From: Nitrososphaerales archaeon
GTDB lineage: Archaea; Thermoproteota; Nitrososphaeria; Nitrososphaerales; UBA213
NCBI GenBank assembly: GCA_038868975.1
Contig: JAWCSA010000003.1
Span: 1 to 42,768 of the forward strand
Direction: 5' to 3'
DNA length: 42,768 nt
Part shown: piece after piece, positions 1-42,768 of the stretch
Position numbering within the stretch: position 1 is the first letter of the stretch
How the letters are laid out: each line of letters starts with the position of its first letter
Position numbers and translations under genes: made by a program
The notes under the pieces: model-generated
The model's database searches: none
What the model was told of the DNA's origin: nothing
Seen by the model: the letters and a program-made list of their open reading frames with translations, nothing else

Positions 1-246
1 ACTCATCGCATTTTGGTGGGTTCATAGATCAAGATGAGATGGTACATATTGATCTTAAAGCATGAGAGGTAGGGAAAATAGTCATCTCAGTAAAAATCTC
101 GCTATTCGGTCAACTGCGTAACTCCTAATGATATTGGTTCGTGATATTAATCCGAATATTTTGAACACATTTTCGGGTTCTCGTTCGGTGTTGTAAAAGC
201 ATGAATGAGCGTAAATAAACCTGCGATAATAGTACATATGCCAAAC

Positions 247-256
247 TATTTAAAAT
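247..256 (+). promoter_or_regulatory. TATA-like box (tatttaaaat) centred about 26 nt upstream of ATG 278
   Basis: AT-rich octamer at the spacing expected for an archaeal TATA box on a leaderless or short-leader mRNA. The same spacing recurs at 7588, 9061, 9627, 12663, 4653(-) and 4704. Confidence 0.35.
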
Positions 257-277
257 GTAATTGCTAACAATCGTTGG

Positions 278-1120
278 ATGAAGCGACTATTAGTATACCT
301 CTTGCTTGTATCCGGAATTCTCCTTCCTATAATATCTGTTAACGCTTTGTCTGATTTAAACACGTATATAGGCATAGAAGTAGCCTCTGCAGATCCGAAT
401 AGCGGCAAATCGTACGATCCTAAAGAAATCACTATAGTCAAGGGAACGACAGTGATATGGATAAACAAGGACACGAGTGGTCATTCTGTGGTAAGCGGTA
501 ATCCTGCTGATACTAACGTAGGTAGGTTTTTTGATTCGGCATTTCCGCTTATAAGACCAGGAGCGACGTTTGAACATGGGTTTGACGAGGTAGGCGAGTT
601 TCCTTACTTTTGCTCCGTACATCCATGGATGAAAGGCAAGGTGATGGTAATGGAGAAAGAGGGATCTATAAAACCATTGGAAAACAATTCTGAAAAACCA
701 ATGGTAGCACCAACCGATAGAGGTTCACTTGACGTAGAACTCTCGCTATCTCCTTTCCCAGTAGAACCTCAACAGGAAACAAAGATGCACATAAGGTTCC
801 TTCAGAAAGGGAAGGATACGGTACAACAGCACATAGATTATAAAATATTCGTGGAGAAGGACGGTATAGAGGTATTTAGGATACCTCTAACCCATACAAA
901 TCCAGGCGAAGTAACAATACCATATTCCTTTACATCTACTGGCAACTTTATGATAGGTGTTGATGTAGAAGGCATACTCTTCCAACCTATACCAAAGGAA
1001 ACTGCAGTTTTTTCAGTTACTGTTGTGCCTGAATTTCCTGTTAGCGTAATGTTCGTAACGGCTGCTATCTTAGCATTGATGTTGTTGATAATCAGATTTA
1101 AACTAGTAAAAACTATATAA
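278..1120 (+). CDS. Secreted plastocyanin-like (type-1 cupredoxin) protein with a C-terminal Ig-like module and a PEF-CTERM anchor
   Basis: Signal peptide MKRLLVYLLLVSGILLPIISVNA. Cupredoxin ligand pattern GHSVV ... FPYFCSVHPWMKGKV (H, C-x2-H-x2-M). C-terminus VVPEFPVSVMFVTAAILALMLLIIRFK is PEF + TM + basic tail. Confidence 0.85.
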   Translation: MKRLLVYLLLVSGILLPIISVNALSDLNTYIGIEVASADPNSGKSYDPKEITIVKGTTVIWINKDTSGHSVVSGNPADTNVGRFFDSAFPLIRPGATFEHGFDEVGEFPYFCSVHPWMKGKVMVMEKEGSIKPLENNSEKPMVAPTDRGSLDVELSLSPFPVEPQQETKMHIRFLQKGKDTVQQHIDYKIFVEKDGIEVFRIPLTHTNPGEVTIPYSFTSTGNFMIGVDVEGILFQPIPKETAVFSVTVVPEFPVSVMFVTAAILALMLLIIRFKLVKTI

Positions 1121-1140
1121 GCAAATGTTGTATGTAAATT

Positions 1141-2565
1141 GTGAATAGTCACTTACTATTTTCCGTTATAACAACTCTCGCAGTTCTTATTTCATTAAAT
1201 TTTATACCTGTTTTTGGACACGGCCTAGCTGGTGACATGCCACCTCCAATTGATCTTAGCGGTAAGAACGTAACAGTTTTTGTTAAGATGAACCCAGCAT
1301 CTTTGACGGCCAACGCACCTGAAGATGCTACGCTAGGAATAAGATTCTTTGATGTAAATACGGATCAAAACTTGCAGCAAGTAACATACAGAGTATGGGT
1401 AAAGAAAAGCAATAATTTATTGATGAATGAGTGGTTTTACGATCCAAACGGAGATCTGAGTATCAAAATAAGACCAACAGATACTAAACAGGTGAGGGTT
1501 TATGGAGAACAGGAACCTCAACTTGGAGGGTGGTATGGAAGAGGGAGCCCTGCCGTTGTTGAAGCGCCGATATTTCTTGAAGGTGGTTTGTACAATATCT
1601 TCGTCGAAATATTTAGTGTAAACACAACTAAGCAAATACTGGATCCACCATTGGAATTCGATGCATGGGTAAGTGTAGCAGAAGATAATTCATTTATGAT
1701 TGTTGATGATGGTAAGGAGTATCCAATTACCATAAGAACATACTTCGATACAATAGACCAATTTAGGTTCGAGGAGAGTAACAAAGTACTGACATTCAGC
1801 ATGCCATTCAACTGGGAACCAGAGTTTACACGGTATGTATATGTGGTGCACGAAGAAATTATCGTTCCTAAGGAGTTTGAAAGCTTCGTTAGATCTGGTA
1901 ACTTTGAGGCTACTGTGAATGGCGTTCAAATAGGCGGGAGGGCGTTGTTGGTAGATCCATATTCATTTGAAGACAAGTTGGTAATACATTTTCTCCTATC
2001 ACAGCAAGAACTGCAGAAGATAGGTGAGGAGATAATCATGGACGGTACATATCCGCACGAAATGCTTTTTGAATTAAGACCTGTTGAAGGAAAGCAGCTT
2101 GTCGAAGGGACTAGCATGAACTTGGTTACCGATAATGGCAGGGTAAGGATGCTACTTGCTTGGGATAAGGAATTCATTGAACCTGATACTCCTGTAAGGT
2201 TCGATATCACATTTTTTGACAGTACTACAAATATGATATTGCGTGACGTTCATTACAGCATAAAGATATTTGACGACAGTGGCAATGAGATCTTTTCGAG
2301 AGATAATTTGCTCAGTAATGAGGGTATAGACACACATGAGTATATGTTCGCAAGAACAGGAATTGCAACGGTGCAAGTGCATGTCATGGGTACAGGGCCA
2401 TTTGCATTTCAGATGGATACATCATTCATGGGAACGGCTGAAGGAACCATCCACGTGGTACCAGAATTTCCAATAGGTACCTTTATTGTGATTACAGGCG
2501 CCTTTGCTGCAGCGCTTTTAATTACACGACGGTCACTTAATACCGTTTTTAAGATCAAATACTGA
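1141..2565 (+). CDS. PEF-CTERM surface protein, paralogue A of a 458-474 aa family (function unknown)
   Basis: GTG start 20 nt after the previous stop. Signal peptide ends ...IPVFG/HGLAGD. Shares blocks EGGLYNIFVEIFSV, FSMPFNWEPEF and VHEEIIVPKEF with 2533..3909 and 7620..9044. Ends VVPEFPIGTFIVITGAFAAALLITRRS. Confidence 0.8.
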   Translation: MNSHLLFSVITTLAVLISLNFIPVFGHGLAGDMPPPIDLSGKNVTVFVKMNPASLTANAPEDATLGIRFFDVNTDQNLQQVTYRVWVKKSNNLLMNEWFYDPNGDLSIKIRPTDTKQVRVYGEQEPQLGGWYGRGSPAVVEAPIFLEGGLYNIFVEIFSVNTTKQILDPPLEFDAWVSVAEDNSFMIVDDGKEYPITIRTYFDTIDQFRFEESNKVLTFSMPFNWEPEFTRYVYVVHEEIIVPKEFESFVRSGNFEATVNGVQIGGRALLVDPYSFEDKLVIHFLLSQQELQKIGEEIIMDGTYPHEMLFELRPVEGKQLVEGTSMNLVTDNGRVRMLLAWDKEFIEPDTPVRFDITFFDSTTNMILRDVHYSIKIFDDSGNEIFSRDNLLSNEGIDTHEYMFARTGIATVQVHVMGTGPFAFQMDTSFMGTAEGTIHVVPEFPIGTFIVITGAFAAALLITRRSLNTVFKIKY

Positions 2566-3909
2566 TCTTGTCCTAGCAAATGCTATCGCTAATATAATTA
2601 GAACTGCGCTAACAGCATACACACCTGCTGGAAATTCAGGAACTACAGAAAGAAGCAGCGGTGCTGAATCGCCGCTATTGTTTATGTTTTGAATGTTGAG
2701 CATGATGGTACCTGTTTGATCCTTGCTAAAGGTATAATCCTGCACTATAGCACCGATCGGTGCAGCATGATGCTTTCTGAAAATCTCTTTTCCGTCCTTT
2801 AGCAAAACAAAATCAGCTCTGGCGTGCTGAAGTGTATCAAGCGTGTTTGGGTCTCTTATTGTAACTATGAATTTTGTAGGTCTGTCAGGTTCGATGGTAG
2901 GGGGGCTCCATGAGATCTGGAGTAGAAATTTCTCTCTTCCAGATAGAATCTCCAAGGGGAACTTTTGCACATCGCTTGGCGCAAGGGTGAATGTGGCAAC
3001 ATTCCTTTCTGCACCGGGTCCCAATCTTTGTGATATGGCTATCAATCTATCTTTTGGTACAACAAAGTGAACAGTGCGTATGTTCTCATACGAGTAATCG
3101 TCTATGATTACCTCTCTACTTGAGAGTTCAACACCGTTGAGTGTTCCTGTATAACTATTAGACATCAATTCAGCAAAATCGAGAGGGATCAGTACCTCTT
3201 CGTGTATCAATGGCACTTGACTTAGAAAGTTTACGTTCCAGTTCAATGGCATAGTGAATGCTACCTTTCTTTCTGAACTGGAGTACTGAAGATCATTTAT
3301 CTGATCATAATATGTTTTAATGAACAACGTTCTCGCGCTTTGCTCGGAATCGAAAACTTGGTAGTTGAAGGTCTTTCCTATGCTTGTATACAGATCGAAT
3401 CGCAATGGCTGCACAAGTCTGTTTTCGTACTGCTCCATGGATAGAACTGTCACACTGTAATGATATAGACCTCCACCAAGGACCCGTCCTCTCACTATGG
3501 GACTTGAGCTATCAGCAACTATAGCGTTGTAAATAGATTCCCTACTGCCAATGACCTGCGTACGATCGTTATCAACATGTTCAAATCTGATAGATAACAT
3601 GCCATCATGACTATGGAAATACTCATCAAAGAGAAGTTCTGAGGCTCGCATAAGCTTAATGTTAAATGTCACATGAGGGATTGTGCGATCGTTTGCTATC
3701 TCTCTAAGCCTAATTACACTTGTACCCTCCGTTTCTCCGTCTAGAAATGCTGGCTTCATATCGATTGTTAGTGAGAGCCGTTTGTTACCCACCAAAATTG
3801 AGTTTGATTCGACAAAACCAAGTGCCTGACCGTATATAGGCTGTTGCAGAAGACCTATCAGTATCACAACCACTGATAGTAATATGCAAATGGATATTGA
3901 AAACTTCAT
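2533..3909 (-). CDS. PEF-CTERM surface protein, paralogue B of the same family
   Basis: Signal peptide, then blocks GGGLYHYSVTVLSM, FTMPLNWNVNF and IHEEVLIPLDF. Ends VVPEFPAGVYAVSAVLIILAIAFARTRS. Its 3' end overlaps the 3' end of 1141..2565 by 33 nt (convergent). Confidence 0.8.
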   Translation of the reverse strand: MKFSISICILLSVVVILIGLLQQPIYGQALGFVESNSILVGNKRLSLTIDMKPAFLDGETEGTSVIRLREIANDRTIPHVTFNIKLMRASELLFDEYFHSHDGMLSIRFEHVDNDRTQVIGSRESIYNAIVADSSSPIVRGRVLGGGLYHYSVTVLSMEQYENRLVQPLRFDLYTSIGKTFNYQVFDSEQSARTLFIKTYYDQINDLQYSSSERKVAFTMPLNWNVNFLSQVPLIHEEVLIPLDFAELMSNSYTGTLNGVELSSREVIIDDYSYENIRTVHFVVPKDRLIAISQRLGPGAERNVATFTLAPSDVQKFPLEILSGREKFLLQISWSPPTIEPDRPTKFIVTIRDPNTLDTLQHARADFVLLKDGKEIFRKHHAAPIGAIVQDYTFSKDQTGTIMLNIQNINNSGDSAPLLLSVVPEFPAGVYAVSAVLIILAIAFARTRSVFDLKNGIK

Positions 3910-3954
3910 AACAGATAACTCCGAACTAACTTATATGGTTAAAGTATCGGGATC

Positions 3955-4629
3955 TTACTCCTCACCTTTACCTTTTCTAGTAAGGGAAACTATGGCTACA
4001 ATTATACCTGCGGCTCCAAGTCCCATTCCGATAATGCCAAAGTTGTAAGCCCTTTCAGCATCACTACCCAAATCTTCGGCTATCTTCCTTGCCTCCGTGG
4101 CACTACTTTCCGCATTATTGATCTTTCCTGCCATCTGCTCAACAATCAATTGCACCTGATTTATAGAGGATTGTAACTGCGACGCAATGTTTCTAATTTC
4201 GGTAGATTCTATAGATTTGTCAGGAAATGCTAGTTTCTGCTTGTCTTCCACATCTTCTATAGGTATTTCCGCATCCACATTGTTACCAGCAACTACTCCT
4301 TTTACTATAACTGTGTAACTGCCGAGCCTTGTTGGTATGATGGGGGAAGAATAAAGACCCAAGTGCTCAGTTGGTTCAAAGCTAAGTGTTTTTATTACAC
4401 CGCCATACCTTATTGCGACATCGACGTTTCTAAAATCGATGACAAGTGGCTGATCGCCTTTACTAAGTTCCAACACTATTGAATTTAATTCGCCCACAAG
4501 AGGAGGTTCATTCTTCCACCCAGAGACAACTCTAACATCACCAACGTTAATATCTGTATGTGCATAGGAAGAGTTGAACACCATAGTGGATAGCAATAGT
4601 ACAAATATCGAACATTTCGCTAAATTCAT
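3955..4629 (-). CDS. Membrane-anchored surface protein: predicted N-terminal His, Ig-like module, coiled coil, C-terminal TM
   Basis: The ORF is open to 4656 (TTG), but ATG 4629 (MNLAKCSIFVLLL...) sits about 30 nt downstream of a TATA-like ggtaatatttgg. Cleavage is predicted at SSYA/HTDINVG. The coiled-coil stretch SQLQSSINQVQLIVEQMAGKINNAESSATEARKIAEDL is followed by TM GIIGMGLGAAGIIVAIVSL and RKGKGEE. Confidence 0.7.
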   Translation of the reverse strand: MNLAKCSIFVLLLSTMVFNSSYAHTDINVGDVRVVSGWKNEPPLVGELNSIVLELSKGDQPLVIDFRNVDVAIRYGGVIKTLSFEPTEHLGLYSSPIIPTRLGSYTVIVKGVVAGNNVDAEIPIEDVEDKQKLAFPDKSIESTEIRNIASQLQSSINQVQLIVEQMAGKINNAESSATEARKIAEDLGSDAERAYNFGIIGMGLGAAGIIVAIVSLTRKGKGEE

Positions 4630-4719
4630 ATTCGCATAAGAATGGGTTTTGTCCAAATATTACCTTTGTGGAAACTTTATCAATCTTGTAAAAAGCGCAT
4701 AACATACAAATACTAAATT

Positions 4720-7575
4720 GTGATAGTTCGATCAATGAGACTTGATTTTTTGGGAGCAACGAACATAATCGTGCTTCTGTCCCTGTCGATCATCATAGTT
4801 AACCTTTTGCCTGTTCTTGCACATCCTTTTACTGTTGATACAGACCCAAAGGGTCTAGCTCAGCTTCAACAAGCACCTGAGAGCGTGATAATAGCATACA
4901 GTGAACCTGTTGAAGAAGGATTTAGTACCATCAAAGTACTCGATTCTTCTGGTAATAGAGTTGACAATGATGATACTAGGTATTTTCAGGGAGATAATAC
5001 AAAACTAGTCGTTACACTCAAGCCGTTAAAAGACGATGTGTACACTGTGATATCGAGGGTTTTGTCGCAGGTTGATGGACATGTTGTGGAATATACATAC
5101 GCTTTTGTCGTAGGAAATCCCAATGTTCCTATCCCAACAGCGCATATTACGCCAACCCAACCGCCTGTTTACCTACCTGAAACCTTCTCTAGATTTCCTG
5201 GGCTTGTGGGTCAAGTGATTATAGTCGGTATTAGCTTTGCATCATTATTTCTTTGGTTGCCAGTGAAGTTAGCGAACCTTAATTCTTCTATTGCAAAGAT
5301 ACGGACATTAGTTGATAGAAGATATGGTAAATCACTGCTAATTGGCGTTAGCCTTGTCATAACATCCGGTTTTGCAATGATCTTTGTGCAAGCATCATCG
5401 TTAGGGGTTGGCATTGAGGACGCTATTGCAACGAGTTTCGGTACCACATGGCTAGTAAGGATGCTATTAGCATTTGTCACACTTGCTCTATATTTTGCAC
5501 TGAGAGCAAAGAGACCTATAGGGAAGATCCATCATGCAACTGTTTTGGGTGTAGGGTTAGCCCTCCTTGCTACAACTACAATGATCGGTCATCCAGCAGC
5601 AACTACAAAACCAATTGCTATAGCTTTAGATTTCCTGCACAATATTGTGGCATCTGTTTGGATTGGCGGTCTCATGTACCTTGCGTTCGTAGCAATACCA
5701 ACCATAAGGCAATTAGGACTCGCTGCAAGGCATGCCATTATATCACTTCTCATACCAAGATTTTCAAGCATGACGGTAGTTGCGTTGGGCGCAGTTGCTA
5801 TAACAGGGCCACTGATGCTTTGGATGCTTGAGGACAATGTGAACGACCTGTTGCTTACATCATATGGTAAGCTACTCATTAGTAAGCTTATCTTGGCTGG
5901 GTTTATGATAGGTGTTGGAGCGTTTAATCAATTCAACATTCATAGCAAGGCAATAGCGCTGGTCAGGGCTGGGAAAGGTGCCACACAAACAGATGTGCAC
6001 AGCAGGTTTGACAAGAGCTTGAAAGTGGAATCTGCCATAGGGATAGCACTTTTGCTTAGCGTAGCCTTGCTTGCCAATTCGTCTCTTCCTGCGGGTGAAT
6101 TACCAATAAAAGCACTTGCAACTTCTGCTATCTCTGACAGAACCTTCAATGACAACATACAAGGATTCAGGCAAACACAGTTCACTGATGGAGCAATAGT
6201 GAATCTTTCAATTGCACCTGCAAGAACGGGAATGAATAATTTTGTGGTAAGGATAACCGACGATGCTAACGACACTATTGATGACATAAAGGTAGTTAGG
6301 ATCAAACTTACAAATGTTAGGGAAGGTATAGGGCCGCTGACATCCACCTTGTCTCATATAAAAGGTGCAGATTTTCAGGGCAATACTACCTTTACAATGA
6401 ATGGTCGCTGGAATGTGGAAGTGCTAGTGGAGAGGGTGGCAGCATTAAGTATAACAGCAGTCTTTGATGTAACGATCAAGCCTGAACTTAATGAACTAAG
6501 ATTCAACATAGAAGAGTATACGATGCCGGTGGCAGAATCCCTACCTCTGTTCCCACTGTATGACAATGGTAATCTATGGGTAAGTGACACTGCTAAGGCT
6601 CGCATCTTTAAATTTGATATAGCAAAGAAGGAGTTTCAACAATACAACGTACAGGGAAACTTGACCACCATACTTGATTTGGATAGTAAGGGAAATGTAT
6701 GGTTCTTGGATCCAGTTAGCAGAACATTCGGTTACGTTGAGCCTGCTAGTGGGTTGTTCAAAACCTATAGGACACCTTATTCAGGTCTTCCCATATCACT
6801 TGATATAGACTTCGATGATAACGTATGGATTGCGTTGTTGGATACGAACACAATTGTGAAATTTACACCATCATCGGAGATGTTCGAGACATTCACGCCG
6901 CCGACAGCGGACTCGCACCCGTCCGCTATAATAGTTGACGATTTTGGCACCGTTTGGTTCACTGAAGCTGCTGCTGGCAAGATAGCTATGTTGGATCGCA
7001 AGACTAGCGCTATTGAGGAGTATACTCCTGCAACGGGGCCAATGGCTGAACCATTTGCTCTGCTCATTGACGATGATAGAAAGATATGGATTGCTGAACA
7101 TCTTGGCCCCAAGATAACACGTTTTGATCCGACATTGCAAACGTTCATTAGTTATTCAGTTCTTGACAAGAACGCTTTGCCTTTTGGAATGACATCAGAT
7201 AGATTCGGAAATGTGTGGTTTGCTCAACATGTTACTGACGCTATAGGAGTGTTGAATCCACACAGTGGTAAGATGATAGAGGTTCCTGTGCCTACGCAAA
7301 CGTCATTTGTGCAATGGCTCGCAACAGACGACTTGGGAAGGATATGGTTTGCTGAACAAAGATCGTCAAAGATTGGCAGTGTGACTATTGCAGAAAGACC
7401 TGAGGGTATACCGATGGAACCTACCGAGGTGACAAAACCATTGTTCGAGGTAAGATACGCTGACATCGTTGCATCAGGTATTTCTTTGGCAATAATAGCT
7501 TCGTCGCTATTTTACGTAAAGAGCGTCCGCGATCTGAGAAAGAGTGTTAGACTAGTTAAGAGATCGGTTCTGTAA
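4720..7575 (+). CDS. CopC-CopD (YcnJ-like) copper-resistance/uptake fusion extended by a seven-repeat Vgb/streptogramin-lyase-like beta-propeller and a terminal TM helix
   Basis: The likely true start is ATG 4735 (MRLDF...), with an acaaatactaaa TATA-like box about 25 nt upstream. CopC region: LA/HPFTVDTDPKG...VIIAYSEPVEEGFSTIKVLDSSGNRV...VISRVLSQVDGHVVEYTYAFVVG. A polytopic CopD-like region follows. Seven repeats then occur: GNLWVSD..IFKFD, GNVWFLD..FGYVEP, DNVWIAL..IVKFTP, GTVWFTE..IAMLD, RKIWIAE..ITRFDP, GNVWFAQ..IGVLNP, GRIWFAE..IGSV. The final TM is IVASGISLAIIASSLFYV. Confidence 0.88.
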   Translation: MIVRSMRLDFLGATNIIVLLSLSIIIVNLLPVLAHPFTVDTDPKGLAQLQQAPESVIIAYSEPVEEGFSTIKVLDSSGNRVDNDDTRYFQGDNTKLVVTLKPLKDDVYTVISRVLSQVDGHVVEYTYAFVVGNPNVPIPTAHITPTQPPVYLPETFSRFPGLVGQVIIVGISFASLFLWLPVKLANLNSSIAKIRTLVDRRYGKSLLIGVSLVITSGFAMIFVQASSLGVGIEDAIATSFGTTWLVRMLLAFVTLALYFALRAKRPIGKIHHATVLGVGLALLATTTMIGHPAATTKPIAIALDFLHNIVASVWIGGLMYLAFVAIPTIRQLGLAARHAIISLLIPRFSSMTVVALGAVAITGPLMLWMLEDNVNDLLLTSYGKLLISKLILAGFMIGVGAFNQFNIHSKAIALVRAGKGATQTDVHSRFDKSLKVESAIGIALLLSVALLANSSLPAGELPIKALATSAISDRTFNDNIQGFRQTQFTDGAIVNLSIAPARTGMNNFVVRITDDANDTIDDIKVVRIKLTNVREGIGPLTSTLSHIKGADFQGNTTFTMNGRWNVEVLVERVAALSITAVFDVTIKPELNELRFNIEEYTMPVAESLPLFPLYDNGNLWVSDTAKARIFKFDIAKKEFQQYNVQGNLTTILDLDSKGNVWFLDPVSRTFGYVEPASGLFKTYRTPYSGLPISLDIDFDDNVWIALLDTNTIVKFTPSSEMFETFTPPTADSHPSAIIVDDFGTVWFTEAAAGKIAMLDRKTSAIEEYTPATGPMAEPFALLIDDDRKIWIAEHLGPKITRFDPTLQTFISYSVLDKNALPFGMTSDRFGNVWFAQHVTDAIGVLNPHSGKMIEVPVPTQTSFVQWLATDDLGRIWFAEQRSSKIGSVTIAERPEGIPMEPTEVTKPLFEVRYADIVASGISLAIIASSLFYVKSVRDLRKSVRLVKRSVL

Positions 7576-7587
7576 GTGTACTAGAAC

Positions 7588-7598
7588 GATATATATAT
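7588..7598 (+). promoter_or_regulatory. TATA-like box (gatatatatat) about 27 nt upstream of ATG 7620
   Basis: Position and composition match the other candidate boxes in this window. Confidence 0.35.
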
Positions 7599-7619
7599 CG
7601 TAACTAGAAAAGTACGCGT

Positions 7620-9044
7620 ATGAGAATGAAATTATTATTTTCATTTGCTCTTGCAGTATTAATTGGTATGAATGTTAACGTTAACCAAATGTTACCAAAT
7701 GCGTACGCACATGGTCTCGGTACCGAACAGACATTGCCTATGAATGTTGGTGATCGCATAGCTTTTCTGAGGGTTTCTATAGCACCAGAACTAAAAAAAT
7801 TTAATGAATTGAAAGATATTACCTTAACGATAGAAATGGTAGATGCGTTGTCAGGCCGGAATATACGGGGCGCTGGATATCATATCACAGTAGAAAAGTT
7901 TGCGAACGGCATTGTATTGCTAGAGGAGACTTTTCATGCTGCCAAGGATAACGAGAAGCTGGTAGTAAGATTCAAAACTACAGAAGGTGGAGATGTCTTC
8001 GTAAGAGGACAGAAAGTGGATGATACCCTAGGATATGTAGCAACTGACACACTTTCTGTCGAGGGCCCTGTATTTATGGAAGCAGGACTTTATCGATTTG
8101 CAATGGAAGTTGTTGTTATGGATGGCCAAATCGTGCCTATAGGCAAGAGGGCCATATTCGAGGCCTTTATCACTCTTGCCGAGAGCAGAACATTTGCAGT
8201 AACGTATAATGCTAAACAATATGCTTTAGAAACAATCTCCTATTTTGACAACATCGTAGATTTTGAATTCGAACCTAGCAGTATGAGTATAAAGATGATA
8301 ATGCCATTCAATTGGAACAGAAGTTTTGTCGAAAATGTTCCGTTATTACATGCTGAGATATTCATCCCCAAGGAGTTTTCAGAGCTGGCACAAAAGGAGT
8401 TTGTTGGACTAATTAACGGCGTAGAGGAACCAATATTTGTAGATAGATCACCACCTGACGAGGTAGTCATCCATTACACTACACCTAACAGGAGATTGCT
8501 ATCAATATCAGATATGATCATGCAAGAAGGGATGCCTACAAGCCTAGTTGAATTTGGCTTGGTTGTTAAAGATGGTACTATAGGCGATGGCGAAAATGGT
8601 TCTATACCTCCTCCTGTGATGAATGGATGGTCACCTCCAATGGAAACGCGCACTAGTGGTGGTAGCATTCTAGTACAAGTAGAGTGGTCACCGCTTATCA
8701 TTGATATTGATAAAGATACCACATTTAGATTAACATTTAGGGATCCATTGACAAAGGAAGTGATCCAGAACGTTGTTTATGACGTAATGTTGTATGATCC
8801 AAATGGTGAACATGTTGACAGATCGCATAGGTCAAGGCAGACAGCTGAAACTCAAACTTACAGATTTGCTGAACCGGGTAAATTTACATTACTTCTCACA
8901 AACGTGAACAACACCGGCGAAAGGGCGGGGTTTTCACTTTCAGTCGTGCCGGAGTTTCCATTGGGCGTTATGTTCATTATGGGTTCAATGCTTGCCATAA
9001 TGTTTGTAATATTAAGGGTTAGAGGCTTTCATGGAAAACCTTAG
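7620..9044 (+). CDS. PEF-CTERM surface protein, paralogue C of the 458-474 aa family
   Basis: Signal peptide ends NAYA/HGLGTEQ. Blocks EAGLYRFAMEVVVM, MIMPFNWNRSF and LHAEIFIPKEF. Ends VVPEFPLGVMFIMGSMLAIMFVILRVRGFHGKP. Confidence 0.85.
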   Translation: MRMKLLFSFALAVLIGMNVNVNQMLPNAYAHGLGTEQTLPMNVGDRIAFLRVSIAPELKKFNELKDITLTIEMVDALSGRNIRGAGYHITVEKFANGIVLLEETFHAAKDNEKLVVRFKTTEGGDVFVRGQKVDDTLGYVATDTLSVEGPVFMEAGLYRFAMEVVVMDGQIVPIGKRAIFEAFITLAESRTFAVTYNAKQYALETISYFDNIVDFEFEPSSMSIKMIMPFNWNRSFVENVPLLHAEIFIPKEFSELAQKEFVGLINGVEEPIFVDRSPPDEVVIHYTTPNRRLLSISDMIMQEGMPTSLVEFGLVVKDGTIGDGENGSIPPPVMNGWSPPMETRTSGGSILVQVEWSPLIIDIDKDTTFRLTFRDPLTKEVIQNVVYDVMLYDPNGEHVDRSHRSRQTAETQTYRFAEPGKFTLLLTNVNNTGERAGFSLSVVPEFPLGVMFIMGSMLAIMFVILRVRGFHGKP

Positions 9045-9107
9045 ATGAATCAAAAAACATACAAATATACGTGTAGGGATATTTGCTTATGAACACCAGA
9101 ATTATTG
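8944..9107. repeat. 164-bp direct repeat, copy 1 (3' end of 7620..9044, the intergenic spacer, and the first codons of the next gene)
   Basis: By eye, base-for-base identical to 9510..9673 (offset 566 bp). Flanking bases differ on both sides (g/a before, t/c after). Confidence 0.9.
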
Positions 9108-9610
9108 TAGATGCCTTCCTTATAACGTCAGTAATTATTCTGGCATCTACAACGATGAATAATAGCATACTTGATGCATTGGGACAGCAACCCAAACACC
9201 CAGCATTTCATGGTACAAAAACTGTAGCGGGATTTCACGTTGAGTTAACTGTAGATCCTACGCCCATCGAACCAAATGTGATTACCAAGTTTGGTACGCG
9301 TTTTATGGATGCTACTACAGGGGAACTTGCATCAAAAGTTCCTCACACACTTGTGCTTATGCGTGACGGAGAGATGATCTTCCGCGAATCCACAGATTCT
9401 GCAAGTTATTTGCATGAATTCAGCTTTATGGAGGAGCATCAGGGACCATTAACAGTTTTGATAGAAAATGTGAACAACAGTGGAGAGAATGCGGATTTCA
9501 GCTTGATGATCGTGCCGGAGTTTCCATTGGGCGTTATGTTCATTATGGGTTCAATGCTTGCCATAATGTTTGTAATATTAAGGGTTAGAGGCTTTCATGG
9601 AAAACCTTAG
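9083..9610 (+). CDS. Short PEF-CTERM protein carrying only the C-terminal Ig-like module of the paralogue family
   Basis: Probable ATG at 9089 (MNTRII...). The module TVDPTPIEPNVITKFGTRFMD...HTLVLMRDGEMIFRES...LTVLIENVNNSGENADFSLMIVPEFPLGV... aligns with the last ~130 aa of 7620..9044. The final 34 codons are identical to that gene. Confidence 0.75.
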   Translation: MLMNTRIIVDAFLITSVIILASTTMNNSILDALGQQPKHPAFHGTKTVAGFHVELTVDPTPIEPNVITKFGTRFMDATTGELASKVPHTLVLMRDGEMIFRESTDSASYLHEFSFMEEHQGPLTVLIENVNNSGENADFSLMIVPEFPLGVMFIMGSMLAIMFVILRVRGFHGKP

Positions 9611-9673
9611 ATGAATCAAAAAACATACAAATATACGTGTAGGGATATTTGCTTATGAACACCAGAATTATTG
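9510..9673. repeat. 164-bp direct repeat, copy 2
   Basis: Identical to 8944..9107. It spans the 3' end of 9083..9610, the spacer with the TATA-like acaaatatac, and the first codons (MNTRII) of 9649..10113. Confidence 0.9.
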
Positions 9674-10113
9674 CAGGTGTGGGCGCTGGTTTAGCAGTTG
9701 TTGCGATACTTGCTTATTTCGCTAGTACACAACCACAAACGACTGAAGTAAGAGAGATACATGGGGCTGGTTTGCAAAACGCTCACAAGTGTATTAAAGG
9801 TGATTTCAAGGCAGATCCATCTGCTAACATTGTAGAAATAACAATGGATGCATATCAATGGAGGTACGGTTATTGCTCCATAACGGTATATGAAGGTCAA
9901 AGGGTGATGATTGCTTTGCAGAGCTTGGACGTGCCACACGGATTTGCTATAGACGGTTATCCAGAAGTAAGTAGTACATTCATAAGCCCAAATGCGCAAT
10001 CTGTAGTAACGTTCAGTGCAGACAGGGTTGGTAGCTTTACCTACTATTGCACGGTATTTTGTGGGGAAGGACATCCCTTGCATAAGGGACAGCTCGTGGT
10101 TCAATCAAGATAA
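9649..10113 (+). CDS. Membrane-anchored CuA-like cupredoxin (cytochrome oxidase subunit II-like copper domain), orphan
   Basis: Probable ATG at 9655. N-terminal TM AGVGAGLAVVAILAYFA. The motif VPHGFAI...(36 residues)...CTVFCGEGHPLHKG matches H-x(n)-C-x3-C-G-x2-H-x2-[M], with His in place of the usual Met and Val in place of Glu. Confidence 0.75.
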   Translation: MLMNTRIIAGVGAGLAVVAILAYFASTQPQTTEVREIHGAGLQNAHKCIKGDFKADPSANIVEITMDAYQWRYGYCSITVYEGQRVMIALQSLDVPHGFAIDGYPEVSSTFISPNAQSVVTFSADRVGSFTYYCTVFCGEGHPLHKGQLVVQSR

Positions 10114-10116
10114 GAA

Positions 10117-12507
10117 ATGAAGAGCAGGATAATGGTTCCAGCAATAGCTGTTGTAATAGCCGCAGGCATAGTAGTAGTTCTTATGCTAAGCATGTATACG
10201 CAAGAAAAAATATCCATCAGTAAGGACGATGAGTTGAACTTAGCGCTATATTGCGGTTCTGGCATTGCAAAGTCTACCGAATACATAAAAGAATATGTAA
10301 TACCCACTCCATGTGCACAGCCCATAGGCATTGTTGTTGATGGAGATGGCTACGTATGGTTTGCAGAGTCTAGTGTTAGGAAGATAGCCAGGTTTGATCC
10401 TAAAATTGAAACTTTTGAAGAGTTTTCATTGCCAGATGGTGCAGTAAGTAGGGATTTTGCAACTTCTGGAATGTGGTCAATGATACTTGATGAAAATCAG
10501 GACATCTGGTTTACCGATGTTGGTGGTAACTCGATATGGAAGTTTTACCGCACATCAAAGATATTTGAGAGGTATAAAATTCCAACGCAGGGGAGTTTTC
10601 CATTAGGTCTAGCAGTAGATAAAGATGGAAAGATCTGGTTCACGGAGGCATTTGGAAAAAAATTTGGTTATGTAGATCCGAAACAAAGAATATTGTATGA
10701 GCTTTCTCCACCAATACAGCCAGATATAATGGGTGGCCTTACGATAGACCGGCACAACAATGTCTGGTTTAACATATTGCAAGCTTCTGGAGGATATGTG
10801 ATCATGTATGAGCAAGCAACTGGATATTATAAGAAGTATCCCATGCCCATAGGTGTAACATCACCTATAGGCATATCAATCGATAACGAGGGTAACGCAT
10901 GGGTTAGCGATCATGGCACCAGCATCTTCTTCAAATTAGATACAAGGAATAACATGACCAAGACATATGTTACCTCCATGCCACTCCCCAGAACATCTAT
11001 AGGTACTGGGGGACAACCAACAACTTTACCATACTGGAATATGATTGATAAAGATGGAAGGATCTGGATTAACGAGCATCAGGGCAGCATGATAGCTGTG
11101 TTAGATCCAAGCAATGGCAGTTTGATAGAATATTTCGTTCCATCGCAAAATCCTTGGTATGGTTCCTGTGAGGGGCAAGAGAACTGTGGAATTGCTAACC
11201 CATTGCAATTCGCTATGGCGCCTGATGGTAGGATATGGTTTACGGAGTGGAGCGAAAGTAAGATAGGCGTATTGAATCCAGACATTCAGATACCATTTTC
11301 ACTTGATCTGGACAAGAACATTGTTGAGGTTGAGAGAGGACGTGCAGTCAAAATTGGAATGGAAATCGTGTCAGACAGTATTGACGTCTCTGACGCTGTG
11401 TTGTCTTTATCTGGAACCTTTACACCTTCTGGGCAGCTCTGGCGTATGAATACTTTGCTGGACGCCATGCCAAACTCAGATGTTAGAAAGGTTGTGCTGA
11501 CTCTCAATCCAAGTCAATATCTGGTAGCAGGTACATACAACATAATGGTTAGTGCAAATTACGGAGATGTAGTTTATTCAAAGGCACTAGAAGTGGTCGT
11601 AAAGGAACCGTCACCCATAATACGTTCGTTTGTAAGGGGGCAAACTTTTGCAGGTTTTGTAACTGGGGATGGTTGGGTTGAGTTAGATAAAGATCGGTAC
11701 GAGGTTGGCACTTATGCGACCATCTCGGGAGGTTTCTTAAGTCATTACGATCCTGTAGAGCCAGTTTACGTTAGGGTCTATGCTCCCGATGATTCCGAAT
11801 ACAGCTCACACAAGGTTGCAATAGAACCTTCTGGAAGGTTCAGGGTACAGTTTCTACTTGATGATATCAGACTCTTCGGTACCTATAAGGTAATTGCAAG
11901 TTATGCTGAAGATAACGTAATACTGTATTTTAATGTGGAAAATCCTGCAGATAAACCAGAGGCGTTTCAATTCTCGTTCAACAGGATATCATACAATCCT
12001 TCCTTCTATTGTGCAAAATACAGTCTAGCAGGCTATGTAGAAAGTGAAGAACAGCTAAATGCAATTGAATCATCTGGGAGGATAAGAATGCGTGCAGGAA
12101 CAATAGAAAAAACAGGAGCGGAGGATGATGGTATGGCAATAAGAATACCAATAGCACCGATTGACATTGATTCTGGGTTGCGCATTGCTGTAGTGCATTC
12201 TGAAATAAATGTGTATAAAGATGGAAAGATCTTATGGAACAATCGCATCCATTCTCATTGTGGCAACACAGATGTCATTATAAAGAGTAGAAACATAGCA
12301 GTAGGTGATTCCATAAGGGTTGAAGCCCCATTCTCCATGGAAATAGGTGTCACACAACACTTTTTGCAGAACGTATATGAATCAACATACACACTACCAA
12401 CATTTAATGAAAAGGGCAAGTATACGGTAGATGCGCAACTTGTCTGGATCGACTTTTTGCCTATACAAAAACCACCTCCAGTTACGCTAAGCTTTAGTGT
12501 CGAGTGA
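10117..12507 (+). CDS. Membrane-anchored seven-repeat Vgb-like beta-propeller protein with C-terminal Ig-like/beta-sandwich domains
   Basis: The ATG lies 3 nt after the previous stop (operonic). TM VPAIAVVIAAGIVVVLMLSM. Seven repeats: GYVWFAE..IARFDP, QDIWFTD..IWKF, GKIWFTE..FGYVDP, NNVWFNI, GNAWVSD..FFKLD, GRIWINE..IAVLDP, GRIWFTE..IGVLNP. About 400 aa of beta-rich sequence follow. Confidence 0.85.
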   Translation: MKSRIMVPAIAVVIAAGIVVVLMLSMYTQEKISISKDDELNLALYCGSGIAKSTEYIKEYVIPTPCAQPIGIVVDGDGYVWFAESSVRKIARFDPKIETFEEFSLPDGAVSRDFATSGMWSMILDENQDIWFTDVGGNSIWKFYRTSKIFERYKIPTQGSFPLGLAVDKDGKIWFTEAFGKKFGYVDPKQRILYELSPPIQPDIMGGLTIDRHNNVWFNILQASGGYVIMYEQATGYYKKYPMPIGVTSPIGISIDNEGNAWVSDHGTSIFFKLDTRNNMTKTYVTSMPLPRTSIGTGGQPTTLPYWNMIDKDGRIWINEHQGSMIAVLDPSNGSLIEYFVPSQNPWYGSCEGQENCGIANPLQFAMAPDGRIWFTEWSESKIGVLNPDIQIPFSLDLDKNIVEVERGRAVKIGMEIVSDSIDVSDAVLSLSGTFTPSGQLWRMNTLLDAMPNSDVRKVVLTLNPSQYLVAGTYNIMVSANYGDVVYSKALEVVVKEPSPIIRSFVRGQTFAGFVTGDGWVELDKDRYEVGTYATISGGFLSHYDPVEPVYVRVYAPDDSEYSSHKVAIEPSGRFRVQFLLDDIRLFGTYKVIASYAEDNVILYFNVENPADKPEAFQFSFNRISYNPSFYCAKYSLAGYVESEEQLNAIESSGRIRMRAGTIEKTGAEDDGMAIRIPIAPIDIDSGLRIAVVHSEINVYKDGKILWNNRIHSHCGNTDVIIKSRNIAVGDSIRVEAPFSMEIGVTQHFLQNVYESTYTLPTFNEKGKYTVDAQLVWIDFLPIQKPPPVTLSFSVE

Positions 12508-12662
12508 ATTTCTTGCGAGTTTTAATTTACATTCCTCTCCAAAAACTACATGAAGTTGATCAGGGATATCACACCTGCTGTGCAATAAGTGCAAATAAGC
12601 AACGTTACCACCGTGTGCCGTCTGCTTAAAGCATAGATGTTTTAGACTATGTATTGAAATAG

Positions 12663-12674
12663 TTTAAATTAAAT
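12663..12674 (+). promoter_or_regulatory. TATA-like box (tttaaattaaat) about 27 nt upstream of ATG 12694
   Basis: Spacing and composition as for the other candidate boxes. Confidence 0.35.
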
Positions 12675-12693
12675 CGCAAGCGCACAGATAGAG

Positions 12694-13884
12694 ATGAGAT
12701 ACTTACTGGTATTTGTATTAATGTTTTCAATTGCATTGTTTCCTATTGCCGAGGGTCACCTTTTTGGAGGGGAGACGAAAAATGTTGGAGGTTACAGTAT
12801 TACGTATGCAAGCATGCCATCCGATCCCGCTCCGGGAAGTGATGTTTTACTTGCGTTCAGTATAGTTAGCGGAAATGTTGATGTTACAGACACTGTAGTT
12901 AGGATAACTATCGCTAGGGACGGTGTTATTGTAACTGAAATGCCTGAAACAGCGTATCCAACGGGCGATATCTTTATCCCTTTCATATTCAGCGAGGATG
13001 GCGTATATACGATCACCATAGAAGCACAACCTAGAGGGGAGCAGGAACCAATAGTTGTAAGTTTTGAGCAGGTTATTGGACAGGTAGGGCTACAACCAAT
13101 CTATAAGGAAACTACTGATGTAGCTAATGCCATTGCGTTATCAGTTGTATTTGGTGTAATACCTCTTTACATAGGCCTTACCAATTCAAAGCTTTCCTAT
13201 AGGTTATCGAATTCATCAAAAGGGTTTATCATTAGCATTGCATTTGGCATAGTAATCTTTTCATTGATAGATCTATTCGGCGGTGCCTCAAGGCTTGGCA
13301 TAGATTTTGGTCTGCGAGCGGTTCCATTACAAGTCACACTCTTGCTTGCCCTAACAGGTGGTCTTGCTGTTCCATTTATTGTGGAACGATATTCAAGGAA
13401 TACAATTAACACACAGCAGCTAACGGCAACATACGCAGTAGCATATCTGTTTGCTACAGCAGTGGCATTTCATAGCTTTGCTGAAGGCGTTGTTGTTGGA
13501 TTCGATCTGCAGTCCGGATATTCATTTACATTCACACAGCGCTCATTACAGGCTGCAAGTTTCTTTCTCCATAAAATAGCAGAAGGAGTTGTTATATCAA
13601 TACCTCTTATGTTGCTAAGACCAAAAACAGAAACTTTCGCATTGGTAGGTATAGTGGGATCTGTACCGCTATTGATTGGCCTAATCCTAGCATATATGGG
13701 CATTCCCGGTGTAGGTGCCTCATATGGATTTGCGTTGGGAGCGGGTGTAGCCACGTATGTGCTGTTCAAACTCGGTTACCTATGCAACATGCTAACACAT
13801 AACAGGATGATCATGTTTTCTGGCATAGTAACAGGCTTGCTCTTCATGTACTTGGCAGGATGGATTCATTCAGTAGAGGTATGA
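12694..13884 (+). CDS. ZIP-family metal permease with an N-terminal extracellular Ig-like module
   Basis: Signal peptide ends ...FPIAEG/HLFGGE. A ~110-aa module follows (PAPGSDVLLAFSIVSGNVDVTDTVVRITIARDGVIVTE...DGVYTITIEAQP), then about 8 TM segments. These include the ZIP signatures AFHSFAEGVVVGF and FLHKIAEGVVISIPL. Confidence 0.8.
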   Translation: MRYLLVFVLMFSIALFPIAEGHLFGGETKNVGGYSITYASMPSDPAPGSDVLLAFSIVSGNVDVTDTVVRITIARDGVIVTEMPETAYPTGDIFIPFIFSEDGVYTITIEAQPRGEQEPIVVSFEQVIGQVGLQPIYKETTDVANAIALSVVFGVIPLYIGLTNSKLSYRLSNSSKGFIISIAFGIVIFSLIDLFGGASRLGIDFGLRAVPLQVTLLLALTGGLAVPFIVERYSRNTINTQQLTATYAVAYLFATAVAFHSFAEGVVVGFDLQSGYSFTFTQRSLQAASFFLHKIAEGVVISIPLMLLRPKTETFALVGIVGSVPLLIGLILAYMGIPGVGASYGFALGAGVATYVLFKLGYLCNMLTHNRMIMFSGIVTGLLFMYLAGWIHSVEV

Positions 13885-13938
13885 CTTTGCAATATGTTTA
13901 ATTGATATAAGAATGGAATCTTTTGCAAATGATAAAAG

Positions 13939-14115
13939 CTAGCGTAACTTCCTTTCTATCTCACGTGCTAGAGCGGAACGCAACTCATTTATCACCTTTC
14001 CATGTTGATACATGTAGCGCTGGAGCAAGTTCTCTTCCTTCAATAATTCTAGGAGGTTCATTTTGATATAGTCTTCTGCGGCCTCGTCAGCAAACTGCTT
14101 TTCTCTGCTGTACAT
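13939..14115 (-). CDS. Small (58 aa) helical hypothetical protein, below the ORF-track cutoff
   Basis: Read by hand: MYSREKQFADEAAEDYIKMNLLELLKEENLLQRYMYQHGKVINELRSALAREIERKLR. It has protein-like composition and fills an otherwise empty 390-bp gap. Confidence 0.35.
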   Translation of the reverse strand: MYSREKQFADEAAEDYIKMNLLELLKEENLLQRYMYQHGKVINELRSALAREIERKLR

Positions 14116-14271
14116 GCAAATATTTATGCATTAAACTATCTATCTAATTTTGCGTGTAGCATATAATACTGACACTTCCATATTTGCGAAAGGATGAACA
14201 GCATTTTCCAGATCTAAGGTCAGTAACCATTGATACATTTTCATGATCTATGATCTGTGATAAATTGAAAA

Positions 14272-15591
14272 TCAATACACTACAAATTGCAATTCAACCG
14301 GGCTTTCAGTAAGTGGTTCTGGCTTTGGAGAATTATTCCAGATAAAGATCTGTATATAATAGATGTCAGGTTCATTGGGAATCCAAGATTGGGTGAATGT
14401 TGATGACCCGTTTACCAAGTCGTATGTTACATAAGAGAGCTCTGCGGTATGACCGGCAGCATTTTTTATCTGGATTATATAGGTTGCCTCCACAGGAGAA
14501 GGAAGGTTGCTTAGCAATGATGAGTGTATGAAAACCTGTTCCTTTGCACCTACGGAAGTAACCTCTGAACCTGCAGCATCAACAAGCAAGGTCTTGAGAA
14601 TCTTTACACTTGATTCCTTGCTGCCATTGGAAATATTAAAAGAAGATTGGCTGAGACCTGCTTCACTTACTTTATCTTGATCACCCACATAAAATACAGC
14701 GTCAGCAATTATACCATTGTAAAATGCCATCACCTTGAAGGAACCATTTGCTTCTGTAGGCATCTTCATCCTAGAGCTAAATGTTCCATCTGAGCTTATG
14801 GATATGTTATCTGTGTATAATTCGTCATTCTTACCAATAACTTCTACCTTAACTTCTTTCTGAAGCACTACAGGGCCAACCTTTCCATAAATCTTTATCA
14901 TATCACCAATGTTGTAATGCCTTTTATCTGTTCGTACTGTAAGATGGCTTTCAAAGAAACCTAGGTAAAGCCAGTTTAGCGCTTCGATATCACGCTGTGA
15001 TATTGCTTGCTCCTGATCATCATCCGCCGGATATGCGTACATAATGTCTATCGGTTCTTCGCCATTGTCATCAAAGTGTCCGAGGTTTAATGCATGGCCA
15101 AATTCATGCAATGCTGCCCTATAAAACAACTCTTTGGAGAGAGGCTGGGTACTCTCCGTTGTGACACGCTTCCCCTTCACCACTTCTGAGAACACGATCT
15201 TTGAGTGAGTTGGTAAGATGATATCTGCTTTGGTTATGGATGACTGATCCCAGTATTCTATATAGGTATAACCGGAATATCCATGACCTGTTACTTTGGA
15301 ATGTGTGCTAACTATATGCACGTTGATATGGCAGCCGGAACCATTAGAGATTGTGTAGCTAAAATGATCCCATCTTGACTTCCATTCCTCAACAGCTTTT
15401 ACAAAGAGATCTTCATACTCTTTACTTGCTGTGCTTGAAAGACAGATCATGAAGTTCAGATTGTTTTGCCATTTGGCAGGAACGGCGTAGCTAAAGTTTG
15501 TTGAATATGCATATGAAGTGGCAGGAAGCAATAATACTGAAATGGCTAACAAAATTATCCCATATTGTAGAAAGGGTTGCTGGCGCCTCAC
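14272..15591 (-). CDS. Secreted metzincin (matrixin/M10-like) zinc metalloprotease with C-terminal Ig-like domains
   Basis: GTG start and a signal peptide ending PATSYA. Zinc site AALHEFGHALNLGHFDD (HExxHxxxxxH spacing) with a downstream DIMYAY Met-turn. The C-terminal half is beta-rich (HYNIGDMIKIYGKV...GSFKVMAFYNG). Confidence 0.85.
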   Translation of the reverse strand: MRRQQPFLQYGIILLAISVLLLPATSYAYSTNFSYAVPAKWQNNLNFMICLSSTASKEYEDLFVKAVEEWKSRWDHFSYTISNGSGCHINVHIVSTHSKVTGHGYSGYTYIEYWDQSSITKADIILPTHSKIVFSEVVKGKRVTTESTQPLSKELFYRAALHEFGHALNLGHFDDNGEEPIDIMYAYPADDDQEQAISQRDIEALNWLYLGFFESHLTVRTDKRHYNIGDMIKIYGKVGPVVLQKEVKVEVIGKNDELYTDNISISSDGTFSSRMKMPTEANGSFKVMAFYNGIIADAVFYVGDQDKVSEAGLSQSSFNISNGSKESSVKILKTLLVDAAGSEVTSVGAKEQVFIHSSLLSNLPSPVEATYIIQIKNAAGHTAELSYVTYDLVNGSSTFTQSWIPNEPDIYYIQIFIWNNSPKPEPLTESPVELQFVVY

Positions 15592-15723
15592 AGCACGATA
15601 TTATACAATCACCTATAATAATGAGTATGTAACAGCGTTTAGTAAAATACATTGCTGATAGTAATTTGTTTAACTGATGTTAAGTACCTAGTAAGATAAT
15701 GGGTAAATAACATATGTTTATAC

Positions 15724-15757
15724 CACTTGTTTGTTCCACATGTTACAACCACGTGGA
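15724..15757. promoter_or_regulatory. Three CACNTGTT-type units phased at 13 bp (cacttgtt-N5-cacatgtt-N5-cacgtgga), 133-166 nt upstream of the metzincin start
   Basis: Units start at 15724, 15737 and 15750. The same unit and phase recur at 19937-19983 upstream of another minus-strand secreted-protein gene. Confidence 0.45.
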
Positions 15758-16230
15758 ACATCCTATTATCCTGGATTCTTTGCAGCGTTAATACATCTTA
15801 TGGCAACGCATAAGCTTACTCGTGCTGCTGCCTGTACAGTTGCGTGTGCACGTGTGTATTACTTGTGTGTAGGCAATGCAAAAGATTAATACAAGAACTA
15901 GGGATGAGTAGAAAGCTCTGCACAAGTTAAAAGGATAGAATGATTATGAGGAGCCAAAAGTACTGCTGTAACTTTATTGATACGGCAAGCCTAGCACGTA
16001 GTAAGAACGATCTTATCGTGCCAAATTGCTTACCCCGCATGATTATAATCTTTTCACAAATCTATTCTTTTAAGTTTGAGAAATACAGATTATAGAAGAT
16101 AACCTACATTCGTGATTCCCATTTCTATCAGTGCACAAAATTCCAAGTTTTGTAAACATGAGGAGTTGCTTCGTAAAGGTAAGAGGAGGCTATCATATAT
16201 GGGAAGACTGATAACATCATATTTGGTAAA

Positions 16231-16274
16231 AGGCGGCCATGTTTTCTCGGGGACCAAAGCCCACACGGCCGCCT
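16231..16274. other. GC-rich hairpin (aggcggcc - 28 nt - ggccgcct) inside an 814-bp ORF-free region
   Basis: A perfect 8-bp GC-rich stem stands out against AT-rich surroundings. Strand and function are unknown. Confidence 0.3.
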
Positions 16275-16405
16275 TGTGCTCATAGCACTAAGACAAACGT
16301 TATTGAACTGATTTATAAGAATGCATGAAAGATCGAAATCGTAAATATGTAATACACGCTATGTATCTGGTGATATGCATCTTCATACAATAAAAAATGG
16401 GAGAG

Positions 16406-16585
16406 TCATCTTAGCTGTCTAAGCTCTTCAGCGTGGTTTTCTAACTCCTGTATCCTATCCTGAAGCTCCTTAACCTGCTCGTCCATCTTTCTGAGAACTT
16501 GGCTTTTCTCTTTTATCTCTACACTATCAGTAAACAACTTGAGCTCCTCGGCCGACTCGCATACTATGGTTATATGGAACTTCAT
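16406..16585 (-). CDS. Small (59 aa) coiled-coil hypothetical protein
   Basis: Read by hand: MKFHITIVCESAEELKLFTDSVEIKEKSQVLRKMDEQVKELQDRIQELENHAEELRQLR. Its ATG overlaps the TGA of 16582..16764 in an ATGA arrangement. Confidence 0.45.
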   Translation of the reverse strand: MKFHITIVCESAEELKLFTDSVEIKEKSQVLRKMDEQVKELQDRIQELENHAEELRQLR

Positions 16586-16764
16586 GGTGCGTTGATGATC
16601 AAAACGCGCTGGCCTATTCTCAGGGTATGGTTATCTGCATATCCGGTAGGATAATCCACATGTGTTCCAATAGAACTCATGCACCAGGCATCTACGTCCG
16701 TATAGCACTTGGCAGGACCTACTCCAAACTCTTCTTCTTTCTCTTCTACTATACTCTGACTCAT
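16582..16764 (-). CDS. Small (60 aa) hypothetical protein, upstream partner of 16406..16585
   Basis: The ORF-track ORF is MSQSIVEEKEEEFGVGPAKCYTDVDAWCM.... The ATGA stop/start overlap with the next ORF suggests translational coupling. Confidence 0.4.
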   Translation of the reverse strand: MSQSIVEEKEEEFGVGPAKCYTDVDAWCMSSIGTHVDYPTGYADNHTLRIGQRVLIINAP

Positions 16765-17478
16765 TAAACTGTATATTTACATGAACAAATCTTTAACCGT
16801 TGTGTAGTAAGAGTAATAGATTCTAGCATGATAGGATACTAAGTAATCGCCACATGTCATATACATATAGTGTACATTATGAAAAATGGAAGAAAACTTT
16901 CCATCTTGCTATGCAAAGATCGTAGAATAAGATTACGGATTAATGAAGGCTTTCTAATAAGCAAGCATCAAGTTCTTGCTACTATTGCGCATTAGGTTCA
17001 CATGTAAAATCTTCAACTCTTGCCACTGTTTATGGAAAATTTTCGCCTGCTGATTTCGCACTTTATGGCATTGTTGTTAGAGAACCAGTTATACACAATT
17101 TACATATGCAATGCCTGTAAATCACCTTTATGAATAAGGGTAGCCATGATTCCTCTTCGCTAGCGGGTCGATTAGATACCGAACTCATAGCATTTTATGC
17201 CGATTTCTGCTGGAAGATGGTCGAGTTCTGGTTCGCGTGGCATACCTACTGGATCAATTTGCTACAGGACAGAGGTTCCAAATAGCATCCAAAATATGTT
17301 ACTAAGAATTTAGTTGCATGTTCTATTCACATACCAAATGGTAGGGATGCTTGCATTTGGTGAGAATCAGTATACTTTATTTGATCGTCAACTTTCTTCA
17401 TAATATGTTGTCACCCACAAGCTTCATAATGTACCAAAGTGTCAGGTGAGAGAAAGGGAACAGGAAATATAATTAGTA

Positions 17479-17820
17479 CTAGCGTGTAAAACCAGTGAAG
17501 AAATGAAATGTTTTACCTCCTAATCTTGTGAGTTTCCTCTTCACTTCCTCGCCTGGCTCTCCATAAATTTCCAACCTTATTATTCTGCTCACTTCAAGGA
17601 GCTTAGGAAGCAATCCCGTTGCAGCCTCACCGTTCATATGGGCTAATGCTGCTTCCTGACTTACGATTCGGTTATAACACATTTTGTTTCATCATCATTA
17701 AAAAACCATTGATAACTCCCAGTGTCTGGTTCGTCCTCTCTTACTCTTCTGGTAATCTCCTGAACAATTTTCTTAAAATCATCAAGCTTGTCCCTTTCGA
17801 TAGCGAATTCCACATCCATT
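17479..17820 (-). pseudogene. Frameshifted ABM (antibiotic-biosynthesis-monooxygenase/Dabb-fold)-like gene
   Basis: The 5' frame (17662..17820) reads MDVEFAIERDKLDDFKKIVQEITRRVREDEPDTGSYQWFFNDDETKCVITES*. The 3' frame (17479..17682) continues ...IVSQEAALAHMNGEAATGLLPKLLEVSRIIRLEIYGEPGEEVKRKL.... Together they give one ~110-aa ABM-like protein if one indel near 17665-17675 is repaired. Confidence 0.55.
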
Positions 17821-18010
17821 GCACTTCATTCATGCTAATTTCTTCTACATATGTCACTGGACTTTATATTTACTTGTCTTTATTGATGGCCCAAATGTTT
17901 GCATTCATGAATTAACTCTCTATGGTGTTAAGGCAATGCATGTCCTTTAAGTTGATGTGTTAATGTGCTAGCATGTTTGCAAACTGCCTGTTAGATGACC
18001 TATTGATTCC

Positions 18011-19858
18011 TTACAAACTAACCTGTGTAAATAGACATGACTCTACTCTAATTGTACTTGTTACTGAAGTAGCAGTAAAGTTTGGCGCCGCTTTCAGATG
18101 TGTAACACACTTCAAGCTTTGCACGAACCTCTTGGTTATTGGGTTGTTTGGAAGTTTATCAAGATCTTCGTATATACCTGTGAATACAACTACATCTACC
18201 TTCTTCAAGAATTTCGATAAACTTTGACTAGGGAAGCACAGAAACACTTCCTTCTGCGCCTCTATTGTCTTTGTAATGCTGCTCTTGCTCTTTGAGATAA
18301 CAGTGTTCATCTCCATCGGGTGTGTTATATCATTATTTTCTACACATGACTGCGTTACTATTGGCTCCTTTGAAGGTGTGCTCCTCTCACATCCTAGCAC
18401 TTTGCTATTATATAGTTTAAGGCATGTTATAACCTCAGCTTGCTTGCCAACCATCTTCTTTGTATCCATGTTCTGATATAGCTCAGCATATATGGTAACA
18501 TCTGCTATAACTGGCACATGTCCCTGATCTAAGAAGCAGTCATACACCTCCTTCTCCACATGCACGGTCTTAGCTATAGGAGTAGTATTCTTCATGCCAG
18601 ATACAGTGTTCATGTCTATAGGGTCCTCATGCAATGGCCTTAATGTACAGTCACCAAATGGTGGTAGCTCTGGAGGTGGTGGGGGTGGCTTTTCACGTAC
18701 TGTCACTGTTGCAGAGGCACGCTCATTTGGATCGTTGCCTGGAACATTTGGGTTTCCAGTATGAGAACCTCCTAGCACGGAACAGTTTCCAGTGAGACAT
18801 ATATCCGCCGTAGCAAACGCTGTATTTGTAAAGGTTCCTGTAGTTGTAAAGGTCTGGGTACATGTGAAACGAATACTCTGCCCTGGATGAAGTATACCGT
18901 CTGTGTCTACGGTACTGGAAGTCAGATCGAAGAATGCATCACCAATATTCAGTATAGGATCACCATCTCCAATGCCATTTCCATCTGCATCAAACGTTAC
19001 TGGAGAGCAGTCATCAGCATTTCCAGCTATGCCATCAAACCCTGTATCTGTAATAAAGACATTGGTTAATGGCACTTCACTTAAGTTAGTCTCCACATAA
19101 GTGTATGTGACTATTAATGGTACGGTTCCTGATGTTGGATTTGCTGTTTTTGTAAGTGTAGTACTCACAACGGGAAAAGTAACAAGGAATTCAGCGGTTC
19201 CAAGATAGCCCTGTGGCGACCCTGTGCCAGAGGTCTCTGTTCCACAGGAGACAAGCGCGTACTTACCTGGAGCAAATGTATTATCTGTTCTGTGACCTAT
19301 GACAGCGTTGGCAGAATTTACCTCATCCCAGTGATAAGGAATTGAACCAGCAACTGTAGCACCATTTATCTCGTCTATATGTATAGGAAACAATATTGGA
19401 TGTATATCTGGAGGATGATCTGCACCTGTTTGTTTCGCAGTAATGTCAGCTCCTATCCCAAAGGGTATGCGCAGTTTTCCATTGGGAGGACCGCCTGTAG
19501 CCGTATAACCTCTTATATCTCCTGGGTAATCACCTGCTCCAACCAGAACCCAGGCCCTCCCTCCTGGAGGGGCACCCGGCAGGTTGTGACCTGCAAATAG
19601 GTCTGGCCGACATCTAGTGGGGAGAAGCAAAGCGTTTGCAGGATCGTAGTAGACCCTTACCTCCGTCCCTGTATGAGTGAAACCTAGTATAGCTTCTATT
19701 TGCAAAACACGTGGTGCACCTGTAATATCACTAGCAGGGAAGACTACCTGCGTTGGCGTATTTTCAGCACTTGCATTCTGCAAAGGCATCCCTGTCAGCA
19801 ATGGCGCGAAAGCACTTAACAACAGAACATTTAGAAACAGAGCTGTAAATTTTCTCAT
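18011..19858 (-). CDS. Secreted multidomain protein: N-domain shared with 30602..31303, a DUF11/CARDB-like beta-sandwich, a Pro6 linker, and two tandem 4-Cys modules
   Basis: Signal peptide MRKFTALFLNVLLLSAFAPLLTG. KLRIPFGIGADIT and YALVSCGTETSG...LGTAEFLVTFPV match SIRIPFGTGGTFDIT and LYIFCTIGSEG...LGTLQVTAPV of the 258-aa ORF. The middle region has TLTKTANPTSGTVPLIVTYTYVETN...VFITD, then the linker KPPPPPPELPP. The C-terminal ~200 aa are homologous to 40084..40668. Confidence 0.85.
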   Translation of the reverse strand: MRKFTALFLNVLLLSAFAPLLTGMPLQNASAENTPTQVVFPASDITGAPRVLQIEAILGFTHTGTEVRVYYDPANALLLPTRCRPDLFAGHNLPGAPPGGRAWVLVGAGDYPGDIRGYTATGGPPNGKLRIPFGIGADITAKQTGADHPPDIHPILFPIHIDEINGATVAGSIPYHWDEVNSANAVIGHRTDNTFAPGKYALVSCGTETSGTGSPQGYLGTAEFLVTFPVVSTTLTKTANPTSGTVPLIVTYTYVETNLSEVPLTNVFITDTGFDGIAGNADDCSPVTFDADGNGIGDGDPILNIGDAFFDLTSSTVDTDGILHPGQSIRFTCTQTFTTTGTFTNTAFATADICLTGNCSVLGGSHTGNPNVPGNDPNERASATVTVREKPPPPPPELPPFGDCTLRPLHEDPIDMNTVSGMKNTTPIAKTVHVEKEVYDCFLDQGHVPVIADVTIYAELYQNMDTKKMVGKQAEVITCLKLYNSKVLGCERSTPSKEPIVTQSCVENNDITHPMEMNTVISKSKSSITKTIEAQKEVFLCFPSQSLSKFLKKVDVVVFTGIYEDLDKLPNNPITKRFVQSLKCVTHLKAAPNFTATSVTSTIRVESCLFTQVSL

Positions 19859-19936
19859 ACAACTGTTCTGTCAAAGACAATTAAAATATTTATGACACTT
19901 GTGTGCACGAAATTAAATCGTGATATACAGTTATTA

Positions 19937-19983
19937 CACACGGTTGATCCACATGTTTTAAACACGTGTTTATTACACCTGTT
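19937..19983. promoter_or_regulatory. Four CACNTGTT-type units phased at 13 bp (cacacggt, cacatgtt, cacgtgtt, cacctgtt), 79-125 nt upstream of ATG 19858
   Basis: Units start at 19937, 19950, 19963 and 19976. The spacers are AT-rich pentamers (ttaaa, tatta). Confidence 0.45.
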
Positions 19984-20038
19984 TTCCTAATCTGTAGCAT
20001 AACATCTAGTCTTCATAGAACCGATTAGTATGTTCTTG

Positions 20039-20911
20039 CTACTCTATACTAACAGCTACACTTATCTTGCCGGCATTTTCAGGAAAATACTTTAAAGTTG
20101 AGGAATAATGAGGATCTGGTCCATACACTTTCATAGTCAACTGCACAGCATCACTCACACTTGACTTTTCGACCATGAGCGATCTCAAAGTTGAAAGTAA
20201 AGCAGCATCATTATGCCCAGAGCTAACAGTCTCATCCCAGCCAATCACTGCATCAGCTCCGCGCTGTAGTAATGCGTCAGCAAGACTTGTATTTGATAAT
20301 GAGTTACAGCCGCCTATTATAATTATAGAATCTGGGAATTTGCCTATCATCATCTCTTTAACAAATTTGGAGCCTATCAGGAAATATGGCTCTTCTCTTG
20401 AGACTTGCAAAGCACCATCTATGACATAATAGGAACCAGCATCAGTATTATTTACCCTATTCCATGTGTCCTTGCTTCCTGCTTCAACTTCATATGTAAC
20501 CAGAGGCGACCCTTTCAGAACATGCCCAGAAAGCTGCTCCATAATGTATTTATCAGTCTGGTATTTCTCCCCAGTAAATATGCTAACAGAATTCACCTGC
20601 TCACTCGCAACAGAATGCGACCTAATAACTATGAATGAATACCCCGTGGATGGCAGCCTTTTGTAAAAATCTACAGTAATATCTTTTGTAGTATATAGGT
20701 CAACGGTATATCCTGCTGCTTCAAGATATTGTGTAGCCATCTTCTGGAAGTATTCATTTGGGATGCTATCATGCAGTTGGTCAATTATAACGGCCCTTAC
20801 AGGACCTTCGTACACATCATTAGGCTCGGCTCTAACACCAAAAAGCAGAATGATGGAGAAGATAGAAATAGCCACTGCTGGAATTAGTATCTTTGACTTG
20901 TTATTTAGCAA
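20039..20911 (-). CDS. Membrane-anchored extracytoplasmic protein with a possible caspase-fold (clan CD-like) His/Cys dyad
   Basis: TTG start and TM ILIPAVAISIFSIILLFGV. A hydrophobic strand + His (YSFIVIRSHSV) and a hydrophobic strand + Cys (DSIIIIGGCNSLS) follow in that order, then GADAVIGW. The family call is weak. Confidence 0.6.
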   Translation of the reverse strand: MLNNKSKILIPAVAISIFSIILLFGVRAEPNDVYEGPVRAVIIDQLHDSIPNEYFQKMATQYLEAAGYTVDLYTTKDITVDFYKRLPSTGYSFIVIRSHSVASEQVNSVSIFTGEKYQTDKYIMEQLSGHVLKGSPLVTYEVEAGSKDTWNRVNNTDAGSYYVIDGALQVSREEPYFLIGSKFVKEMMIGKFPDSIIIIGGCNSLSNTSLADALLQRGADAVIGWDETVSSGHNDAALLSTLRSLMVEKSSVSDAVQLTMKVYGPDPHYSSTLKYFPENAGKISVAVSIE

Positions 20912-21213
20912 CCTGCATCAAGACATATGGCCTATTTATGCATATTAGATCTGTGGAGCTAAGAGAGCTTATGAGTAAAGCAGCATATGTTAGTAAGTAT
21001 TATGAGCTCCTATGGTAATGAATGTTATGCATATGCATCTGAAACATTTGATATCAACATGGATTGCCAACTAAATGCGTAATGAAGTTTTTTATTTATT
21101 AGTTTATTTCATATAGACAAACAAACTCGCGCACCGATGAAATGACTTTTTTCTTCGTTAACTGGCTAGAAAATGTCAGACCATGAACTCACAAGTTCTT
21201 TTTAGATTCTCCC

Positions 21214-23073
21214 ATGTATGTGGGAAATATGGAGTTAAACAGGAACATCAAGGTTCTGGCGCTGCTGCTAGCTGTTGCATTGCTCTCAACTGCAACGATT
21301 GCGCCATTTGGGATGGCATTTGCTAATAATGATAAGCAAAAATATGTTCCAGGTGAACTGTTAATAAAATTCAACGAAGATTCAAAATCTATTAAGGAGC
21401 AGATACTAAAAAAGCATGGAGCAAAAATAGTTGATAGCATAGAGCAGATCGATGTTCAAGTGATAAAGGTACCAAGTCAAGCATTGGGGTCAGTAGAATC
21501 TGCACTTCGCAACAACAAGGCAGTAAAATACGTAGAGAAGAACTTCTTACTTGAACCGGCTGTCGTGCCCAACGATCCATATTATTATAGGCAGTGGCAC
21601 CTAAGCAAGATCGGGGCGCCAAGTGGTTGGGATATAGGTAAGGGCAGCGCAAACACTTCCGTAGCTATACTTGATACTGGGGTGGATCCATCGCATCCGG
21701 ATCTGAAAGACAAATTGCTAAATGGGTACAATTTCTATGATAACAACAGCAACTGGTCAGACGTTTGTGGGCATGGCACAGGCGTTGCTGGAACTGCAGC
21801 TGCTGTAACAAACAATGGCATAGGTGTGGCTGGCGTTGCATGGGAAAATAAGATCCTTCCAATACGCATAACAGATACCAACTGCTATGGCTATTATTCA
21901 ACAATGGCCAAAGGCATAGTGTTTGCAGCTGACAATGGTGCAAGGGTTGCAAACATTAGTTTCAGAATATTCAATGGAGACACGTTGACAGATGCTGCGA
22001 AGTATATGTATAACAAAGGCGGATGGGTCGTAGCTGCTGGTGGGAACACTGGAACGTATGAGAATTACAAGGATAACCCATACATAATATCTGTAAGTGC
22101 CACCGACTCTACTGACAATATAACCTCATTTTCATCATATGGACCTTACATAGACTTTGCAGCACCTGGTTCCAGCATATACACAACTAGCAACGGCGGT
22201 TCCTATGGCTACAAGAGCGGAACATCTTTCTCATCGCCAGTAACTGCTGGTCTGATTGCCTTGATGTTCTCGCAAAGTCCAGGCATGACATCAAATGATG
22301 TGTATGACATATTGAAGCGATCTGCAGTTGACCGTGGCACAGCAGGCTATGATAATTACTATGGCTGGGGAAGAATAGATGCCTACAACGCATTGAAACT
22401 TGCTAGTTCATACAATTTGCTACAGAACAACCATGACGTTTCAGTTACAAATGCGAGTGTGCAGGAATCTGCTATCCAAGGAGATGCTGTCACAATCAAT
22501 GTTAGCGTTGTGAACGAGGGTGCTGTAAGCGAAACATTTGATGTAAAGGTAACCGACCTTACCGATTCTGTATCTATAGGCATGAGGAGTGTAACGCTTA
22601 CCTCTGGTTCCTCAAGCACTGTTTCATTTACTTGGAACACGGAGGGGGCAACGTTGGGTACGCATACGCTGCAAGCAGAAGCAATTGCAGTTGCAGGCGA
22701 AACGGACTTTTCTGACAATGTCAAAAAGGCATCAATTAACATAAGTCAAGCATCTGACCTTCCCAAAGCGGTCAGCGTTAATTCCATCAGCTATTACAAG
22801 GAAGGGGGGCGACAAAATAGCTTGCATCTAAAAATAGTGGCATCATTAATCGATGATATGGGCAACGCAGTGCCCAGCGCAGTGGTTACGATCGATGTTT
22901 ACGTTAATAACGTATTATATACTACTGCAAGTGGCACAAGTGGTACTGATGGAAAGGTCGCATTCAAGTTGAATAGAGCGCCTGCTGGATGCTATAATAC
23001 TATAGTTACAAATGTGAAATCCTCAGGCTTGACATGGGATGGAAATACTCCCGCTAACGGCATCTGCAAGTGA
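21214..23073 (+). CDS. Secreted subtilisin-like serine protease (S8) with an I9-like propeptide and C-terminal CARDB/Ig-like domains
   Basis: The likely start is ATG 21229 (MELNRNIKVLALLL...). Catalytic triad motifs VAILDTGVD, HGTGVAGTAAA and GTSFSSPVTAG. The propeptide has PGELLIKFNED...IDVQVIKVP. The CARDB-like stretch reads GDAVTINVSVVNEGAVSETFDVKVTD. Confidence 0.92.
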   Translation: MYVGNMELNRNIKVLALLLAVALLSTATIAPFGMAFANNDKQKYVPGELLIKFNEDSKSIKEQILKKHGAKIVDSIEQIDVQVIKVPSQALGSVESALRNNKAVKYVEKNFLLEPAVVPNDPYYYRQWHLSKIGAPSGWDIGKGSANTSVAILDTGVDPSHPDLKDKLLNGYNFYDNNSNWSDVCGHGTGVAGTAAAVTNNGIGVAGVAWENKILPIRITDTNCYGYYSTMAKGIVFAADNGARVANISFRIFNGDTLTDAAKYMYNKGGWVVAAGGNTGTYENYKDNPYIISVSATDSTDNITSFSSYGPYIDFAAPGSSIYTTSNGGSYGYKSGTSFSSPVTAGLIALMFSQSPGMTSNDVYDILKRSAVDRGTAGYDNYYGWGRIDAYNALKLASSYNLLQNNHDVSVTNASVQESAIQGDAVTINVSVVNEGAVSETFDVKVTDLTDSVSIGMRSVTLTSGSSSTVSFTWNTEGATLGTHTLQAEAIAVAGETDFSDNVKKASINISQASDLPKAVSVNSISYYKEGGRQNSLHLKIVASLIDDMGNAVPSAVVTIDVYVNNVLYTTASGTSGTDGKVAFKLNRAPAGCYNTIVTNVKSSGLTWDGNTPANGICK

Positions 23074-23388
23074 TCGTTATGGCACAAAATTATCGAAGAC
23101 TGGTCATTGGTTGGAGAGGCTGTTCTATGTCCTCTCCACCAACGATTGGTCTTGCGGGTTTTCGTTACGCATCATATGATAGTCTGAACAGCTTAAAGGC
23201 TGTTCCGCATGATCGGGGCTCTCCTCAGGTGAGCAACGCTTTATTAGAAAATAAGCATATTGTCAGGAGGTAGGCGGTTGCAAAATTTAAAGAAAGATGA
23301 AAAGTTCAGCATATTTGCGTACTGGATCGCTGCCGGCTTGCTTATAGCTGCGTTACTGATGTTGAAGGGTATATTGTAACAACCATAG

Positions 23389-23682
23389 TTATACTTCAAG
23401 TCACACATTCTTGCCTTTGCAACTAAATGTGGCTCAGAGATAAAACCTGATGCCTATATTCCAGAGCATGGCATGCTTGGGAAGAACCTGCTAGCAATGA
23501 TATCATCGCTATGGCATGTTAGGCTAACTGTAGCAAAGATACAATCGATGCTGAAAGCCATCTATGGATTAAGTTTATCAACAGCAACCATACAGAACGC
23601 ACTGTTCAACGTATCTTCTTCATTGCAGAGATTCGCTGATAGAGTAAGAAGCAATGTCAAAAGAGCAAGTATCTCTGAATAG
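23389..23682 (+). pseudogene. Transposase fragment (IS66-like by motif pattern; uncertain)
   Basis: The open frame ...KCGSEIKPDAYIPEHGMLGKNLLAMISSLWHVRLTVAKIQSMLKAIYGLSLSTATIQNAL...VKRASISE* has no plausible start. It resembles the central G..LlA....KY...lP..R....l...G..ls..T part of IS66-type transposases and stops inside the 39-bp repeat. Confidence 0.4.
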
Positions 23683-23695
23683 GCTAAATACGTAC
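23657..23695. repeat. 39-bp direct repeat, copy A (tcaaaagagcaagtatctctgaataggctaaatacgtac)
   Basis: Matches 29903..29941 at 36 of 39 positions in the same orientation. It marks the point where a response-regulator gene is truncated. Confidence 0.8.
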
Positions 23696-23817
23696 GAATA
23701 AACATTCAAGCATTCCTGCCCATCATGTATTATTGTAACACTGTGATTGCTCTTCTCCAATGCTATCTTGTAAAGCGAAGCAATATCTTCCTCGTCTTCT
23801 TCTACCAGTATGTTCAT
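23696..23817 (-). pseudogene. 5' fragment (~40 codons) of a response-regulator receiver gene, paralogous to 32951..33565
   Basis: MNILVEEDEEDIASLYKIALEKSNHSVTIIHDGQECLNVYS aligns with LRILIAEDDSAIAMQYKIALEARNHSVVVTADGEQCIKVYS. Homology ends exactly at the 39-bp repeat. Confidence 0.7.
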
Positions 23818-23855
23818 GACTTCAGGATTTAGTCTATGATGATGTAAATAAACAT

Positions 23856-26546
23856 TCATCTGAGCTTGTTGTGATATCGCATAGCCACAACAAGTAGCAA
23901 AGATATGCCGGCAAACAACAAAGCAGGCGGCCCAAATTCTGGGATTATGTGTATTGATGCCGAATCGGATGTTATTGTATAGATTATCCATGCATCACTC
24001 TCATTATCAAGCCAGCTCATAGAAGGCAATATCTCACCTTTTGATAATATGGCTGGGTCGTTGATCAGATCATTGGAGATAACAAAGACCAGTTCCTCCT
24101 CTTTGGCTCCCTGCATTTCGACAAAGATTTCACCATCCTTTACGGTAGTTATGGTACTGTTGCTTGAGGATAACATAAATTGACTTCCAGCGAGTGTGTA
24201 GTAGTAAAGTGGCAAGTTTCTGCTTACATGCTTTGGAAGCCAGTACTGCTTCTCAATCTCCGATACATTTACCAAACTAAACTTCTTCCTTACAATTTCG
24301 ACCAAATCATTAATTGTGGAAACGTCCTCACTCTGATACCTCAAGTTATTACCATCTATCCTATAATACGATTGAGGGTATATCGCAACAACAGCAAAAC
24401 CATACTCCATAACAGAGTTATTTATATCATCAAAAACATCGTCTATCGGCAATATACTCCACGTTTCATCATCTGTGTTATAGATGCTTGTAGACGCGGT
24501 TACTGGAAAATGGAAAACTCGTTCGCCTGGGTGCAATGGATAGGGTGGCGCATCTGCGTATAAGGAACTGCTAAGATATGTGATGCCAATTTCTTTCATA
24601 GCAGCAATTGTCTCATCATTGAACCGATCATCCGGTGGCATGAACGTCCTCGTCTGTGCATTGAACATAGATTTTACTTTCTCCTTTGTTCTTGCGATTG
24701 AATCTCTCTGTTCTGAAAAGGTCATTGCAGTGTGATCATTATGCATCCATCCTCTGTTGGCGACCTCCACCAACCCAGTTGAAGTTGAATTTCTGATTAG
24801 CTGTATAATCTCATTATCATTCTCAAGGGAACCACCTATAACAGCCAATGTGAGCTTCGTGTCCTTATTGATGAAGGACTTGATTATGTCAATCTGCGCC
24901 TCCCTTGCATAGTAATCCTGAACATCGAGAAGCACAAACGTAACGCAGTTACAACTTGAGGGGGCACGCCTGAACGCGTCCGATAACTCAATACCTATTG
25001 TGTTTATGCCCTTCATCTCCTTGGCCAATAAATGTGTTAGATTGGCATCAAAAAATGTTTGAACCGCAAAATCATATCTTCCTACATAGGCAGGCATGGC
25101 TAAATTCACGTTAAATTCGCTGTATTCACCATCTTTCAGCAACGTATTATCGATTCGTTCCCACAGAAGTTCGCCATTGTTCCAGAGCGAAGCTCTTATG
25201 TAAAACTGCCACGGTAGCGTTCCGGTATTTGTTATAGTATAGGTAAGGGAAGCGTTTTCTCCTGTTCGCAACTCGTTCTCTGCAATTGAAAGAGTGATAT
25301 CCGCAGATACATTTCCCTTCACTTCAACCACCTCCCTCCATGGTAGCTGCCCTGTCACAGTACCATCATGTTCTATTACAGCATATCCATAATACATTCC
25401 CTCCTCTGTTGGCTCGACAAAGATCTTATGCTCGCTATACCCGCTTGTCAATTCAACAGTAAGCCTTTGAATAAGGTCATACGGTTCGATGCGATCCCTA
25501 TCGAGTATCAATGAAAACGTGACATTTTTTTCATTTGAATATGTGCTTGATATCCTAAATACCACTTCGGTGGCACTTCCAATAGGAATGATGTTGTTGG
25601 TGCTCTTCAACTCAACGATTGAAGGTTTGTTTCTTAATAGATCAATCTGCATTTGCTTATCCGTTAGCGTTATATCATGCATGAGCCACAGCTCCTCATC
25701 GTAAAGAAGGTTCTGCTCTATCCGGTATACCCTTACCATGTATTCGCCGACCTTTAGATCCGTAAAGTAGGCATCCCCTTTCCTGTTAAACGCGGCAGCT
25801 GCAACTTCCCTCTCACTGTTATCGTAGATTATTGCAGTGAACTTCCCTAGTTTCTCGCCTACCTTCTCACGTCCTTCATAGAGGGAAAAAACAAGCTGTT
25901 CCACCCTTGGAGGCCATGAGGTTACAACCTTAACCTCCTTTCGTGTCCCAGGTTCAAGCTTGATCTGCGAGTGCTCGTATGATAGTTTGTTATCAATGAA
26001 AATGGACGCAATATAGTACTCCTGCGAACCTGTTGACTGTAGCCAGAAGCGTGGTGTCGTGCCTTCCTTATCAGTAACCCCAGATTGAATAAGATTGTTC
26101 CTATACGATCTTATTTCCACATCTGCCCCTTCGATAGGTGTTACGCCATCAGAATAGAAAATATTCAATCTCATACCTCCCGGTGGTAGAATTTTTATCA
26201 CAAGTTTCTCTTCGATCTTACGGAGTTCAACAGCGTCAGAACCAGCAAACATGTCATTCACATAAACATCCACCCTGTACTTGTGATTTAACCGAAGTGA
26301 TGGAAACGTGTACGGATTCATTTCTGTACTTACCACCTGAGAAGGTTCTTCAACCGAATCTCTGTAAAGCATGAGAGTCATCTGCCAGGGGTTCACCCTA
26401 TCACCATTGGTGTAAAGCACCGTTACCTCGAGCGAACCGTGAGCTTGACCATAGGATTGGGTAGGAAAAGCTGCAATGATCAATAGCACAAGTATTGCAA
26501 ATCCCTTTGCAAAAAGAGCCCGTGCTAACCTTTTGTCAATGCTCAT
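23856..26546 (-). CDS. Giant surface-anchored polysaccharide deacetylase (CE4/NodB-like domain) with CarboxypepD_reg/CARDB-like beta-sandwich repeats and a PEFG-CTERM anchor
   Basis: The ORF is open to 26567 (TTG). ATG 26546 (MSIDKRLARALFAKGFAILVLLIIAAF) overlaps the GT2 stop by 11 nt. Deacetylase region: CNCVTFVLLDVQDYY...EVANRGWMHNDH...TRTFMPPDDRFNDETIAAMKEIGITYLSS. It ends IHIIPEFGPPALLFAGISLLLVVAMRYHNKLR. Confidence 0.8.
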   Translation of the reverse strand: MSIDKRLARALFAKGFAILVLLIIAAFPTQSYGQAHGSLEVTVLYTNGDRVNPWQMTLMLYRDSVEEPSQVVSTEMNPYTFPSLRLNHKYRVDVYVNDMFAGSDAVELRKIEEKLVIKILPPGGMRLNIFYSDGVTPIEGADVEIRSYRNNLIQSGVTDKEGTTPRFWLQSTGSQEYYIASIFIDNKLSYEHSQIKLEPGTRKEVKVVTSWPPRVEQLVFSLYEGREKVGEKLGKFTAIIYDNSEREVAAAAFNRKGDAYFTDLKVGEYMVRVYRIEQNLLYDEELWLMHDITLTDKQMQIDLLRNKPSIVELKSTNNIIPIGSATEVVFRISSTYSNEKNVTFSLILDRDRIEPYDLIQRLTVELTSGYSEHKIFVEPTEEGMYYGYAVIEHDGTVTGQLPWREVVEVKGNVSADITLSIAENELRTGENASLTYTITNTGTLPWQFYIRASLWNNGELLWERIDNTLLKDGEYSEFNVNLAMPAYVGRYDFAVQTFFDANLTHLLAKEMKGINTIGIELSDAFRRAPSSCNCVTFVLLDVQDYYAREAQIDIIKSFINKDTKLTLAVIGGSLENDNEIIQLIRNSTSTGLVEVANRGWMHNDHTAMTFSEQRDSIARTKEKVKSMFNAQTRTFMPPDDRFNDETIAAMKEIGITYLSSSLYADAPPYPLHPGERVFHFPVTASTSIYNTDDETWSILPIDDVFDDINNSVMEYGFAVVAIYPQSYYRIDGNNLRYQSEDVSTINDLVEIVRKKFSLVNVSEIEKQYWLPKHVSRNLPLYYYTLAGSQFMLSSSNSTITTVKDGEIFVEMQGAKEEELVFVISNDLINDPAILSKGEILPSMSWLDNESDAWIIYTITSDSASIHIIPEFGPPALLFAGISLLLVVAMRYHNKLR

Positions 26547-27882
26547 ATTCGATCTTTTCAGTACCAACCCACCTTACCCCCCTCCCAATATGTTTGGTCT
26601 TCTCCCAAAAGACGGGCTTGAATATCTCTTGATAAAATGCGCGCAGAGCTGCCAGAGGCATCATGATGTTGAGGTAGTAAATAATATGTAATGCATATCT
26701 TCTATCTAAAGAGATGCCCTCGAGCTGAGCACCTTTGAACCATACATAGTAGTATAACGCATTAAGAGTAGCGGGTATATAGATCCATACAGGTCCGGCC
26801 TCCGTCATTATACCGAAAGGGAGAAGACGGGATGCTTCCATGACCCAGTAAATTGTAAGAGCATATGCGACCCAGTTCATTATAACTATAAGAGGATTAA
26901 GCAGCATGAGAAGCACTGTAAATATCCGCACGAATCCTAGCCTTTTAATTGCGGCAGGGCTGAACAGGGCCAACAGATATTTCCATAAACTTTGCAGCCA
27001 TCCTCTGAACCACCTTGTTCTCTGCCTTAACCACGGCTCGAATGACACCGGTGCCTCTTCCGAGTGCCTTGCATCCAGTACTTCAATATTCCAACTTGCA
27101 ATCAATAACCTTATAGCAACCTCCGCATCTTCAGCTAGGTTTGTGGAGTCCCAACCCCCAACATTCTTCAATGCCTTTATTGTGAAATAGTTACCGGTGC
27201 CGCCGAGCGGCGCATAAAGCTTCAGCCTTGCCCTACCATTGAGCCAGATGCGAAACCAGGCAGCGAACTCCACTGCGAAAAGTTTAGTGAGCAAAGAATC
27301 GTTTTCATTGCTTATTCGGAGTATCACCTGAACTGCTTGGCAACCATGGTTCATTATTGCAGACGCTGCCTTCAGAAAAACATCCCTATCAGGGATATCC
27401 TCTACATCCAAGATTGCAACTATTTCTCCAGTGCAGAGGGCGAGCGCGTCGTTCAGAGCACTCGGCTTTGTAGGATAAAACTGCTTCCGAGCAAGCACCT
27501 TAACTATACTTGGATATTTCAACTGGTACCATAGAGCTATCCTCTCTCCTTCCGGATCATCCGTCACAACGATAACCTCCTTCTTTTCCTTTGGATAGAG
27601 GATATGTTCAACACATATCTCTATTGTCCTCCCCAGTATTGGTTCATTGCGAGCAGGTATTATTGCAGAGATCTTGGGATATTCCTTTAGAGAGATTGAA
27701 GGGTTTAATGGGGGTTTCAGTCCTGCACCCGTAATAATAACGTGATACACTCCCCAGATAATGTAGACCGCAGAGACGCCATAGAACAGGGAAGTCACAA
27801 ATGTTTTTGGTGAAATTATGCATAAGATAACTGCAGCTGTCAACAACAGAGAAAAAATAGTAACTCTAATGCGTATGGACAA
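26536..27882 (-). CDS. Processive family-2 glycosyltransferase (PgaC/IcaA/NodC/chitin- or cellulose-synthase-like membrane synthase)
   Basis: TTG start overlapping the upstream gene by 17 nt. Two N-terminal and about four C-terminal TM segments. Motifs ISAIIPARNE, VIVVTDDPEG, VAILDVEDIPDRD, GGTGNYF..GGWD..LAEDAEVAIRL and QRTRWFRGW (Q-x-x-R-W). Confidence 0.88.
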   Translation of the reverse strand: MSIRIRVTIFSLLLTAAVILCIISPKTFVTSLFYGVSAVYIIWGVYHVIITGAGLKPPLNPSISLKEYPKISAIIPARNEPILGRTIEICVEHILYPKEKKEVIVVTDDPEGERIALWYQLKYPSIVKVLARKQFYPTKPSALNDALALCTGEIVAILDVEDIPDRDVFLKAASAIMNHGCQAVQVILRISNENDSLLTKLFAVEFAAWFRIWLNGRARLKLYAPLGGTGNYFTIKALKNVGGWDSTNLAEDAEVAIRLLIASWNIEVLDARHSEEAPVSFEPWLRQRTRWFRGWLQSLWKYLLALFSPAAIKRLGFVRIFTVLLMLLNPLIVIMNWVAYALTIYWVMEASRLLPFGIMTEAGPVWIYIPATLNALYYYVWFKGAQLEGISLDRRYALHIIYYLNIMMPLAALRAFYQEIFKPVFWEKTKHIGRGVRWVGTEKIEYEH

Positions 27883-28819
27883 TCCTGAGTACCTCGCTTA
27901 CAACCAAATTTGGTATCTCTTGTTCGCCAATGGCGACCAGCAGTATAAACTTTTCAGGGTTAATCATGTCCTTCAGAACTGGCAGTATATCGTTTCTCAC
28001 AACCAGCAAAACTTTCGCATTATAGTCGGCATATCTCAGAATTGTCTGCAACAGCTCGAACTCTACTCCTGAACTGTCCACCACAAACTCCACTGCTATT
28101 GGCTGACTCCCATCCACAAGTAGCGGGATCATATGGGTTACACCGCTTGAGCCTTTTACACTTGCAAGTATAGTTGAACGAAGGTTGGAATCCTTCAACA
28201 TCTTCTGGATAGAGAGTAGTAGCTCCCCGATCCTTGCCAGTGTTGCAGTTTGCTTGCTGATTTTATAAGTATGGTATGATAAAAGCGAGACCTCATCAAG
28301 CTTGAAAATGTGGTTATTATCACAAACCATTCGAACCAATGGATACTGCGATATATTACCACAAGTTATACACCTGAACCCTAGCCCCGGTCTGCCATAA
28401 TCGATACCAACTCGTTTTAATTCCTTCTTGCAATTCGGACAGATATAGGTGCTCATCCTATCAGTTACGAACTCTTCTACAGGAGCCACGTGATTGCATT
28501 CGTAGTGTATAACAAGATCCGATTTGCTGATCCCTCTACCGTTGCAACTTGGACATATTATCTCCACATGCAGCTGCATACTGTTACACCGTGGGCATGA
28601 AGGAAAACTTACAGACCCATGCGTAACAAGAAAGCCCCCGTTTTCAATATCTTTTATCTTCTCTGCTGTAAGAAGAAGACCATCTACATCATACACAACA
28701 CCAAATCCTTGTTTATATCTTGGTTGCAGTATTATTTCAGGATCCTTCAAGTAAGTGGAAAGCAGAACAAAGAGTTTGGGTGCGGCTGTAAAGTAGCCAT
28801 CCTGCATCTCTTCCTTCAA
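27866..28819 (-). CDS. Cytoplasmic double zinc-ribbon protein of unknown function, first long gene of the GT2 operon
   Basis: Start is TTG 28819 or ATG 28807. Four CxxC pairs: CPRCNS...CPSCNG and CPNCKK...CITCGN. The C-terminal alpha/beta-like region has GSSGVTHMIPLLVDG...VEFVVDSSGVEFE...KVLLVVRND. Confidence 0.75.
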   Translation of the reverse strand: MKEEMQDGYFTAAPKLFVLLSTYLKDPEIILQPRYKQGFGVVYDVDGLLLTAEKIKDIENGGFLVTHGSVSFPSCPRCNSMQLHVEIICPSCNGRGISKSDLVIHYECNHVAPVEEFVTDRMSTYICPNCKKELKRVGIDYGRPGLGFRCITCGNISQYPLVRMVCDNNHIFKLDEVSLLSYHTYKISKQTATLARIGELLLSIQKMLKDSNLRSTILASVKGSSGVTHMIPLLVDGSQPIAVEFVVDSSGVEFELLQTILRYADYNAKVLLVVRNDILPVLKDMINPEKFILLVAIGEQEIPNLVVSEVLRIVHTH

Positions 28820-28822
28820 ATA

Positions 28823-29063
28823 TTAATCACTCTTGCTAAATGCACCGTGTATAGCCTGCACAATTTCCACGAGCCGTTCCTTGTCTGTCTTTACGGAGAT
28901 TCTTGAAAGTATCTCCTGTACGACCTTGCGTTCTAAGATGATCGTTGCAGAACCAAAAATTGTGTAATCCTATTACAAATTCATCAGGTTTATCCGCGAT
29001 CTCATTTTTTTGTCTGTATATAGCTTCATCGGCGTCGCTATCAATCTTGAAGCCTATCTCCAT
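28823..29063 (-). pseudogene. Small leading ORF of the operon, apparently split by a frameshift at a T5 run
   Basis: Frame a reads MEIGFKIDSDADEAIYRQKNEIADKPDEFVIGLHNFW.... Frame a+1 continues ...FGSATIILERKVVQEILSRISVKTDKERLVEIVQAIHGAFSKSD*, ending 4 nt before 28819. The tail of frame a (GRTGDTFKNLRKDRQGTARGNC) looks non-protein-like. Confidence 0.3.
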
Positions 29064-29493
29064 AATGCGTAAACATGTTATAACACATTTAAGCTGATTG
29101 TAGTCTCAGTTGCGTAAAAGTGCTTCTATGGAACTTACTCGTAACTCTAATTCTAATATCGTGTGTATTTAGGTTCCTCGTGGAATTTTAGGGTTCTTAC
29201 CAAAATTGGTGAGTGAAATCATGATTTCACCTAAATAGATACCTAATATCAATTTGCTAAATTGTCCTTTATAGATGCTACCTGTGAATCATAGTATCTA
29301 TTTACCCATGTGAACTTCACTTGAACGTTGCTGGTCTTCACTGATCTAATCACGCACCTCCATACTGATTGAATTGGATATTTACCCATGCGAGGCCCAC
29401 CCTCACTACTGTCTCTGTATACTCGTTAAGGGATGCCACAGTTAGTTCCATGTCCACGAGGCTTGCCCTCAAAATAGATATGTGGTCAAGTCC

Positions 29494-29895
29494 TTAACCA
29501 TGATACTTTCTGCATTCCTTCATAACCCAGTAAACTACCTTCAGCAGATTTGACGCAGCTACTGCTGCCTTCTGCTTTCTCTTCTTCCTTGCTATCTTGG
29601 CATAGAATTTTGAAACATTGCTATCTGGTGCAGTTCTGACATGAACATACATACATTCGATCATTATCCATCTAAGGTACTTGCTTCCCCTCGTCGTTAT
29701 CCTCCCATGATACGTCACCCCTCCAGATGAATGTGTTGAGGATACCAGTCCAGCGTAGGAGCATAGATGCGAGTCAGGGAACCTGTTCATGTTTCCAATC
29801 TGCTGCTATGAGCAATGCTGAATAGTATCCTATGCCATGTACGCTCATTAACAAACTGCAGTTCTCATCATTGGCAATATGCCTTATCCTTTCCG
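29494..29895 (-). mobile_element. IS110-family transposase remnant (C-terminal part only, with an internal frameshift)
   Basis: MNRFPDSHLCSYAGLVSSTHSSGGVTYHGRITTRGSKYLRWIMIECMYV... is the typical IS110 C-terminal domain. Upstream, a different frame reads ...RIRHIANDENCSLLMSVHGIGYYSALLIAAD. The N-terminal DEDD domain is absent. Confidence 0.8.
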
Positions 29896-29902
29896 ACGCA
29901 TT

Positions 29903-29941
29903 ATCAAAAGAGCAGGTATCTCTGCATAGGCTAAATATGTA
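29903..29941. repeat. 39-bp direct repeat, copy B (tcaaaagagcaggtatctctgcataggctaaatatgtac)
   Basis: 36/39 match to 23657..23695. It is wedged between the IS110 remnant and the 3' end of 29956..30267. Confidence 0.8.
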
Positions 29942-29955
29942 CTAAATTTCACATC

Positions 29956-30267
29956 TTATTTTTGCAATGCCTTCTTCAGGTCTTCCAGAAGCATCACAGG
30001 ATGAAGCTCGACTTTTGCATTGAACTTTTGGAATAGCGGTTCTGCAATGGATGGCATCATATGGGCATCAGGCATGTCTGCAATAAAGGCCATGGTTCTC
30101 TCCCCTCCCATCTCAAAGAAGTAAGCTGCTTCAGCACGGATATTACGCATGTATTCCTCTATCTCCTGCAGGAATTTTGGGTTCTTTACCATAGCATTCC
30201 CTGTTTCTACAGGCATTCTGGCTCGAATCAAGAATCTCATATGCTCCAACGCATGACTCTCAAGCAT
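29956..30267 (-). CDS. Small conserved-looking alpha/beta hypothetical protein (~95-103 aa)
   Basis: MRFLIRARMPVETGNAMVKNPKFLQEIEEYMRNIRAEAAYFFEMGGERTMAFIADMPDAHMMPSIAEPLFQKFNAKVELHPVMLLEDLKKAL has globular composition. The start is probably the internal ATG at 30240. Confidence 0.6.
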   Translation of the reverse strand: MLESHALEHMRFLIRARMPVETGNAMVKNPKFLQEIEEYMRNIRAEAAYFFEMGGERTMAFIADMPDAHMMPSIAEPLFQKFNAKVELHPVMLLEDLKKALQK

Positions 30268-30601
30268 AAAAGCATTTCCTATCTATCAGATCGTCATTTC
30301 ATAATTTCTGTAACTTGTATAGTATTTTATGATCACGGCTTTTGTTTTGAAGCAAATGTGCTTGTGCTAATGTAGTGACTCTTTTATTGCATGCGCAGCA
30401 TCAACATAGAGACGCCATTCTAAACATCTGCAATGGCCATGTTGGGATCATTTCCTGCTGCTTTGACAACTACCTTAACCATGAACTTAGCTTCATACAA
30501 TGTTAACAGGTACAATGTTAATGGGGTTTTTACTTATCGATTACAACATCATCAATTTACCTATTCATGCTCGTTTCTTAAATTGTTAAAATCGTTTGGC
30601 C

Positions 30602-31303
30602 CTATAGGTGATGTTTTCCTGTCATTATTGAACCAACAACAATGCTTACGATCGTTGCTATTATGAAGGGTAACATGAAGAATGAATTTGTAAAGACGCC
30701 TGCGATAAGCAATGCGGTAGCATCGATTGACAAAAGCTCCCCTCCAACAGGTACTGGGGCAGTTACCTGTAGCGTGCCTAATCCCAGGTAAGGAGTTATC
30801 CCTTCACTTCCAATAGTGCAGAATATGTAAAGACCCAATTCGTTAGTATTATCTGCAACGTTTGGTCCATCTATGATCACCCATGAGTAACCTCCTGTGC
30901 CTCCTGGGTTGACCGTAGCACCACCAAGCCTAGTGATATCAAATGTTCCTCCAGTTCCAAACGGTATTCTTATCGAACTGTTTGCTGGTAAACTATATGT
31001 TACCGTAGTACCAGATTTTCTAAGTTCCCATACAGTTGCTCCAGCTGGGGTGACAGCGGCGTTGCAAAATCCTACGTCACCAAAAGCCGCGTCAGGATCA
31101 TAAGCCCTAATGAAGGTTCCAGACGTTGTTCCGGAGAAATTGCTTGTTATCACAATTTCTGTTGAAGTGCCAGCACTTATGTTGTTCGGATCAGGTGTCA
31201 CACCAGGAGTGTTTGCAAAAACTGGAACGAATGAGCCTGCTAAAATAATTATTCCAAGAACTGCAGAAACTGGTATGGTTTGCATACTACTATCATTTGC
31301 CAT
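30602..31303 (-). CDS. Secreted protein sharing its domain with the N-terminus of 18011..19858 and ending in a GGELLSID+TM motif
   Basis: The ORF is open to 31378, but ATG 31303 gives the signal peptide MANDSSMQTIPVSAVLGIIILAGSFVPVFA. The C-terminus is PVPVGGELLSIDATALLIAGVFTNSFFMLPFIIATIVSIVVGSIMTGKHHL. Confidence 0.75.
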   Translation of the reverse strand: MANDSSMQTIPVSAVLGIIILAGSFVPVFANTPGVTPDPNNISAGTSTEIVITSNFSGTTSGTFIRAYDPDAAFGDVGFCNAAVTPAGATVWELRKSGTTVTYSLPANSSIRIPFGTGGTFDITRLGGATVNPGGTGGYSWVIIDGPNVADNTNELGLYIFCTIGSEGITPYLGLGTLQVTAPVPVGGELLSIDATALLIAGVFTNSFFMLPFIIATIVSIVVGSIMTGKHHL

Positions 31304-31642
31304 GTAATTCAATATCAAATATTCATGTGCAAATATACCCTTTATGCAGTAGCTGCTATTGATGACAAGATTCTGCATCGATTTTATTTGACTACAGCTC
31401 TAGAGCTCATAATGCAGAGTGGATAAGCACTCTAACAATTGCATGGGCTCCTTTCTAGAAATGATCTTCGCCATGTATCTATAATTTGGTATGAATAAGT
31501 TAACATTAATTGCACAATCTTGACTTCAGACCCTAATTGTTCCATGTGACATATACACTCAAACTCATCATGATTCTAGGCATTTGTAAGTTACATTAAA
31601 AACTGACAAATCCTGAATACATGCAAAAGTAAAGCAGTTACA

Positions 31643-32896
31643 GTGGTTCAGAGAAGCAGTACTGACTTAAAGGGATTGAGACCAGCCAACTATCGGGGAT
31701 TTTCTGGAGATAAGGCTATTGAACTAAGATACAAGGAGCTGTACGATGGATCTCCTGCTCTTTGCAGAACAATCAATACAGATGGCATCATCCTTGACTG
31801 CAATTACTCCTATGCAGAACACTTGGGGTACTCAAAGGAAGAGCTTATTGGAAGATCAATATTTGAAACCACTGCAGAGCAGAGCCTGAATGCCATGCGC
31901 GAATCATTTGAGGCGTGGAAGAAAACGGGGGTAGTTCTTGATAGAGAAGTTTGGTTGAAGAGAAAGGATGGAACAGTATTTCCATGCCTAATTAGTGCCA
32001 CCAATCTGTACGATGAAAACGGTGCGCTGATTGGAAGCAATACCGTGATCAAAGACATCTCAGAAATTTATAAAGTAAGAAAGGAGCTTGAAAAGGCAAA
32101 TGAGGAGCTAACAAGGCGTGTAAATGATGCCCTCCTATTCGAGCAGATGATAAAGTCACAGCACACAAGACTTAGGCAATTGGCAAAAGAGCTTGAAAAG
32201 GCAAATGAGGAACTGAAGCTCAAGGACAGGTTAAAAGACGAATTCATCTGCGTGGCGGCGCATGAGCTAAGGACTCCCATTCAACCTATTTTGGGATATG
32301 CGGAGCTTGCAACAAGAAAGGTGATCACCGAAGAGCAGGCGTGGAACGGCGTGATCCAGCACGCCCGCAGGCTGCAGTCTCTGGCAAATGACATTCTTGA
32401 TGTTAGTCGTATTGAGAGTGGTAACTTGAAGTACCTGATGGCCAAGGTTAGCATCAACAGCATGATTGAGCTAGTGGTGAATAACGCAAACGTGAACCTG
32501 CCATCTAATATCATAATATTTACTGACTTGGATCAGGACGTAGAGATTGAGGCAGACAGGGAACGTATCATTCAAGCTCTAACGAATATCATTGATAATG
32601 CCATAAAGTTCACGAAGGAGGGCAGCATTACCGTAAAGAGCCGTGTTTTCCCAGATGAAAACAGGGTAGAGATCTCGCTTCGGGATACTGGCTGTGGCAT
32701 TCCAGAAGAGATACTTCCTAACATCTTCAACAAGTTTGTAACGAAAGGTAATATAGATGCGAGGGTGCAGGGTTCAGGCTTGGGGCTATTCATATGCAAG
32801 GCAATAGTAGTTGCCCATGGAGGAGAAATTTTTGCCAGCAATAATCCTCATGGCGGTGCTACGTTCACAATCGTATTGCCGTTAAGTCGTAAATAA
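31643..32896 (+). CDS. Cytoplasmic PAS-domain sensor histidine kinase
   Basis: GTG start. PAS region: YKELYDGSPALCRTINTDGIILDCNYSYAEHLGYSKEELIGRSIFE. Coiled coil carries a duplicated ELEKANEEL. H-box AAHELRTPIQPILGY. ATPase motifs IIDNAIKFT, RDTGCGIPEE and GSGLGLFICKAIVVAHGG. Confidence 0.92.
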   Translation: MVQRSSTDLKGLRPANYRGFSGDKAIELRYKELYDGSPALCRTINTDGIILDCNYSYAEHLGYSKEELIGRSIFETTAEQSLNAMRESFEAWKKTGVVLDREVWLKRKDGTVFPCLISATNLYDENGALIGSNTVIKDISEIYKVRKELEKANEELTRRVNDALLFEQMIKSQHTRLRQLAKELEKANEELKLKDRLKDEFICVAAHELRTPIQPILGYAELATRKVITEEQAWNGVIQHARRLQSLANDILDVSRIESGNLKYLMAKVSINSMIELVVNNANVNLPSNIIIFTDLDQDVEIEADRERIIQALTNIIDNAIKFTKEGSITVKSRVFPDENRVEISLRDTGCGIPEEILPNIFNKFVTKGNIDARVQGSGLGLFICKAIVVAHGGEIFASNNPHGGATFTIVLPLSRK

Positions 32897-32950
32897 AATA
32901 AAATGGCAGGAACTTCCACCTATCCATATTCATATTCGTAAGGTCAGGCC

Positions 32951-33565
32951 TTAAACACGTCTAACCGTATCCTCGATCCTGTCAAGGGCGTCGATCAAGT
33001 AATCCCTGCCCTTTTGAATTTTAACAAGAGCGTCATGCAGTGTTCTTATAGCTTCAGCATCAGGCCTGAAATCCTTAATTTCACGTATTAAAGCGTTGAT
33101 CCTTTCTATCTCTGCACCGGTCTTCTTATCCTCTAGGATGCCAACAAGCAGGAAGGGTCTGAAGGGCTTCTCAATAAATTCAACTATTTGTCTGAGCTTT
33201 TGCACTGACTCGATGAGAGTTTCCTTCACATATGCTGATGCGAATATTATTCTTTGATTGGGATTCATGGCCAGTATATGTTTTGCAGCCTCCATGCCGT
33301 CCATATTGGGCATCCTGTAGTCGAGAACGACAACATCAAACGGTGACCCTCCGCCTGCAGTTGCTCCTGTTCCTTTTAGCGCATTGCTATAGACCTTTAT
33401 GCACTGTTCACCATCAGCAGTAACTACAACGCTATGGTTCCTTGCTTCCAACGCAATCTTGTACTGCATTGCAATCGCGCTGTCATCTTCGGCTATCAAA
33501 ATACGCAAAGATTCATTCAATTCCTTATCATATTGATCTACCATAGGACTTTGCATGCTGCTCAT
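32951..33565 (-). CDS. Response regulator: receiver domain plus a helical C-terminal (HalX-like?) domain
   Basis: LRILIAEDDSAIAMQYKIAL..., the phospho-acceptor context FDVVVLDYRMPNMDGMEA, and IIFASAY. The ~70-aa helical tail shows no recognisable HTH. Confidence 0.88.
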   Translation of the reverse strand: MSSMQSPMVDQYDKELNESLRILIAEDDSAIAMQYKIALEARNHSVVVTADGEQCIKVYSNALKGTGATAGGGSPFDVVVLDYRMPNMDGMEAAKHILAMNPNQRIIFASAYVKETLIESVQKLRQIVEFIEKPFRPFLLVGILEDKKTGAEIERINALIREIKDFRPDAEAIRTLHDALVKIQKGRDYLIDALDRIEDTVRRV

Positions 33566-33733
33566 TCATTTACAAACAATGATAGAAATGATATATTCAT
33601 TGGTATGTAACACATAGTTACACGCATCATGGTTTGTTTAAGTTTCCTTAAAATTGGATCTGGCGAATGGTCAAAATAATGACTTCAGGAATTTGTTCTA
33701 GGTAAATAGAAAAAAATGTATGTAAAGTTGCTG

Positions 33734-34375
33734 CTAGGCACCTTCTTTTTCATAGGATCTGAATCTAATAGCGAATACTGCAACAGCAATTCCAGCAATG
33801 AGGGGAAGCACCCATGAGGTGTTAAGGAGCATACCCGCAAGCACCAATGAACTCATGTCTATTGCCAGCAACTCGCCACCCACTGGTTCGCCATTGCCAT
33901 TCTCAGGTGGGACGCCGTTATCATAGCAGAAAGTTATGTGGCTAATACCAAACGGCTTCTTGTTGTCTGGGTTTATCGGTGCTTGTAGATCTGTGTCTCC
34001 AGAGGACTCTGTTGGGGGATCGTACCGGTAAAGGTTAACGTTAGGCCCGCCTTTGACTATAACAGCATCGACACCAATATTAGAGGTCCAATCAAACTTT
34101 ATAGGTTCATTTTCATTGCTAAAACTTAAGAAAATGTTTACTGTGAGTGTATTATCTGTGGATAGTCCGCTAGCAGGAGGATCTACCTTCAGTGCCTTCC
34201 ATTGTGGGTTGATATCTTTACACTCTGGGTTACCTTCTATGAATTGTGGTTCAACACTTGCTGCGAATACTGGTGCTGTAATGGTTCCGCATACAATTAA
34301 TGTTGATAACGCAAGTACTGTCATCTTCATCTTCTTGCTCGACCCTAATCTATTGTTCCTTAGTTTTTGCATCAT
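33734..34375 (-). CDS. Secreted protein ending in a GGELLAID+TM motif
   Basis: Signal peptide ...LIVCGTITAPVFA. The domain contains GVDAVIVKGGPNVNLYRY. The C-terminus is GEPVGGELLAIDMSSLVLAGMLLNTSWVLPLIAGIAVAVFAIRFRSYEKEGA. Confidence 0.8.
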   Translation of the reverse strand: MMQKLRNNRLGSSKKMKMTVLALSTLIVCGTITAPVFAASVEPQFIEGNPECKDINPQWKALKVDPPASGLSTDNTLTVNIFLSFSNENEPIKFDWTSNIGVDAVIVKGGPNVNLYRYDPPTESSGDTDLQAPINPDNKKPFGISHITFCYDNGVPPENGNGEPVGGELLAIDMSSLVLAGMLLNTSWVLPLIAGIAVAVFAIRFRSYEKEGA

Positions 34376-34497
34376 GATAGATAAGCTATATCTGCAAATC
34401 CTTTAAAACCATTGAGGAAGTATTCATCTTAATTAGGAAATTCAGGACATCAGATCTGAATGAGCAAAACTAGATCAGGAGCTCCATCTTTTCCCAT

Positions 34498-34962
34498 TTA
34501 CACATTCTTCAAAAGCTCAGACCACGGTATGCGCACAGCAAGCTTCTCTGTCCTTGAATCTAAAACTGAATAGCCATTTACCTCTGCCCTCTTCTTCTTT
34601 ACGTTGAAGGTGTCATTCTCTGCATATACGTGCTTTGCCTTTACGTTAAAATCTATTTCCGTTTCATGATCACTTGTAGGCTTGCTTTTCAAATGAAGTA
34701 CTACCAGACCAGCACCCACCTTTGTGCCAAGAACCTCGTAATGTACGTTGGTAAGCCTGTAGTACTTATCAGCAGTTTTGTTGGAAAGCTCCTTCACTTC
34801 CTCTGGTGCATGCATCTCATATGTAAATTCTGTGATCCATGGAAAAGGGTTTGCCGCTGATTGTTTTGTTTGTGCAGGATCGCTTACAACTTGAACTAAC
34901 AATACAGATACAAGGCCTATGTAGATTAAACAATGCTTTGTGCCATTAGAAATCAAACCCAT
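34498..34962 (-). CDS. Membrane-anchored or secreted hypothetical protein
   Basis: N-terminal hydrophobic segment CLIYIGLVSVLLVQVV followed by a beta-rich globular region. No recognisable motif. Confidence 0.6.
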   Translation of the reverse strand: MGLISNGTKHCLIYIGLVSVLLVQVVSDPAQTKQSAANPFPWITEFTYEMHAPEEVKELSNKTADKYYRLTNVHYEVLGTKVGAGLVVLHLKSKPTSDHETEIDFNVKAKHVYAENDTFNVKKKRAEVNGYSVLDSRTEKLAVRIPWSELLKNV

Positions 34963-35111
34963 GTATGTTAAGTTTGGCTACGCACTATTACTTCTTTGCT
35001 AGGGTTTGACCATGAATATGCCAATTTATATGTTAGTTCTTGCTAGCGTGCTTCTGCTAATGCGTAATCATATTGATTACGTCAGTCGGAAACGATAATT
35101 ATTTTTAGTTT

Positions 35112-35531
35112 TTATAGTTTCTTAGAAATTTCTTTCAACGTAGAACCAACTTCGTCCAGCTTATCAAGCTTATCCAGCTTGTCGAGCTTGGAATTCATAC
35201 TGCGTAAAAGCCTTACACCCTCGTTCAACCTGTCGTATATCTCCTCTTCTACTCCAAGAACTGCACGAAATGGTCTTGTAGGGAGCTCTATACCTTCTCC
35301 TATCCTTATATCCGTGATCTCTGCCAGCTTATATTCCCTTATTCTGGCAATAAGCTCCTCCACCTTTTCCCTGCTAGCCTCACATAGCAACTTCATATCT
35401 CCATCCTCAGTATTGTAAACTATACTCTTTATTCCCTGTCTCCAGCAGAGATCACGCAGATACCCCCGGAAGCCAAGCTCTAGTACCCTTCCTTTGATCG
35501 TTAGCGTATACCGCTTCAGTGGCTGCAACAC
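35112..35531 (-). CDS. Acylphosphatase-like domain protein with a (KLD)4 coiled-coil tail
   Basis: TIKGRVLELGFRGYLRDLCWRQGIKSIVYNTEDGDMKLLCEASREKVEELIARI follows the V.G.VQGV.FR...G.V.N..DG.V pattern loosely. GTG start. The tail reads SKLDKLDKLDKLDEV. Confidence 0.6.
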   Translation of the reverse strand: MLQPLKRYTLTIKGRVLELGFRGYLRDLCWRQGIKSIVYNTEDGDMKLLCEASREKVEELIARIREYKLAEITDIRIGEGIELPTRPFRAVLGVEEEIYDRLNEGVRLLRSMNSKLDKLDKLDKLDEVGSTLKEISKKL

Positions 35532-35706
35532 ATATGCTTGCCATGAATTCTATATTAAGTGTTGTCAGAGCTCTGAATGTGTAGATATTGTATATGGAAT
35601 GAAGACTAGGGCTTGCAAATAAACGATCTGCAATATATGCTATTATCTATGCATGAGTAGGAGAGCATCTGTAAGCATACATAAAATATGAAAACTGAAT
35701 GCTGAG

Positions 35707-36534
35707 TTAAAAGGGAATCAGATCCTTTATCATGGATACTATGAACACCATCTGTATTGTAACGAATAGTAGCCAGAAGATCTGCGCCATGAATGTCATA
35801 GACGCACTGCTCTTCAATGCTATGGTATTCTGCTGGGCATATTCCAACGTTGAATTCTTTGATTGATAATGTGCCAATGCTAGGTAAACACCCATGATCG
35901 CAAGGAACCAAGTGGCAAACGACAAGGTGCTTGCGAAGGAAGGTTCGAAGATCCTGAACAGGAATGAGGTATACGCATCTGCCTTTGGAGTCATTCCCAT
36001 TGCTATGTGAATCTGAACTATTACATATGTTACTAAATTGGTTATTATGGCAGGTAGGAAGAAGCTGTCTGTTGATTTAGCTTTGGGATTTGCTTTTTTC
36101 TTCTTGGTTGGCATAAGAGCAGCCAGTGCAAGAACAGTTAAGGTCATTACAACAGGGTTCTTCAGCATTATCACTGGGTAACCAAGGTATGGCGTGATAA
36201 ATACAACCTCACCAATCACATCGTCTGGCCGTAACACGCCGTGATCGTTTGCCCTGTTGTTATCGCCTTTGGTTATGAACCCTCCATTCACCTCTTCAAT
36301 TATCCTATGAACAACTGTCCTCTTTAATTCACTGTCGTTGAATGCCACGATATCGCCTACATCATAACTTAACATCTTCTTCGTTATTGCTAACGAACCT
36401 GGAGGAAATGTTGGAAGCATGCTTGTACCGTATACGGTAACGTATTCTGTGTCCCCACCAAGAAGTGATGGCCAGAGGTAAAGCAGGAGGGGCAAGGACG
36501 CAACTATGAGAACTAGTTTCCAACCTGCTACCAT
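35707..36534 (-). CDS. ER/archaeal-type signal peptidase I (S26B, Sec11/SipW-like) with a ~140-aa polytopic C-terminal extension
   Basis: N-terminal TM, then the Ser box YVTVYGTSMLPTFPPGS, the His box TVVHRIIEE and FITKGDNNRANDHG. About four extra TM segments follow (LTVLALAALM, FFLPAIITNLVTYVIVQIHIA, TLSFATWFLAIMGVYLALA, FMAQIFWLLFVTIQMVFIVSMI). Confidence 0.85.
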   Translation of the reverse strand: MVAGWKLVLIVASLPLLLYLWPSLLGGDTEYVTVYGTSMLPTFPPGSLAITKKMLSYDVGDIVAFNDSELKRTVVHRIIEEVNGGFITKGDNNRANDHGVLRPDDVIGEVVFITPYLGYPVIMLKNPVVMTLTVLALAALMPTKKKKANPKAKSTDSFFLPAIITNLVTYVIVQIHIAMGMTPKADAYTSFLFRIFEPSFASTLSFATWFLAIMGVYLALAHYQSKNSTLEYAQQNTIALKSSASMTFMAQIFWLLFVTIQMVFIVSMIKDLIPF

Positions 36535-36824
36535 TAAATGTAAGCACCACTTCTCATTAGATCTCTTTTCTTAAAAAAAAGATAAAAGGTTTGAGTATGC
36601 GCTAGTAAGGATGTTATAGAAAGGGATAAACCATGATCACCAGCAAATTCTTGTTTCATGATATAGACAGGTTCATCTAAATCTGCTCATCTAGAGATAT
36701 GATATATTTGTGCACGATCTTAACTGTATGGGGAGCTTTATGCTAGAAGATCTGTTTTTGCTGATTACGAGCTCCAGAGCCGTTTCTGATTATTTACATA
36801 AGCATATTGTGATGTCTATATTGC

Positions 36825-37064
36825 ATGACGCACAAGTTTCATAAGCAAAGTATGAGAAATCATGCTATGAATATGGTCATCTTCATGCTTATTGTAGCAG
36901 TTGTTGTTACTGCAGCTAGCGTTGGCGTTGCTTCCCACACATTTACATTAAAGTCGCAGAACATAGGTGTTGCAGAGGATTTTGTAAAAATTAGTAACTG
37001 CCCAACGCAAATAACCGATACTTCTGCATGTAAATCTATTACAGTTAAAGTTACCTTCCGCTAA
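36825..37064 (+). CDS. Small putative secreted or membrane peptide, divergent from the signal peptidase gene
   Basis: Hydrophobic segment MVIFMLIVAVVVTAASVGVA followed by a ~45-aa mature part with two Cys. No homology recognised. Confidence 0.35.
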   Translation: MTHKFHKQSMRNHAMNMVIFMLIVAVVVTAASVGVASHTFTLKSQNIGVAEDFVKISNCPTQITDTSACKSITVKVTFR

Positions 37065-37414
37065 GGTGTTGCATATGCTGCACTGGTGATTAGGAATCTT
37101 TGCAATACCCTAATCATGACACATATGCCTACAAGAACTCCCAGCGCAAAAAGTAGTCATCCGTATCTTCATCAACTTCGTATTCATCATTATATTCATC
37201 GTCATTATTCATTACCAATTATGATATCGCATTGTAGATAAGCAAGTGTCTGTTTCAGGGTTAACTTGCACCTGCAGTAACATAAATATGAAAGTAAGAG
37301 GCTAGTCTGTGCCTGTTTATTTATGAGCGGTAATGAAAGATCAAACCTTGAAGTATATACATCACGATGATTATTTGTTCTCTCAAGACATAAGCAAGTT
37401 CTTCAAATCGTAGG

Positions 37415-37645
37415 TCAGGCTGTGATCGTGGATTCTGCGTACTCGCCAATGCCAAATCTCTTTTTTCGCCATCTAGCCAACTTGATACGCAACTCCTCAA
37501 TCTCATCGGGGCTCATTGAGCTTATGATGGCATGGAACTCCTCATGGTCCCTTGCTCCAACCATCTCCTGCAGTTCCTTAGCGCTGGGGAGCACCTGCTC
37601 GGAGCCTAACCTGAGCAGCCTTCTAATTACAATGTCGCATACCAT
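37415..37645 (-). CDS. Small helical hypothetical protein
   Basis: MVCDIVIRRLLRLGSEQVLPSAKELQEMVGARDHEEFHAIISSMSPDEIEELRIKLARWRKKRFG has protein-like composition and an ATG start. Overlapping ORFs on both strands look less plausible. Confidence 0.45.
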   Translation of the reverse strand: MVCDIVIRRLLRLGSEQVLPSAKELQEMVGARDHEEFHAIISSMSPDEIEELRIKLARWRKKRFGIGEYAESTITA

Positions 37646-37968
37646 AGTATGATAAGAGTTATCGTTCTATTTATAGTCAAGGCGCTATACATAAAAATTG
37701 CGAGCAGTTAATTCCTCCTGTCATCATAGATAGAAAATAGTTACGGCAGTGCCTTTACCGCACCAGCCCTTAACGAAAGATCCATCATCTCTGTCAGTGC
37801 GGTTTGCTCTGGATTTATCTCATTAGAATAGCGCCATTGCCTTTTGCATAGACGAACAAATGATTTGCTGGCTAAACCGTTAGAGAGGTTCCAACTATGA
37901 CCATGACGTCGTAACTGCCAGCATAAACAGCAGCTTCCTCCCCGCCTCTGATCGGCTCTCCAAATAAA

Positions 37969-38720
37969 ACCACGTCTGGTCTAAGCATACTGCCGCATTT
38001 TTCGCATGCTGTGGTCGATGCTGCAAGAAAGGTAATGCTTGAGAGCCCATTCTATGGAACAAGGAGGATGGCAGTGATGCTATCAAGAGAGTTAGGAAGA
38101 TCTGTTAACAGGAAGCAAGTTCAGCGTATATTCCACGCATTGGACTGGATTGATTGAACCTGCTAAAAAGAAGGCAGATATCATAAGATCAAAGGGTAAG
38201 GTAGTGAAGGCGACCAGACCATACGAGTTGTGGGAGGCTGATATAACATACATCTGGTGTGGAAACGATGGCTGGTGCTACCTGTTCAATGTCATAGACG
38301 TATTCAGCAGAGAATGGATAGCATACGCATTTGACACAACTGCAGTGAAGGAGAACGCCATACAGTCTGTAATTAACGCTCTAGCATCACATAAGCATAA
38401 GGTCAGTGTCAGCAAATTATCATTGAGGGTAGATAACGGCCCACAGTACAAGAGCAATGCATTCAGGGAATCCATGAAGAACTTGATTAAGGACCGAATA
38501 CATATTCAGAAATACTCCAGAGCAGAACGGGCATATAGAATCATTCCATAAGACGCTGAAGAGGGAGTACATCTGGATAAATGATTTCCAGAATTACCAG
38601 GAAGCTGAAATAGCGATAAGTAATGCGTTCATAGATTATAATCAGAACAGGATACATTCTGCCCTGGGATACAGAACGCACTACGAGTTTCTTTCAGAAT
38701 GGGAGATGGTGAATAAATAA
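37969..38720 (+). mobile_element. Decayed IS3-like element: integrase-core (rve, DDE) transposase ORF broken by at least two frameshifts
   Basis: Three frames join up. Frame 1: ...VMLESPFYGTRRMAVMLSRELGRSVNRKQVQRIFHALDWID*. Frame 2: LIEPAKKK...YELWEADITYIWCGNDGWCYLFNVIDVFSREWIAYAF...LRVDNGPQYKSNAFRESMKNL. Frame 3: ...EYIFRNTPEQNGHIESFHKTLKREYIW...YNQNRIHSALGYRTHYEFLSEWEMVNK*. Confidence 0.8.
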
Positions 38721-38914
38721 TGGCTCAAGGTATCCATAAGATCATGGAAAAAGCGTTCTCCAAAACAGGTGTCCACTCCAAGTTTCTGCGAAATGTTTGA
38801 TGCCCTCCTGTTCTGTAGGCTGTTCTGAATCTTTTCTTCCTTAAGTATTATTTCTTGCTCATCCATAACAGCTTCCTGTATGTAGTTTCTGTGCACACCG
38901 AGTCCTACGAACAT
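38721..38914 (-). pseudogene. N-terminal fragment of an IS110-family transposase, cut off by the IS3-like remnant
   Basis: MFVGLGVHRNYIQEAVMDEQEIILKEEKIQNSLQN... matches the M.fvGiDvhk....v.v.d..G start of the IS110 DEDD domains. The reading frame runs into the IS3-like tail at about 38720. Confidence 0.55.
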
Positions 38915-39273
38915 GCATAGTGTACTGTCTGTTAGATTTAGATCCTTTCTTCACATACTGTTAGGCTCCAAGTTGCAGGAAGAAAGCATCAAAGGAGTTT
39001 AATGAAGATGTTTATCATTACAGAGGGTTGATAGAAGTGATATTTGGTGCAGAGGAAAAAGCGAATCATCAGCTCCTTTGCAGATACCTCATTAAGCGGA
39101 ACCATAAAAGGCTGAGTGATCAGAGCAATAGCATGGAATCTTCAGGTGTTAAACAGGCGGCAGTGTGCCAAAAGACTTTCCATACATATAGCACCATATG
39201 CCATCACTAATTAGGCGACAACCCCTGTAAGCCACAATCATTATATAATACATTCTACAAACTGTATTATATA

Positions 39274-39483
39274 ATGGCAAAGACAATAGCGGTTAGCGAG
39301 TCTACATGGGAGAGACTGAAGAAGCTCATGAAGAAAGAGAAAGCCAAGGATCTCGATGAGTTAATTTCCATACTTATACAAAAATCCGAAGAGCTCCCTT
39401 CTTCTATGTTCGGCATAGATCGTAAATCGCATATAAAGTACACACAGAAGGAGCACGAGGAATTCGTTAAAGATCTGCATTGA
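39274..39483 (+). CDS. vapB: VapB-type antitoxin (ribbon-helix-helix-like)
   Basis: MAKTIAVSESTWERLKKLMKKEKAKDLDELISILIQ..., 69 aa, located 28 nt upstream of a PIN-domain gene. Confidence 0.7.
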   Translation: MAKTIAVSESTWERLKKLMKKEKAKDLDELISILIQKSEELPSSMFGIDRKSHIKYTQKEHEEFVKDLH

Positions 39484-39511
39484 AACTTGGTTGGTTTGGT
39501 GATTCTAATCA

Positions 39512-39889
39512 GTGCATGTCATAGATTCCTTTGCATGGATTGAATACTTTGCAGGAAGCAAAGCAGGCGAGTTTGCAAAAAGGTACATTGAAAGCGATGA
39601 ATCGATTACTCCTACGATAGTTATTGCAGAACTAAGCGAAAAGTACGCAAGGCTCAAGGAAGACTTTAGCAATAAACTAAAGTTCATAATTTTGAAATCG
39701 CGAACTGCAGCATTGAGTGAAGATATCGCAGTACTGGCTGGTACCATAAACGTGGATAGAAAGAAGCAGGTCAGCAGATGGGGACTAGTCGATTCAATAA
39801 TACTGGCAACTGCTAGACTTCAAAATGCTAATGTTGTTACTGGAGACGAGCATTTTAGGGATCTTGACGAAGCCATTATGATAAAATAA
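39512..39889 (+). CDS. vapC: PIN-domain toxin (VapC-like ribonuclease)
   Basis: GTG start. VIDSFAWIEYFAG (first acidic residue), TPTIVIAELSEKY, DSIILATARLQNANVVTGDEHF (the conserved D...T.D pattern). Confidence 0.8.
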   Translation: MHVIDSFAWIEYFAGSKAGEFAKRYIESDESITPTIVIAELSEKYARLKEDFSNKLKFIILKSRTAALSEDIAVLAGTINVDRKKQVSRWGLVDSIILATARLQNANVVTGDEHFRDLDEAIMIK

Positions 39890-40083
39890 GCCTGTGATCC
39901 AATCTAATTACTCAAACCCTAATCCTATGGATCAGGCATGAGAATTAACACACATAAAATCTCTAACGTTAACCTTGAGGAGTAAAACAGAAAGATAACA
40001 ATCCAATGGTGAAATTTTGCGCTACTGTTTTAGTTATATAGGATCTCTGGTTCTGGATATTTCCTGAACTTCTGGCGTGGACA

Positions 40084-40668
40084 TTGCGAACAGAGCACAA
40101 GGAGAAGGAAATATTCGAATGTTATCTGACACAGGGTAACATAGAGGTAATAGTTGAAGTAACCATAACAGCCCAGCTGTACCAGGATACTGTTACCAGG
40201 TCTATAATGAAGAAGACAGCAGACGTTGTTACATGTGTAAGGCTGCCTGACCGAGCTACAGTGTTAGGATGCAAGGCTGAGAAGCCATCTACAGACCCGA
40301 TACATGTGCAAAAGTGCATAGCTGATCGCATATTTAGAGACATGAACACTGCGAACAAGGGCAACCTTGTAAAGAATGTGGAGGCGCAGAAGATCGTATA
40401 CCTTTGTGATCTTGATGGGTTTGATAAAGATGTTAATGGGCTGCCTGTAACATGCAATAATAATAATCAAAGTGAAGTTAACTGCTTTGATCCCGAGAAG
40501 AAGGTAGACGAGGTTGTGTTTACTGAAACATGGAAGAATCTTGCTAAATTAAGGGAAACGCCTCCAAAGGACCCTTTCATAAAGCGCATATTCGAGTCAT
40601 TCAGGTGTATAATAAAACTTGATGAAGCAAAAGTGGAGACATGTGCATTTGGGAGTGTGGCAAACTAG
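40084..40668 (+). pseudogene. 5'-truncated copy of the double 4-Cys module found at the C-terminus of 18011..19858
   Basis: HKEKEIFECYLTQGNIEVIVEVTITAQLYQD...VVTCVRLPDRATVLGC...CIADRIFRDMNTANKGNLVKNVEAQKIVYLC...KKVDEVVFTETWKNL...FRCIIKLDEAKVETC aligns with HVEKEVYDCFLDQGHVPVIADVTIYAELYQN... of the 615-aa protein. It has no signal peptide, only a TTG start, and a stop 14 codons upstream. Confidence 0.6.
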
Positions 40669-41453
40669 ATGAGCCATATGAATAAGAAGGCAGTTGGCGG
40701 GATAATGCTGGCAGCCATCTTGATAGGTGCAGTGGCATTGATACTAAATGCAAGTGCTGATCTTAGGAATCTGGATAAATTTGAGACCTTGATCAACATA
40801 ATATTGAACATACAGAATACTGTTAATAACATATTGACAGAAATTACAGTATAGAAGAGAAGCTAGATGCCCCAGGATGCCCTCCAACCCAAAATGGTAG
40901 GATTAATGATATTGAATGCAAAATAGAGGACGCTCACCAAAGTCTCAGTAACATAAGTGCTAGTCCCGCCTATGTTCCCTTCGTAACCGCTACAGGTACG
41001 TTTCAAGAAGTATGTGATGATATTGTTTTACCCTCTCCAGATTTTGGCAGAATCATAATTACTAGAACCGGCTCAGGCTCAAGTTTCATAGTTACTGCTG
41101 TGCTACTGGAAGCAACAGGTATCGATCATATGAGCGATGAAATCCGTGTTATACGATTAACAATGAAAGGTAGGACTGTAGCTGCGATAGCTATGTCGGT
41201 GATGCTGTTGGCAGGCGTAAGTGCTGAAAATGCAAGTCTAGCACTGCACACAAGGACAAGACAGAGACCAACAAGTATTGTTCCCAGTGCCGTAACGAAG
41301 GGTACAATGGCATCGATTACTGGTACAGCAAAATTAGTTTTCCATCTCAGACAAACGATCACCTTGACTTTACTTCTATTTCCCACTCTTTTAGCATATT
41401 GGCATCCAAATTATTTATCATTTCAACTTGCTGTCTTGCAGTTAGGGTCTTAA
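40669..41453 (+). pseudogene. Membrane-anchored protein gene apparently split by a frameshift near 40830-40854
   Basis: The 61-aa ORF (MSHMNKKAVGGIMLAAILIGAVALILNA...NTVNNILTEITV*) is followed in another frame, open from 40830 with no start codon. That frame reads ...IEEKLDAPGCPPTQNGRINDIECKIEDAHQSLSNISASPAYVPFVTATGTFQEVCDDIVLPSPDFGRIIITRTGSGSSFIVTAV... and runs to 41453. The last ~100 codons overlap minus-strand ORFs and may not be coding. Confidence 0.35.
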
Positions 41454-41553
41454 CCATACTGGCGCACCAGATGCATCTGCAAATACCTATCTCTATTAAC
41501 TCGCTCTCTATTGGCAACTTGCAATTTGGGCAATGAGGAACGCCTTTCTTCAT
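41359..41553 (-). CDS. Small zinc-ribbon protein
   Basis: MKKGVPHCPNCKLPIESELIEIGICRCIWCASMV... has CxxC...CxxC. The ATG lies 11 nt after the stop of 41565..42182, so the pair looks operonic. Confidence 0.55.
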   Translation of the reverse strand: MKKGVPHCPNCKLPIESELIEIGICRCIWCASMVKTLTARQQVEMINNLDANMLKEWEIEVKSR

Positions 41554-41564
41554 TACAGCCTGCT

Positions 41565-42182
41565 TTAACTTAATCTTCTCTTCACCATATTCTTATAGTA
41601 ACTTAACAAATATAACTTGTTCTCTTCCTTTGCACGCCTCTCCAAATACTTCCAATCTAACTCGTCACTATTTTTCAGTAAGACAGACACCACGTCCTGA
41701 AAATCGCTTGATCCACTTCTTGCTGATTTTAATTTAGAAATAATATAGTCCTCGGCACTAGGTATGAAGCCAGTAAAGCTTCCGACCTTCACCTTTCTTG
41801 CTCTCCTAAAAGTCTCTTCCGTAAATGTAAACTCACGAGGATTTAACAAAACATCAACTATCATTCCAGTCCTCCTATCACGAAACTTTGCCATGTTAAT
41901 TATAGAATTCACATCATCTGGATATATCAATGAGTATCTCTTTTCTGAAAGTAATTCCGCAACTTTGAACTTGTCTATGGCCAAAACTACATCCACATCC
42001 TTTGTTGTCCTCTCTCTGCCATAAACATTTACTGGAAATGCTCCGACCAGCATATACCTTATTCTATTCTTGTTCAACAAACTAACTAAATCTGAGGAGG
42101 TCTTTGCGTATGACGGCGGCAAAAAGTCAACACTGAACATCTTTGATCTTTTTATTGCTTTTGATCCAGATCTTCTACGCAC
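41565..42182 (-). CDS. Nucleotidyltransferase-fold protein (MNT/AbiEii-like)
   Basis: RYMLVGAFPVNVYGRERTTKDVDVVLAID fits the G.a...yG..R.T.DiD NTase motif. The start is GTG 42182 or ATG 42140 (MFSVDF...). Confidence 0.6.
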   Translation of the reverse strand: MRRRSGSKAIKRSKMFSVDFLPPSYAKTSSDLVSLLNKNRIRYMLVGAFPVNVYGRERTTKDVDVVLAIDKFKVAELLSEKRYSLIYPDDVNSIINMAKFRDRRTGMIVDVLLNPREFTFTEETFRRARKVKVGSFTGFIPSAEDYIISKLKSARSGSSDFQDVVSVLLKNSDELDWKYLERRAKEENKLYLLSYYKNMVKRRLS

Positions 42183-42634
42183 AACAAGTTAACATAAGAA
42201 GCATTTAAAAAAGGTTTTAATTCTCTAGAATCCTTAAGGATAAAACTTCCTCCCTTTTTATCATAGAAATATCTATTTCGCCTTTCTAATAACCCAGCTG
42301 TGGAAACGCCATCTGGCAGATCCTCGGTACAGCATAAACGCTACGTCCTTCACTTTCACAATCATTTTTCTGGCATCAAAAAATCTGGGGCAAGATGTGC
42401 GCGAATGCACGCACCATTAGTGTAAATATCGCAATACTCCTAATACTGCCGTTTATCGACTGACCAAAATGACACTTGCAAGACTCTGCAAATGTTAATC
42501 ATTATATGATCAGCATTCATAGCTGGAAAATACATAATCTTATAACGCCCTGACCGGTTTGAGGTTGACGTGTTGTTTAACATCATAGATCAGAAACGGC
42601 AACGGTCATTTAGCTCTGGCAAGAGGGCGCTTCA

Positions 42635-42768
42635 TCTTCTCTTCTCTTCTCTTCTCTTCTCTTCTCTTCTCTTCTCTTCTCTTCTCTTCTCTTCTCTTCT
42701 CTTCTCTTCTCTTCTCTTCTCTTCTCTTCTCTTCTCTTCTCTTCTCTTCTCTTCTCTTCTCTTCTCTT
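42635..42768. repeat. Perfect pentanucleotide microsatellite (TCTTC)n, about 27 units, running to the end of the window
   Basis: Read directly: tcttc repeated without interruption from 42635 to the last base. Confidence 0.95.

Follow-up and report, generated by a model that had tools for sequence, protein, structure and literature searches.

Background

The closest characterised system is YcnJ/YcnI of Bacillus subtilis. In the YcnKJI system YcnJ is a CopC-CopD-YtkA importer and YcnI a DUF1775 mono-histidine-brace Cu(II) protein (PMC12154828, PMC13344008). Cu(II) is exchanged between the two proteins, which support growth when copper is limiting (PMC12154828), and the YtkA domain of YcnJ aids CuA assembly, partly redundantly with CtaK (PMC13344008). 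In N. viennensis, copper limitation induces the CopC/D genes, along with exported unknowns encoded nearby, 2.2- to 2.8 log2-fold (Reyes et al. 2020, PMC7785015), and a copper-limitation motif, TTCSGSMTTTGWACYANT, sits 35-70 nt upstream of the start codon (PMC7785015).

We analysed a stretch of 42,768 nt from a Nitrososphaerales archaeon (contig JAWCSA010000003.1), referred to as the window. It holds a ten-gene surface and membrane cluster of an ammonia-oxidiser-type archaeon, which most likely captures and imports copper.

The gene cluster and its relation to known systems

The ten ORFs of the original prediction were all found at the same coordinates, between positions 278 and 13884. An N-terminal signal peptide or membrane anchor is present on each of the ten products, so all are exported or membrane proteins.

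278..1120, + strand: g278, signal peptide, type-1 cupredoxin, beta-sandwich module, VPEFP + TM + basic tail
1141..2565, + strand: g1141, surface protein with three beta-sandwich domains and PEF-type anchor
2533..3909, - strand: g2533, paralogue of g1141, PEF-type anchor
3955..4656, - strand: g3955, signal peptide, beta-sandwich ectodomain, helical stalk, C-terminal TM
4720..7575, + strand: g4720, CopC, CopD, YtkA-like, Vgb-lyase-like beta-propeller, terminal TM
7620..9044, + strand: g7620, third paralogue of the three-domain family, PEF-type anchor
9083..9610, + strand: g9083, short, single C-type module and PEF-type anchor
9649..10113, + strand: g9649, membrane-anchored cupredoxin with CuA-type ligands
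10117..12507, + strand: g10117, N-terminal anchor, Vgb-lyase-like beta-propeller, then ~400 aa of beta-rich domains
12694..13884, + strand: g12694, signal peptide, ~115-aa N-terminal ectodomain, ZIP/ZupT-like permease

Good support for the proposed role in copper handling at the envelope comes from a YcnJ-type fusion, an adjacent N-terminal-His protein, two cupredoxins and a syntenic core. The further statement that this is not a described system was too strong in view of B. subtilis YcnKJI and of the N. viennensis CopC/D cluster; the latter has a similar layout and is reported to be induced when copper is limiting, so that the gene set has at least partly been described. The likeness to N. 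viennensis (NVIE_014250 to NVIE_014370), by annotation only, lies in CopC/CopD fusions, exported unknowns and a plastocyanin; unlike the window, that cluster has two CopC/D copies. Compared with YcnKJI, the archaeal cluster lacks the YcnK repressor and adds PEF-anchored proteins, cupredoxins and a ZIP-like permease.

The CopC-CopD fusion

4822-5112, + strand: CopC domain of g4720 (H35, D119, H121, no Met)
5233-6078, + strand: CopD domain of g4720
6205-6423, + strand: YtkA-like region of g4720
6505-7434, + strand: Vgb-lyase-like beta-propeller of g4720

Both domains of the predicted CopC-CopD fusion score above the Pfam cut-offs (CopC, PF04234, 52.6 bits against 23.3; CopD, PF05425, 69.9 bits against 32.1), with an NCBIfam CopD match at aa 172-453 and seven to eight hydrophobic segments in the polytopic CopD region. 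To these a YtkA-like region (PF13115, 23.2 bits, slightly short of the cut-off of 25.9) and a Vgb lyase propeller (PF24684, 115.9 bits against 50; PDB 2qc5 (Vgb), E 8.5e-31) can be added. By sequence match, the propellers of g4720 and g10117 (Pfam Vgb_lyase, 121.2 bits, cut-off 50) are assigned to the Vgb lyase fold family.

The CopC ligands V-L-A/H35 (the slash marks the predicted cleavage) and D119-G-H121 are kept in 4/4 orthologues (L001, L002, L005 and L009; 39-65% identity), and Met is absent from aa 35-131. The predicted ligand set is Cu(II)-only, consisting of an N-terminal His and Asp-x-His without Met, and g4720 is by its predicted domains a YcnJ-type CopC-CopD-YtkA fusion. YcnJ has the same domain order and the same CopC features (N-terminal His, D-x-H, no Met site), whereas the beta-propeller and the final TM are extra in g4720. 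Pseudomonas CopABCD shares the CopC and CopD domains; the window differs from it in having neither CopA multicopper oxidase nor CopB, in the fusion of CopC to CopD, and in a CopC without the Met-rich Cu(I) site.

A large family adjoining CopC-CopD genes

4219-4560, - strand: g3955 ectodomain (aa 33-146), invariant W47 and E50

The strongest new result concerns g3955, a member of a large unnamed family that adjoins copper-importer genes in bacteria and archaea. The gene is a divergent neighbour of g4720, its true start is probably the ATG at 4629, and it encodes a single-pass membrane-tethered beta-sandwich protein with a predicted signal-peptide cleavage at A-Y-A/H33. The ectodomain was modelled with a pLDDT of about 90, and its top fold match is H. 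pylori CrdA, a copper-binding protein. The family comprises 1,431 clusters at 50% identity and has no model in Pfam or NCBIfam. H33, W47 and E50 are conserved in diverse alignments, the His at 90% or more. Among metagenomic members, collected with a search pattern that left the His outside, 79/79 carry A-x-A/His exactly 13 residues ahead of an invariant G-W-x-x-E-P, with Ala at -1 in every one.

A CopCD gene adjoins the g3955-family gene in 54 of 80 loci, and a CopC-CopD fusion does so in 25 of the 31 loci whose downstream sequence reaches 1.5 kb or more; this arrangement recurs at many loci in both bacteria and archaea. In 8/8 tested loci the adjoining ORF, mostly directly downstream, encodes CopC-CopD-YtkA-cytochrome c. 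The bacterial operons read: A-x-A/H...GWxxEP protein, with or without a His-rich DUF4399-like lipoprotein, then CopC-CopD-YtkA-cytochrome c, then a PD40 beta-propeller. CxxCH is present in 20 of 22 full-length CopCD ORFs, the PD40 propeller gene in 17 loci, and the YtkA domains clearly exceed the cut-off (26-46 bits). Common to these operons and the window are the g3955 family, the CopC-CopD-YtkA core, a beta-propeller and a one-electron carrier. The carrier is a fused cytochrome c in bacteria and separate cupredoxins in the window; the propeller has a PD40-type gene of its own in the former and is a fused Vgb-type domain in the latter. The bacterial operons do not have PEF-anchored three-domain proteins.

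Membership of g3955 in YcnI/DUF1775 was considered and rejected: no DUF1775 match was obtained for g3955 or 35 diverse relatives, and no YcnI occurs within the top 50 fold matches. The analogy to YcnI therefore rests on ligands, architecture and gene position. YcnI likewise is encoded by the neighbouring gene, has a signal peptide, is anchored by a C-terminal TM and conserves an N-terminal His together with Glu and Trp; the Trp and Glu follow the His by 14 and 17 residues in g3955, but are far apart in sequence in YcnI. Given these common features, the fixed His spacing and the CopC-CopD adjacency, g3955 appears to be an analogue of YcnI, by position and ligand set, rather than a member of its family.

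Three-domain paralogues, recurring module and anchors

aa 27-190, aa 191-318 and aa 322-441 of g1141: N-terminal domain, middle domain and C module, followed by the PEF-type anchor
695-985, + strand: beta-sandwich module of g278 (aa 140-236), module HMM domain E 3.9e-9
1025-1117, + strand: VPEFP + TM + basic tail of g278

The AF2 model of g1141 (pLDDT 89) gives only generic Ig/MG (macroglobulin) fold matches. There are more than 434 homologues, all from Nitrososphaeria and covered by no Pfam family, and the invariant residues of the family (Y201, D203, M221, H237, E239, D272 and H283) all lie in the middle domain. The paralogue g2533 (26% identity to g1141, BLASTP E 3e-55) has orthologues in L002, L005 and L010. 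For g7620 (BLASTP E 8e-50 to g1141), an orthologue follows CopCD in L009 and another adjoins the g1141 orthologue in L003. The short g9083 matches the C-terminus of g7620 (BLASTP E 1e-29; module HMM E 2.3e-9), has an anchor identical to that of g7620, and is called in three further MAGs.

The recurring module of the original prediction holds for the C-termini of g278, g1141, g2533, g7620 and g9083 (HMM domain E 4e-9 to 6e-40, with BLASTP in agreement) and likewise for the three paralogues' N-domains (hhalign 95%, E 2e-8). It is faint in the ZIP N-domain and in the YtkA region of g4720 (~30% probability, E ~5e-4), and the g3955 ectodomain, which had been counted in, is not detectably the same (probability <2%). 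The alignment of the C-module shows no conserved His, Cys or Met, contrary to the expected metal ligands, and a stalk or spacer is therefore more likely than a metal site.

The five predicted VPEFP + TM + basic tails are all present. PEF-CTERM and PEFG-CTERM sorting signals with archaeosortases are said to have been described by Haft et al. in 2012. PEFG-CTERM proteins occur in Nitrosopumilus (PMC6593220). The tails resemble these signals in the VPEF motif, the hydrophobic helix and the basic end; the differences are that with the PEFG-CTERM HMM (TIGR04296) only g7620 scores, at 10.7 bits against a cut-off of 25, and that no archaeosortase gene is found in the window. In marine members of the g1141 family another C-terminal repeat replaces the PEF tail in 46 of 78. 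We infer that the tailed proteins may be attached to the envelope by an archaeosortase.

Predicted N-terminal histidines

All five cleavage sites predicted to expose His as residue 1 satisfy the -3/-1 rule. The mature N-termini would be H27-G-L-A-G-D32 in g1141 and H31-G-L-G-T-E36 in g7620, and cleavage of g12694 is predicted at A-E-G/H22, with the His in 12/12 ZIP N-domains. The paralogues and the ZIP N-domain have in common a mature N-terminus of the form H-x4-[D/E]. The feature does not extend to the whole g1141 family, where the predicted first residue is His in only 59 of 77 members, Asp in 17 (22%) and Gln in 1; in g2533 it is Gln.

Cupredoxins and ZIP-like permease

407-649, + strand: type-1 cupredoxin of g278 (aa 44-124), ligands H69, C112, H115 and M118
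12757-13098, + strand: N-terminal ectodomain of g12694, ~115 aa
13111-13881, + strand: ZIP/ZupT-like permease of g12694, invariant H260..E264 and H293..E297

As predicted, g278 is a type-1 cupredoxin by its plastocyanin/azurin match (PF00127, Copper-bind, 39.7 bits, cut-off 21.2), with the full His, Cys, His, Met set of putative ligands; its orthologue in L005 has the same cupredoxin-module fusion. The CuA-like assignment of g9649 is supported by alignment to PDB CuA domains from NosZ and from subunit II of cytochrome oxidase (phmmer E 2.6e-8), in which H97, C134, C138 and H142 are retained and H145 takes the place of the axial Met. Pfam COX2 gives 13.3 bits (cut-off 22), and NosZ/CoxB C-terminal matches were obtained from NCBIfam.

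ZIPs normally carry Zn, Fe or Mn, and ZIP4-type transporters have an extracellular N-terminal domain. The permease of g12694 is likewise preceded by an extracytoplasmic N-terminal domain, a beta-sandwich with a predicted N-terminal His, and shares with ZIP/ZupT a core of ~8 TM segments and two H-x-x-x-E-G motifs in the ZIP TM4-TM5 region. The predicted motifs HSFAEG and HKIAEG are invariant across the family, but the assignment as ZIP is weak: g12694 scores 16.8 bits with Pfam ZIP (PF02535, cut-off 35.1), 8 of 21 family members match Zip (best E 8.5e-5), and PDB sequences gave no match, profile search included. JGI names the homologues ZupT.

Synteny and regulation

Co-occurrence of the ten genes in related genomes had been proposed as a check. 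A core of five (g278, g1141, g2533, g3955 and g4720) is syntenic in the distant Nitrososphaeria L002 and L005 (CopCD 39-64% identity), and L009 and L010 show linkage of the ZIP and cupredoxin genes: the g12694 orthologue is near CopCD in L009 and beside that of g9649 in L010. However, g10117 is missing from L002, L009 and L010 and was found only in MAGs with the same island (L011-L013); it is the least firmly assigned member of the system. NikR and ZnuABC genes are interspersed in the L005 cluster, and in L003 and L007 g1141-family genes lie away from CopCD.

228..245, - strand: candidate copper-limitation promoter motif upstream of g278, 2 mismatches

The N. viennensis motif TTCSGSMTTTGWACYANT is not enriched in the window, where 3 matches with no more than 3 mismatches compare with an expectation of 1.84. 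One match falls inside the g3955 coding sequence; that at 228-245 lies just upstream of a TATA-like box that would serve g278, which is weak evidence.

Proposed function and alternatives

The cluster is probably a copper-acquisition system of the CopC-CopD (YcnJ) type in its Nitrososphaeria form, as judged from sequence and analogy. In such a system g3955 would bind Cu(II) at a mono-histidine-brace-like site and, like YcnI with YcnJ, swap it with the CopC domain, and CopD would carry copper through the membrane. At the envelope, copper may be held or passed on by the YtkA-like domain and by the multi-domain proteins with PEF anchors. A one-electron redox step would come from the plastocyanin and the CuA-like cupredoxin (a part that the CopCD-fused cytochrome c would fill in the bacterial versions), and the ZIP-like permease, which has an N-terminal-His ectodomain of its own, could be a second import route. 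A copper relay with delivery to ammonia-oxidiser enzymes (ammonia monooxygenase) is conceivable. Several observations count against copper acquisition, namely the C-module without ligands, the Asp and Gln N-termini, the g1141 genes away from CopCD, the ZIP score below cut-off, NikR/ZnuABC in L005 and the lack of motif enrichment.

The cluster might instead mainly mature extracytoplasmic copper enzymes (an oxidase CuA site, blue copper proteins or ammonia monooxygenase), with the YtkA-like and N-terminal-His domains as metallochaperones; we consider this rather unlikely as the main function, and it is compatible with copper acquisition. Every product is extracytoplasmic, the cluster includes genes for a CuA-type cupredoxin and a plastocyanin, and YcnJ's YtkA domain is partly redundant with CtaK in CuA assembly (PMC13344008), but CopD is a polytopic transporter, as is the ZIP-like protein, the import-dependent phenotypes of B. 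subtilis need the CopC and CopD sites, and the window has no oxidase or amo genes. Even less probable is a classical CopCD resistance or sequestration island, in which excess copper would be bound at the surface and kept outside the cell. The CopC domain without a Met-rich Cu(I) site, the lack, within the window, of a CopA multicopper oxidase, of CopB and of an efflux ATPase, and the rise of the N. viennensis CopC/D genes under copper limitation (PMC7785015) all speak against such a sink, although the names CopC and CopD come from resistance, many surface-tethered binding domains could serve as one, and Cu(II) sequestration has been proposed for YcnI (PMC12154828).

We give similarly little credence to the PEF-anchored beta-sandwich proteins being general, non-metal envelope or S-layer-associated proteins beside an ordinary CopCD, with a permease for zinc or another divalent metal. 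The ligand-free C-module, the generic Ig/macroglobulin matches, the g1141-family genes of L003 and L007, the NikR-ZnuABC genes of L005 and the ZupT name would all agree with it. Against it, the linkage recurs where CopCD proteins share just 39% identity, the predicted mature N-terminus has the form H-x4-[D/E] in the paralogues and in the ZIP N-domain alike, g278 and its L005 orthologue have the module fused to plastocyanin, and the seven invariant middle-domain residues include His, Asp and Glu.

A direct repeat

8944..9113, + strand: first copy of a direct repeat of 170 nt (second copy 9510-9679)

A repeat search found the two copies to be 99-100% identical at a spacing of 566 nt. The repeat spans the anchor coding region, the intergenic promoter-like AACATACAAATA and the first 10 codons.

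Island layout

All ten open reading frames of the original prediction are present in 278-13884, and every product carries a signal peptide or a membrane anchor at its N-terminus. Genes are named here by their start coordinate in the window. The gene layout with its short gaps suggests three transcription units:

Unit 1, + strand: g278 then g1141
Unit 2, - strand: g3955 then g2533
Unit 3, + strand: g4720, g7620, g9083, g9649, g10117, then g12694 past a gap of 186 nt

At their 3' ends (2533-2565), g1141 (+) and g2533 (-), which are convergent, share 33 nt. An identical island was found in three more MAG assemblies (L011-L013), possibly from the same population, and the g12694 protein is 100% identical to one in a 'Nitrososphaerales archaeon' MAG. 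In L012 (5546-6965), g7620 is called as two ORFs of 176 and 243 aa, a split caused by a frameshift or by an error of assembly.

Metal proteins and N-terminal histidines

Four types of metal protein had been predicted side by side, of which the type-1 cupredoxin, the CopC-CopD fusion and the CuA-like cupredoxin were recovered and the ZIP permease was matched only weakly. The g278 protein has a plastocyanin/azurin domain scoring above the Pfam cut-off, with a complete His-Cys-His-Met ligand set. The g9649 protein was aligned to solved CuA domains (E 2.6e-8), its ligands His, two Cys and His being in register with those of CuA and the axial Met being replaced by His. With Pfam ZIP, g12694 scores 16.8 bits where the cut-off is 35.1; of 21 relatives, 8 match. 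Two H-x-x-x-E-G motifs are invariant across this family. PDB sequence searches with the ZIP-like protein and its profile returned nothing useful.

The g4720 protein (CopCD) consists of CopC, CopD, a YtkA-like domain scoring slightly below the Pfam cut-off, a beta-propeller of the Vgb-lyase family and a last transmembrane helix. The CopC domain starts with V-L-A/His (the slash marks predicted cleavage), has Asp-Gly-His and contains no methionine; judged by these residues it is of the Cu(II)-only type. Both V-L-A/His and Asp-Gly-His are retained in four orthologues.

Five proteins had been proposed to expose His as residue 1. All five predicted cleavage sites satisfy the -3/-1 rule and the conservation agrees with them. 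The CopC N-terminal His of g4720 is canonical. Among 77 members of the g1141 family, residue +1 is His in 59, Asp in 17 and Gln in 1, and of 78 members 76 have Asp or Glu at +6. The N-terminal domain of the ZIP-like protein starts with H-x-x-G-G-E in 12/12 members, so that an H-x4-acid pattern is common to both groups.

The g3955 family

The most informative part of the island is g3955. His33 (preceded by A-Y-A), Trp47 and Glu50 are invariant in its close relatives, and a profile search among 1.84 billion representatives gave 1,431 clusters at E <= 0.001. Diverse members have a signal peptide, A-x-A/His, G-W-x-x-E-P, a beta-sandwich, a helical stalk and a C-terminal transmembrane segment. Neither Pfam-A nor NCBIfam has a model covering the family, only 3 of 35 relatives faintly match Pfam YtkA, and no solved structure in PDB was matched by sequence with g3955 or the family profile.

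A scan of metagenomes returned 430 relatives, of which 80 loci were examined. The His, which the search pattern did not include, lies exactly 13 residues ahead of G-W-x-x-E-P with Ala at -1 in all 79 untruncated members. The family is large and unannotated, with the invariant signature A-x-A/H-x12-G-W-x-x-E-P, and neighbourhood surveys based on Pfam labels would have overlooked it.

The model of the g3955 ectodomain (pLDDT about 90) has as its nearest fold the copper-binding CrdA of Helicobacter (TM-score 0.62). Strand 1 begins with His33 and Trp47 ends the paired strand 2; from this hairpin register, His33, Trp47 and Glu50 should lie close together. Two other assignments of g3955 were considered and rejected. 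The original prediction counted it among the copies of a recurring module, and hhalign gave a probability below 2% against the C-terminal module, the N-terminal domain of the paralogues (g1141, g2533, g7620), the ZIP N-terminal domain, CopC and the YtkA region. It also falls outside DUF1775, the family of YcnI, which is the partner of the Bacillus subtilis copper importer YcnJ (CopC-CopD-YtkA); that g3955 works like YcnI is therefore an analogy.

The listed TTG start of g3955 (4656) is probably too far upstream. On the minus strand, a TATA-like TAATATTT precedes the ATG at 4629 by 26-33 nt, and a protein begun at this ATG keeps the full signal peptide. P0121 (209 aa), a public gene call, has an even later start, with which the signal peptide would be lost.

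Genomic neighbours and conservation of gene order

In the metagenomic loci, the same-strand neighbour of the g3955 family gene, mostly immediately downstream, was a CopC-CopD-YtkA-cytochrome c fusion in 8/8 loci tested with Pfam. With a local profile, a CopCD neighbour was found in 54 of the 80 loci, and in 25 of the 31 in which 1.5 kb or more of sequence follows downstream; 20 of 22 full-length CopCD neighbours contain CxxCH. The bacterial operons (L015-L094) have further genes: 17 loci encode a PD40 beta-propeller, and 14 encode a small lipoprotein in which a linker rich in His and Glu is combined with a DUF4399-like HWH domain. Examples of these further genes are L029 6518-6994 and L071 7157-8293.

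In L002, a Nitrososphaerales MAG with CopCD 64% identical, the order module protein, g1141, g2533, g3955, CopCD is kept, with cupredoxins upstream. In L005, from a far more distant lineage (CopCD identity 39%), a stretch of 11 kb contains the orthologues of g2533, CopCD, g3955, g278 and g1141, the g278 orthologue again being plastocyanin plus module, and NikR-ZnuABC is interleaved in the cluster. In L009, CopCD is followed by a g7620 orthologue interrupted by IS/transposase genes, a module protein, the ZIP N-terminal ectodomain as a separate protein (7067-7621, - strand, 184 aa, 34% identical) and the ZIP gene. The neighbours in L010, from a related MAG, are two paralogues, the CuA-like cupredoxin, the ZIP gene and a two-domain multicopper oxidase (5268-6272, - strand, Cu-oxidase_3 plus Cu-oxidase_2, 334 aa), which directly adjoins the g2533 orthologue, the cupredoxin and the ZIP gene. 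Genes of the g1141 family lie apart from CopCD in L003 and L007, and g10117 was found only in the MAGs with this same island (L011-L013). These gene orders show a firmly linked core of five genes, a looser second half and a doubtful g10117.

The recurring module

The beta-sandwich module lies at the C-termini of g278, g1141, g2533, g7620 and g9083, as predicted, according to BLASTP and an HMM of its family. By profile-profile comparison, the N-terminal domain of the paralogues is homologous to it (95%, E 2e-8), and the ZIP N-terminal domain and the g4720 YtkA region give faint matches of about 30%. No His, Cys or Met is conserved in the C-terminal module. All family-invariant polar residues of the g1141 family (Y201, D203, M221, H237, E239, D272, H283) are in the middle domain. 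The AlphaFold model of g1141 (pLDDT 89) has three beta-sandwich domains and an anchor helix; a fold search with it gave generic multi-Ig and macroglobulin matches and nothing more specific. The family has more than 434 homologues, exclusively from Nitrososphaeria, and has no Pfam family. Many marine members have a Trp-rich repeat in place of the PEF tail (VPEFP, transmembrane segment and basic end).

Proposed function

The extracellular domains of YcnJ and YcnI both bind Cu(II) via histidine-brace motifs and exchange it, and both are required for growth under copper limitation (PMC12154828, PMC8424229). The YtkA domain of YcnJ overlaps CtaK in CuA assembly (PMC13344008). In copper-limited N. 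viennensis, two CopC/D genes, an intervening gene for an exported unknown protein and several neighbours are up 2.2- to 2.8 log2-fold, and a plastocyanin gene adjoins the CopC/D genes (PMC7785015). The likeness of the island to this cluster is one of layout and annotation alone. With YcnJ/YcnI the island shares CopC-CopD-YtkA and an adjoining membrane-tethered protein with N-terminal His, Glu and Trp. From this logic and the N. viennensis response, the island is most likely a copper-acquisition system. Cu(II) would be captured by g3955 and CopC and imported through CopD; the PEF-anchored proteins may widen capture or storage at the envelope, and the ZIP-like permease may be a second route. Delivery of copper to ammonia monooxygenase is speculation.

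The cytochrome c fusion in bacteria and the cupredoxin genes in archaea suggest that an electron-transfer step is part of CopCD-type copper uptake in general, and a beta-propeller recurs with CopCD systems. A wider reading, to which we give somewhat less than an even chance as a whole, is that the g3955 family would be a widespread, unnamed class of membrane-tethered copper-binding proteins, in which the N-terminal His, a Glu and a Trp would form a site like a mono-histidine brace, reached by convergence with YcnI. In bacteria as in archaea, the family would be the standard partner, outside the cytoplasm, for importers of the CopC-CopD-YtkA type. On the same reading, these systems would obligatorily include a beta-propeller and a one-electron carrier, which would be a fused cytochrome c in bacteria and separate cupredoxins in the cytochrome-c-free ammonia-oxidising archaea. 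If true, copper would undergo redox processing, or be stripped off organic ligands, on the cell surface ahead of its import.

The original prediction was largely right, and its copper interpretation is supported in outline. Its description of the gene set as undescribed was overstated, since YcnJ/YcnI and the N. viennensis CopC/D cluster are comparable. The conserved CopC/D cluster is now tied to the sole biochemically studied system, YcnJ/YcnI, and several 'exported proteins of unknown function' are given testable roles and residues. Two families merit experiments: the A-x-A/H...GWxxEP partner of CopCD and the three-domain surface family of Nitrososphaeria.

Promoter motif and direct repeat

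The copper-limitation motif of N. viennensis shows no enrichment in the window (3 matches, with 1.84 expected). Of the matches, one is well placed (228-245); another is inside coding sequence, which explains its conservation in L002. The only 9-mer common to upstream regions is the TATA-like AACATACAAATA.

A direct repeat of 170 nt with 99-100% identity (8944-9113 and 9510-9679, spacing 566 nt) spans the end of a PEF-anchor coding region, the intergenic promoter-like AACATACAAATA and the initial 10 codons of the gene that follows. The g7620 and g9083 proteins therefore end in an identical 33-aa tail, and MLMNTRII is common to g9083 and g9649. With an identity of only about 39% between the surrounding modules, recent gene conversion is suggested. 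An assembly artefact was rejected, as the same gene order is called in the three other MAG assemblies, which may come from the same population.

Surroundings of the island

No archaeosortase, oxidase or amo genes were found among the genes of the window, and it has no tRNA or Rfam matches. Outside the island there are genes for secreted proteases, a two-component system and an exopolysaccharide-type cluster, together with mobile-element remnants. The product of the gene next to the island (14272-15591, - strand) is a matrixin-like metalloprotease whose long C-terminal region is beta-rich. This tail resembles (E 7e-11) a weakly SlaA-like protein in L007 that sits 5 kb from a g1141 homologue. 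A subtilase with a CARDB domain is encoded at 21214-23073. Three neighbouring genes have the appearance of an exopolysaccharide or biofilm module:

Within 23856-28819, - strand: polysaccharide deacetylase with CARDB, 903 aa
Within 23856-28819, - strand: family-2 glycosyltransferase, 448 aa
Within 23856-28819, - strand: thaumarchaeal TackOD1 output-domain protein, 317 aa

Remnants of mobile-element or toxin-antitoxin type are located at 38150-42182, comprising an integrase core (rve) fragment, a PIN-domain protein and a DUF6036/DUF2204 nucleotidyltransferase.

Follow-up and report, generated by a model that had tools for sequence, protein, structure and literature searches.

A CopC-CopD protein of ammonia-oxidizing archaea (AOA) with a conserved histidine pair in a Vgb-fold propeller predicted to face outward

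The window analysed in this study is a stretch of 42,768 nucleotides from a Nitrososphaerales archaeon. An intact open reading frame of 951 codons (4720..7575, plus strand) encodes a CopC-CopD protein extended by a beta-propeller (CopCD-propeller protein), and the following genes surround it:

278..1120, plus strand: plastocyanin-like type-1 copper protein with a PEF-CTERM tail (Pfam Copper-bind, E = 6.8e-10)
1141..2565, 2533..3909 (minus strand) and a shorter one at 9083..9610: paralogues of the 7620..9044 gene, in one similarity cluster (single linkage)
3955..4656, minus strand: divergent neighbour of 233 aa with a signal peptide, an invariant N-terminal His, a beta domain, a coiled coil and a C-terminal TM anchor
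7620..9044, plus strand: secreted protein of 474 aa with a PEF-CTERM tail, 45 nt downstream of the CopCD gene
9649..10113, plus strand: CuA-like cupredoxin of 154 aa with an N-terminal TM helix and a C-x3-C-x3-H-x2-H motif
10117..12507, plus strand: TM-anchored Vgb-fold propeller with three beta domains (probable start 10132, 791 aa)
12694..13884, plus strand: membrane protein of 396 aa, its N-terminal domain secreted and its membrane part weakly ZIP-like

Translation of the CopCD-propeller gene probably starts at M6 (nt 4735), where the database cluster P0001 also begins, which gives a protein of 946 aa. The protein begins with a signal peptide and CopC, continues with an eight-helix CopD and a YtkA-like Ig domain, and ends with a seven-bladed Vgb-fold propeller and a last TM helix (all on the plus strand; the residue ranges of the Pfam matches given below are in ORF numbering):

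4735..4821: signal peptide (aa 1-29; hydrophobic segment 11-29, then A-H-P-F; family consensus AYA before and HPF after the cleavage point)
4822..5127: CopC domain (aa 30-131; Cu(II)-only type, with His30 and Asp114-Gly-His116)
5173..6075: CopD membrane domain (aa 147-447; eight helices; Pfam PF05425)
6166..6477: YtkA-like Ig/beta-sandwich domain (aa 478-581; AF2 strands over 478-581)
6496..7395: seven-bladed Vgb-fold beta-propeller (aa 588-887; Pfam PF24684, AF2, Foldseek)
7099..7101: codon of His789 (blade 5, W-I-A-E-H)
7228..7230: codon of His832 (blade 6, W-F-A-Q-H)
7456..7572: ninth TM helix and K/R-rich cytoplasmic tail (aa 908-946; KD scan 910-928; AF2 helix 908-945)

The combination of CopC-CopD, seven-bladed propeller and last TM helix in one gene, as read by the first-pass annotation, is borne out by the intact ORF, Pfam, AF2 and Foldseek. 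Misassembly or a missed stop is ruled out by full-length orthologues in >1,000 protein clusters (>1,168 matches, with a query coverage of 91-99% in every one of the 120 matches listed) and by 327 GTDB species genomes that encode a relative; the best 80 of these 327 are all AOA with near full-length matches. The nearest relatives are 64-68% identical, and the window represents a different Nitrososphaerales lineage from the N. viennensis proteins. Full-length collinear similarity, the domain set and the C-terminal TM helix (146/147 members) place the protein in the AOA CopC/D orthologous group. Thus, as judged from sequence, gene 4720..7575 is the 'CopC/D' copper-uptake protein of the AOA literature, and it is no lineage-specific oddity but one ordinary protein of a known family that is widespread.

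In this literature the CopC/D fusion is described as a protein conserved phylum-wide, whose CopC is of the Cu(II)-only type and which is induced by Cu limitation and in biofilms. The copC/D genes of N. viennensis were up 2.2-2.7 log2 under Cu limitation (PMC7785015), and its proteins NVIE_014300 and NVIE_014310 are CopC/D fusions that may also carry the propeller (Reyes et al. 2020, PMC7785015). CopC/D of N. maritimus was down-regulated under Cu limitation, which counts against an uptake reading, and the literature cited there has not reached agreement on the direction of CopD transport (Reyes et al., PMC7785015). The expectation that no function had been described for a CopCD-propeller fusion holds for the literature searched. 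The architecture itself is not new: Reyes et al. (2020; PMC7785015) name SGL (a propeller Pfam family) and YtkA in their Fig. S5 legend among the domain architectures shown for CopD proteins, without discussion, and annotation pipelines already call the AOA protein 'CopC/streptogramin lyase'. The main texts of the AOA CopC/D papers searched make no mention of propeller, SGL or NHL.

Conservation was assessed over 147 full-length family members, down to ~29% identity. The CopC domain matches Pfam PF04234 at 35-131 (52.6 bits, gathering cut-off 23.3). Cleavage of the signal peptide is predicted to leave His30 as the new N-terminus, a residue found in 146 of the 147 members, and the histidine-brace residues D114 and H116 are both present in all of them. 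No Met was found when the sequence of aa 30-131 was read, so there is no Met-rich Cu(I) site in this domain. High-affinity 1:1 Cu(II) binding is a trait of the Cu(II)-only CopC class, to which the window protein is assigned, and the protein may share it. The CopD domain matches PF05425 at 345-451 (69.9 bits, gathering cut-off 32.1), and AF2 places its helices at 147-174, 183-223, 234-257, 264-283, 293-324, 329-365, 376-412 and 421-447. H286 is invariant (147/147) and H302 nearly so (145/147); M215, M243 and M391 are also conserved. Against the NCBIfam equivalog NF033808, which stands for proteobacterial CopD proper, it reaches 90.8 bits with a cut-off of 195; by its profile scores the domain is a member of the CopD family and not an NF033808 equivalog. 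The YtkA match (PF13115, 496-568) lies with 23.2 bits slightly under the cut-off of 25.9, a subset of orthologues carries a precomputed PF13115 match, and the domain has no His, Met or Cys that is conserved across the family.

The propeller was expected outside the cell, and the topology agrees with this. The number of CopD helices is even, K/R-rich loops alternate as in the positive-inside rule, and the tail behind the ninth TM helix holds 7 K/R per 18 residues. Together with the AF2 helices, these features predict an extracytoplasmic propeller. The sequence of the ninth helix region is itself conserved, and 146 of the 147 members have a C-terminal hydrophobic helix. The arrangement of the domains relative to each other in the AF2 model is uncertain (pTM 0.54).

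A closely related known system is YcnJ of Bacillus subtilis, in which CopC, CopD and YtkA-like domains follow one another as they do here and which likewise has an outside-membrane-outside topology (PMC12154828). Both proteins share the histidine-brace residues and a conserved CopD histidine; YcnJ requires CopC H24 and CopD H295, and its YtkA domain aids CuA assembly (PMC13344008). However, YcnJ stops after YtkA, whereas the window protein continues with a 300-aa propeller and the ninth TM helix, and its YtkA-like domain, unlike that of YcnJ, scores below the Pfam cut-off and is devoid of conserved His, Met or Cys. A further likeness to the YcnJ/YcnI pair is that the adjacent gene encodes a small protein with an N-terminal His and a membrane anchor. 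In 73 of 83 loci, a member of the family of this neighbour (3955..4656, minus strand) is encoded directly upstream of CopCD and in the opposite orientation; H33, W47, E50, P51, N58 and Y102 are invariant in the family. Its product gave no match to Pfam, PDB or the DUF1775 profile, and hhalign gave a probability of 4% to a DUF1775 protein. The neighbour therefore differs from YcnI (DUF1775), and we regard it as a candidate partner with a YcnI-like layout and without detectable YcnI homology.

Other neighbours are also recurrent. Of the 53 loci that offer enough flank, 45 have a gene for a C..H..M cupredoxin <=3 kb upstream of CopCD, and the similarity cluster of 7620..9044 (single linkage) is represented in 77 of 83 loci; the 7620..9044 product has no Pfam match. 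The 12694..13884 product is predicted to have the mature end H-L-F-G-G and matches Pfam Zip weakly (E = 0.0043, 16.8 bits, cut-off 35.1); a homologue of 396 aa is encoded ~5 kb downstream of CopCD in locus L001. The N-terminal-His protein and the plastocyanin-like and PEF-CTERM proteins fit a dedicated copper-trafficking island. In the lineage of the window, a CuA-like cupredoxin and a second propeller are additions to this island.

We therefore consider the protein as the AOA version of a YcnJ-type Cu(II) uptake or trafficking protein, in which the propeller provides an extra outward-facing metal or partner site, and give this reading a probability of about 0.5. According to sequence, model and homology, the outward-facing CopC presents a Cu(II) histidine-brace site (His30, Asp114, His116) once the signal peptide has been cleaved; the eight-helix CopD with invariant His286 and near-invariant His302 follows, and the YtkA-like domain and the propeller form an outward-facing module that the conserved ninth TM helix ties back to the membrane. 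By analogy to B. subtilis YcnJ, CopC may capture Cu(II) and CopD may carry copper inward, while the C-terminal outward module might hand copper to extracytoplasmic cuproproteins or dock them.

The propeller itself is well defined. PF24684 (Vgb_lyase) matches at 596-796 (115.9 bits, cut-off 50, E = 2e-33), seven W-centred repeats are present (W615, 656, 698, 741, 785, 828 and 871), and AF2 models seven four-stranded blades over aa 588-887 with a pLDDT of 90-97, followed by the helix 908-945. We read the strand 588-596 ahead of blade 1 as the fourth strand that closes blade 7. The best PDB matches in Foldseek are the Vgb lyases 2z2o, 2qc5 and 2z2p (rmsd ~2 A). Like the CopCD propeller, Vgb (2Z2N/2Z2O/2Z2P, 2QC5) has seven blades and a W-F-T-E type repeat, at a TM score of 0.90-0.92 and 22% identity. 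The best blade-by-blade match to Vgb is shifted by two blades (rotation sum 299, next best 210), with blades 6-7 on Vgb blades 1-2 at 43 bits against <=28 elsewhere, a register that is not fully secure.

This similarity raises the question of streptogramin B (virginiamycin B) lyase activity and antibiotic resistance. The Pfam Vgb_lyase score is above the gathering cut-off, and some orthologues are named 'virginiamycin B lyase family protein' in their sources. Besides H270, the catalytic residues in blades 6-7 of Vgb comprise H228, E268 and E284, as reportedly found by Korczynska and colleagues in 2007. The H270 position in Vgb reads AEPHGIC, and the inactive H270A entry (2z2p) confirms that H270 is catalytic. 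In the CopCD propeller the strand-A starts of the seven blades are LPLFPL, NLTTIL, GLPISL, SHPSAI, AEPFAL, ALPFGM and TSFVQW, with P-H in none of them in any register, and no blade of either window propeller has a His at the strand-A position of H270. The NCBIfam models of Vgb(A) and Vgb(B) give 89.6 and 84.5 bits, far below their cut-offs of 600. Unlike Vgb, the window propeller is predicted to be extracytoplasmic and tethered to the membrane, is fused into a transporter and is devoid of the catalytic His; moreover, its host is an archaeon. The CopCD propeller is thus not a streptogramin lyase, and a genuine lyase function is already contradicted to the point of being negligible. As to the claim that these propellers have a metal-related role rather than lyase activity, its negative half is settled, and a metal role is the favoured reading of the sequences.

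The conserved residues bear on such a role. H789 and H832 are each present in 147/147 full-length members, on par with the copper ligands of CopC and CopD. The proposed central His/Met/Cys cluster was not found: family conservation shows no further such residues in the propeller, and neither a conserved Cys nor a redox cofactor motif was found in the CopCD protein. The HMMER alignment to Vgb 2z2n ends one residue before H789; if extended, H789 would face Vgb E284. This glutamate is presumably a Mg2+ ligand. In the alignments, H832 falls on the His of the WITQH/WFTQH motif found in Vgb blade 1 and on the TDH His of the Pizza designer propellers. The repeat motif of the PknD extracellular sensor domain and of the Pizza proteins aligns such that their W+4 His (T-D-H in Pizza) corresponds to H789 and H832; these propellers differ from that of the window in being six-bladed and symmetric or designed. 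In Pizza6-SH, metals are presumably bound by those T-D-H histidines. This protein was crystallised with Cu2+ and Zn2+ (PDB titles 6rek, 6rej). The most conserved propeller residues appear to lie on the face that holds the active site in Vgb, and from blade geometry and the alignments to Vgb and Pizza proteins we infer that H789, H832, Q860 and E874 are close to each other. Conservation suggests a site of His789, His832, Gln860 and Glu874/Gln875 across blades 5-7, which may be an additional site for binding or transferring metal, probably copper, or else the place where a copper-protein partner makes contact.

The second propeller gene had been used as an argument for a metal role, in that propellers are repeated within one island. 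Its structure is as described: the product of gene 10117..12507 has a TM helix at its N-terminus, followed by a propeller of seven repeats and by three all-beta domains (Pfam 121 bits; Foldseek TM 0.88-0.90 to Vgb; AF2 propeller 52-393 with pLDDT mostly >90 and beta domains 397-491, 514-602 and 651-790). It begins 3 nt past the CuA-like cupredoxin gene and 2.54 kb past the CopCD gene. With an identity of only 23-29%, the two propellers are old paralogues and did not arise by recent duplication. The argument from repetition fails: gene 10117..12507 is part of a distinct family of TM-anchored propellers (D260-H261 and H316 conserved at >=90%) that is common in Nitrososphaerales, usually outside copper contexts; in N. 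viennensis and in the genome of a 63%-identical relative the neighbourhoods are non-copper ones, and in the closest genome that has the 794-aa form, the gene does not adjoin CopCD. Only the pairing with the CuA-like cupredoxin is a conserved context: a 74%-identical orthologue lies directly ahead of the 794-aa propeller gene in locus L006. In the motif of this cupredoxin a His takes the place of the CuA axial Met, and its matches to the NosZ C-terminal domain (1.4e-11) and CoxB (2.4e-8) in NCBIfam are both far below the cut-offs.

A survey of domain architectures found CopD-propeller fusions widespread in AOA and, with a different layout, in Actinomycetota and Chloroflexota. CopC-CopD-Vgb proteins occur in Jatrophihabitans, Nocardioidaceae, Trebonia and Dehalococcoidia (Actinomycetota and Chloroflexota MAGs). 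They share with the AOA protein the same three families, a length of ~950 aa and a propeller predicted outside, but have two extra TM helices ahead of the propeller and no C-terminal TM, and carry invariant M680, M695 and M723 (W+4 and strand-A positions) in place of the His pair. The bacterial propeller resembles Vgb and stand-alone archaeal propellers more than it does the fused one of AOA. Being no closer to this AOA propeller than to Vgb, it suggests a separate fusion event, apparently independent of that in AOA. At one bacterial locus COX1, COX2, a second CopCD, DUF1775 (YcnI) and CtaG lie alongside. Since the His pair is kept in stand-alone Nitrososphaerales propellers and is absent from the bacterial fusions, it tracks the archaeal propeller subfamily and not the fusion, and its role could be a structural one.

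Beta-propellers often serve as scaffolds for interactions. The propeller could be a pure docking platform for proteins or the envelope (apo-cupredoxins, the N-terminal-His neighbour or the S-layer) that has no metal site of its own, its histidines being structural or part of an interface. The structural matches include WD40/RACK1-type and NHL-type binders, stand-alone archaeal propellers outside copper contexts have the same His pair, the W+4 His belongs to the repeat motif of the PknD-derived Pizza proteins, and cupredoxin genes are conserved neighbours. However, the invariance down to ~29% identity equals that of proven-type CopC/CopD copper ligands, and three Met at comparable channel-side positions in an independent bacterial fusion are hard to explain by an interface alone; we consider pure docking rather unlikely. 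A metal role is favoured because the fusion is AOA-wide, a bacterial fusion arose apparently independently, H789 and H832 are invariant and the bacterial proteins have three invariant Met. It is tempting to go one step further and regard the propeller as a hitherto unrecognised, outward-facing copper station that was recruited to CopCD at least twice, with a His2 site (plus Gln/Glu) in AOA and a Met3 site in Actinomycetota/Chloroflexota, and that would receive, strip or pass on copper on its way between the environment, CopC/CopD and cupredoxins anchored in the membrane. This extension is tentative, and we hold it to be possible rather than probable.

Alternatively, the propeller might act as an enzyme, either a hydrolase resembling lyases or lactonases or else a reductase, that frees copper from organic complexes or reduces Cu(II) at the cell surface before uptake by CopC/CopD. 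The fold and the most conserved positions match the active-site face of Vgb, weak matches to the SGL/lactonase family exist, and a C-terminal cytochrome c (PF13442/PF00034) on other CopCD proteins suggests that an external redox step can couple to CopCD. Yet the Vgb catalytic histidines are missing from every blade, no conserved Cys or cofactor motif supports redox chemistry, no stretch of the SGL matches passes alone, and there is no known candidate substrate, which makes an enzyme unlikely. Less probable still is a sensor or gate that binds an external signal, in the manner of PknD or hybrid two-component propellers, and regulates CopD transport or copper resistance but does not handle copper. 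The PknD extracellular sensor domain and two-component sensor propellers are among the matches by sequence and structure, and the conserved TM9 could pass movement to the CopD bundle, both of which would fit such a role; the protein has no cytoplasmic output domain, with a tail of only ~18 residues, and the neighbours are copper proteins and metal transporters, not signalling genes.

AOA depend on copper proteins for their energy metabolism, and nitrification can be limited by the availability of copper. The propeller makes up ~1/3 of a protein that is present in nearly all AOA, and it was ignored in a literature that treats the protein simply as "CopC/D". The conserved histidines, the predicted outside location, the non-lyase status and the bacterial Met counterpart turn a vague annotation into a testable hypothesis. 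If the propeller is indeed a copper station, this would be a new function for the Vgb/NHL-like fold and would explain in part how AOA supply themselves with copper where it is mostly ligand-bound.

The open reading frame of the CopCD-propeller gene (4720..7575, +) runs without interruption, and exactly the same protein is found in the database as P0001, which starts at an ATG at 4735 and has 946 residues. Residues are numbered here as in P0001, and Pfam domain coordinates follow the ORF. Pfam detected CopC (52.6 bits), CopD (69.9 bits) and Vgb_lyase (115.9 bits, E = 2e-33) in the ORF, together with YtkA at 23.2 bits, slightly below its cut-off of 25.9. NCBIfam agrees with this assignment; the cut-offs of its strict models for CopD, CopC and Vgb(A)/(B) lie far above the scores of the protein. 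An AlphaFold2 model based on an alignment of 58 orthologues (mean pLDDT 83.6) shows CopC as a beta-sandwich, then eight long helices, a further beta-sandwich (478-581), seven blades of four strands each at 588-887 (pLDDT 90-97) and a helix at 908-945. The best PDB matches of this model in Foldseek are Vgb (virginiamycin/streptogramin B) lyases, with TM scores of 0.90-0.92 and an rmsd of about 2 A. Together with the seven W-centred repeats of the protein, the Pfam, AlphaFold2 and Foldseek results show that the first-pass annotation correctly described a CopCD protein with a seven-repeat propeller and a final transmembrane (TM) helix. The Cu/Zn superoxide dismutase of Deinococcus radiodurans (PDB 9m58/9m59) also matched the model partially (TM 0.44-0.46, rmsd 17-19 A).

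The protein has a hydrophobic signal sequence that ends A-Y/L-A | H-P-F, the CopD part contains an even number of helices (eight), its K/R-rich loops alternate according to the positive-inside rule, and seven of the C-terminal 18 residues are K or R. These features place CopC, the YtkA-like domain and the propeller outside the cell in the predicted topology, with TM9 bringing the chain back to the cytoplasm. A cytoplasmic propeller, which together with a lack of conserved ligands would have spoken against a metal-related role, is rejected from the helix number and the charge pattern. The same outside-membrane-outside layout was described for the Bacillus subtilis copper importer YcnJ (PMC12154828).

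A homology search with the CopCD-propeller protein gave more than 1,168 matches, and all 120 listed matches share the Pfam set of the query and cover 91-99% of its length. When one genome per GTDB species was scanned, 327 genomes proved to encode a relative. The best 80 of these belong without exception to ammonia-oxidizing archaea (AOA), among them Nitrosopumilus, Nitrosarchaeum, Nitrosotenuis, Nitrosotalea, Nitrosopelagicus, Nitrosothermus and Nitrososphaerales MAGs, and their matches are near full length. The closest relatives, including 'Thaumarchaeota archaeon SAT137' and a Nitrososphaerales MAG, are 64-68% identical. The presence of a TackOD1 gene in the window is likewise consistent with a thaumarchaeal source. 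It had been considered that the fusion might be a misassembly or a missed stop, with two separate genes in relatives; since the ORF is intact and full-length orthologues with the same domains occur throughout AOA, this explanation fails. The gene is a real and ordinary member of a known, widespread family. In the AOA literature the protein goes by the name CopC/D. A CopC/D fusion conserved phylum-wide was reported by Reyes et al. (2020), and two copies in N. viennensis are raised 2.2-2.7 log2 under copper limitation (PMC7785015). In a study of 2025, the copCD region was found to be induced in biofilms (PMC12448741). The propeller is not mentioned in the main text of either study, and a literature search for CopD combined with streptogramin lyase or beta-propeller returned nothing relevant. 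However, 'SGL' and 'YtkA' appear in the Fig. S5 legend of Reyes et al. as two of the domains shown in CopD proteins (PMC7785015), and IMG names products of this family 'copper export protein/CopC/streptogramin lyase'. Thus, the claim that no function had been described for the fusion holds for these main texts, but the architecture itself was already catalogued and only its meaning was left unaddressed.

Antibiotic lyase activity had been doubted from the start, and the comparison with Vgb bears this out. PDB entry 2z2p is the inactive H270A mutant of Vgb, and in our alignments H270 falls within A-E-P-H-G-I-C, where the innermost strand (strand A) of blade 7 begins. Korczynska et al. 2007 reportedly name Y18, H228, E268 and E284 as the other residues of the site. 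A His at the strand-A position of H270 is missing from all seven blades of both propellers in the window, in any register. In Vgb, the site for Mg2+ and substrate is formed by polar residues of blades 6-7 (PMC8916777). A circular permutation or shift in blade register was also considered. A two-blade rotation against Vgb is the top-scoring register for both window propellers; because their mutual comparison prefers a one-blade shift, the blade register is insecure and this reading was dropped.

Conservation was analysed in 147 full-length family members with identities down to about 29%. The first-pass annotation had suggested looking for His/Met/Cys clusters in the central channel. No such cluster was found: the only conserved His, Met or Cys residues of the propeller are H789 (W-I-A-E-H, blade 5) and H832 (W-F-A-Q-H, blade 6), so that no propeller Cys or Met is conserved among the 147 members. 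Both histidines are present in 147/147 sequences, a conservation equal to that of the CopC brace (H30 in 146, D114 and H116 in 147) and of the CopD histidines (H286 in 147, H302 in 145). Three residues of blade 7 are conserved as well (Q860 145/147, E874 140/147, Q875 133/147), and the C-terminal helix is kept in 146 members. From the blade geometry, H789, H832, Q860, E874 and Q875 are inferred to sit close to the central channel, on the face of the active site. In the HMMER alignment, H832 pairs with the His that ends W-I-T-Q-H in blade 1 of Vgb; the alignment to Vgb blade 7 ends one residue short of H789, which upon extension would stand opposite E284. In the Pizza designer propellers, the His of T-D-H occupies the same position as H789 and H832, four residues after the repeat Trp (W+4), and according to PDB titles some Pizza propellers were crystallised with Cu2+ or Zn2+.

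Searches of all representatives and a further homology search also identified bacterial fusions of CopC, CopD and Vgb_lyase, about 950 aa long, in Jatrophihabitans, Nocardioidaceae, Trebonia and Dehalococcoidia. Their propeller is likewise predicted outside, but the order after CopD differs from that in AOA: about 140 residues and two extra TM helices are followed by the propeller at the extreme C-terminus. The bacterial fused propeller scores 116 bits with Vgb and 120 with stand-alone archaeal propellers, but only 85-92 with the AOA fused propeller, and it lacks the AOA His pair (H789/H832). The bacterial fusion apparently arose independently of the AOA fusion. Among 27 bacterial sequences, three Met are invariant, namely M680, M695 at W+4 of blade 1 and M723 where strand A of blade 2 starts, a pattern reminiscent of Met-type Cu(I) sites. 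A bacterial contig (L088, 1..8889; ERZ25039483) carries in a row COX1, COX2, a CopC-CopD of 609 aa, DUF1775/YcnI, Caa3_CtaG and the CopC-CopD-propeller gene, followed by one small gene and an OmpR-type two-component pair. This gene order links the bacterial fusion to haem-copper oxidase biogenesis. In other CopCD proteins, the C-terminal position is occupied by cytochrome c, FixH or YtkA.

Neighbours of the CopCD-propeller gene in the window
278..1120: PEF-CTERM-like secreted protein
1141..2565: PEF-CTERM-like secreted protein
2533..3909 (-): PEF-CTERM-like secreted protein
3955..4656 (-): 233-aa N-terminal-His protein; signal peptide, beta domain, coiled coil, C-terminal TM anchor
7620..9044: PEF-CTERM-like secreted protein
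9083..9610: PEF-CTERM-like secreted protein
9649..10113 (+): stand-alone, TM-anchored CuA-like cupredoxin; motif C-T-V-F-C-G-E-G-H-P-L-H

In a comparison of 83 loci, the most faithful neighbour is the divergent gene directly upstream, found in 73/83 and encoding about 210-233 aa. In the window this is 3955..4656, whose family also occurs in the compared loci L008-L086. The predicted mature N-terminus of the family (...A-F/Y-A|H-T...) is an invariant His, and W47, E50, P51, N58 and Y102 are invariant too. Its layout is like that of YcnI, the DUF1775 partner of YcnJ. We found no homology to Pfam families, to PDB sequences (profile search) or to DUF1775 (hhalign), and a YcnI homologue is thus not supported. 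The family is a candidate for a new histidine-brace copper chaperone. Of the 53 loci with sufficient flank, 45 have a plastocyanin-like gene no more than 3 kb upstream, and the upstream genes of the window (plastocyanin-PEF, 474 aa, 458 aa, 233 aa) keep their synteny in two relatives of 63-64% identity. In Nitrosopumilaceae-type loci (L010, L022, L025, L029, L051, L062, L069 and similar), the downstream genes on the opposite strand encode, as read from sequence, a ZnuABC-like transporter (ABC-3 permease, ABC ATPase, ZnuA/TroA-like binding protein), then a 127-aa NikR-like ribbon-helix-helix protein. These would form a conserved metal-homeostasis block, which is missing from the window.

The five PEF-CTERM-like proteins lie within 10 kb, and each has a tail made of V-V/I-P-E-F-P-x-G and a TM helix. 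Of the three paralogues of 458-474 aa, two (1141..2565 and 7620..9044) have a predicted mature N-terminus H-G-L, and the ZIP-like protein 12694..13884 starts H-L-F-G-G; the only Pfam match in this set is the plastocyanin domain of the first (278..1120). A direct repeat of 170 nt (8944-9113 and 9510-9679; 99-100% identical) copies the PEF-CTERM tail together with the intergenic spacer and the opening codons of the next gene (MLMNTRII). Therefore, the N-termini of 9083..9610 and 9649..10113 are alike, as are the C-termini of 7620..9044 and 9083..9610. It looks like a recent segmental duplication or gene conversion. The copper-limitation promoter motif of Reyes et al. has three matches in the window (up to 3 mismatches) against 1.84 expected, which is not significant. 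Two of these three, each with two mismatches to the N. viennensis motif TTCSGSMTTTGWACYANT, are at 228-245 (-), upstream of the plastocyanin gene, and at 4595-4612 (-), in the divergent CopCD promoter region. Another element (...AACATACAAATA) is shared by 4682-4712, 9037-9067 and 9603-9633, about 10-50 nt before the starts of the CopCD gene, 9083..9610 and 9649..10113, the latter two copies lying within the 170-nt repeat; it could act as a shared promoter or leader. Elsewhere in the window, a run of genes (23856..28819, -) encodes a 903-aa CARDB/polysaccharide-deacetylase protein, a family-2 glycosyltransferase of 448 aa and a 317-aa protein with a TackOD1 output domain. This run may serve to make and modify an exopolysaccharide; genes for a secreted subtilase (21214..23073) and for an M10-like metalloprotease (14272..15591) lie close to it.

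The second propeller gene (10117..12507) encodes a TM-anchored Vgb-fold propeller plus three beta domains. Its family is common in Nitrososphaerales, including N. viennensis, usually with about 535 aa; the 794-796-aa form is restricted to close relatives. The repetition of propellers within one island had been taken as an argument for a metal-related role. This does not hold as a conserved feature, since homologues in N. viennensis and in a 63%-identical relative are surrounded by non-copper housekeeping genes. In GCA_030157145.1, a CuA-like cupredoxin (74% identical) directly precedes the long propeller gene with a 2-nt gap, and CopCD is not adjacent. In the window's cupredoxin, His replaces the axial Met of CuA centres. 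The two window propellers are 23-29% identical. In the second-propeller family, too, blades 5 and 6 have conserved D-H and E-H at their W+4 positions.

The CopCD-propeller protein can be assigned securely as a YcnJ-like copper acquisition protein of AOA. Under copper starvation, YcnJ requires the CopC brace and one CopD histidine, and its YtkA domain at the C-terminus has a part in assembling CuA (PMC13344008). By analogy with YcnJ, the enlarged outward-facing C-terminal module would most likely serve copper hand-off or partner docking. For the propeller, metal handling is the best single reading, favoured by the invariant His pair and, in the bacterial fusion with its independent arrangement, by the three invariant Met. 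We hold it with only moderate confidence, because the His pair also marks stand-alone archaeal propellers. In summary, the propeller of the known AOA CopC/D family is an overlooked question that is open to experiment.

Follow-up and report, generated by a model that had tools for sequence, protein, structure and literature searches.

A conserved TackOD1-GT2 gene pair of the Nitrososphaerota, joined in one lineage by an anchored surface protein with a predicted CE4 pseudoenzyme domain

Do three overlapping minus-strand genes of a Nitrososphaerales archaeon encode an exopolysaccharide synthase and its deacetylase, as in the bacterial Pga and Ica systems, or does a different unit underlie this arrangement? 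The window analyzed here comprises 42,768 nt of contig JAWCSA010000003.1 (assembly GCA_038868975.1), and a sequence-only reading had interpreted the genes as a Pga/Ica-like operon with gene 3 encoding the deacetylase. The explanation that we favor, with moderate confidence, is a signal-controlled glycan synthase module accompanied by a glycan-binding, membrane-anchored adhesin-like protein, rather than a Pga-type synthase/deacetylase pair.

All three ORFs and both overlaps described earlier were found (Table 1). Direct reading places the stop codon of gene 1 (TAG, 27868-27866) within the GT2 gene, which starts with TTG at 27882, resulting in an overlap of 17 nt, and a GAGG is present near this start, at 27895-27892. 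Homologs conserve the first ~28 residues of the protein, which supports the long GT2 start and with it the 17 nt overlap; −17 is also the commonest projected TackOD1/GT2 overlap in other loci. Genes 2 and 3 overlap by 11 nt (stop codon TGA at 26538-26536, start codon ATG at 26546), and this tight overlap suggests that gene 3 is co-expressed with the GT2 gene.

Table 1. Features of the locus and of nearby signaling genes, with positions in the window.
Feature	Position	Strand	Size or basis
Gene 1 (TackOD1 protein)	27866..28819	-	317 aa
TackOD1 zinc-ribbon core, gene 1 residues 55-186	28262..28657	-	PF18551, ligands invariant
C-terminal alpha/beta domain, gene 1 residues ~190-317	27869..28252	-	restriction-endonuclease (Mrr_cat-derived) fold
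Gene 2 (predicted membrane-embedded GT2 synthase, BcsA/PgaC/NodC class)	26536..27882	-	448 aa
Gene 3 (secreted, C-terminally anchored protein)	23856..26546	-	896 aa
Three Ig-like (prealbumin/SpaA-like) beta-sandwich domains, gene 3 residues 34-305	25632..26447	-	AlphaFold, Foldseek
CE4/NodB-fold domain, gene 3 residues 531-767	24246..24956	-	PF01522, AlphaFold, Foldseek
IPEFG motif, TM helix and basic tail, gene 3 residues 866-896	23859..23951	-	direct reading
Response-regulator receiver remnant, N-terminal 40 aa	23698..23817	-	tblastn
PAS histidine kinase	31643-32896	+	Pfam PAS, HisKA, HATPase_c
Receiver protein, 204 aa	32951-33565	-	Pfam Response_reg

Judged from its sequence, gene 2 is a membrane-embedded GT2 enzyme of the BcsA/PgaC class with the complete motif set of processive synthases. 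The motifs VVTDD (residues 105-109), DVED (159-162), LGGTGNY (226-232), AEDAE (250-254), and QRTRW (287-291) are all invariant in 23 orthologs, and hydrophobic helices lie at about residues 5-23, 32-50, 317-335, 353-371, and 398-416, with three or four TM helices after the catalytic domain, so that the hallmark motifs and flanking helices reported in the earlier reading were confirmed. The protein matches Pfam Glyco_trans_2_3 (83 bits), and the best solved-structure match of the family profile is BcsA (positions 54-365, E 6e-14). This match spans the catalytic domain and the helices after it, with the equivalents of DD, DxD, FFCGS, TED, and QxxRW aligned, whereas that of the crenarchaeal mannosyltransferase 6yv7 is limited to the N-terminal half. 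The comparison sets the GT2 apart from dolichol-phosphate transferases, in agreement with the processive type proposed earlier. Nor is it an ortholog of PgaC/IcaA: PgaC_IcaA is the best NCBIfam match, with 64.5 bits against a cutoff of 422. Full-domain matches favor the polymerizing synthases BcsA, PgaC, EpsU, CelA, and NodC; there is also a weak Pfam match to Glyco_transf_21 (E 0.08). About 135 residues after QRTRW lies a conserved WEKTxH element, at what we take to be the position of the FxVTxK gating loop of BcsA. QxxRW-type GT2/GT21 enzymes include lipid glycosyltransferases, and therefore a polymer remains the predicted product of gene 2.

The conserved unit is the TackOD1-GT2 pair, which is obligately linked across the Nitrososphaerota (Thaumarchaeota plus Aigarchaeota-type lineages). 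In a scan of genomes seeded from TackOD1, a GT2 ortholog (49-61% identical) adjoined TackOD1 in 28 of the 28 loci with room for it. Conversely, when metagenomes were scanned with GT2 peptides only, TackOD1 was directly upstream in all 63 informative loci, that is, those with at least 700 nt of room upstream of GT2. The two genes overlap at stop and start or are separated by no more than 20 nt in 59 of 66 non-redundant loci. GT2 orthologs from over 100 loci are 44-62% identical, with one outlier at 36%, and the pair is single-copy and retained in thermophilic and mesophilic lineages alike. Around the pair, related loci have no further gene family widely in common, and export or modification partners are not conserved. 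Synteny of all three genes does not extend as far: gene 3 was found at none of 109 related TackOD1-GT2 loci elsewhere, and the trio is confined to three near-identical MAGs with identical copies of gene 3. Gene 3 is a lineage-specific addition; what has been conserved, and deserves more interest, is the TackOD1-GT2 pairing, overlooked previously.

Rather than a generic zinc ribbon, gene 1 encodes a stand-alone TackOD1 protein (PF18551, residues 55-186; 93.7 bits, cutoff 32) that also carries a degenerate domain with a restriction-endonuclease fold. Its 30 full-length homologs occur in Nitrososphaerota/Aigarchaeota, the AlphaFold model has a pLDDT of 83.9, and a hydrophobicity check of the 317 residues revealed no hydrophobic or TM segment, indicating a cytoplasmic protein. 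The earlier description as a double zinc ribbon was correct in predicting zinc binding, but three sites are predicted rather than two, in addition to the C-terminal domain: C75/C78/C89/C92, H105/C108/C127/C130, and C150/C153/C166/H170. All these ligands are invariant in 25 orthologs, and the cysteines and H105 also in paralogs. Residues 135-148 form a subfamily-specific motif, KRVGIDYGRPGLGF, which in full is restricted to the GT2-linked orthologs and separates them from the paralogs. The C-terminal domain has weak Foldseek matches (E ≥ 1e-3) to Bax1, AF1548, XisH, Can2, and R2 RLE. The equivalent domain of TackOD1 paralogs matches Pfam Mrr_cat, whereas a Pfam search of gene 1 itself gave no such match; the canonical PD-(D/E)xK catalytic set is absent, nuclease residues are not conserved, and L208 and D265 are the only invariant residues of this half in the 25 orthologs.

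TackOD1 has been described as an output domain of two-component systems that is fused to REC and whose function was termed "obscure" (PMC5847659); its counterpart is arCOG06883 (Makarova et al., 2016, PMC4858521). Stand-alone forms have already been catalogued (Galperin et al., 2018, PMC5847659; PMC4858521). In the passages on TackOD1 of these two papers, thaumarchaeal type IV pilus loci are the sole context given, and neither a pairing with GT2 nor an Mrr_cat-derived C-terminal domain is mentioned; beyond them, TackOD1/PF18551 was not mentioned in the searched literature. The related loci link the family to signaling as well. A REC gene abuts TackOD1 in six close relatives (L009, L013, L015, L042, L056, and L072), and REC-TackOD1(-Mrr_cat) fusions are found among the paralogs. 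One paralog (P0152) is fused to a UDP-glucose/GDP-mannose dehydrogenase, which links TackOD1 to sugar metabolism.

The third protein begins with a signal-like N-terminal helix followed by the Ig-like domains (AlphaFold pLDDT mostly 84-94), which by their modeled structure resemble an adhesin stalk: Foldseek matches include the B. anthracis TIE protein 6fwv (E 6e-11) and the pilins BcpA, PitA, and SdrD. The model is poor at residues 306-530 and 768-870. Residues 868-872 are IPEFG; together with the TM helix and the basic stretch behind them, they look like a PEFG-CTERM-like sorting or anchor signal. Thus, the secreted protein proposed earlier stands with respect to its CE4 fold and its IPEFG/TM/basic tail, but the CarboxypepD_reg and CARDB repeats, like the SpaA matches, fall below the Pfam thresholds, and the tail is recognized by no NCBIfam model. 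All 15 homologs found are Nitrososphaerales/Nitrosopumilus or metagenome sequences.

The CE4 fold itself is genuine: PF01522 scores 47 bits (cutoff 23), over profile positions 24-123 only, and the pLDDT is about 85-94 over residues 534-767. The domain was aligned to solved CE4 enzymes using as an anchor P0002, a gene 3 paralog of the same MAG in which CVAfRLDD corresponds to CVAlTFDD, NHSWNH to HSxxH, and MHP to LMH. At these motifs gene 3 reads VLLD, NRGWMH, FMPP, and IYP. According to this alignment, L540 stands at the position of the catalytic base Asp, R598 at that of the first metal His, M636 at that of the MT3 Arg, and Y723 at that of the catalytic acid His, while D541 and H602 are kept; the segments previously quoted as deacetylase motifs (LLDVQDYY, RGWMHNDH, and FMPPDDRFN) are degenerate. 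The closest structure is that of BA3943, a "CE4 family pseudoenzyme" (7bkf/6hm9/6hpa, Foldseek E ~3e-10), whose MT1 departs from TFDDG (PMC6115787). The domain is therefore predicted to be a pseudoenzyme; D541, H602, and H605 could form a metal site, and a non-canonical activity is conceivable. In P0003-P0006, the same degenerate CE4 type is the second domain alongside an intact-looking one. P0002, which keeps RLDD, NHSWNH, and MHP and ends in VPEFN and a TM helix, adjoins a more PgaC/NodC-like GT2, GlmS, and a nucleotide-sugar dehydrogenase.

The core is a two-gene module, in which a cytoplasmic TackOD1/RE-fold zinc protein is translationally coupled to a cellulose-synthase/PgaC-class GT2. 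This GT2 has both the catalytic motifs and the transmembrane architecture of enzymes that build a polymer from a UDP-sugar and pass it across the membrane through a pore of their own. At the cytoplasmic face of the synthase, the TackOD1 protein may act as a regulatory or assembly subunit that would place polymer synthesis under two-component control, because TackOD1 is a response-regulator output domain elsewhere and a receiver is encoded immediately upstream in close relatives. There, receiver and TackOD1 from the same coupled operon might constitute a split REC + TackOD1 regulator. Such a role would parallel the control of BcsA by PilZ and c-di-GMP, or that of PgaC by PgaD. Gene 3, probably added later, would contribute a PEFG-anchored adhesin-like protein whose CE4 domain lacks the catalytic acid and base as well as one of the metal ligands; its most likely role is to bind or tether a glycan at the cell surface instead of deacetylating it.

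The adjacency and coupling of TackOD1 and GT2 would also fit a co-transcribed transcription factor, and a DNA-binding TackOD1 protein that autoregulates the GT2 operon instead of serving as a synthase subunit is an unlikely alternative. The Mrr_cat domains of the paralogs and the zinc cluster, which resembles a DNA-handling insert in PriA according to the TackOD1 passage of PMC5847659, point towards nucleic-acid binding. The C-terminal fold of gene 1, the REC-TackOD1-Mrr_cat architectures, which look like DNA-targeting response regulators, and the helix/strand pattern over the first 60 residues in this family, by eye a possible degenerate winged helix, agree with this. However, Pfam recognized no HTH in gene 1, the nuclease residues are unconserved, strict one-to-one adjacency and overlap throughout the phylum are more typical of subunits in a fixed ratio, and the invariant subfamily motif sets the GT2-linked orthologs apart.

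It is quite unlikely that the GT2 decorates a lipid (e.g., tetraether glycosyl headgroups) or another acceptor rather than exporting a polysaccharide. The D, D, D, QxxRW signature can be common to such enzymes, a single-copy pair in thermophiles and mesophiles resembles a housekeeping envelope function, and both the weak Glyco_transf_21 match and the lack of conserved export or modification partners nearby are in line with it; but the full-domain matches, the FFCGS-equivalent LGGTGNY together with WEKTxH, and the TM helices after the catalytic domain argue for a polymerizing synthase. We consider it about as unlikely that the locus is a functional Pga/Ica- or chitin-to-chitosan-like system, in which the GT2 would make a GlcNAc polymer to be deacetylated outside the cell by gene 3. 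The top NCBIfam match of the GT2, the CE4 fold encoded in overlap with the GT2 stop codon, the potential residual metal site, and the GlcNAc-type cluster around P0002 are compatible with it. Nevertheless, the sub-cutoff PgaC_IcaA score, the four substituted residues, the pseudoenzyme as the closest structure, and the absence of gene 3 from the other TackOD1-GT2 loci speak against it, and the original interpretation is only partly supported.

The favored module of synthase and TackOD1 regulator resembles BcsA in its DD, DxD, FFCGS-like, TED, and QxxRW motifs and in the one-to-one association of the synthase with a cytoplasmic signaling-type part, which in BcsA is a fused PilZ domain that gates exopolysaccharide secretion by c-di-GMP. 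Here, that part is a separate protein, the predicted input is two-component phosphorylation, and a BcsB-like partner is absent. With PgaCD/PgaB and IcaAD/IcaB, the window shares a small synthase of ~450 aa that has TM helices at both ends, and a CE4-fold extracytoplasmic protein encoded beside it; however, it lacks a PgaD/IcaD-like small membrane protein, gene 2 scores far below the equivalog cutoff, and gene 3 is both catalytically depleted and outside the conserved module. Plant CesA also combines a processive GT2 with a cysteine-rich zinc-binding cytosolic part (RING-type, zf-UDP), but gene 1 is a separate protein with another fold arrangement and its zf-UDP match is not significant (Pfam, E 0.086), so that the analogy would be functional only. 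In its CxxC/HxxC ligands gene 1 agrees with TackOD1 as published; the obligate GT2 pairing of one orthologous subgroup and the Mrr_cat-derived domain go beyond the published passages on this family. Gene 3 resembles B. anthracis BA3943 and BA0330/BA0331, extracytoplasmic, envelope-anchored NodB-fold proteins with substituted catalytic motifs and extra beta-sandwich domains, of which BA0330 and BA0331 are non-catalytic surface proteins without deacetylase activity that stabilize the wall (PMC4505593). It differs from them in being archaeal, in its length of about 900 aa, in the residues substituted, in its PEFG-type C-terminal anchor, and in its pilin/adhesin-like stalk domains. The earlier reading did not recognize as described an archaeal version with an envelope-tethered giant deacetylase and a zinc-ribbon partner; in the part of PMC11561398 (citing Kerou 2016) that concerns Nitrososphaera EPS clusters, exported polysaccharide deacetylases and polymerizing glycosyltransferases are already noted at the annotation level.

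IS remnants flank the locus on both sides, indicating that it has been rearranged. A receiver remnant begins 38 nt past the gene 3 stop codon and is cut off beside an IS66-like remnant; it is 47-50% identical (tblastn) to residues 1-40 of the REC proteins of L013 and L015, which directly precede TackOD1-GT2, and is too short a fragment for a Pfam match. About 3-5 kb upstream of the module lie the PAS histidine kinase and the 204 aa receiver, which shares 35-39% identity with the REC proteins that relatives encode next to TackOD1. We infer that these two are a candidate two-component pair controlling the module.

The three minus-strand genes overlap start-to-stop, as the sequence-only reading had stated, and direct reading of the ORFs and junctions confirmed this arrangement. 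The TAG stop codon of gene 1, which encodes the TackOD1 protein (27868-27866), and the TTG start of gene 2, the membrane-embedded GT2 (27882, with GAGG 10 nt upstream), result in a 17 nt overlap, and the TGA stop of gene 2 (26538-26536) and the ATG of gene 3, the surface protein with a CE4 fold (26546), in an 11 nt overlap; a possible longer start of gene 3 is a TTG at 26567. The locus is identical in three MAGs (GCA_038868495.1, GCA_038869295.1, and GCA_038870035.1), in which the NCBI gene call places the start of gene 2 28 codons further in. We accepted the longer ORF because its first 28 residues are conserved at the protein level among homologues and because, for the projected GT2 starts in other loci, a 17 nt overlap with the upstream stop is the commonest value.

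Features of the locus, its surroundings, and related loci
Feature	Sequence	Position	Strand	Remarks
Gene 1, TackOD1 protein	window	27866-28819	-	317 aa ORF
Gene 2, GT2	window	26536-27882	-	448 aa ORF, TTG start
Gene 3	window	23856-26546	-	896 aa ORF from ATG
Copper-related gene	window	278-1120	+	
Copper-related gene	window	4720-7575	+	
Copper-related gene	window	10117-12507	+	
Secreted/surface protein	window	14272-15591	-	
Secreted/surface protein	window	18011-19858	-	
Secreted/surface protein	window	21214-23073	+	
IS66-like transposase fragment	window	23473-23682	+	
REC N-terminal remnant	window	23698-23817	-	40 aa
IS110-family transposase, C-terminal fragment	window	29494-29790	-	
Gly/Thr-rich protein	window	30602-31378	-	258 aa
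PAS kinase	window	31643-32896		intact
P0002 paralogue locus	L001	4313-7319 and 7784-10702		
Small Polysacc_deac_1 protein	L001	5719-6459	-	246 aa
M10 peptidase	L001	713-1327		
TackOD1, first copy	L028	4511-5380		
GT2	L028	5398-6711		
TackOD1, second copy	L028	8001-8807		

A forward scan with TackOD1 peptide patterns, with one genome per species, yielded 29 loci from Nitrososphaera, Nitrosopumilales, Nitrosomirales, Caldarchaeales, Wolframiiraptor, Geocrenenecus, and others, and a GT2 orthologue (49-61% identical) immediately adjoins TackOD1 in every locus with room for it. L035 is too short for the pairing to be judged, and in L028, which at first appeared to be an exception, a second copy of TackOD1 directly precedes GT2. 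In the reverse scan, in which metagenomes were searched with GT2 peptides only, 80 loci were found, and TackOD1 is located directly upstream of GT2 in all 63 loci with at least 700 nt of upstream sequence. The two genes overlap or are at most 20 nt apart in 59 of 66 non-redundant loci. All-against-all clustering of the ORFs from 115 loci revealed no other widely shared neighbour and, beyond lineage-specific neighbours (a P-type ATPase, DUF998, and a GalE-like epimerase), no export, modification, or PgaD-like genes beside the pair. In six loci, including those of the closest relatives, the gene for a response regulator of about 300 aa, with REC and a C-terminus weakly similar to NitrOD5, extends up to or into the start of TackOD1, an arrangement that amounts to a split REC and TackOD1 regulator co-transcribed with the synthase. 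The conserved unit is a phylum-wide, translationally coupled TackOD1-GT2 pair.

Several features are seen in the thermophilic (Caldarchaeales-type) lineages (L004, L005, L023, L025-L027, L029, L032-L034, L058-L065, L074, L075, and L082). The GalE-like NAD-dependent sugar epimerase is found upstream of the pair in 15 loci, the DUF998 membrane protein downstream of it in 17 loci, and the GT2 carries a C-terminal extension of about 60 aa. In L028, from a Centralia "Crenarchaeota archaeon" MAG, the two TackOD1 copies flank a single GT2.

The gene 1 product matches the Pfam model TackOD1 (PF18551) over residues 55-186 with 93.7 bits (cutoff 32). The zinc-ligand pattern CPRC, CPSC, HYEC, CPNC, CITC, C166, and H170 is present and conserved, which suggests three predicted zinc sites, namely C75/C78/C89/C92, H105/C108/C127/C130, and C150/C153/C166/H170. 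In the AlphaFold model (pLDDT 83.9) an alpha/beta domain follows at about residues 190-317, for which Foldseek retrieved weak matches (E of at least 1e-3) to the restriction-endonuclease-fold proteins Bax1, AF1548, XisH, Can2, and R2 RLE. No Pfam match to Mrr_cat was obtained for gene 1, the PD-(D/E)xK catalytic set is not kept in the aligned sequences of gene 1 and its orthologues, and no REC domain is present within gene 1. An exhaustive profile search retrieved 2,035 TackOD1 clusters (50% identity) at E <= 1e-3, headed by a tight group of about 27 clusters with at least 215 bits each, to which the full motif KRVGIDYGRPGLGF is specific; below a score gap follows a very large paralogous family of proteins of about 320 aa. 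Because the long members of the family include TackOD1-Mrr_cat and REC-TackOD1-Mrr_cat proteins, we conclude that the C-terminal domain of gene 1 is derived from Mrr_cat. A homology search with the TackOD1 core profile (A5) returned 14 short proteins, none of them with REC.

The family is thus far larger than the 12 proteins given when TackOD1 was defined. TackOD1 with a C-terminal Mrr_cat, often preceded by REC, is the common architecture of this family (P0088, P0144, P0145, P0166, P0167, and P0191). In one fusion protein, P0152 (743 aa), the N-terminal and central domains of a UDP-glucose/GDP-mannose dehydrogenase are joined to TackOD1, an independent hint at a link between the domain and the metabolism of nucleotide sugars or polysaccharides.

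Judged from its sequence, gene 2 encodes a synthase-class GT2. The Pfam models Glyco_trans_2_3 and Glyco_tranf_2_3 match with 83 and 75 bits, respectively, and the GT-A catalytic motifs of the processive class (BcsA/CesA/PgaC/NodC/HAS), that is, D, DxD, (T)ED, and QxxRW, are all present, in agreement with the sequence-only reading. In an alignment of 23 orthologues (A3), D109, D159-x-E161-D162, E251-D252, and Q287-R-x-R-W291 are invariant in 23 of 23 sequences, as are the segments VVTDD, DVED, LGGTGNY, AEDAE, and QRTRW, which align to DDG, DxD, FFCGS, TED, and QRGRW of BcsA. Hydropathy predicts two N-terminal and three to four C-terminal hydrophobic helices. About 135 residues after QRTRW, the family has an invariant WEKTxH, which we take to lie at about the same position as the FxVTxK gating loop of BcsA, a resemblance only. 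The best NCBIfam model was PgaC_IcaA (TIGR03937 equivalog), but the score of 64.5 bits is far below the curated cutoff of 422.3; therefore, gene 2 is not a PgaC orthologue, and its proposed assignment to the PgaC/IcaA type does not hold. For the profile of the 23 orthologues, the best solved relatives are BcsA cellulose synthase structures (E 6e-14), which match positions 54-365 and thereby the complete catalytic domain together with the helices that follow, whereas the match to the crenarchaeal mannosyltransferase 6yv7 is confined to the N-terminal half. The GT2 does not group with the non-processive dolichol-phosphate glycosyltransferases, and it is improbable that the enzyme glycosylates a lipid and makes no polymer.

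What the TackOD1 protein contributes to the pair can be argued from analogy to PilZ in BcsA and to PgaD, the partner of PgaC. It would be a cytoplasmic regulatory or assembly subunit of the synthase and would couple two-component signalling to synthase activity, a reading to which we give about even chances. The main rival, that the protein is a DNA-binding regulator, draws on its Mrr_cat ancestry; with the GT2 directly adjoining TackOD1 across the phylum, we consider this rather unlikely. In a more far-reaching version of the subunit reading, which we put forward only tentatively, TackOD1 would be the archaeal counterpart of PilZ-type effectors, a zinc module under the control of two-component phosphorylation that docks directly on the membrane machinery of surface structures, in this case the phylum-wide glycan synthase and elsewhere type IV pilus systems, and gates this machinery post-translationally. 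If this is true, exopolysaccharide synthesis in Archaea would have its first described case of post-translational control, and a family of more than 1,500 protein clusters would gain a function.

Gene 3 differs from the pair in its distribution. Only 15 homologues were found, and those whose source is named belong to Nitrososphaerales or Nitrosopumilus; no homologue is encoded within 4-8 kb of any of 109 other TackOD1-GT2 loci, so that the assignment of gene 3 to the synthase operon is not borne out in relatives. The confident regions of the AlphaFold model comprise three Ig-like sandwiches (residues 34-305), with the TIE adhesin of B. anthracis and pilins of Gram-positive bacteria as best structural matches, and a CE4 barrel (residues 534-767). 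The NodB (beta/alpha)-barrel fold is supported by PF01522 (47.4 bits, cutoff 23.1) and by Foldseek matches to many CE4 structures (target TM 0.56-0.78), the best of which, BA3943, was deposited as a "CE4 family pseudoenzyme". As for the proposed C-terminal anchor, IPEFG followed by a TM helix and basic residues can be read in the sequence, but the tail has no NCBIfam PEFG-CTERM match at E <= 1. PEFG-CTERM proteins are known from Nitrosopumilus proteomes, according to PMC6593220.

In an alignment of 17 CE4 domains of the family (A4), an intact-looking type with RLDD, (S/N)H(S/G)Wx(H/N), and MMHP can be distinguished from a degenerate type with R[FML][AD][PN], N[NR]GW, and Q, E, or N, which occurs alone or as the second domain of the two-domain relatives P0003-P0006. 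The canonical motifs, as defined in PMC6115787, were mapped via P0002, a paralogue of gene 3, in which CVAfRLDD corresponds to CVAlTFDD (5lfz, 7y51), NHSWNH to HSxxH, and MHP to LMHP of BA3943. In gene 3, the catalytic base of MT1, canonically Asp, is L540 (within V538-L-L540-D541), the first metal ligand of MT2, canonically His, is R598 (within N-R598-G-W-M-H602), the Arg of MT3 (RxPY) is M636 (F-M636-P-P; Ile in most of the family), and the catalytic acid of MT5 (LxH), canonically His, is Y723 (A-I-Y723-P; MMHP in relatives). The metal ligands Asp of MT1 (D541) and second His of MT2 (H602) are kept, and D541, H602, and H605 may form a non-canonical metal site. An alternative mapping of MT1, with Q543-D544 opposite the DD of 6hm9 in the first phmmer alignment of gene 3, was dropped, since the paralogue with intact motifs aligns RLDD to TFDD of two solved enzymes, with a four-residue gap after it. 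When the CE4 family was compared by hhalign with the small CE4-like protein encoded near P0002, which had been presumed canonical, the result was uninformative (probability 1%); this reference itself lacks both MT2 histidines.

The catalytic base, one metal ligand, the MT3 Arg, and the catalytic acid are all replaced, a result that the sequence-only reading had itself named as refuting its proposal of a CE4 deacetylase. Gene 3 encodes a lineage-specific surface protein with a degenerate CE4 domain, which probably binds or tethers a glycan and does not deacetylate it. It would be a case, from an archaeon, in which a probable glycan-binding surface protein has taken over a deacetylase fold. With these residues replaced and with a gene 3 homologue in 0 of the 109 loci, a Pga/Ica operon in which an active deacetylase is conserved beside the synthase is largely refuted for the window locus.

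The paralogue P0002 (972 aa, 40% identical to gene 3) has intact-looking CE4 motifs and a PEFN tail (VPEFN followed by a TM helix), and is encoded in GCA_038870035.1, the same MAG as one identical copy of the window locus (L002 and L038 both belong to this assembly). It is divergent from genes for a nucleotide-sugar dehydrogenase, a small CE4-like protein, a 467-aa GT2, GlmS, and an acetyltransferase, and this GT2 scores 147 bits with PgaC_IcaA and 117 bits with NodC and has chitin-synthase Pfam matches. The P0002 locus is therefore a better candidate than the window locus for a GlcNAc-polymer (chitin/PNAG-like) system. The small Polysacc_deac_1 protein keeps the DD of MT1 (SVVDD), lacks both MT2 histidines (GSQTYNY), and may also be non-canonical. 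An M10 peptidase is also encoded in this locus.

Ammonia-oxidising archaea and their relatives form aggregates and biofilms, and we know of no glycan synthase, or control of one, that has been characterised in them. The pairing of a phylum-wide synthase with an output domain whose function, according to Galperin et al. (2018; PMC5847659), "remains obscure" provides a concrete connection from signalling to the production of cell-surface polymers in archaea, and the first functional context for TackOD1. In the definition given there, TackOD1 serves archaeal response regulators as an output domain and occurs stand-alone, as REC-TackOD1, and as REC-wHTH-TackOD1, and Makarova et al. (2016; PMC4858521) had noted the family, arCOG06883, chiefly at type IV pilus loci of Thaumarchaeota; the searched literature yielded no mention of TackOD1 beyond these two papers. 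We rate TackOD1-GT2 as a glycan system of the synthase-dependent kind in which the partner is of a new type, and both the obligate pairing and the REC-TackOD1-GT2 operon appear to be undescribed in the searched literature. The general idea of the sequence-only reading is not new, since Nitrososphaera EPS clusters with exported deacetylases and polymerising glycosyltransferases have been noted at the annotation level, and are described as up-regulated on surfaces (PMC11561398, citing Kerou 2016).

The window locus is flanked on both sides by remnants of mobile elements. Just after gene 3 lies an N-terminal REC remnant that is 47-50% identical to the regulators adjoining TackOD1 and is truncated by a fragment of an IS66-like transposase; in relatives the REC gene is upstream of TackOD1, and the locus therefore appears to be rearranged. 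Upstream of gene 1 lies a fragment of an IS110-family transposase. At a distance of 3-5 kb from the operon, a PAS kinase and a receiver are encoded as an intact pair, and between this kinase and the operon lies the gene for a Gly/Thr-rich protein that has hydrophobic segments at both ends, matches no family, and may be another surface protein. Clustered near the locus are genes for secreted or surface proteins, namely an M10 metalloprotease of the matrixin-like type, a protein with DUF7507 repeats, and a subtilase that has a CARDB domain in addition to a fervidolysin-like prodomain. The window also contains copper-related genes typical of ammonia oxidisers, which encode a plastocyanin-like cupredoxin, a 951-aa CopC-CopD fusion with a Vgb_lyase/SGL-type beta-propeller, and a second propeller protein of 796 aa.

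Follow-up and report, generated by a model that had tools for sequence, protein, structure and literature searches.

Why do two exported proteins of a Nitrososphaerales archaeon, otherwise unlike, end in closely matching C-terminal tails? We addressed this question in the 42,768-nucleotide stretch of DNA that carries both genes (the window; Table 1). Ammonia-oxidising archaea carry out a large share of global nitrification, with chemistry that takes place at the cell surface, and to our knowledge little is known about how proteins are placed on that surface. Our data suggest that the two tails are copies of a C-terminal sorting or anchoring domain that forms a large family and has apparently not been described. 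The best overall explanation, to which we give a probability of about 0.5, is that this unnamed domain is read by a shared partner.

Table 1. Features of the window discussed in the text.
Feature	Coordinates	Strand	Remarks
Secreted 615-aa protein	18011..19858	-	No tail; directly downstream of the caspase-fold gene
Predicted caspase-fold protein (clan CD, CHAT-like)	20039..20911	-	290 aa; N-terminal membrane anchor or signal
Tail-bearing exported protein 1	30602..31378	-	258-aa ORF; signal peptide ending FVPVFA, followed by NTPG
Tail domain of protein 1	30605..30748	-	48 aa; VGGELLSIDATALLIAGVFTNSFFMLP, hydrophobic helix, GKHHL
Histidine kinase (PAS, HisKA, HATPase_c)	31643..32896	+	Local neighbour only
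Response regulator	32951..33565	-	Receiver domain plus ~60 unassigned C-terminal residues; local neighbour only
Tail-bearing exported protein 2	33734..34375	-	213 aa; public gene calls give 212 aa; signal peptide
Tail domain of protein 2	33737..33883	-	49 aa; VGGELLAIDMSSLVLAGMLLNTSWVLP, transmembrane helix, RFRSYEKEGA
Archaeal-type signal peptidase I	35707..36534	-	TIGR02228, 81.7 bits (cut-off 51.85)

The 258-aa and 213-aa ORFs of the preliminary description were present where it had placed them. Its report of unrelated mature domains with nearly superimposable tails was borne out, as BLASTP aligned the pair across the tail alone (last ~50 residues, E = 4e-9). Protein 1 likely starts at M26 (position 31303), giving a 233-aa product, as called in locus L014. 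Its mature domain had no relatives outside its own organism, apart from a weak similarity to the N-terminal ~230 aa of the 615-aa window protein. Residues 41-155 of protein 2 were confidently modelled as a beta-sandwich belonging to a large unnamed family of bacteria and archaea. This domain had no relative in the PDB by sequence, and its best match by fold reached only E = 0.15. Over the first 30 tail positions, 15 residues were identical between the two proteins, with the same codon at only 3 (nucleotide identity 52%), which reflects selection on the tail peptide and not a recent DNA duplication. A degenerate DNA pattern of the motif matched exactly twice in the window, where shuffled sequences lead one to expect 0 matches. 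We also built an independent HMM from 132 foreign tails, excluding the window sequences. Among 435 window ORFs it scored protein 1 at 48.2 bits and protein 2 at 45.0 bits, and the next-best ORF at 4.2 bits.

A profile of the tail, which scored proteins 1 and 2 at 77.2 and 78.1 bits, was searched against 1.84 billion (1.84e9) representatives. We observed 2,025 protein clusters at E <= 1e-3 and 366 at E <= 1e-10. The motif is thus not confined to these two proteins, a possibility that the preliminary description had set beforehand as fatal to its reading. A homologue search confined to the tail region recovered only the query's own cluster. We inspected 152 tails (148 of the listed profile matches plus four from an earlier homologue search). 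In 150 of them the domain spanned 43-50 residues up to the stop codon, without indels. These counts support the proposal that the tail is a recurrent, conserved C-terminal signal in which a motif precedes a hydrophobic stretch and a basic end.

The core does not vary in length and has the consensus [VI]GG-x4-[IVL]D-x6-AG-x6-W-x2-P, followed by a transmembrane helix and basic residues. G2 and G3 were invariant, and D9 (139/150), G17 (146/150), W24 (149/150) and P27 (150/150) were nearly or fully so. Its first part, [VI]GG-x-x-[ILF]-x-[IVL]D, is extended and is followed by a short hydrophobic helix, x-[TS]-[AS]-L-L-[LVI]-A-G. Next come a turn with Q/N and the nearly invariant Trp, the x-[IL]-P element, a transmembrane helix rich in Gly and Ala, and finally a short basic terminus. 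In the AlphaFold2 model of the protein 2 tail, the GG..ID stretch is likewise extended, residues 174-183 form a short helix and residues 189-212 form the transmembrane helix. The motif is conserved, as the preliminary description stated, but it is longer than described there: ~27 conserved residues precede the generic transmembrane part. Among tails of the same genome (loci L006 and L130), the outside part was conserved and the segment past P27 varied freely.

The cargo was diverse, with 75 mature-domain clusters among 137 tail proteins. An N-terminal signal-like segment was present in 123 of the 134 full-length tail proteins, and only 4 had another hydrophobic span. Position, N-terminal signal and cargo thus all fit a generic tripartite C-terminal sorting signal. 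Tail genes formed tandem runs at three loci (L006, L008 and L130). A strict-pattern scan of the genome collection gave 11 loci, all from MAGs labelled Nitrosopumilaceae, Nitrosarchaeum or Nitrosopumilus; the subtype ending in ARKF, which prevails among the metagenome matches, was absent from this strict scan. All named tail matches were Nitrosopumilaceae, and the window organism belongs to the Nitrososphaerales. Viral contigs gave 0 matches to the tail pattern, and the caspase-fold family was likewise not found there. So far, the tail domain has been found only in ammonia-oxidising archaea (Nitrososphaeria). A signal carried by thousands of clusters would tag a sizeable part of their surface proteome, for the most part unannotated, and provide a handle for finding the sorting machinery. 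As the tail has no database model, defining one would improve the annotation of every such genome.

We compared the tail with known sorting signals. Pfam and NCBIfam held no model for it, the tails alone matched no NCBIfam family at E <= 10, and we found no description of it in the literature searched on sorting signals and caspases of ammonia oxidisers. The tail is thus distinct from the PEF, PGF, PEP, LPXTG and GlyGly signals, as had been claimed. In the same search, the PEF tails carried by six other window proteins matched TIGR03024 (14.1 bits) and TIGR04296 (16.1 bits), weakly. Like PEF-CTERM/PEFG-CTERM signals, which are paired with archaeosortases, the tail joins a C-terminal motif to a hydrophobic helix and a basic end, sits on surface proteins exported by Sec and occurs on many unrelated cargoes per genome, in the same organisms and even in the same window. 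It differs in lacking the PEF motif, in its ~27 conserved residues compared to 3-4, in its invariant Gly-Gly with Asp, Trp and Pro, and in having no linked archaeosortase. In addition, its motif starts ~20 residues ahead of the transmembrane helix, whereas PEF abuts the helix. GlyGly-CTERM signals also place a Gly-Gly motif within a C-terminal transmembrane signal. However, their Gly-Gly sits immediately before the helix, where an intramembrane rhomboid (rhombosortase) cuts it, whereas the Gly-Gly of the tail lies ~20 residues before the predicted helix, and the neighbours of tail genes include no rhomboid.

The LPXTG/sortase system of Gram-positive bacteria shares the overall tripartite layout with the tail; the motif differs, and archaea offer no peptidoglycan target. 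An LPXTG-like pentapeptide was missing from both window tails and present in bacterial homologues of the protein 2 domain. In these homologues an LPxTG-type signal, a transmembrane span and basic residues occupy the place where the archaeal tail sits. Several of them have been named LPXTG-motif cell wall-anchored proteins by JGI. Family scans of part of the ORFs (window ORFs and selected neighbours) gave no sortase-family gene.

We assessed the neighbours of tail genes at 131 other short loci. The commonest were homologues of the 290-aa window protein (11/131 loci). Their distance to a tail gene was 106-243 bp in 10 of these loci and ~2 kb in the eleventh (L092). The total flank is only 250 kb, so a gene present once in a genome of ~2 Mb (an assumed size) should give ~0.1 matches; the resulting enrichment factor is rough, as it rests on an assumed single copy per genome. 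These neighbours were 35-48% identical to each other and adjoined tails of 7 different cargo clusters. As modelled by AlphaFold2 (pTM 0.75), the window protein has the caspase/hemoglobinase fold of clan CD cysteine peptidases. Its best Foldseek match in the PDB was SAVED-CHAT (8tl0; E = 5e-5, probability 1.0), and further matches included DdvA CHAT, caspase-4/-11, Csx29 and separase, with modest TM-scores (0.38-0.46). H99 (FIVIRSH) and C202 (IIIGGC), a candidate catalytic pair, were invariant in 9 sequences, each following a hydrophobic strand (modelled at 91-97 and 196-200). The family had no sequence-level match in the PDB, Pfam or NCBIfam, and one member matched CHAT at E = 0.26.

In the window, the caspase-fold gene lies 10-13 kb from the tail genes and hence is not adjacent to them, and none of the 11 genome-collection tail loci had such a gene within ~4 kb. 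At L092, the immediate neighbour of the caspase-fold homologue encodes a PEF-CTERM protein, so the family may be linked with anchored surface proteins generally and not with this tail. A dedicated tail-processing enzyme is plausible but unproven, and we infer the recognition of the tail, its cleavage, the site of the cut and the identity of the enzyme. We put the putative caspase-fold cysteine peptidase family forward as the shared partner only tentatively, at clearly less than even odds.

If the tail is read by a shared partner, the proteins would be exported via the Sec pathway by their N-terminal signal peptides. The tail helix would then keep them membrane-bound, with the basic end of the tail on the cytoplasmic side, and the partner would recognise the conserved ~27-residue part just outside the membrane. 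A caspase-fold peptidase in this role may cut within the GG...D stretch, with the near-invariant Asp or the Gly-Gly as candidate sites. By analogy with the GPI transamidase (GPI8) and PorU, the cut could release the cargo or transfer it to a surface acceptor. In its most specific form, this would be a sorting system proper to ammonia-oxidising archaea, in which a membrane-tethered caspase-fold transpeptidase reads the 27-residue GG..ID..AG..W..P module, cuts behind the Asp or at the Gly-Gly, and frees the cargo or links it to lipid or the S-layer. We regard this full version as possible but doubtful.

The GPI transamidase subunit GPI8/PIGK belongs to clan CD, family C13. The candidate enzyme is similar to it in its predicted caspase-like fold, single membrane tether and outside catalytic domain, and unlike it in that Foldseek placed the candidate with CHAT/caspase structures, not legumain. 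GPI-anchor signals share with the tail small residues outside the membrane, a spacer and a C-terminal hydrophobic segment. They differ in that a basic cytoplasmic end is absent and their sequence is hardly conserved, whereas the spacer of the tail is hydrophobic and helical. PorU, a gingipain-like clan CD sortase of Bacteroidota, offers a second parallel, since in the T9SS a clan CD peptidase acts as C-terminal signal peptidase or sortase for many unrelated surface proteins. The T9SS signal, unlike the tail, lacks a transmembrane helix; it folds as a beta-sandwich of ~80 aa and functions at the outer membrane. If the caspase-fold neighbour is the machinery, it would represent a new archaeal use of the caspase protease fold and the third case in which sortase-like chemistry arose independently within clan CD. 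It would be a prokaryotic counterpart of the GPI transamidase and PorU whose substrates have transmembrane tails, and would serve diverse surface proteins in a group globally important for the nitrogen cycle.

The tail could instead be a permanent, uncleaved anchor that packs against a membrane or S-layer component or associates with itself, with no sorting enzyme; the cargo would then sit between membrane and S-layer. Conservation reaches into the transmembrane segment (W24, P27, G34 and small-xxx-small patterns), which is unusual for sortase- or exosortase-type signals, and the AlphaFold2 model has two helices. No exosortase, rhomboid or CPBP gene occurred among the neighbours of tail genes (250 kb of flanks). 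A review points out that archaea without archaeosortases may depend on plain C-terminal transmembrane anchors (PMC3387779). A plain anchor, however, has no need of an invariant Gly-Gly and Asp at a distance of 12-20 residues from the membrane, or of indel-free fixed spacing over 75 unrelated cargo families. The free variation past P27 within one genome, the cleaved sortase signal at the same position in the bacterial homologues and the protease family enriched beside tail genes also argue against it. On balance, we consider a permanent anchor rather unlikely.

The two tail proteins had also been proposed to be a surface pair under the control of the PAS kinase and response regulator encoded between them. 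The response regulator gene is co-directional with the protein 2 gene and follows it by 168 bp, the kinase gene diverges from the protein 1 gene with 265 bp between them, and the layout recurs in other assemblies. All of these assemblies represent one organism, however, and the locus of the closest homologue (L001, 51% identical) has no two-component system. Across the 131 other tail loci we observed no histidine kinase and only one weak match to a receiver domain; HTH_45 winged-helix genes recurred instead (7 loci). Transposase remnants flank the window segment that carries the tail genes and the two-component system, which also counts against regulation of the pair. The bracketing is therefore not a general feature, and the kinase and response regulator are a local arrangement outside the tail system. 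Regulation of this particular pair is improbable.

We give still less credence to a divergent archaeosortase/exosortase-type signal, handled by a polytopic enzyme encoded elsewhere (a second paralogue or the one that handles PEF). The tripartite architecture fits such a signal, and a cognate archaeosortase is probably encoded in the genome because the window has six PEF-type tails. The Nitrosopumilaceae form P-[IV]-D-[ST]-T-[AS]-L-L-L-A-G is also loosely like the PEP-CTERM consensus, P-E-P-S-T-L-A-L-L-G-L-G. The Pro, however, is missing from both window tails, and the motif lies ~12 residues further from the transmembrane helix than PEP, PGF or PEF. TIGR03024, TIGR04296 and all other NCBIfam sorting-signal models missed the tail even at E <= 10, and the 250 kb of flanks held no such enzyme. 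Finally, although hydrophobic tails can resemble each other in general, a chance likeness or a simple local duplication of a transmembrane anchor is refuted by the profile search (the same domain on thousands of other proteins), the codon comparison (scrambled synonymous sites) and the independent HMM (both proteins >40 bits above all other window ORFs).

The window also encodes a signal peptidase I. We consider it unlikely to cut the tail, because the polarity of a C-terminal anchor is the opposite of that of an N-terminal signal peptide. Small secreted proteins beside it gave no SipW-cognate signal match. Its homologues occurred ~0.1-3 kb from tail genes in 6/131 loci. The enzyme carries a conserved C-terminal extension with about four transmembrane helices, and this extension is kept in the homologue at L006 (full-length identity 33%, E = 7e-54).

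We searched a six-sequence profile of the GG..ID tail (A3) against 1.84 billion representative proteins. It retrieved 2,025 proteins at E ≤ 1e-3, of which 366 reached E ≤ 1e-10. The preliminary description had proposed such a count and had considered that the motif might be limited to the two window proteins, which the 2,025 matches contradict. We checked 152 tail sequences (148 of the profile matches listed and four from a homologue search with the 213-aa protein), and in 150 the domain reached the stop codon in 43-50 residues with zero indels. Across these 150, G2 and G3 were invariant, as was P27 (150/150), followed by W24 (149/150), G17 (146/150) and D9 (139/150). An N-terminal signal-like segment was present in 123 of 134 full-length tail proteins and an additional hydrophobic span in only 4; 137 tail proteins comprised 75 unrelated mature-domain clusters.

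A degenerate DNA pattern covering tail positions 1-27 matched exactly twice in the window (0 expected from shuffles). Across a genome collection of 185,579 species it matched 11 loci, all from Nitrosopumilaceae, Nitrosarchaeum or Nitrosopumilus MAGs, and in metagenome contigs at least 120 loci; viral contigs gave 0 matches. The window itself comes from a Nitrososphaerales archaeon. The genome-collection and metagenome loci held 149 tail ORFs among the matches listed. An independent HMM built only from 132 foreign tails, none from the window, scored the two window proteins at 48.2 and 45.0 bits and the next window ORF at 4.2 bits, with no match to the window PEF proteins. Neither NCBIfam nor Pfam held a family matching the GG..ID tails, even at E ≤ 10, or the tail region of ten full-length representatives. 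The literature searched contained neither the consensus strings nor any description of such a signal. These data show that the tail is a new C-terminal signal, widespread among exported proteins, and ammonia-oxidising archaea are the only group in which it was found.

Tail subtypes share the first 27 positions and diverge after P27 (..ARKF, ..YIKSRRN, ..YLVKFRTNKE, ..FVIKRRN, ..FKVKRKQQ, ..IVSRKRN). Single contigs can hold several subtypes, and three loci (L006, L008, L130) contain tandem arrays of tail genes. One 466-aa protein (P0091) had an internal (residues 71-113) and a C-terminal tail match, and is probably a fusion of adjacent genes by the gene call, or a read-through. The subtype ending exactly ..IVIARKF (P0092-P0238; L013) dominated the metagenome matches and was absent from the pattern scan of the 185,579 species genomes. 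One of its members, P0007, comes from a 1.8-kb contig in assembly GCA_044345325.1; contigs there are numbered beyond 178,000, which points to a lineage that is host-associated or otherwise unbinned.

Each window protein carries a typical N-terminal signal peptide. Public gene calls from the same organism place the start of the 258-aa ORF at M26, which shortens it to 233 aa. Their tails had been described as nearly superimposable on otherwise dissimilar proteins, and BLASTP indeed confined the alignment to the last ~50 residues. Of the 30 residues that open the tail, 15 were identical but only 3 were encoded by the same codon, with 52% nucleotide identity. It is therefore the protein sequence that has been kept similar, and the resemblance does not stem from a recent duplication of DNA. 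The 258-aa mature domain weakly resembled the first ~230 residues of a 615-aa secreted window protein (25% identity, E 1e-4), and a homologue search found no relatives elsewhere.

The tail is also distinct from the PEF tails of the window, as first proposed: these end six further proteins and weakly match TIGR03024/TIGR04296. We read the C-termini of 89 homologues of the 213-aa protein among the matches listed. Archaeal homologues (P0002, P0007, P0031-33, P0038) carried the same GG..ID tail, whereas bacterial ones had LPxTG-type ends (LPRTG, LPFTG, LPVTG, LPKTG) leading into a transmembrane span and basic residues, or, in some cases, other endings. Several of the LPxTG-ended proteins are named LPXTG-motif cell wall-anchored proteins by JGI. 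If the tail anchors proteins at the cell surface, anchor swapping of this kind is to be expected. Many bacterial homologues (P0004, P0008-P0011, P0013, P0015-P0018, P0021-P0024, P0028, P0029) terminate in a conserved [AV][AG]QPTFTG (also ..RFAG, ..PQFTG) after a Pro/Thr-rich linker, without a hydrophobic span; judged from sequence, this ending appears to be a further C-terminal signal.

The AlphaFold2 model of the 213-aa protein (mean pLDDT 78.5) showed a confident beta-sandwich at 41-155, a disordered linker, an extended, low-confidence GGELLAID stretch, a short helix (174-183), a break at LNTSW and a transmembrane helix (189-212). In this layout the conserved module is modelled immediately external to the membrane, ahead of a generic Gly/Ala-rich helix and basic residues. 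PDB searches by sequence and by fold found no solved relative of the sandwich. It belongs to a large family without a Pfam or NCBIfam model, present in bacteria (named matches: Acidimicrobiia, Phototrophicaceae) and ammonia-oxidising archaea, with a conserved Cys pair (C52, C150) and the motifs NIGVDAVIVKGG, Y.YDP and SHI.FCYD.

We infer that a common partner recognises the tail, because its extracellular residues are invariant, its spacing is fixed, and the outside part is conserved while the membrane part varies within single genomes. Unbiased clustering of non-tail ORFs in the 131 tail loci listed (median contig 1.8 kb, total flank 250 kb) recovered the family of window ORF 20039-20911 (11 loci), HTH_45 winged-helix proteins (7 loci), a second helix-turn-helix family (7 loci) and the family of the window signal peptidase I with its four-helix C-terminal extension (6 loci). 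If the genome measures ~2 Mb, as assumed, and the gene is single-copy, about 0.1 occurrences would be expected in this flank, although copies per genome may differ.

The 20039-like genes were 35-48% identical to one another, two closely related pairs excepted. Gaps of 106-243 bp separated them from tail genes representing 7 different cargo clusters, in mostly divergent or co-directional arrangements. The proteins start with a hydrophobic anchor, share the invariant motifs (IIDQL; R-x-H99 after strand FIVIRS; FTGEKY; G-C202 after strand IIIG; RGAS..GW; ND), and had no sequence match in Pfam, NCBIfam or PDB. The AlphaFold2 model (pTM 0.75) matched caspase-fold proteins, SAVED-CHAT first (E 5e-5, probability 1.0), then DdvA-CHAT, caspase-4/-11, Csx29 and separase. 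This membrane-tethered caspase-fold peptidase is our best candidate for the tail partner, with a probability of roughly 35%. Its catalytic domain and the GG..ID stretch would lie at similar heights above the membrane. Plausible sites for a putative cleavage would be the near-invariant Asp and the Gly-Gly, by analogy with clan CD enzymes, whose Asp- or small-residue-specific members include caspases, legumain/GPI8 and PorU. Against this candidate, the window copy lies 10-13 kb from the tail genes, copies per genome may differ from the single copy assumed, and the immediate neighbour of the L092 homologue encodes a 614-aa PEF-CTERM protein. Those two genes are divergent, two GG..ID tail genes lie farther off in the locus, and the caspase-fold family may serve a broader range of anchored surface proteins.

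The tail might instead remain uncleaved as a permanent anchor, its helix packing against another membrane protein; we rate this only slightly below the peptidase. An archaeosortase-family enzyme encoded elsewhere is the less likely of the two main rivals. The polytopic neighbours of tail genes in the loci listed included no archaeosortase, rhomboid or CPBP protease.

The window two-component system had been read as regulating the pair of tail genes that bracket it. BLAST of the kinase and regulator against all ORFs of the 131 tail loci listed gave no kinase homologue and one weak receiver-domain match, and the locus of a 51%-identical homologue has no such system. It is not a conserved partner of tail genes. 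The HTH_45 proteins, small (~109 aa) neighbours of tail-gene arrays, are a likelier candidate for a conserved regulator than this system. Transposase remnants, Transposase_20 (public call) and an rve integrase core, flank the segment with the tail genes, two-component system and signal peptidase.

Features of the window and of compared tail loci
Feature	Coordinates	Strand
Tail protein 1, 258-aa ORF	30602-31378	-
Tail protein 2, 213-aa ORF	33734-34375	-
PAS histidine kinase	31643-32896	+
Response regulator	32951-33565	-
Caspase-fold candidate, 290 aa	20039-20911	-
Signal peptidase I, window	35707-36534	
Signal peptidase I, tail loci	L006:1887-2831, L028:528-1406, L067:3533-4465, L076:2358-2933, L114:1-795, L122:726-1568	
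Acylphosphatase-like protein, 139 aa	35112-35531	
Transposase remnants	29494-29790, 38150-38551	
HTH_45 proteins (and four other loci)	L002:4346-4672, L006:1218-1547, L067:1748-2077	
Caspase-fold gene, L092	L092:755-1609	
PEF-CTERM protein, L092	L092:1706-3550	
Polytopic protein, 415 aa	L122:7822-9069	

The archaeal signal peptidase I, whose conserved C-terminal extension comprises about four transmembrane helices, recurs ~0.1-3 kb from tail genes and occurs together with a 20039-family gene in L122 and L067. Small secreted proteins whose N-termini resemble one another (e.g. MQPI..ALGTGFLNNDIELWIQDFG) flank it in these two loci. The layout resembles SipW and its cognate substrates, but the small proteins matched no SipW-cognate model. 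L122 also encodes, 2.4 kb from a tail gene, a protein that has about nine hydrophobic spans and matches no Pfam family. In the window, the gene between the signal peptidase and a small secreted 154-aa protein encodes a protein whose N-terminal half is acylphosphatase-like and whose C-terminal part carries a KLDKLDKLD repeat.
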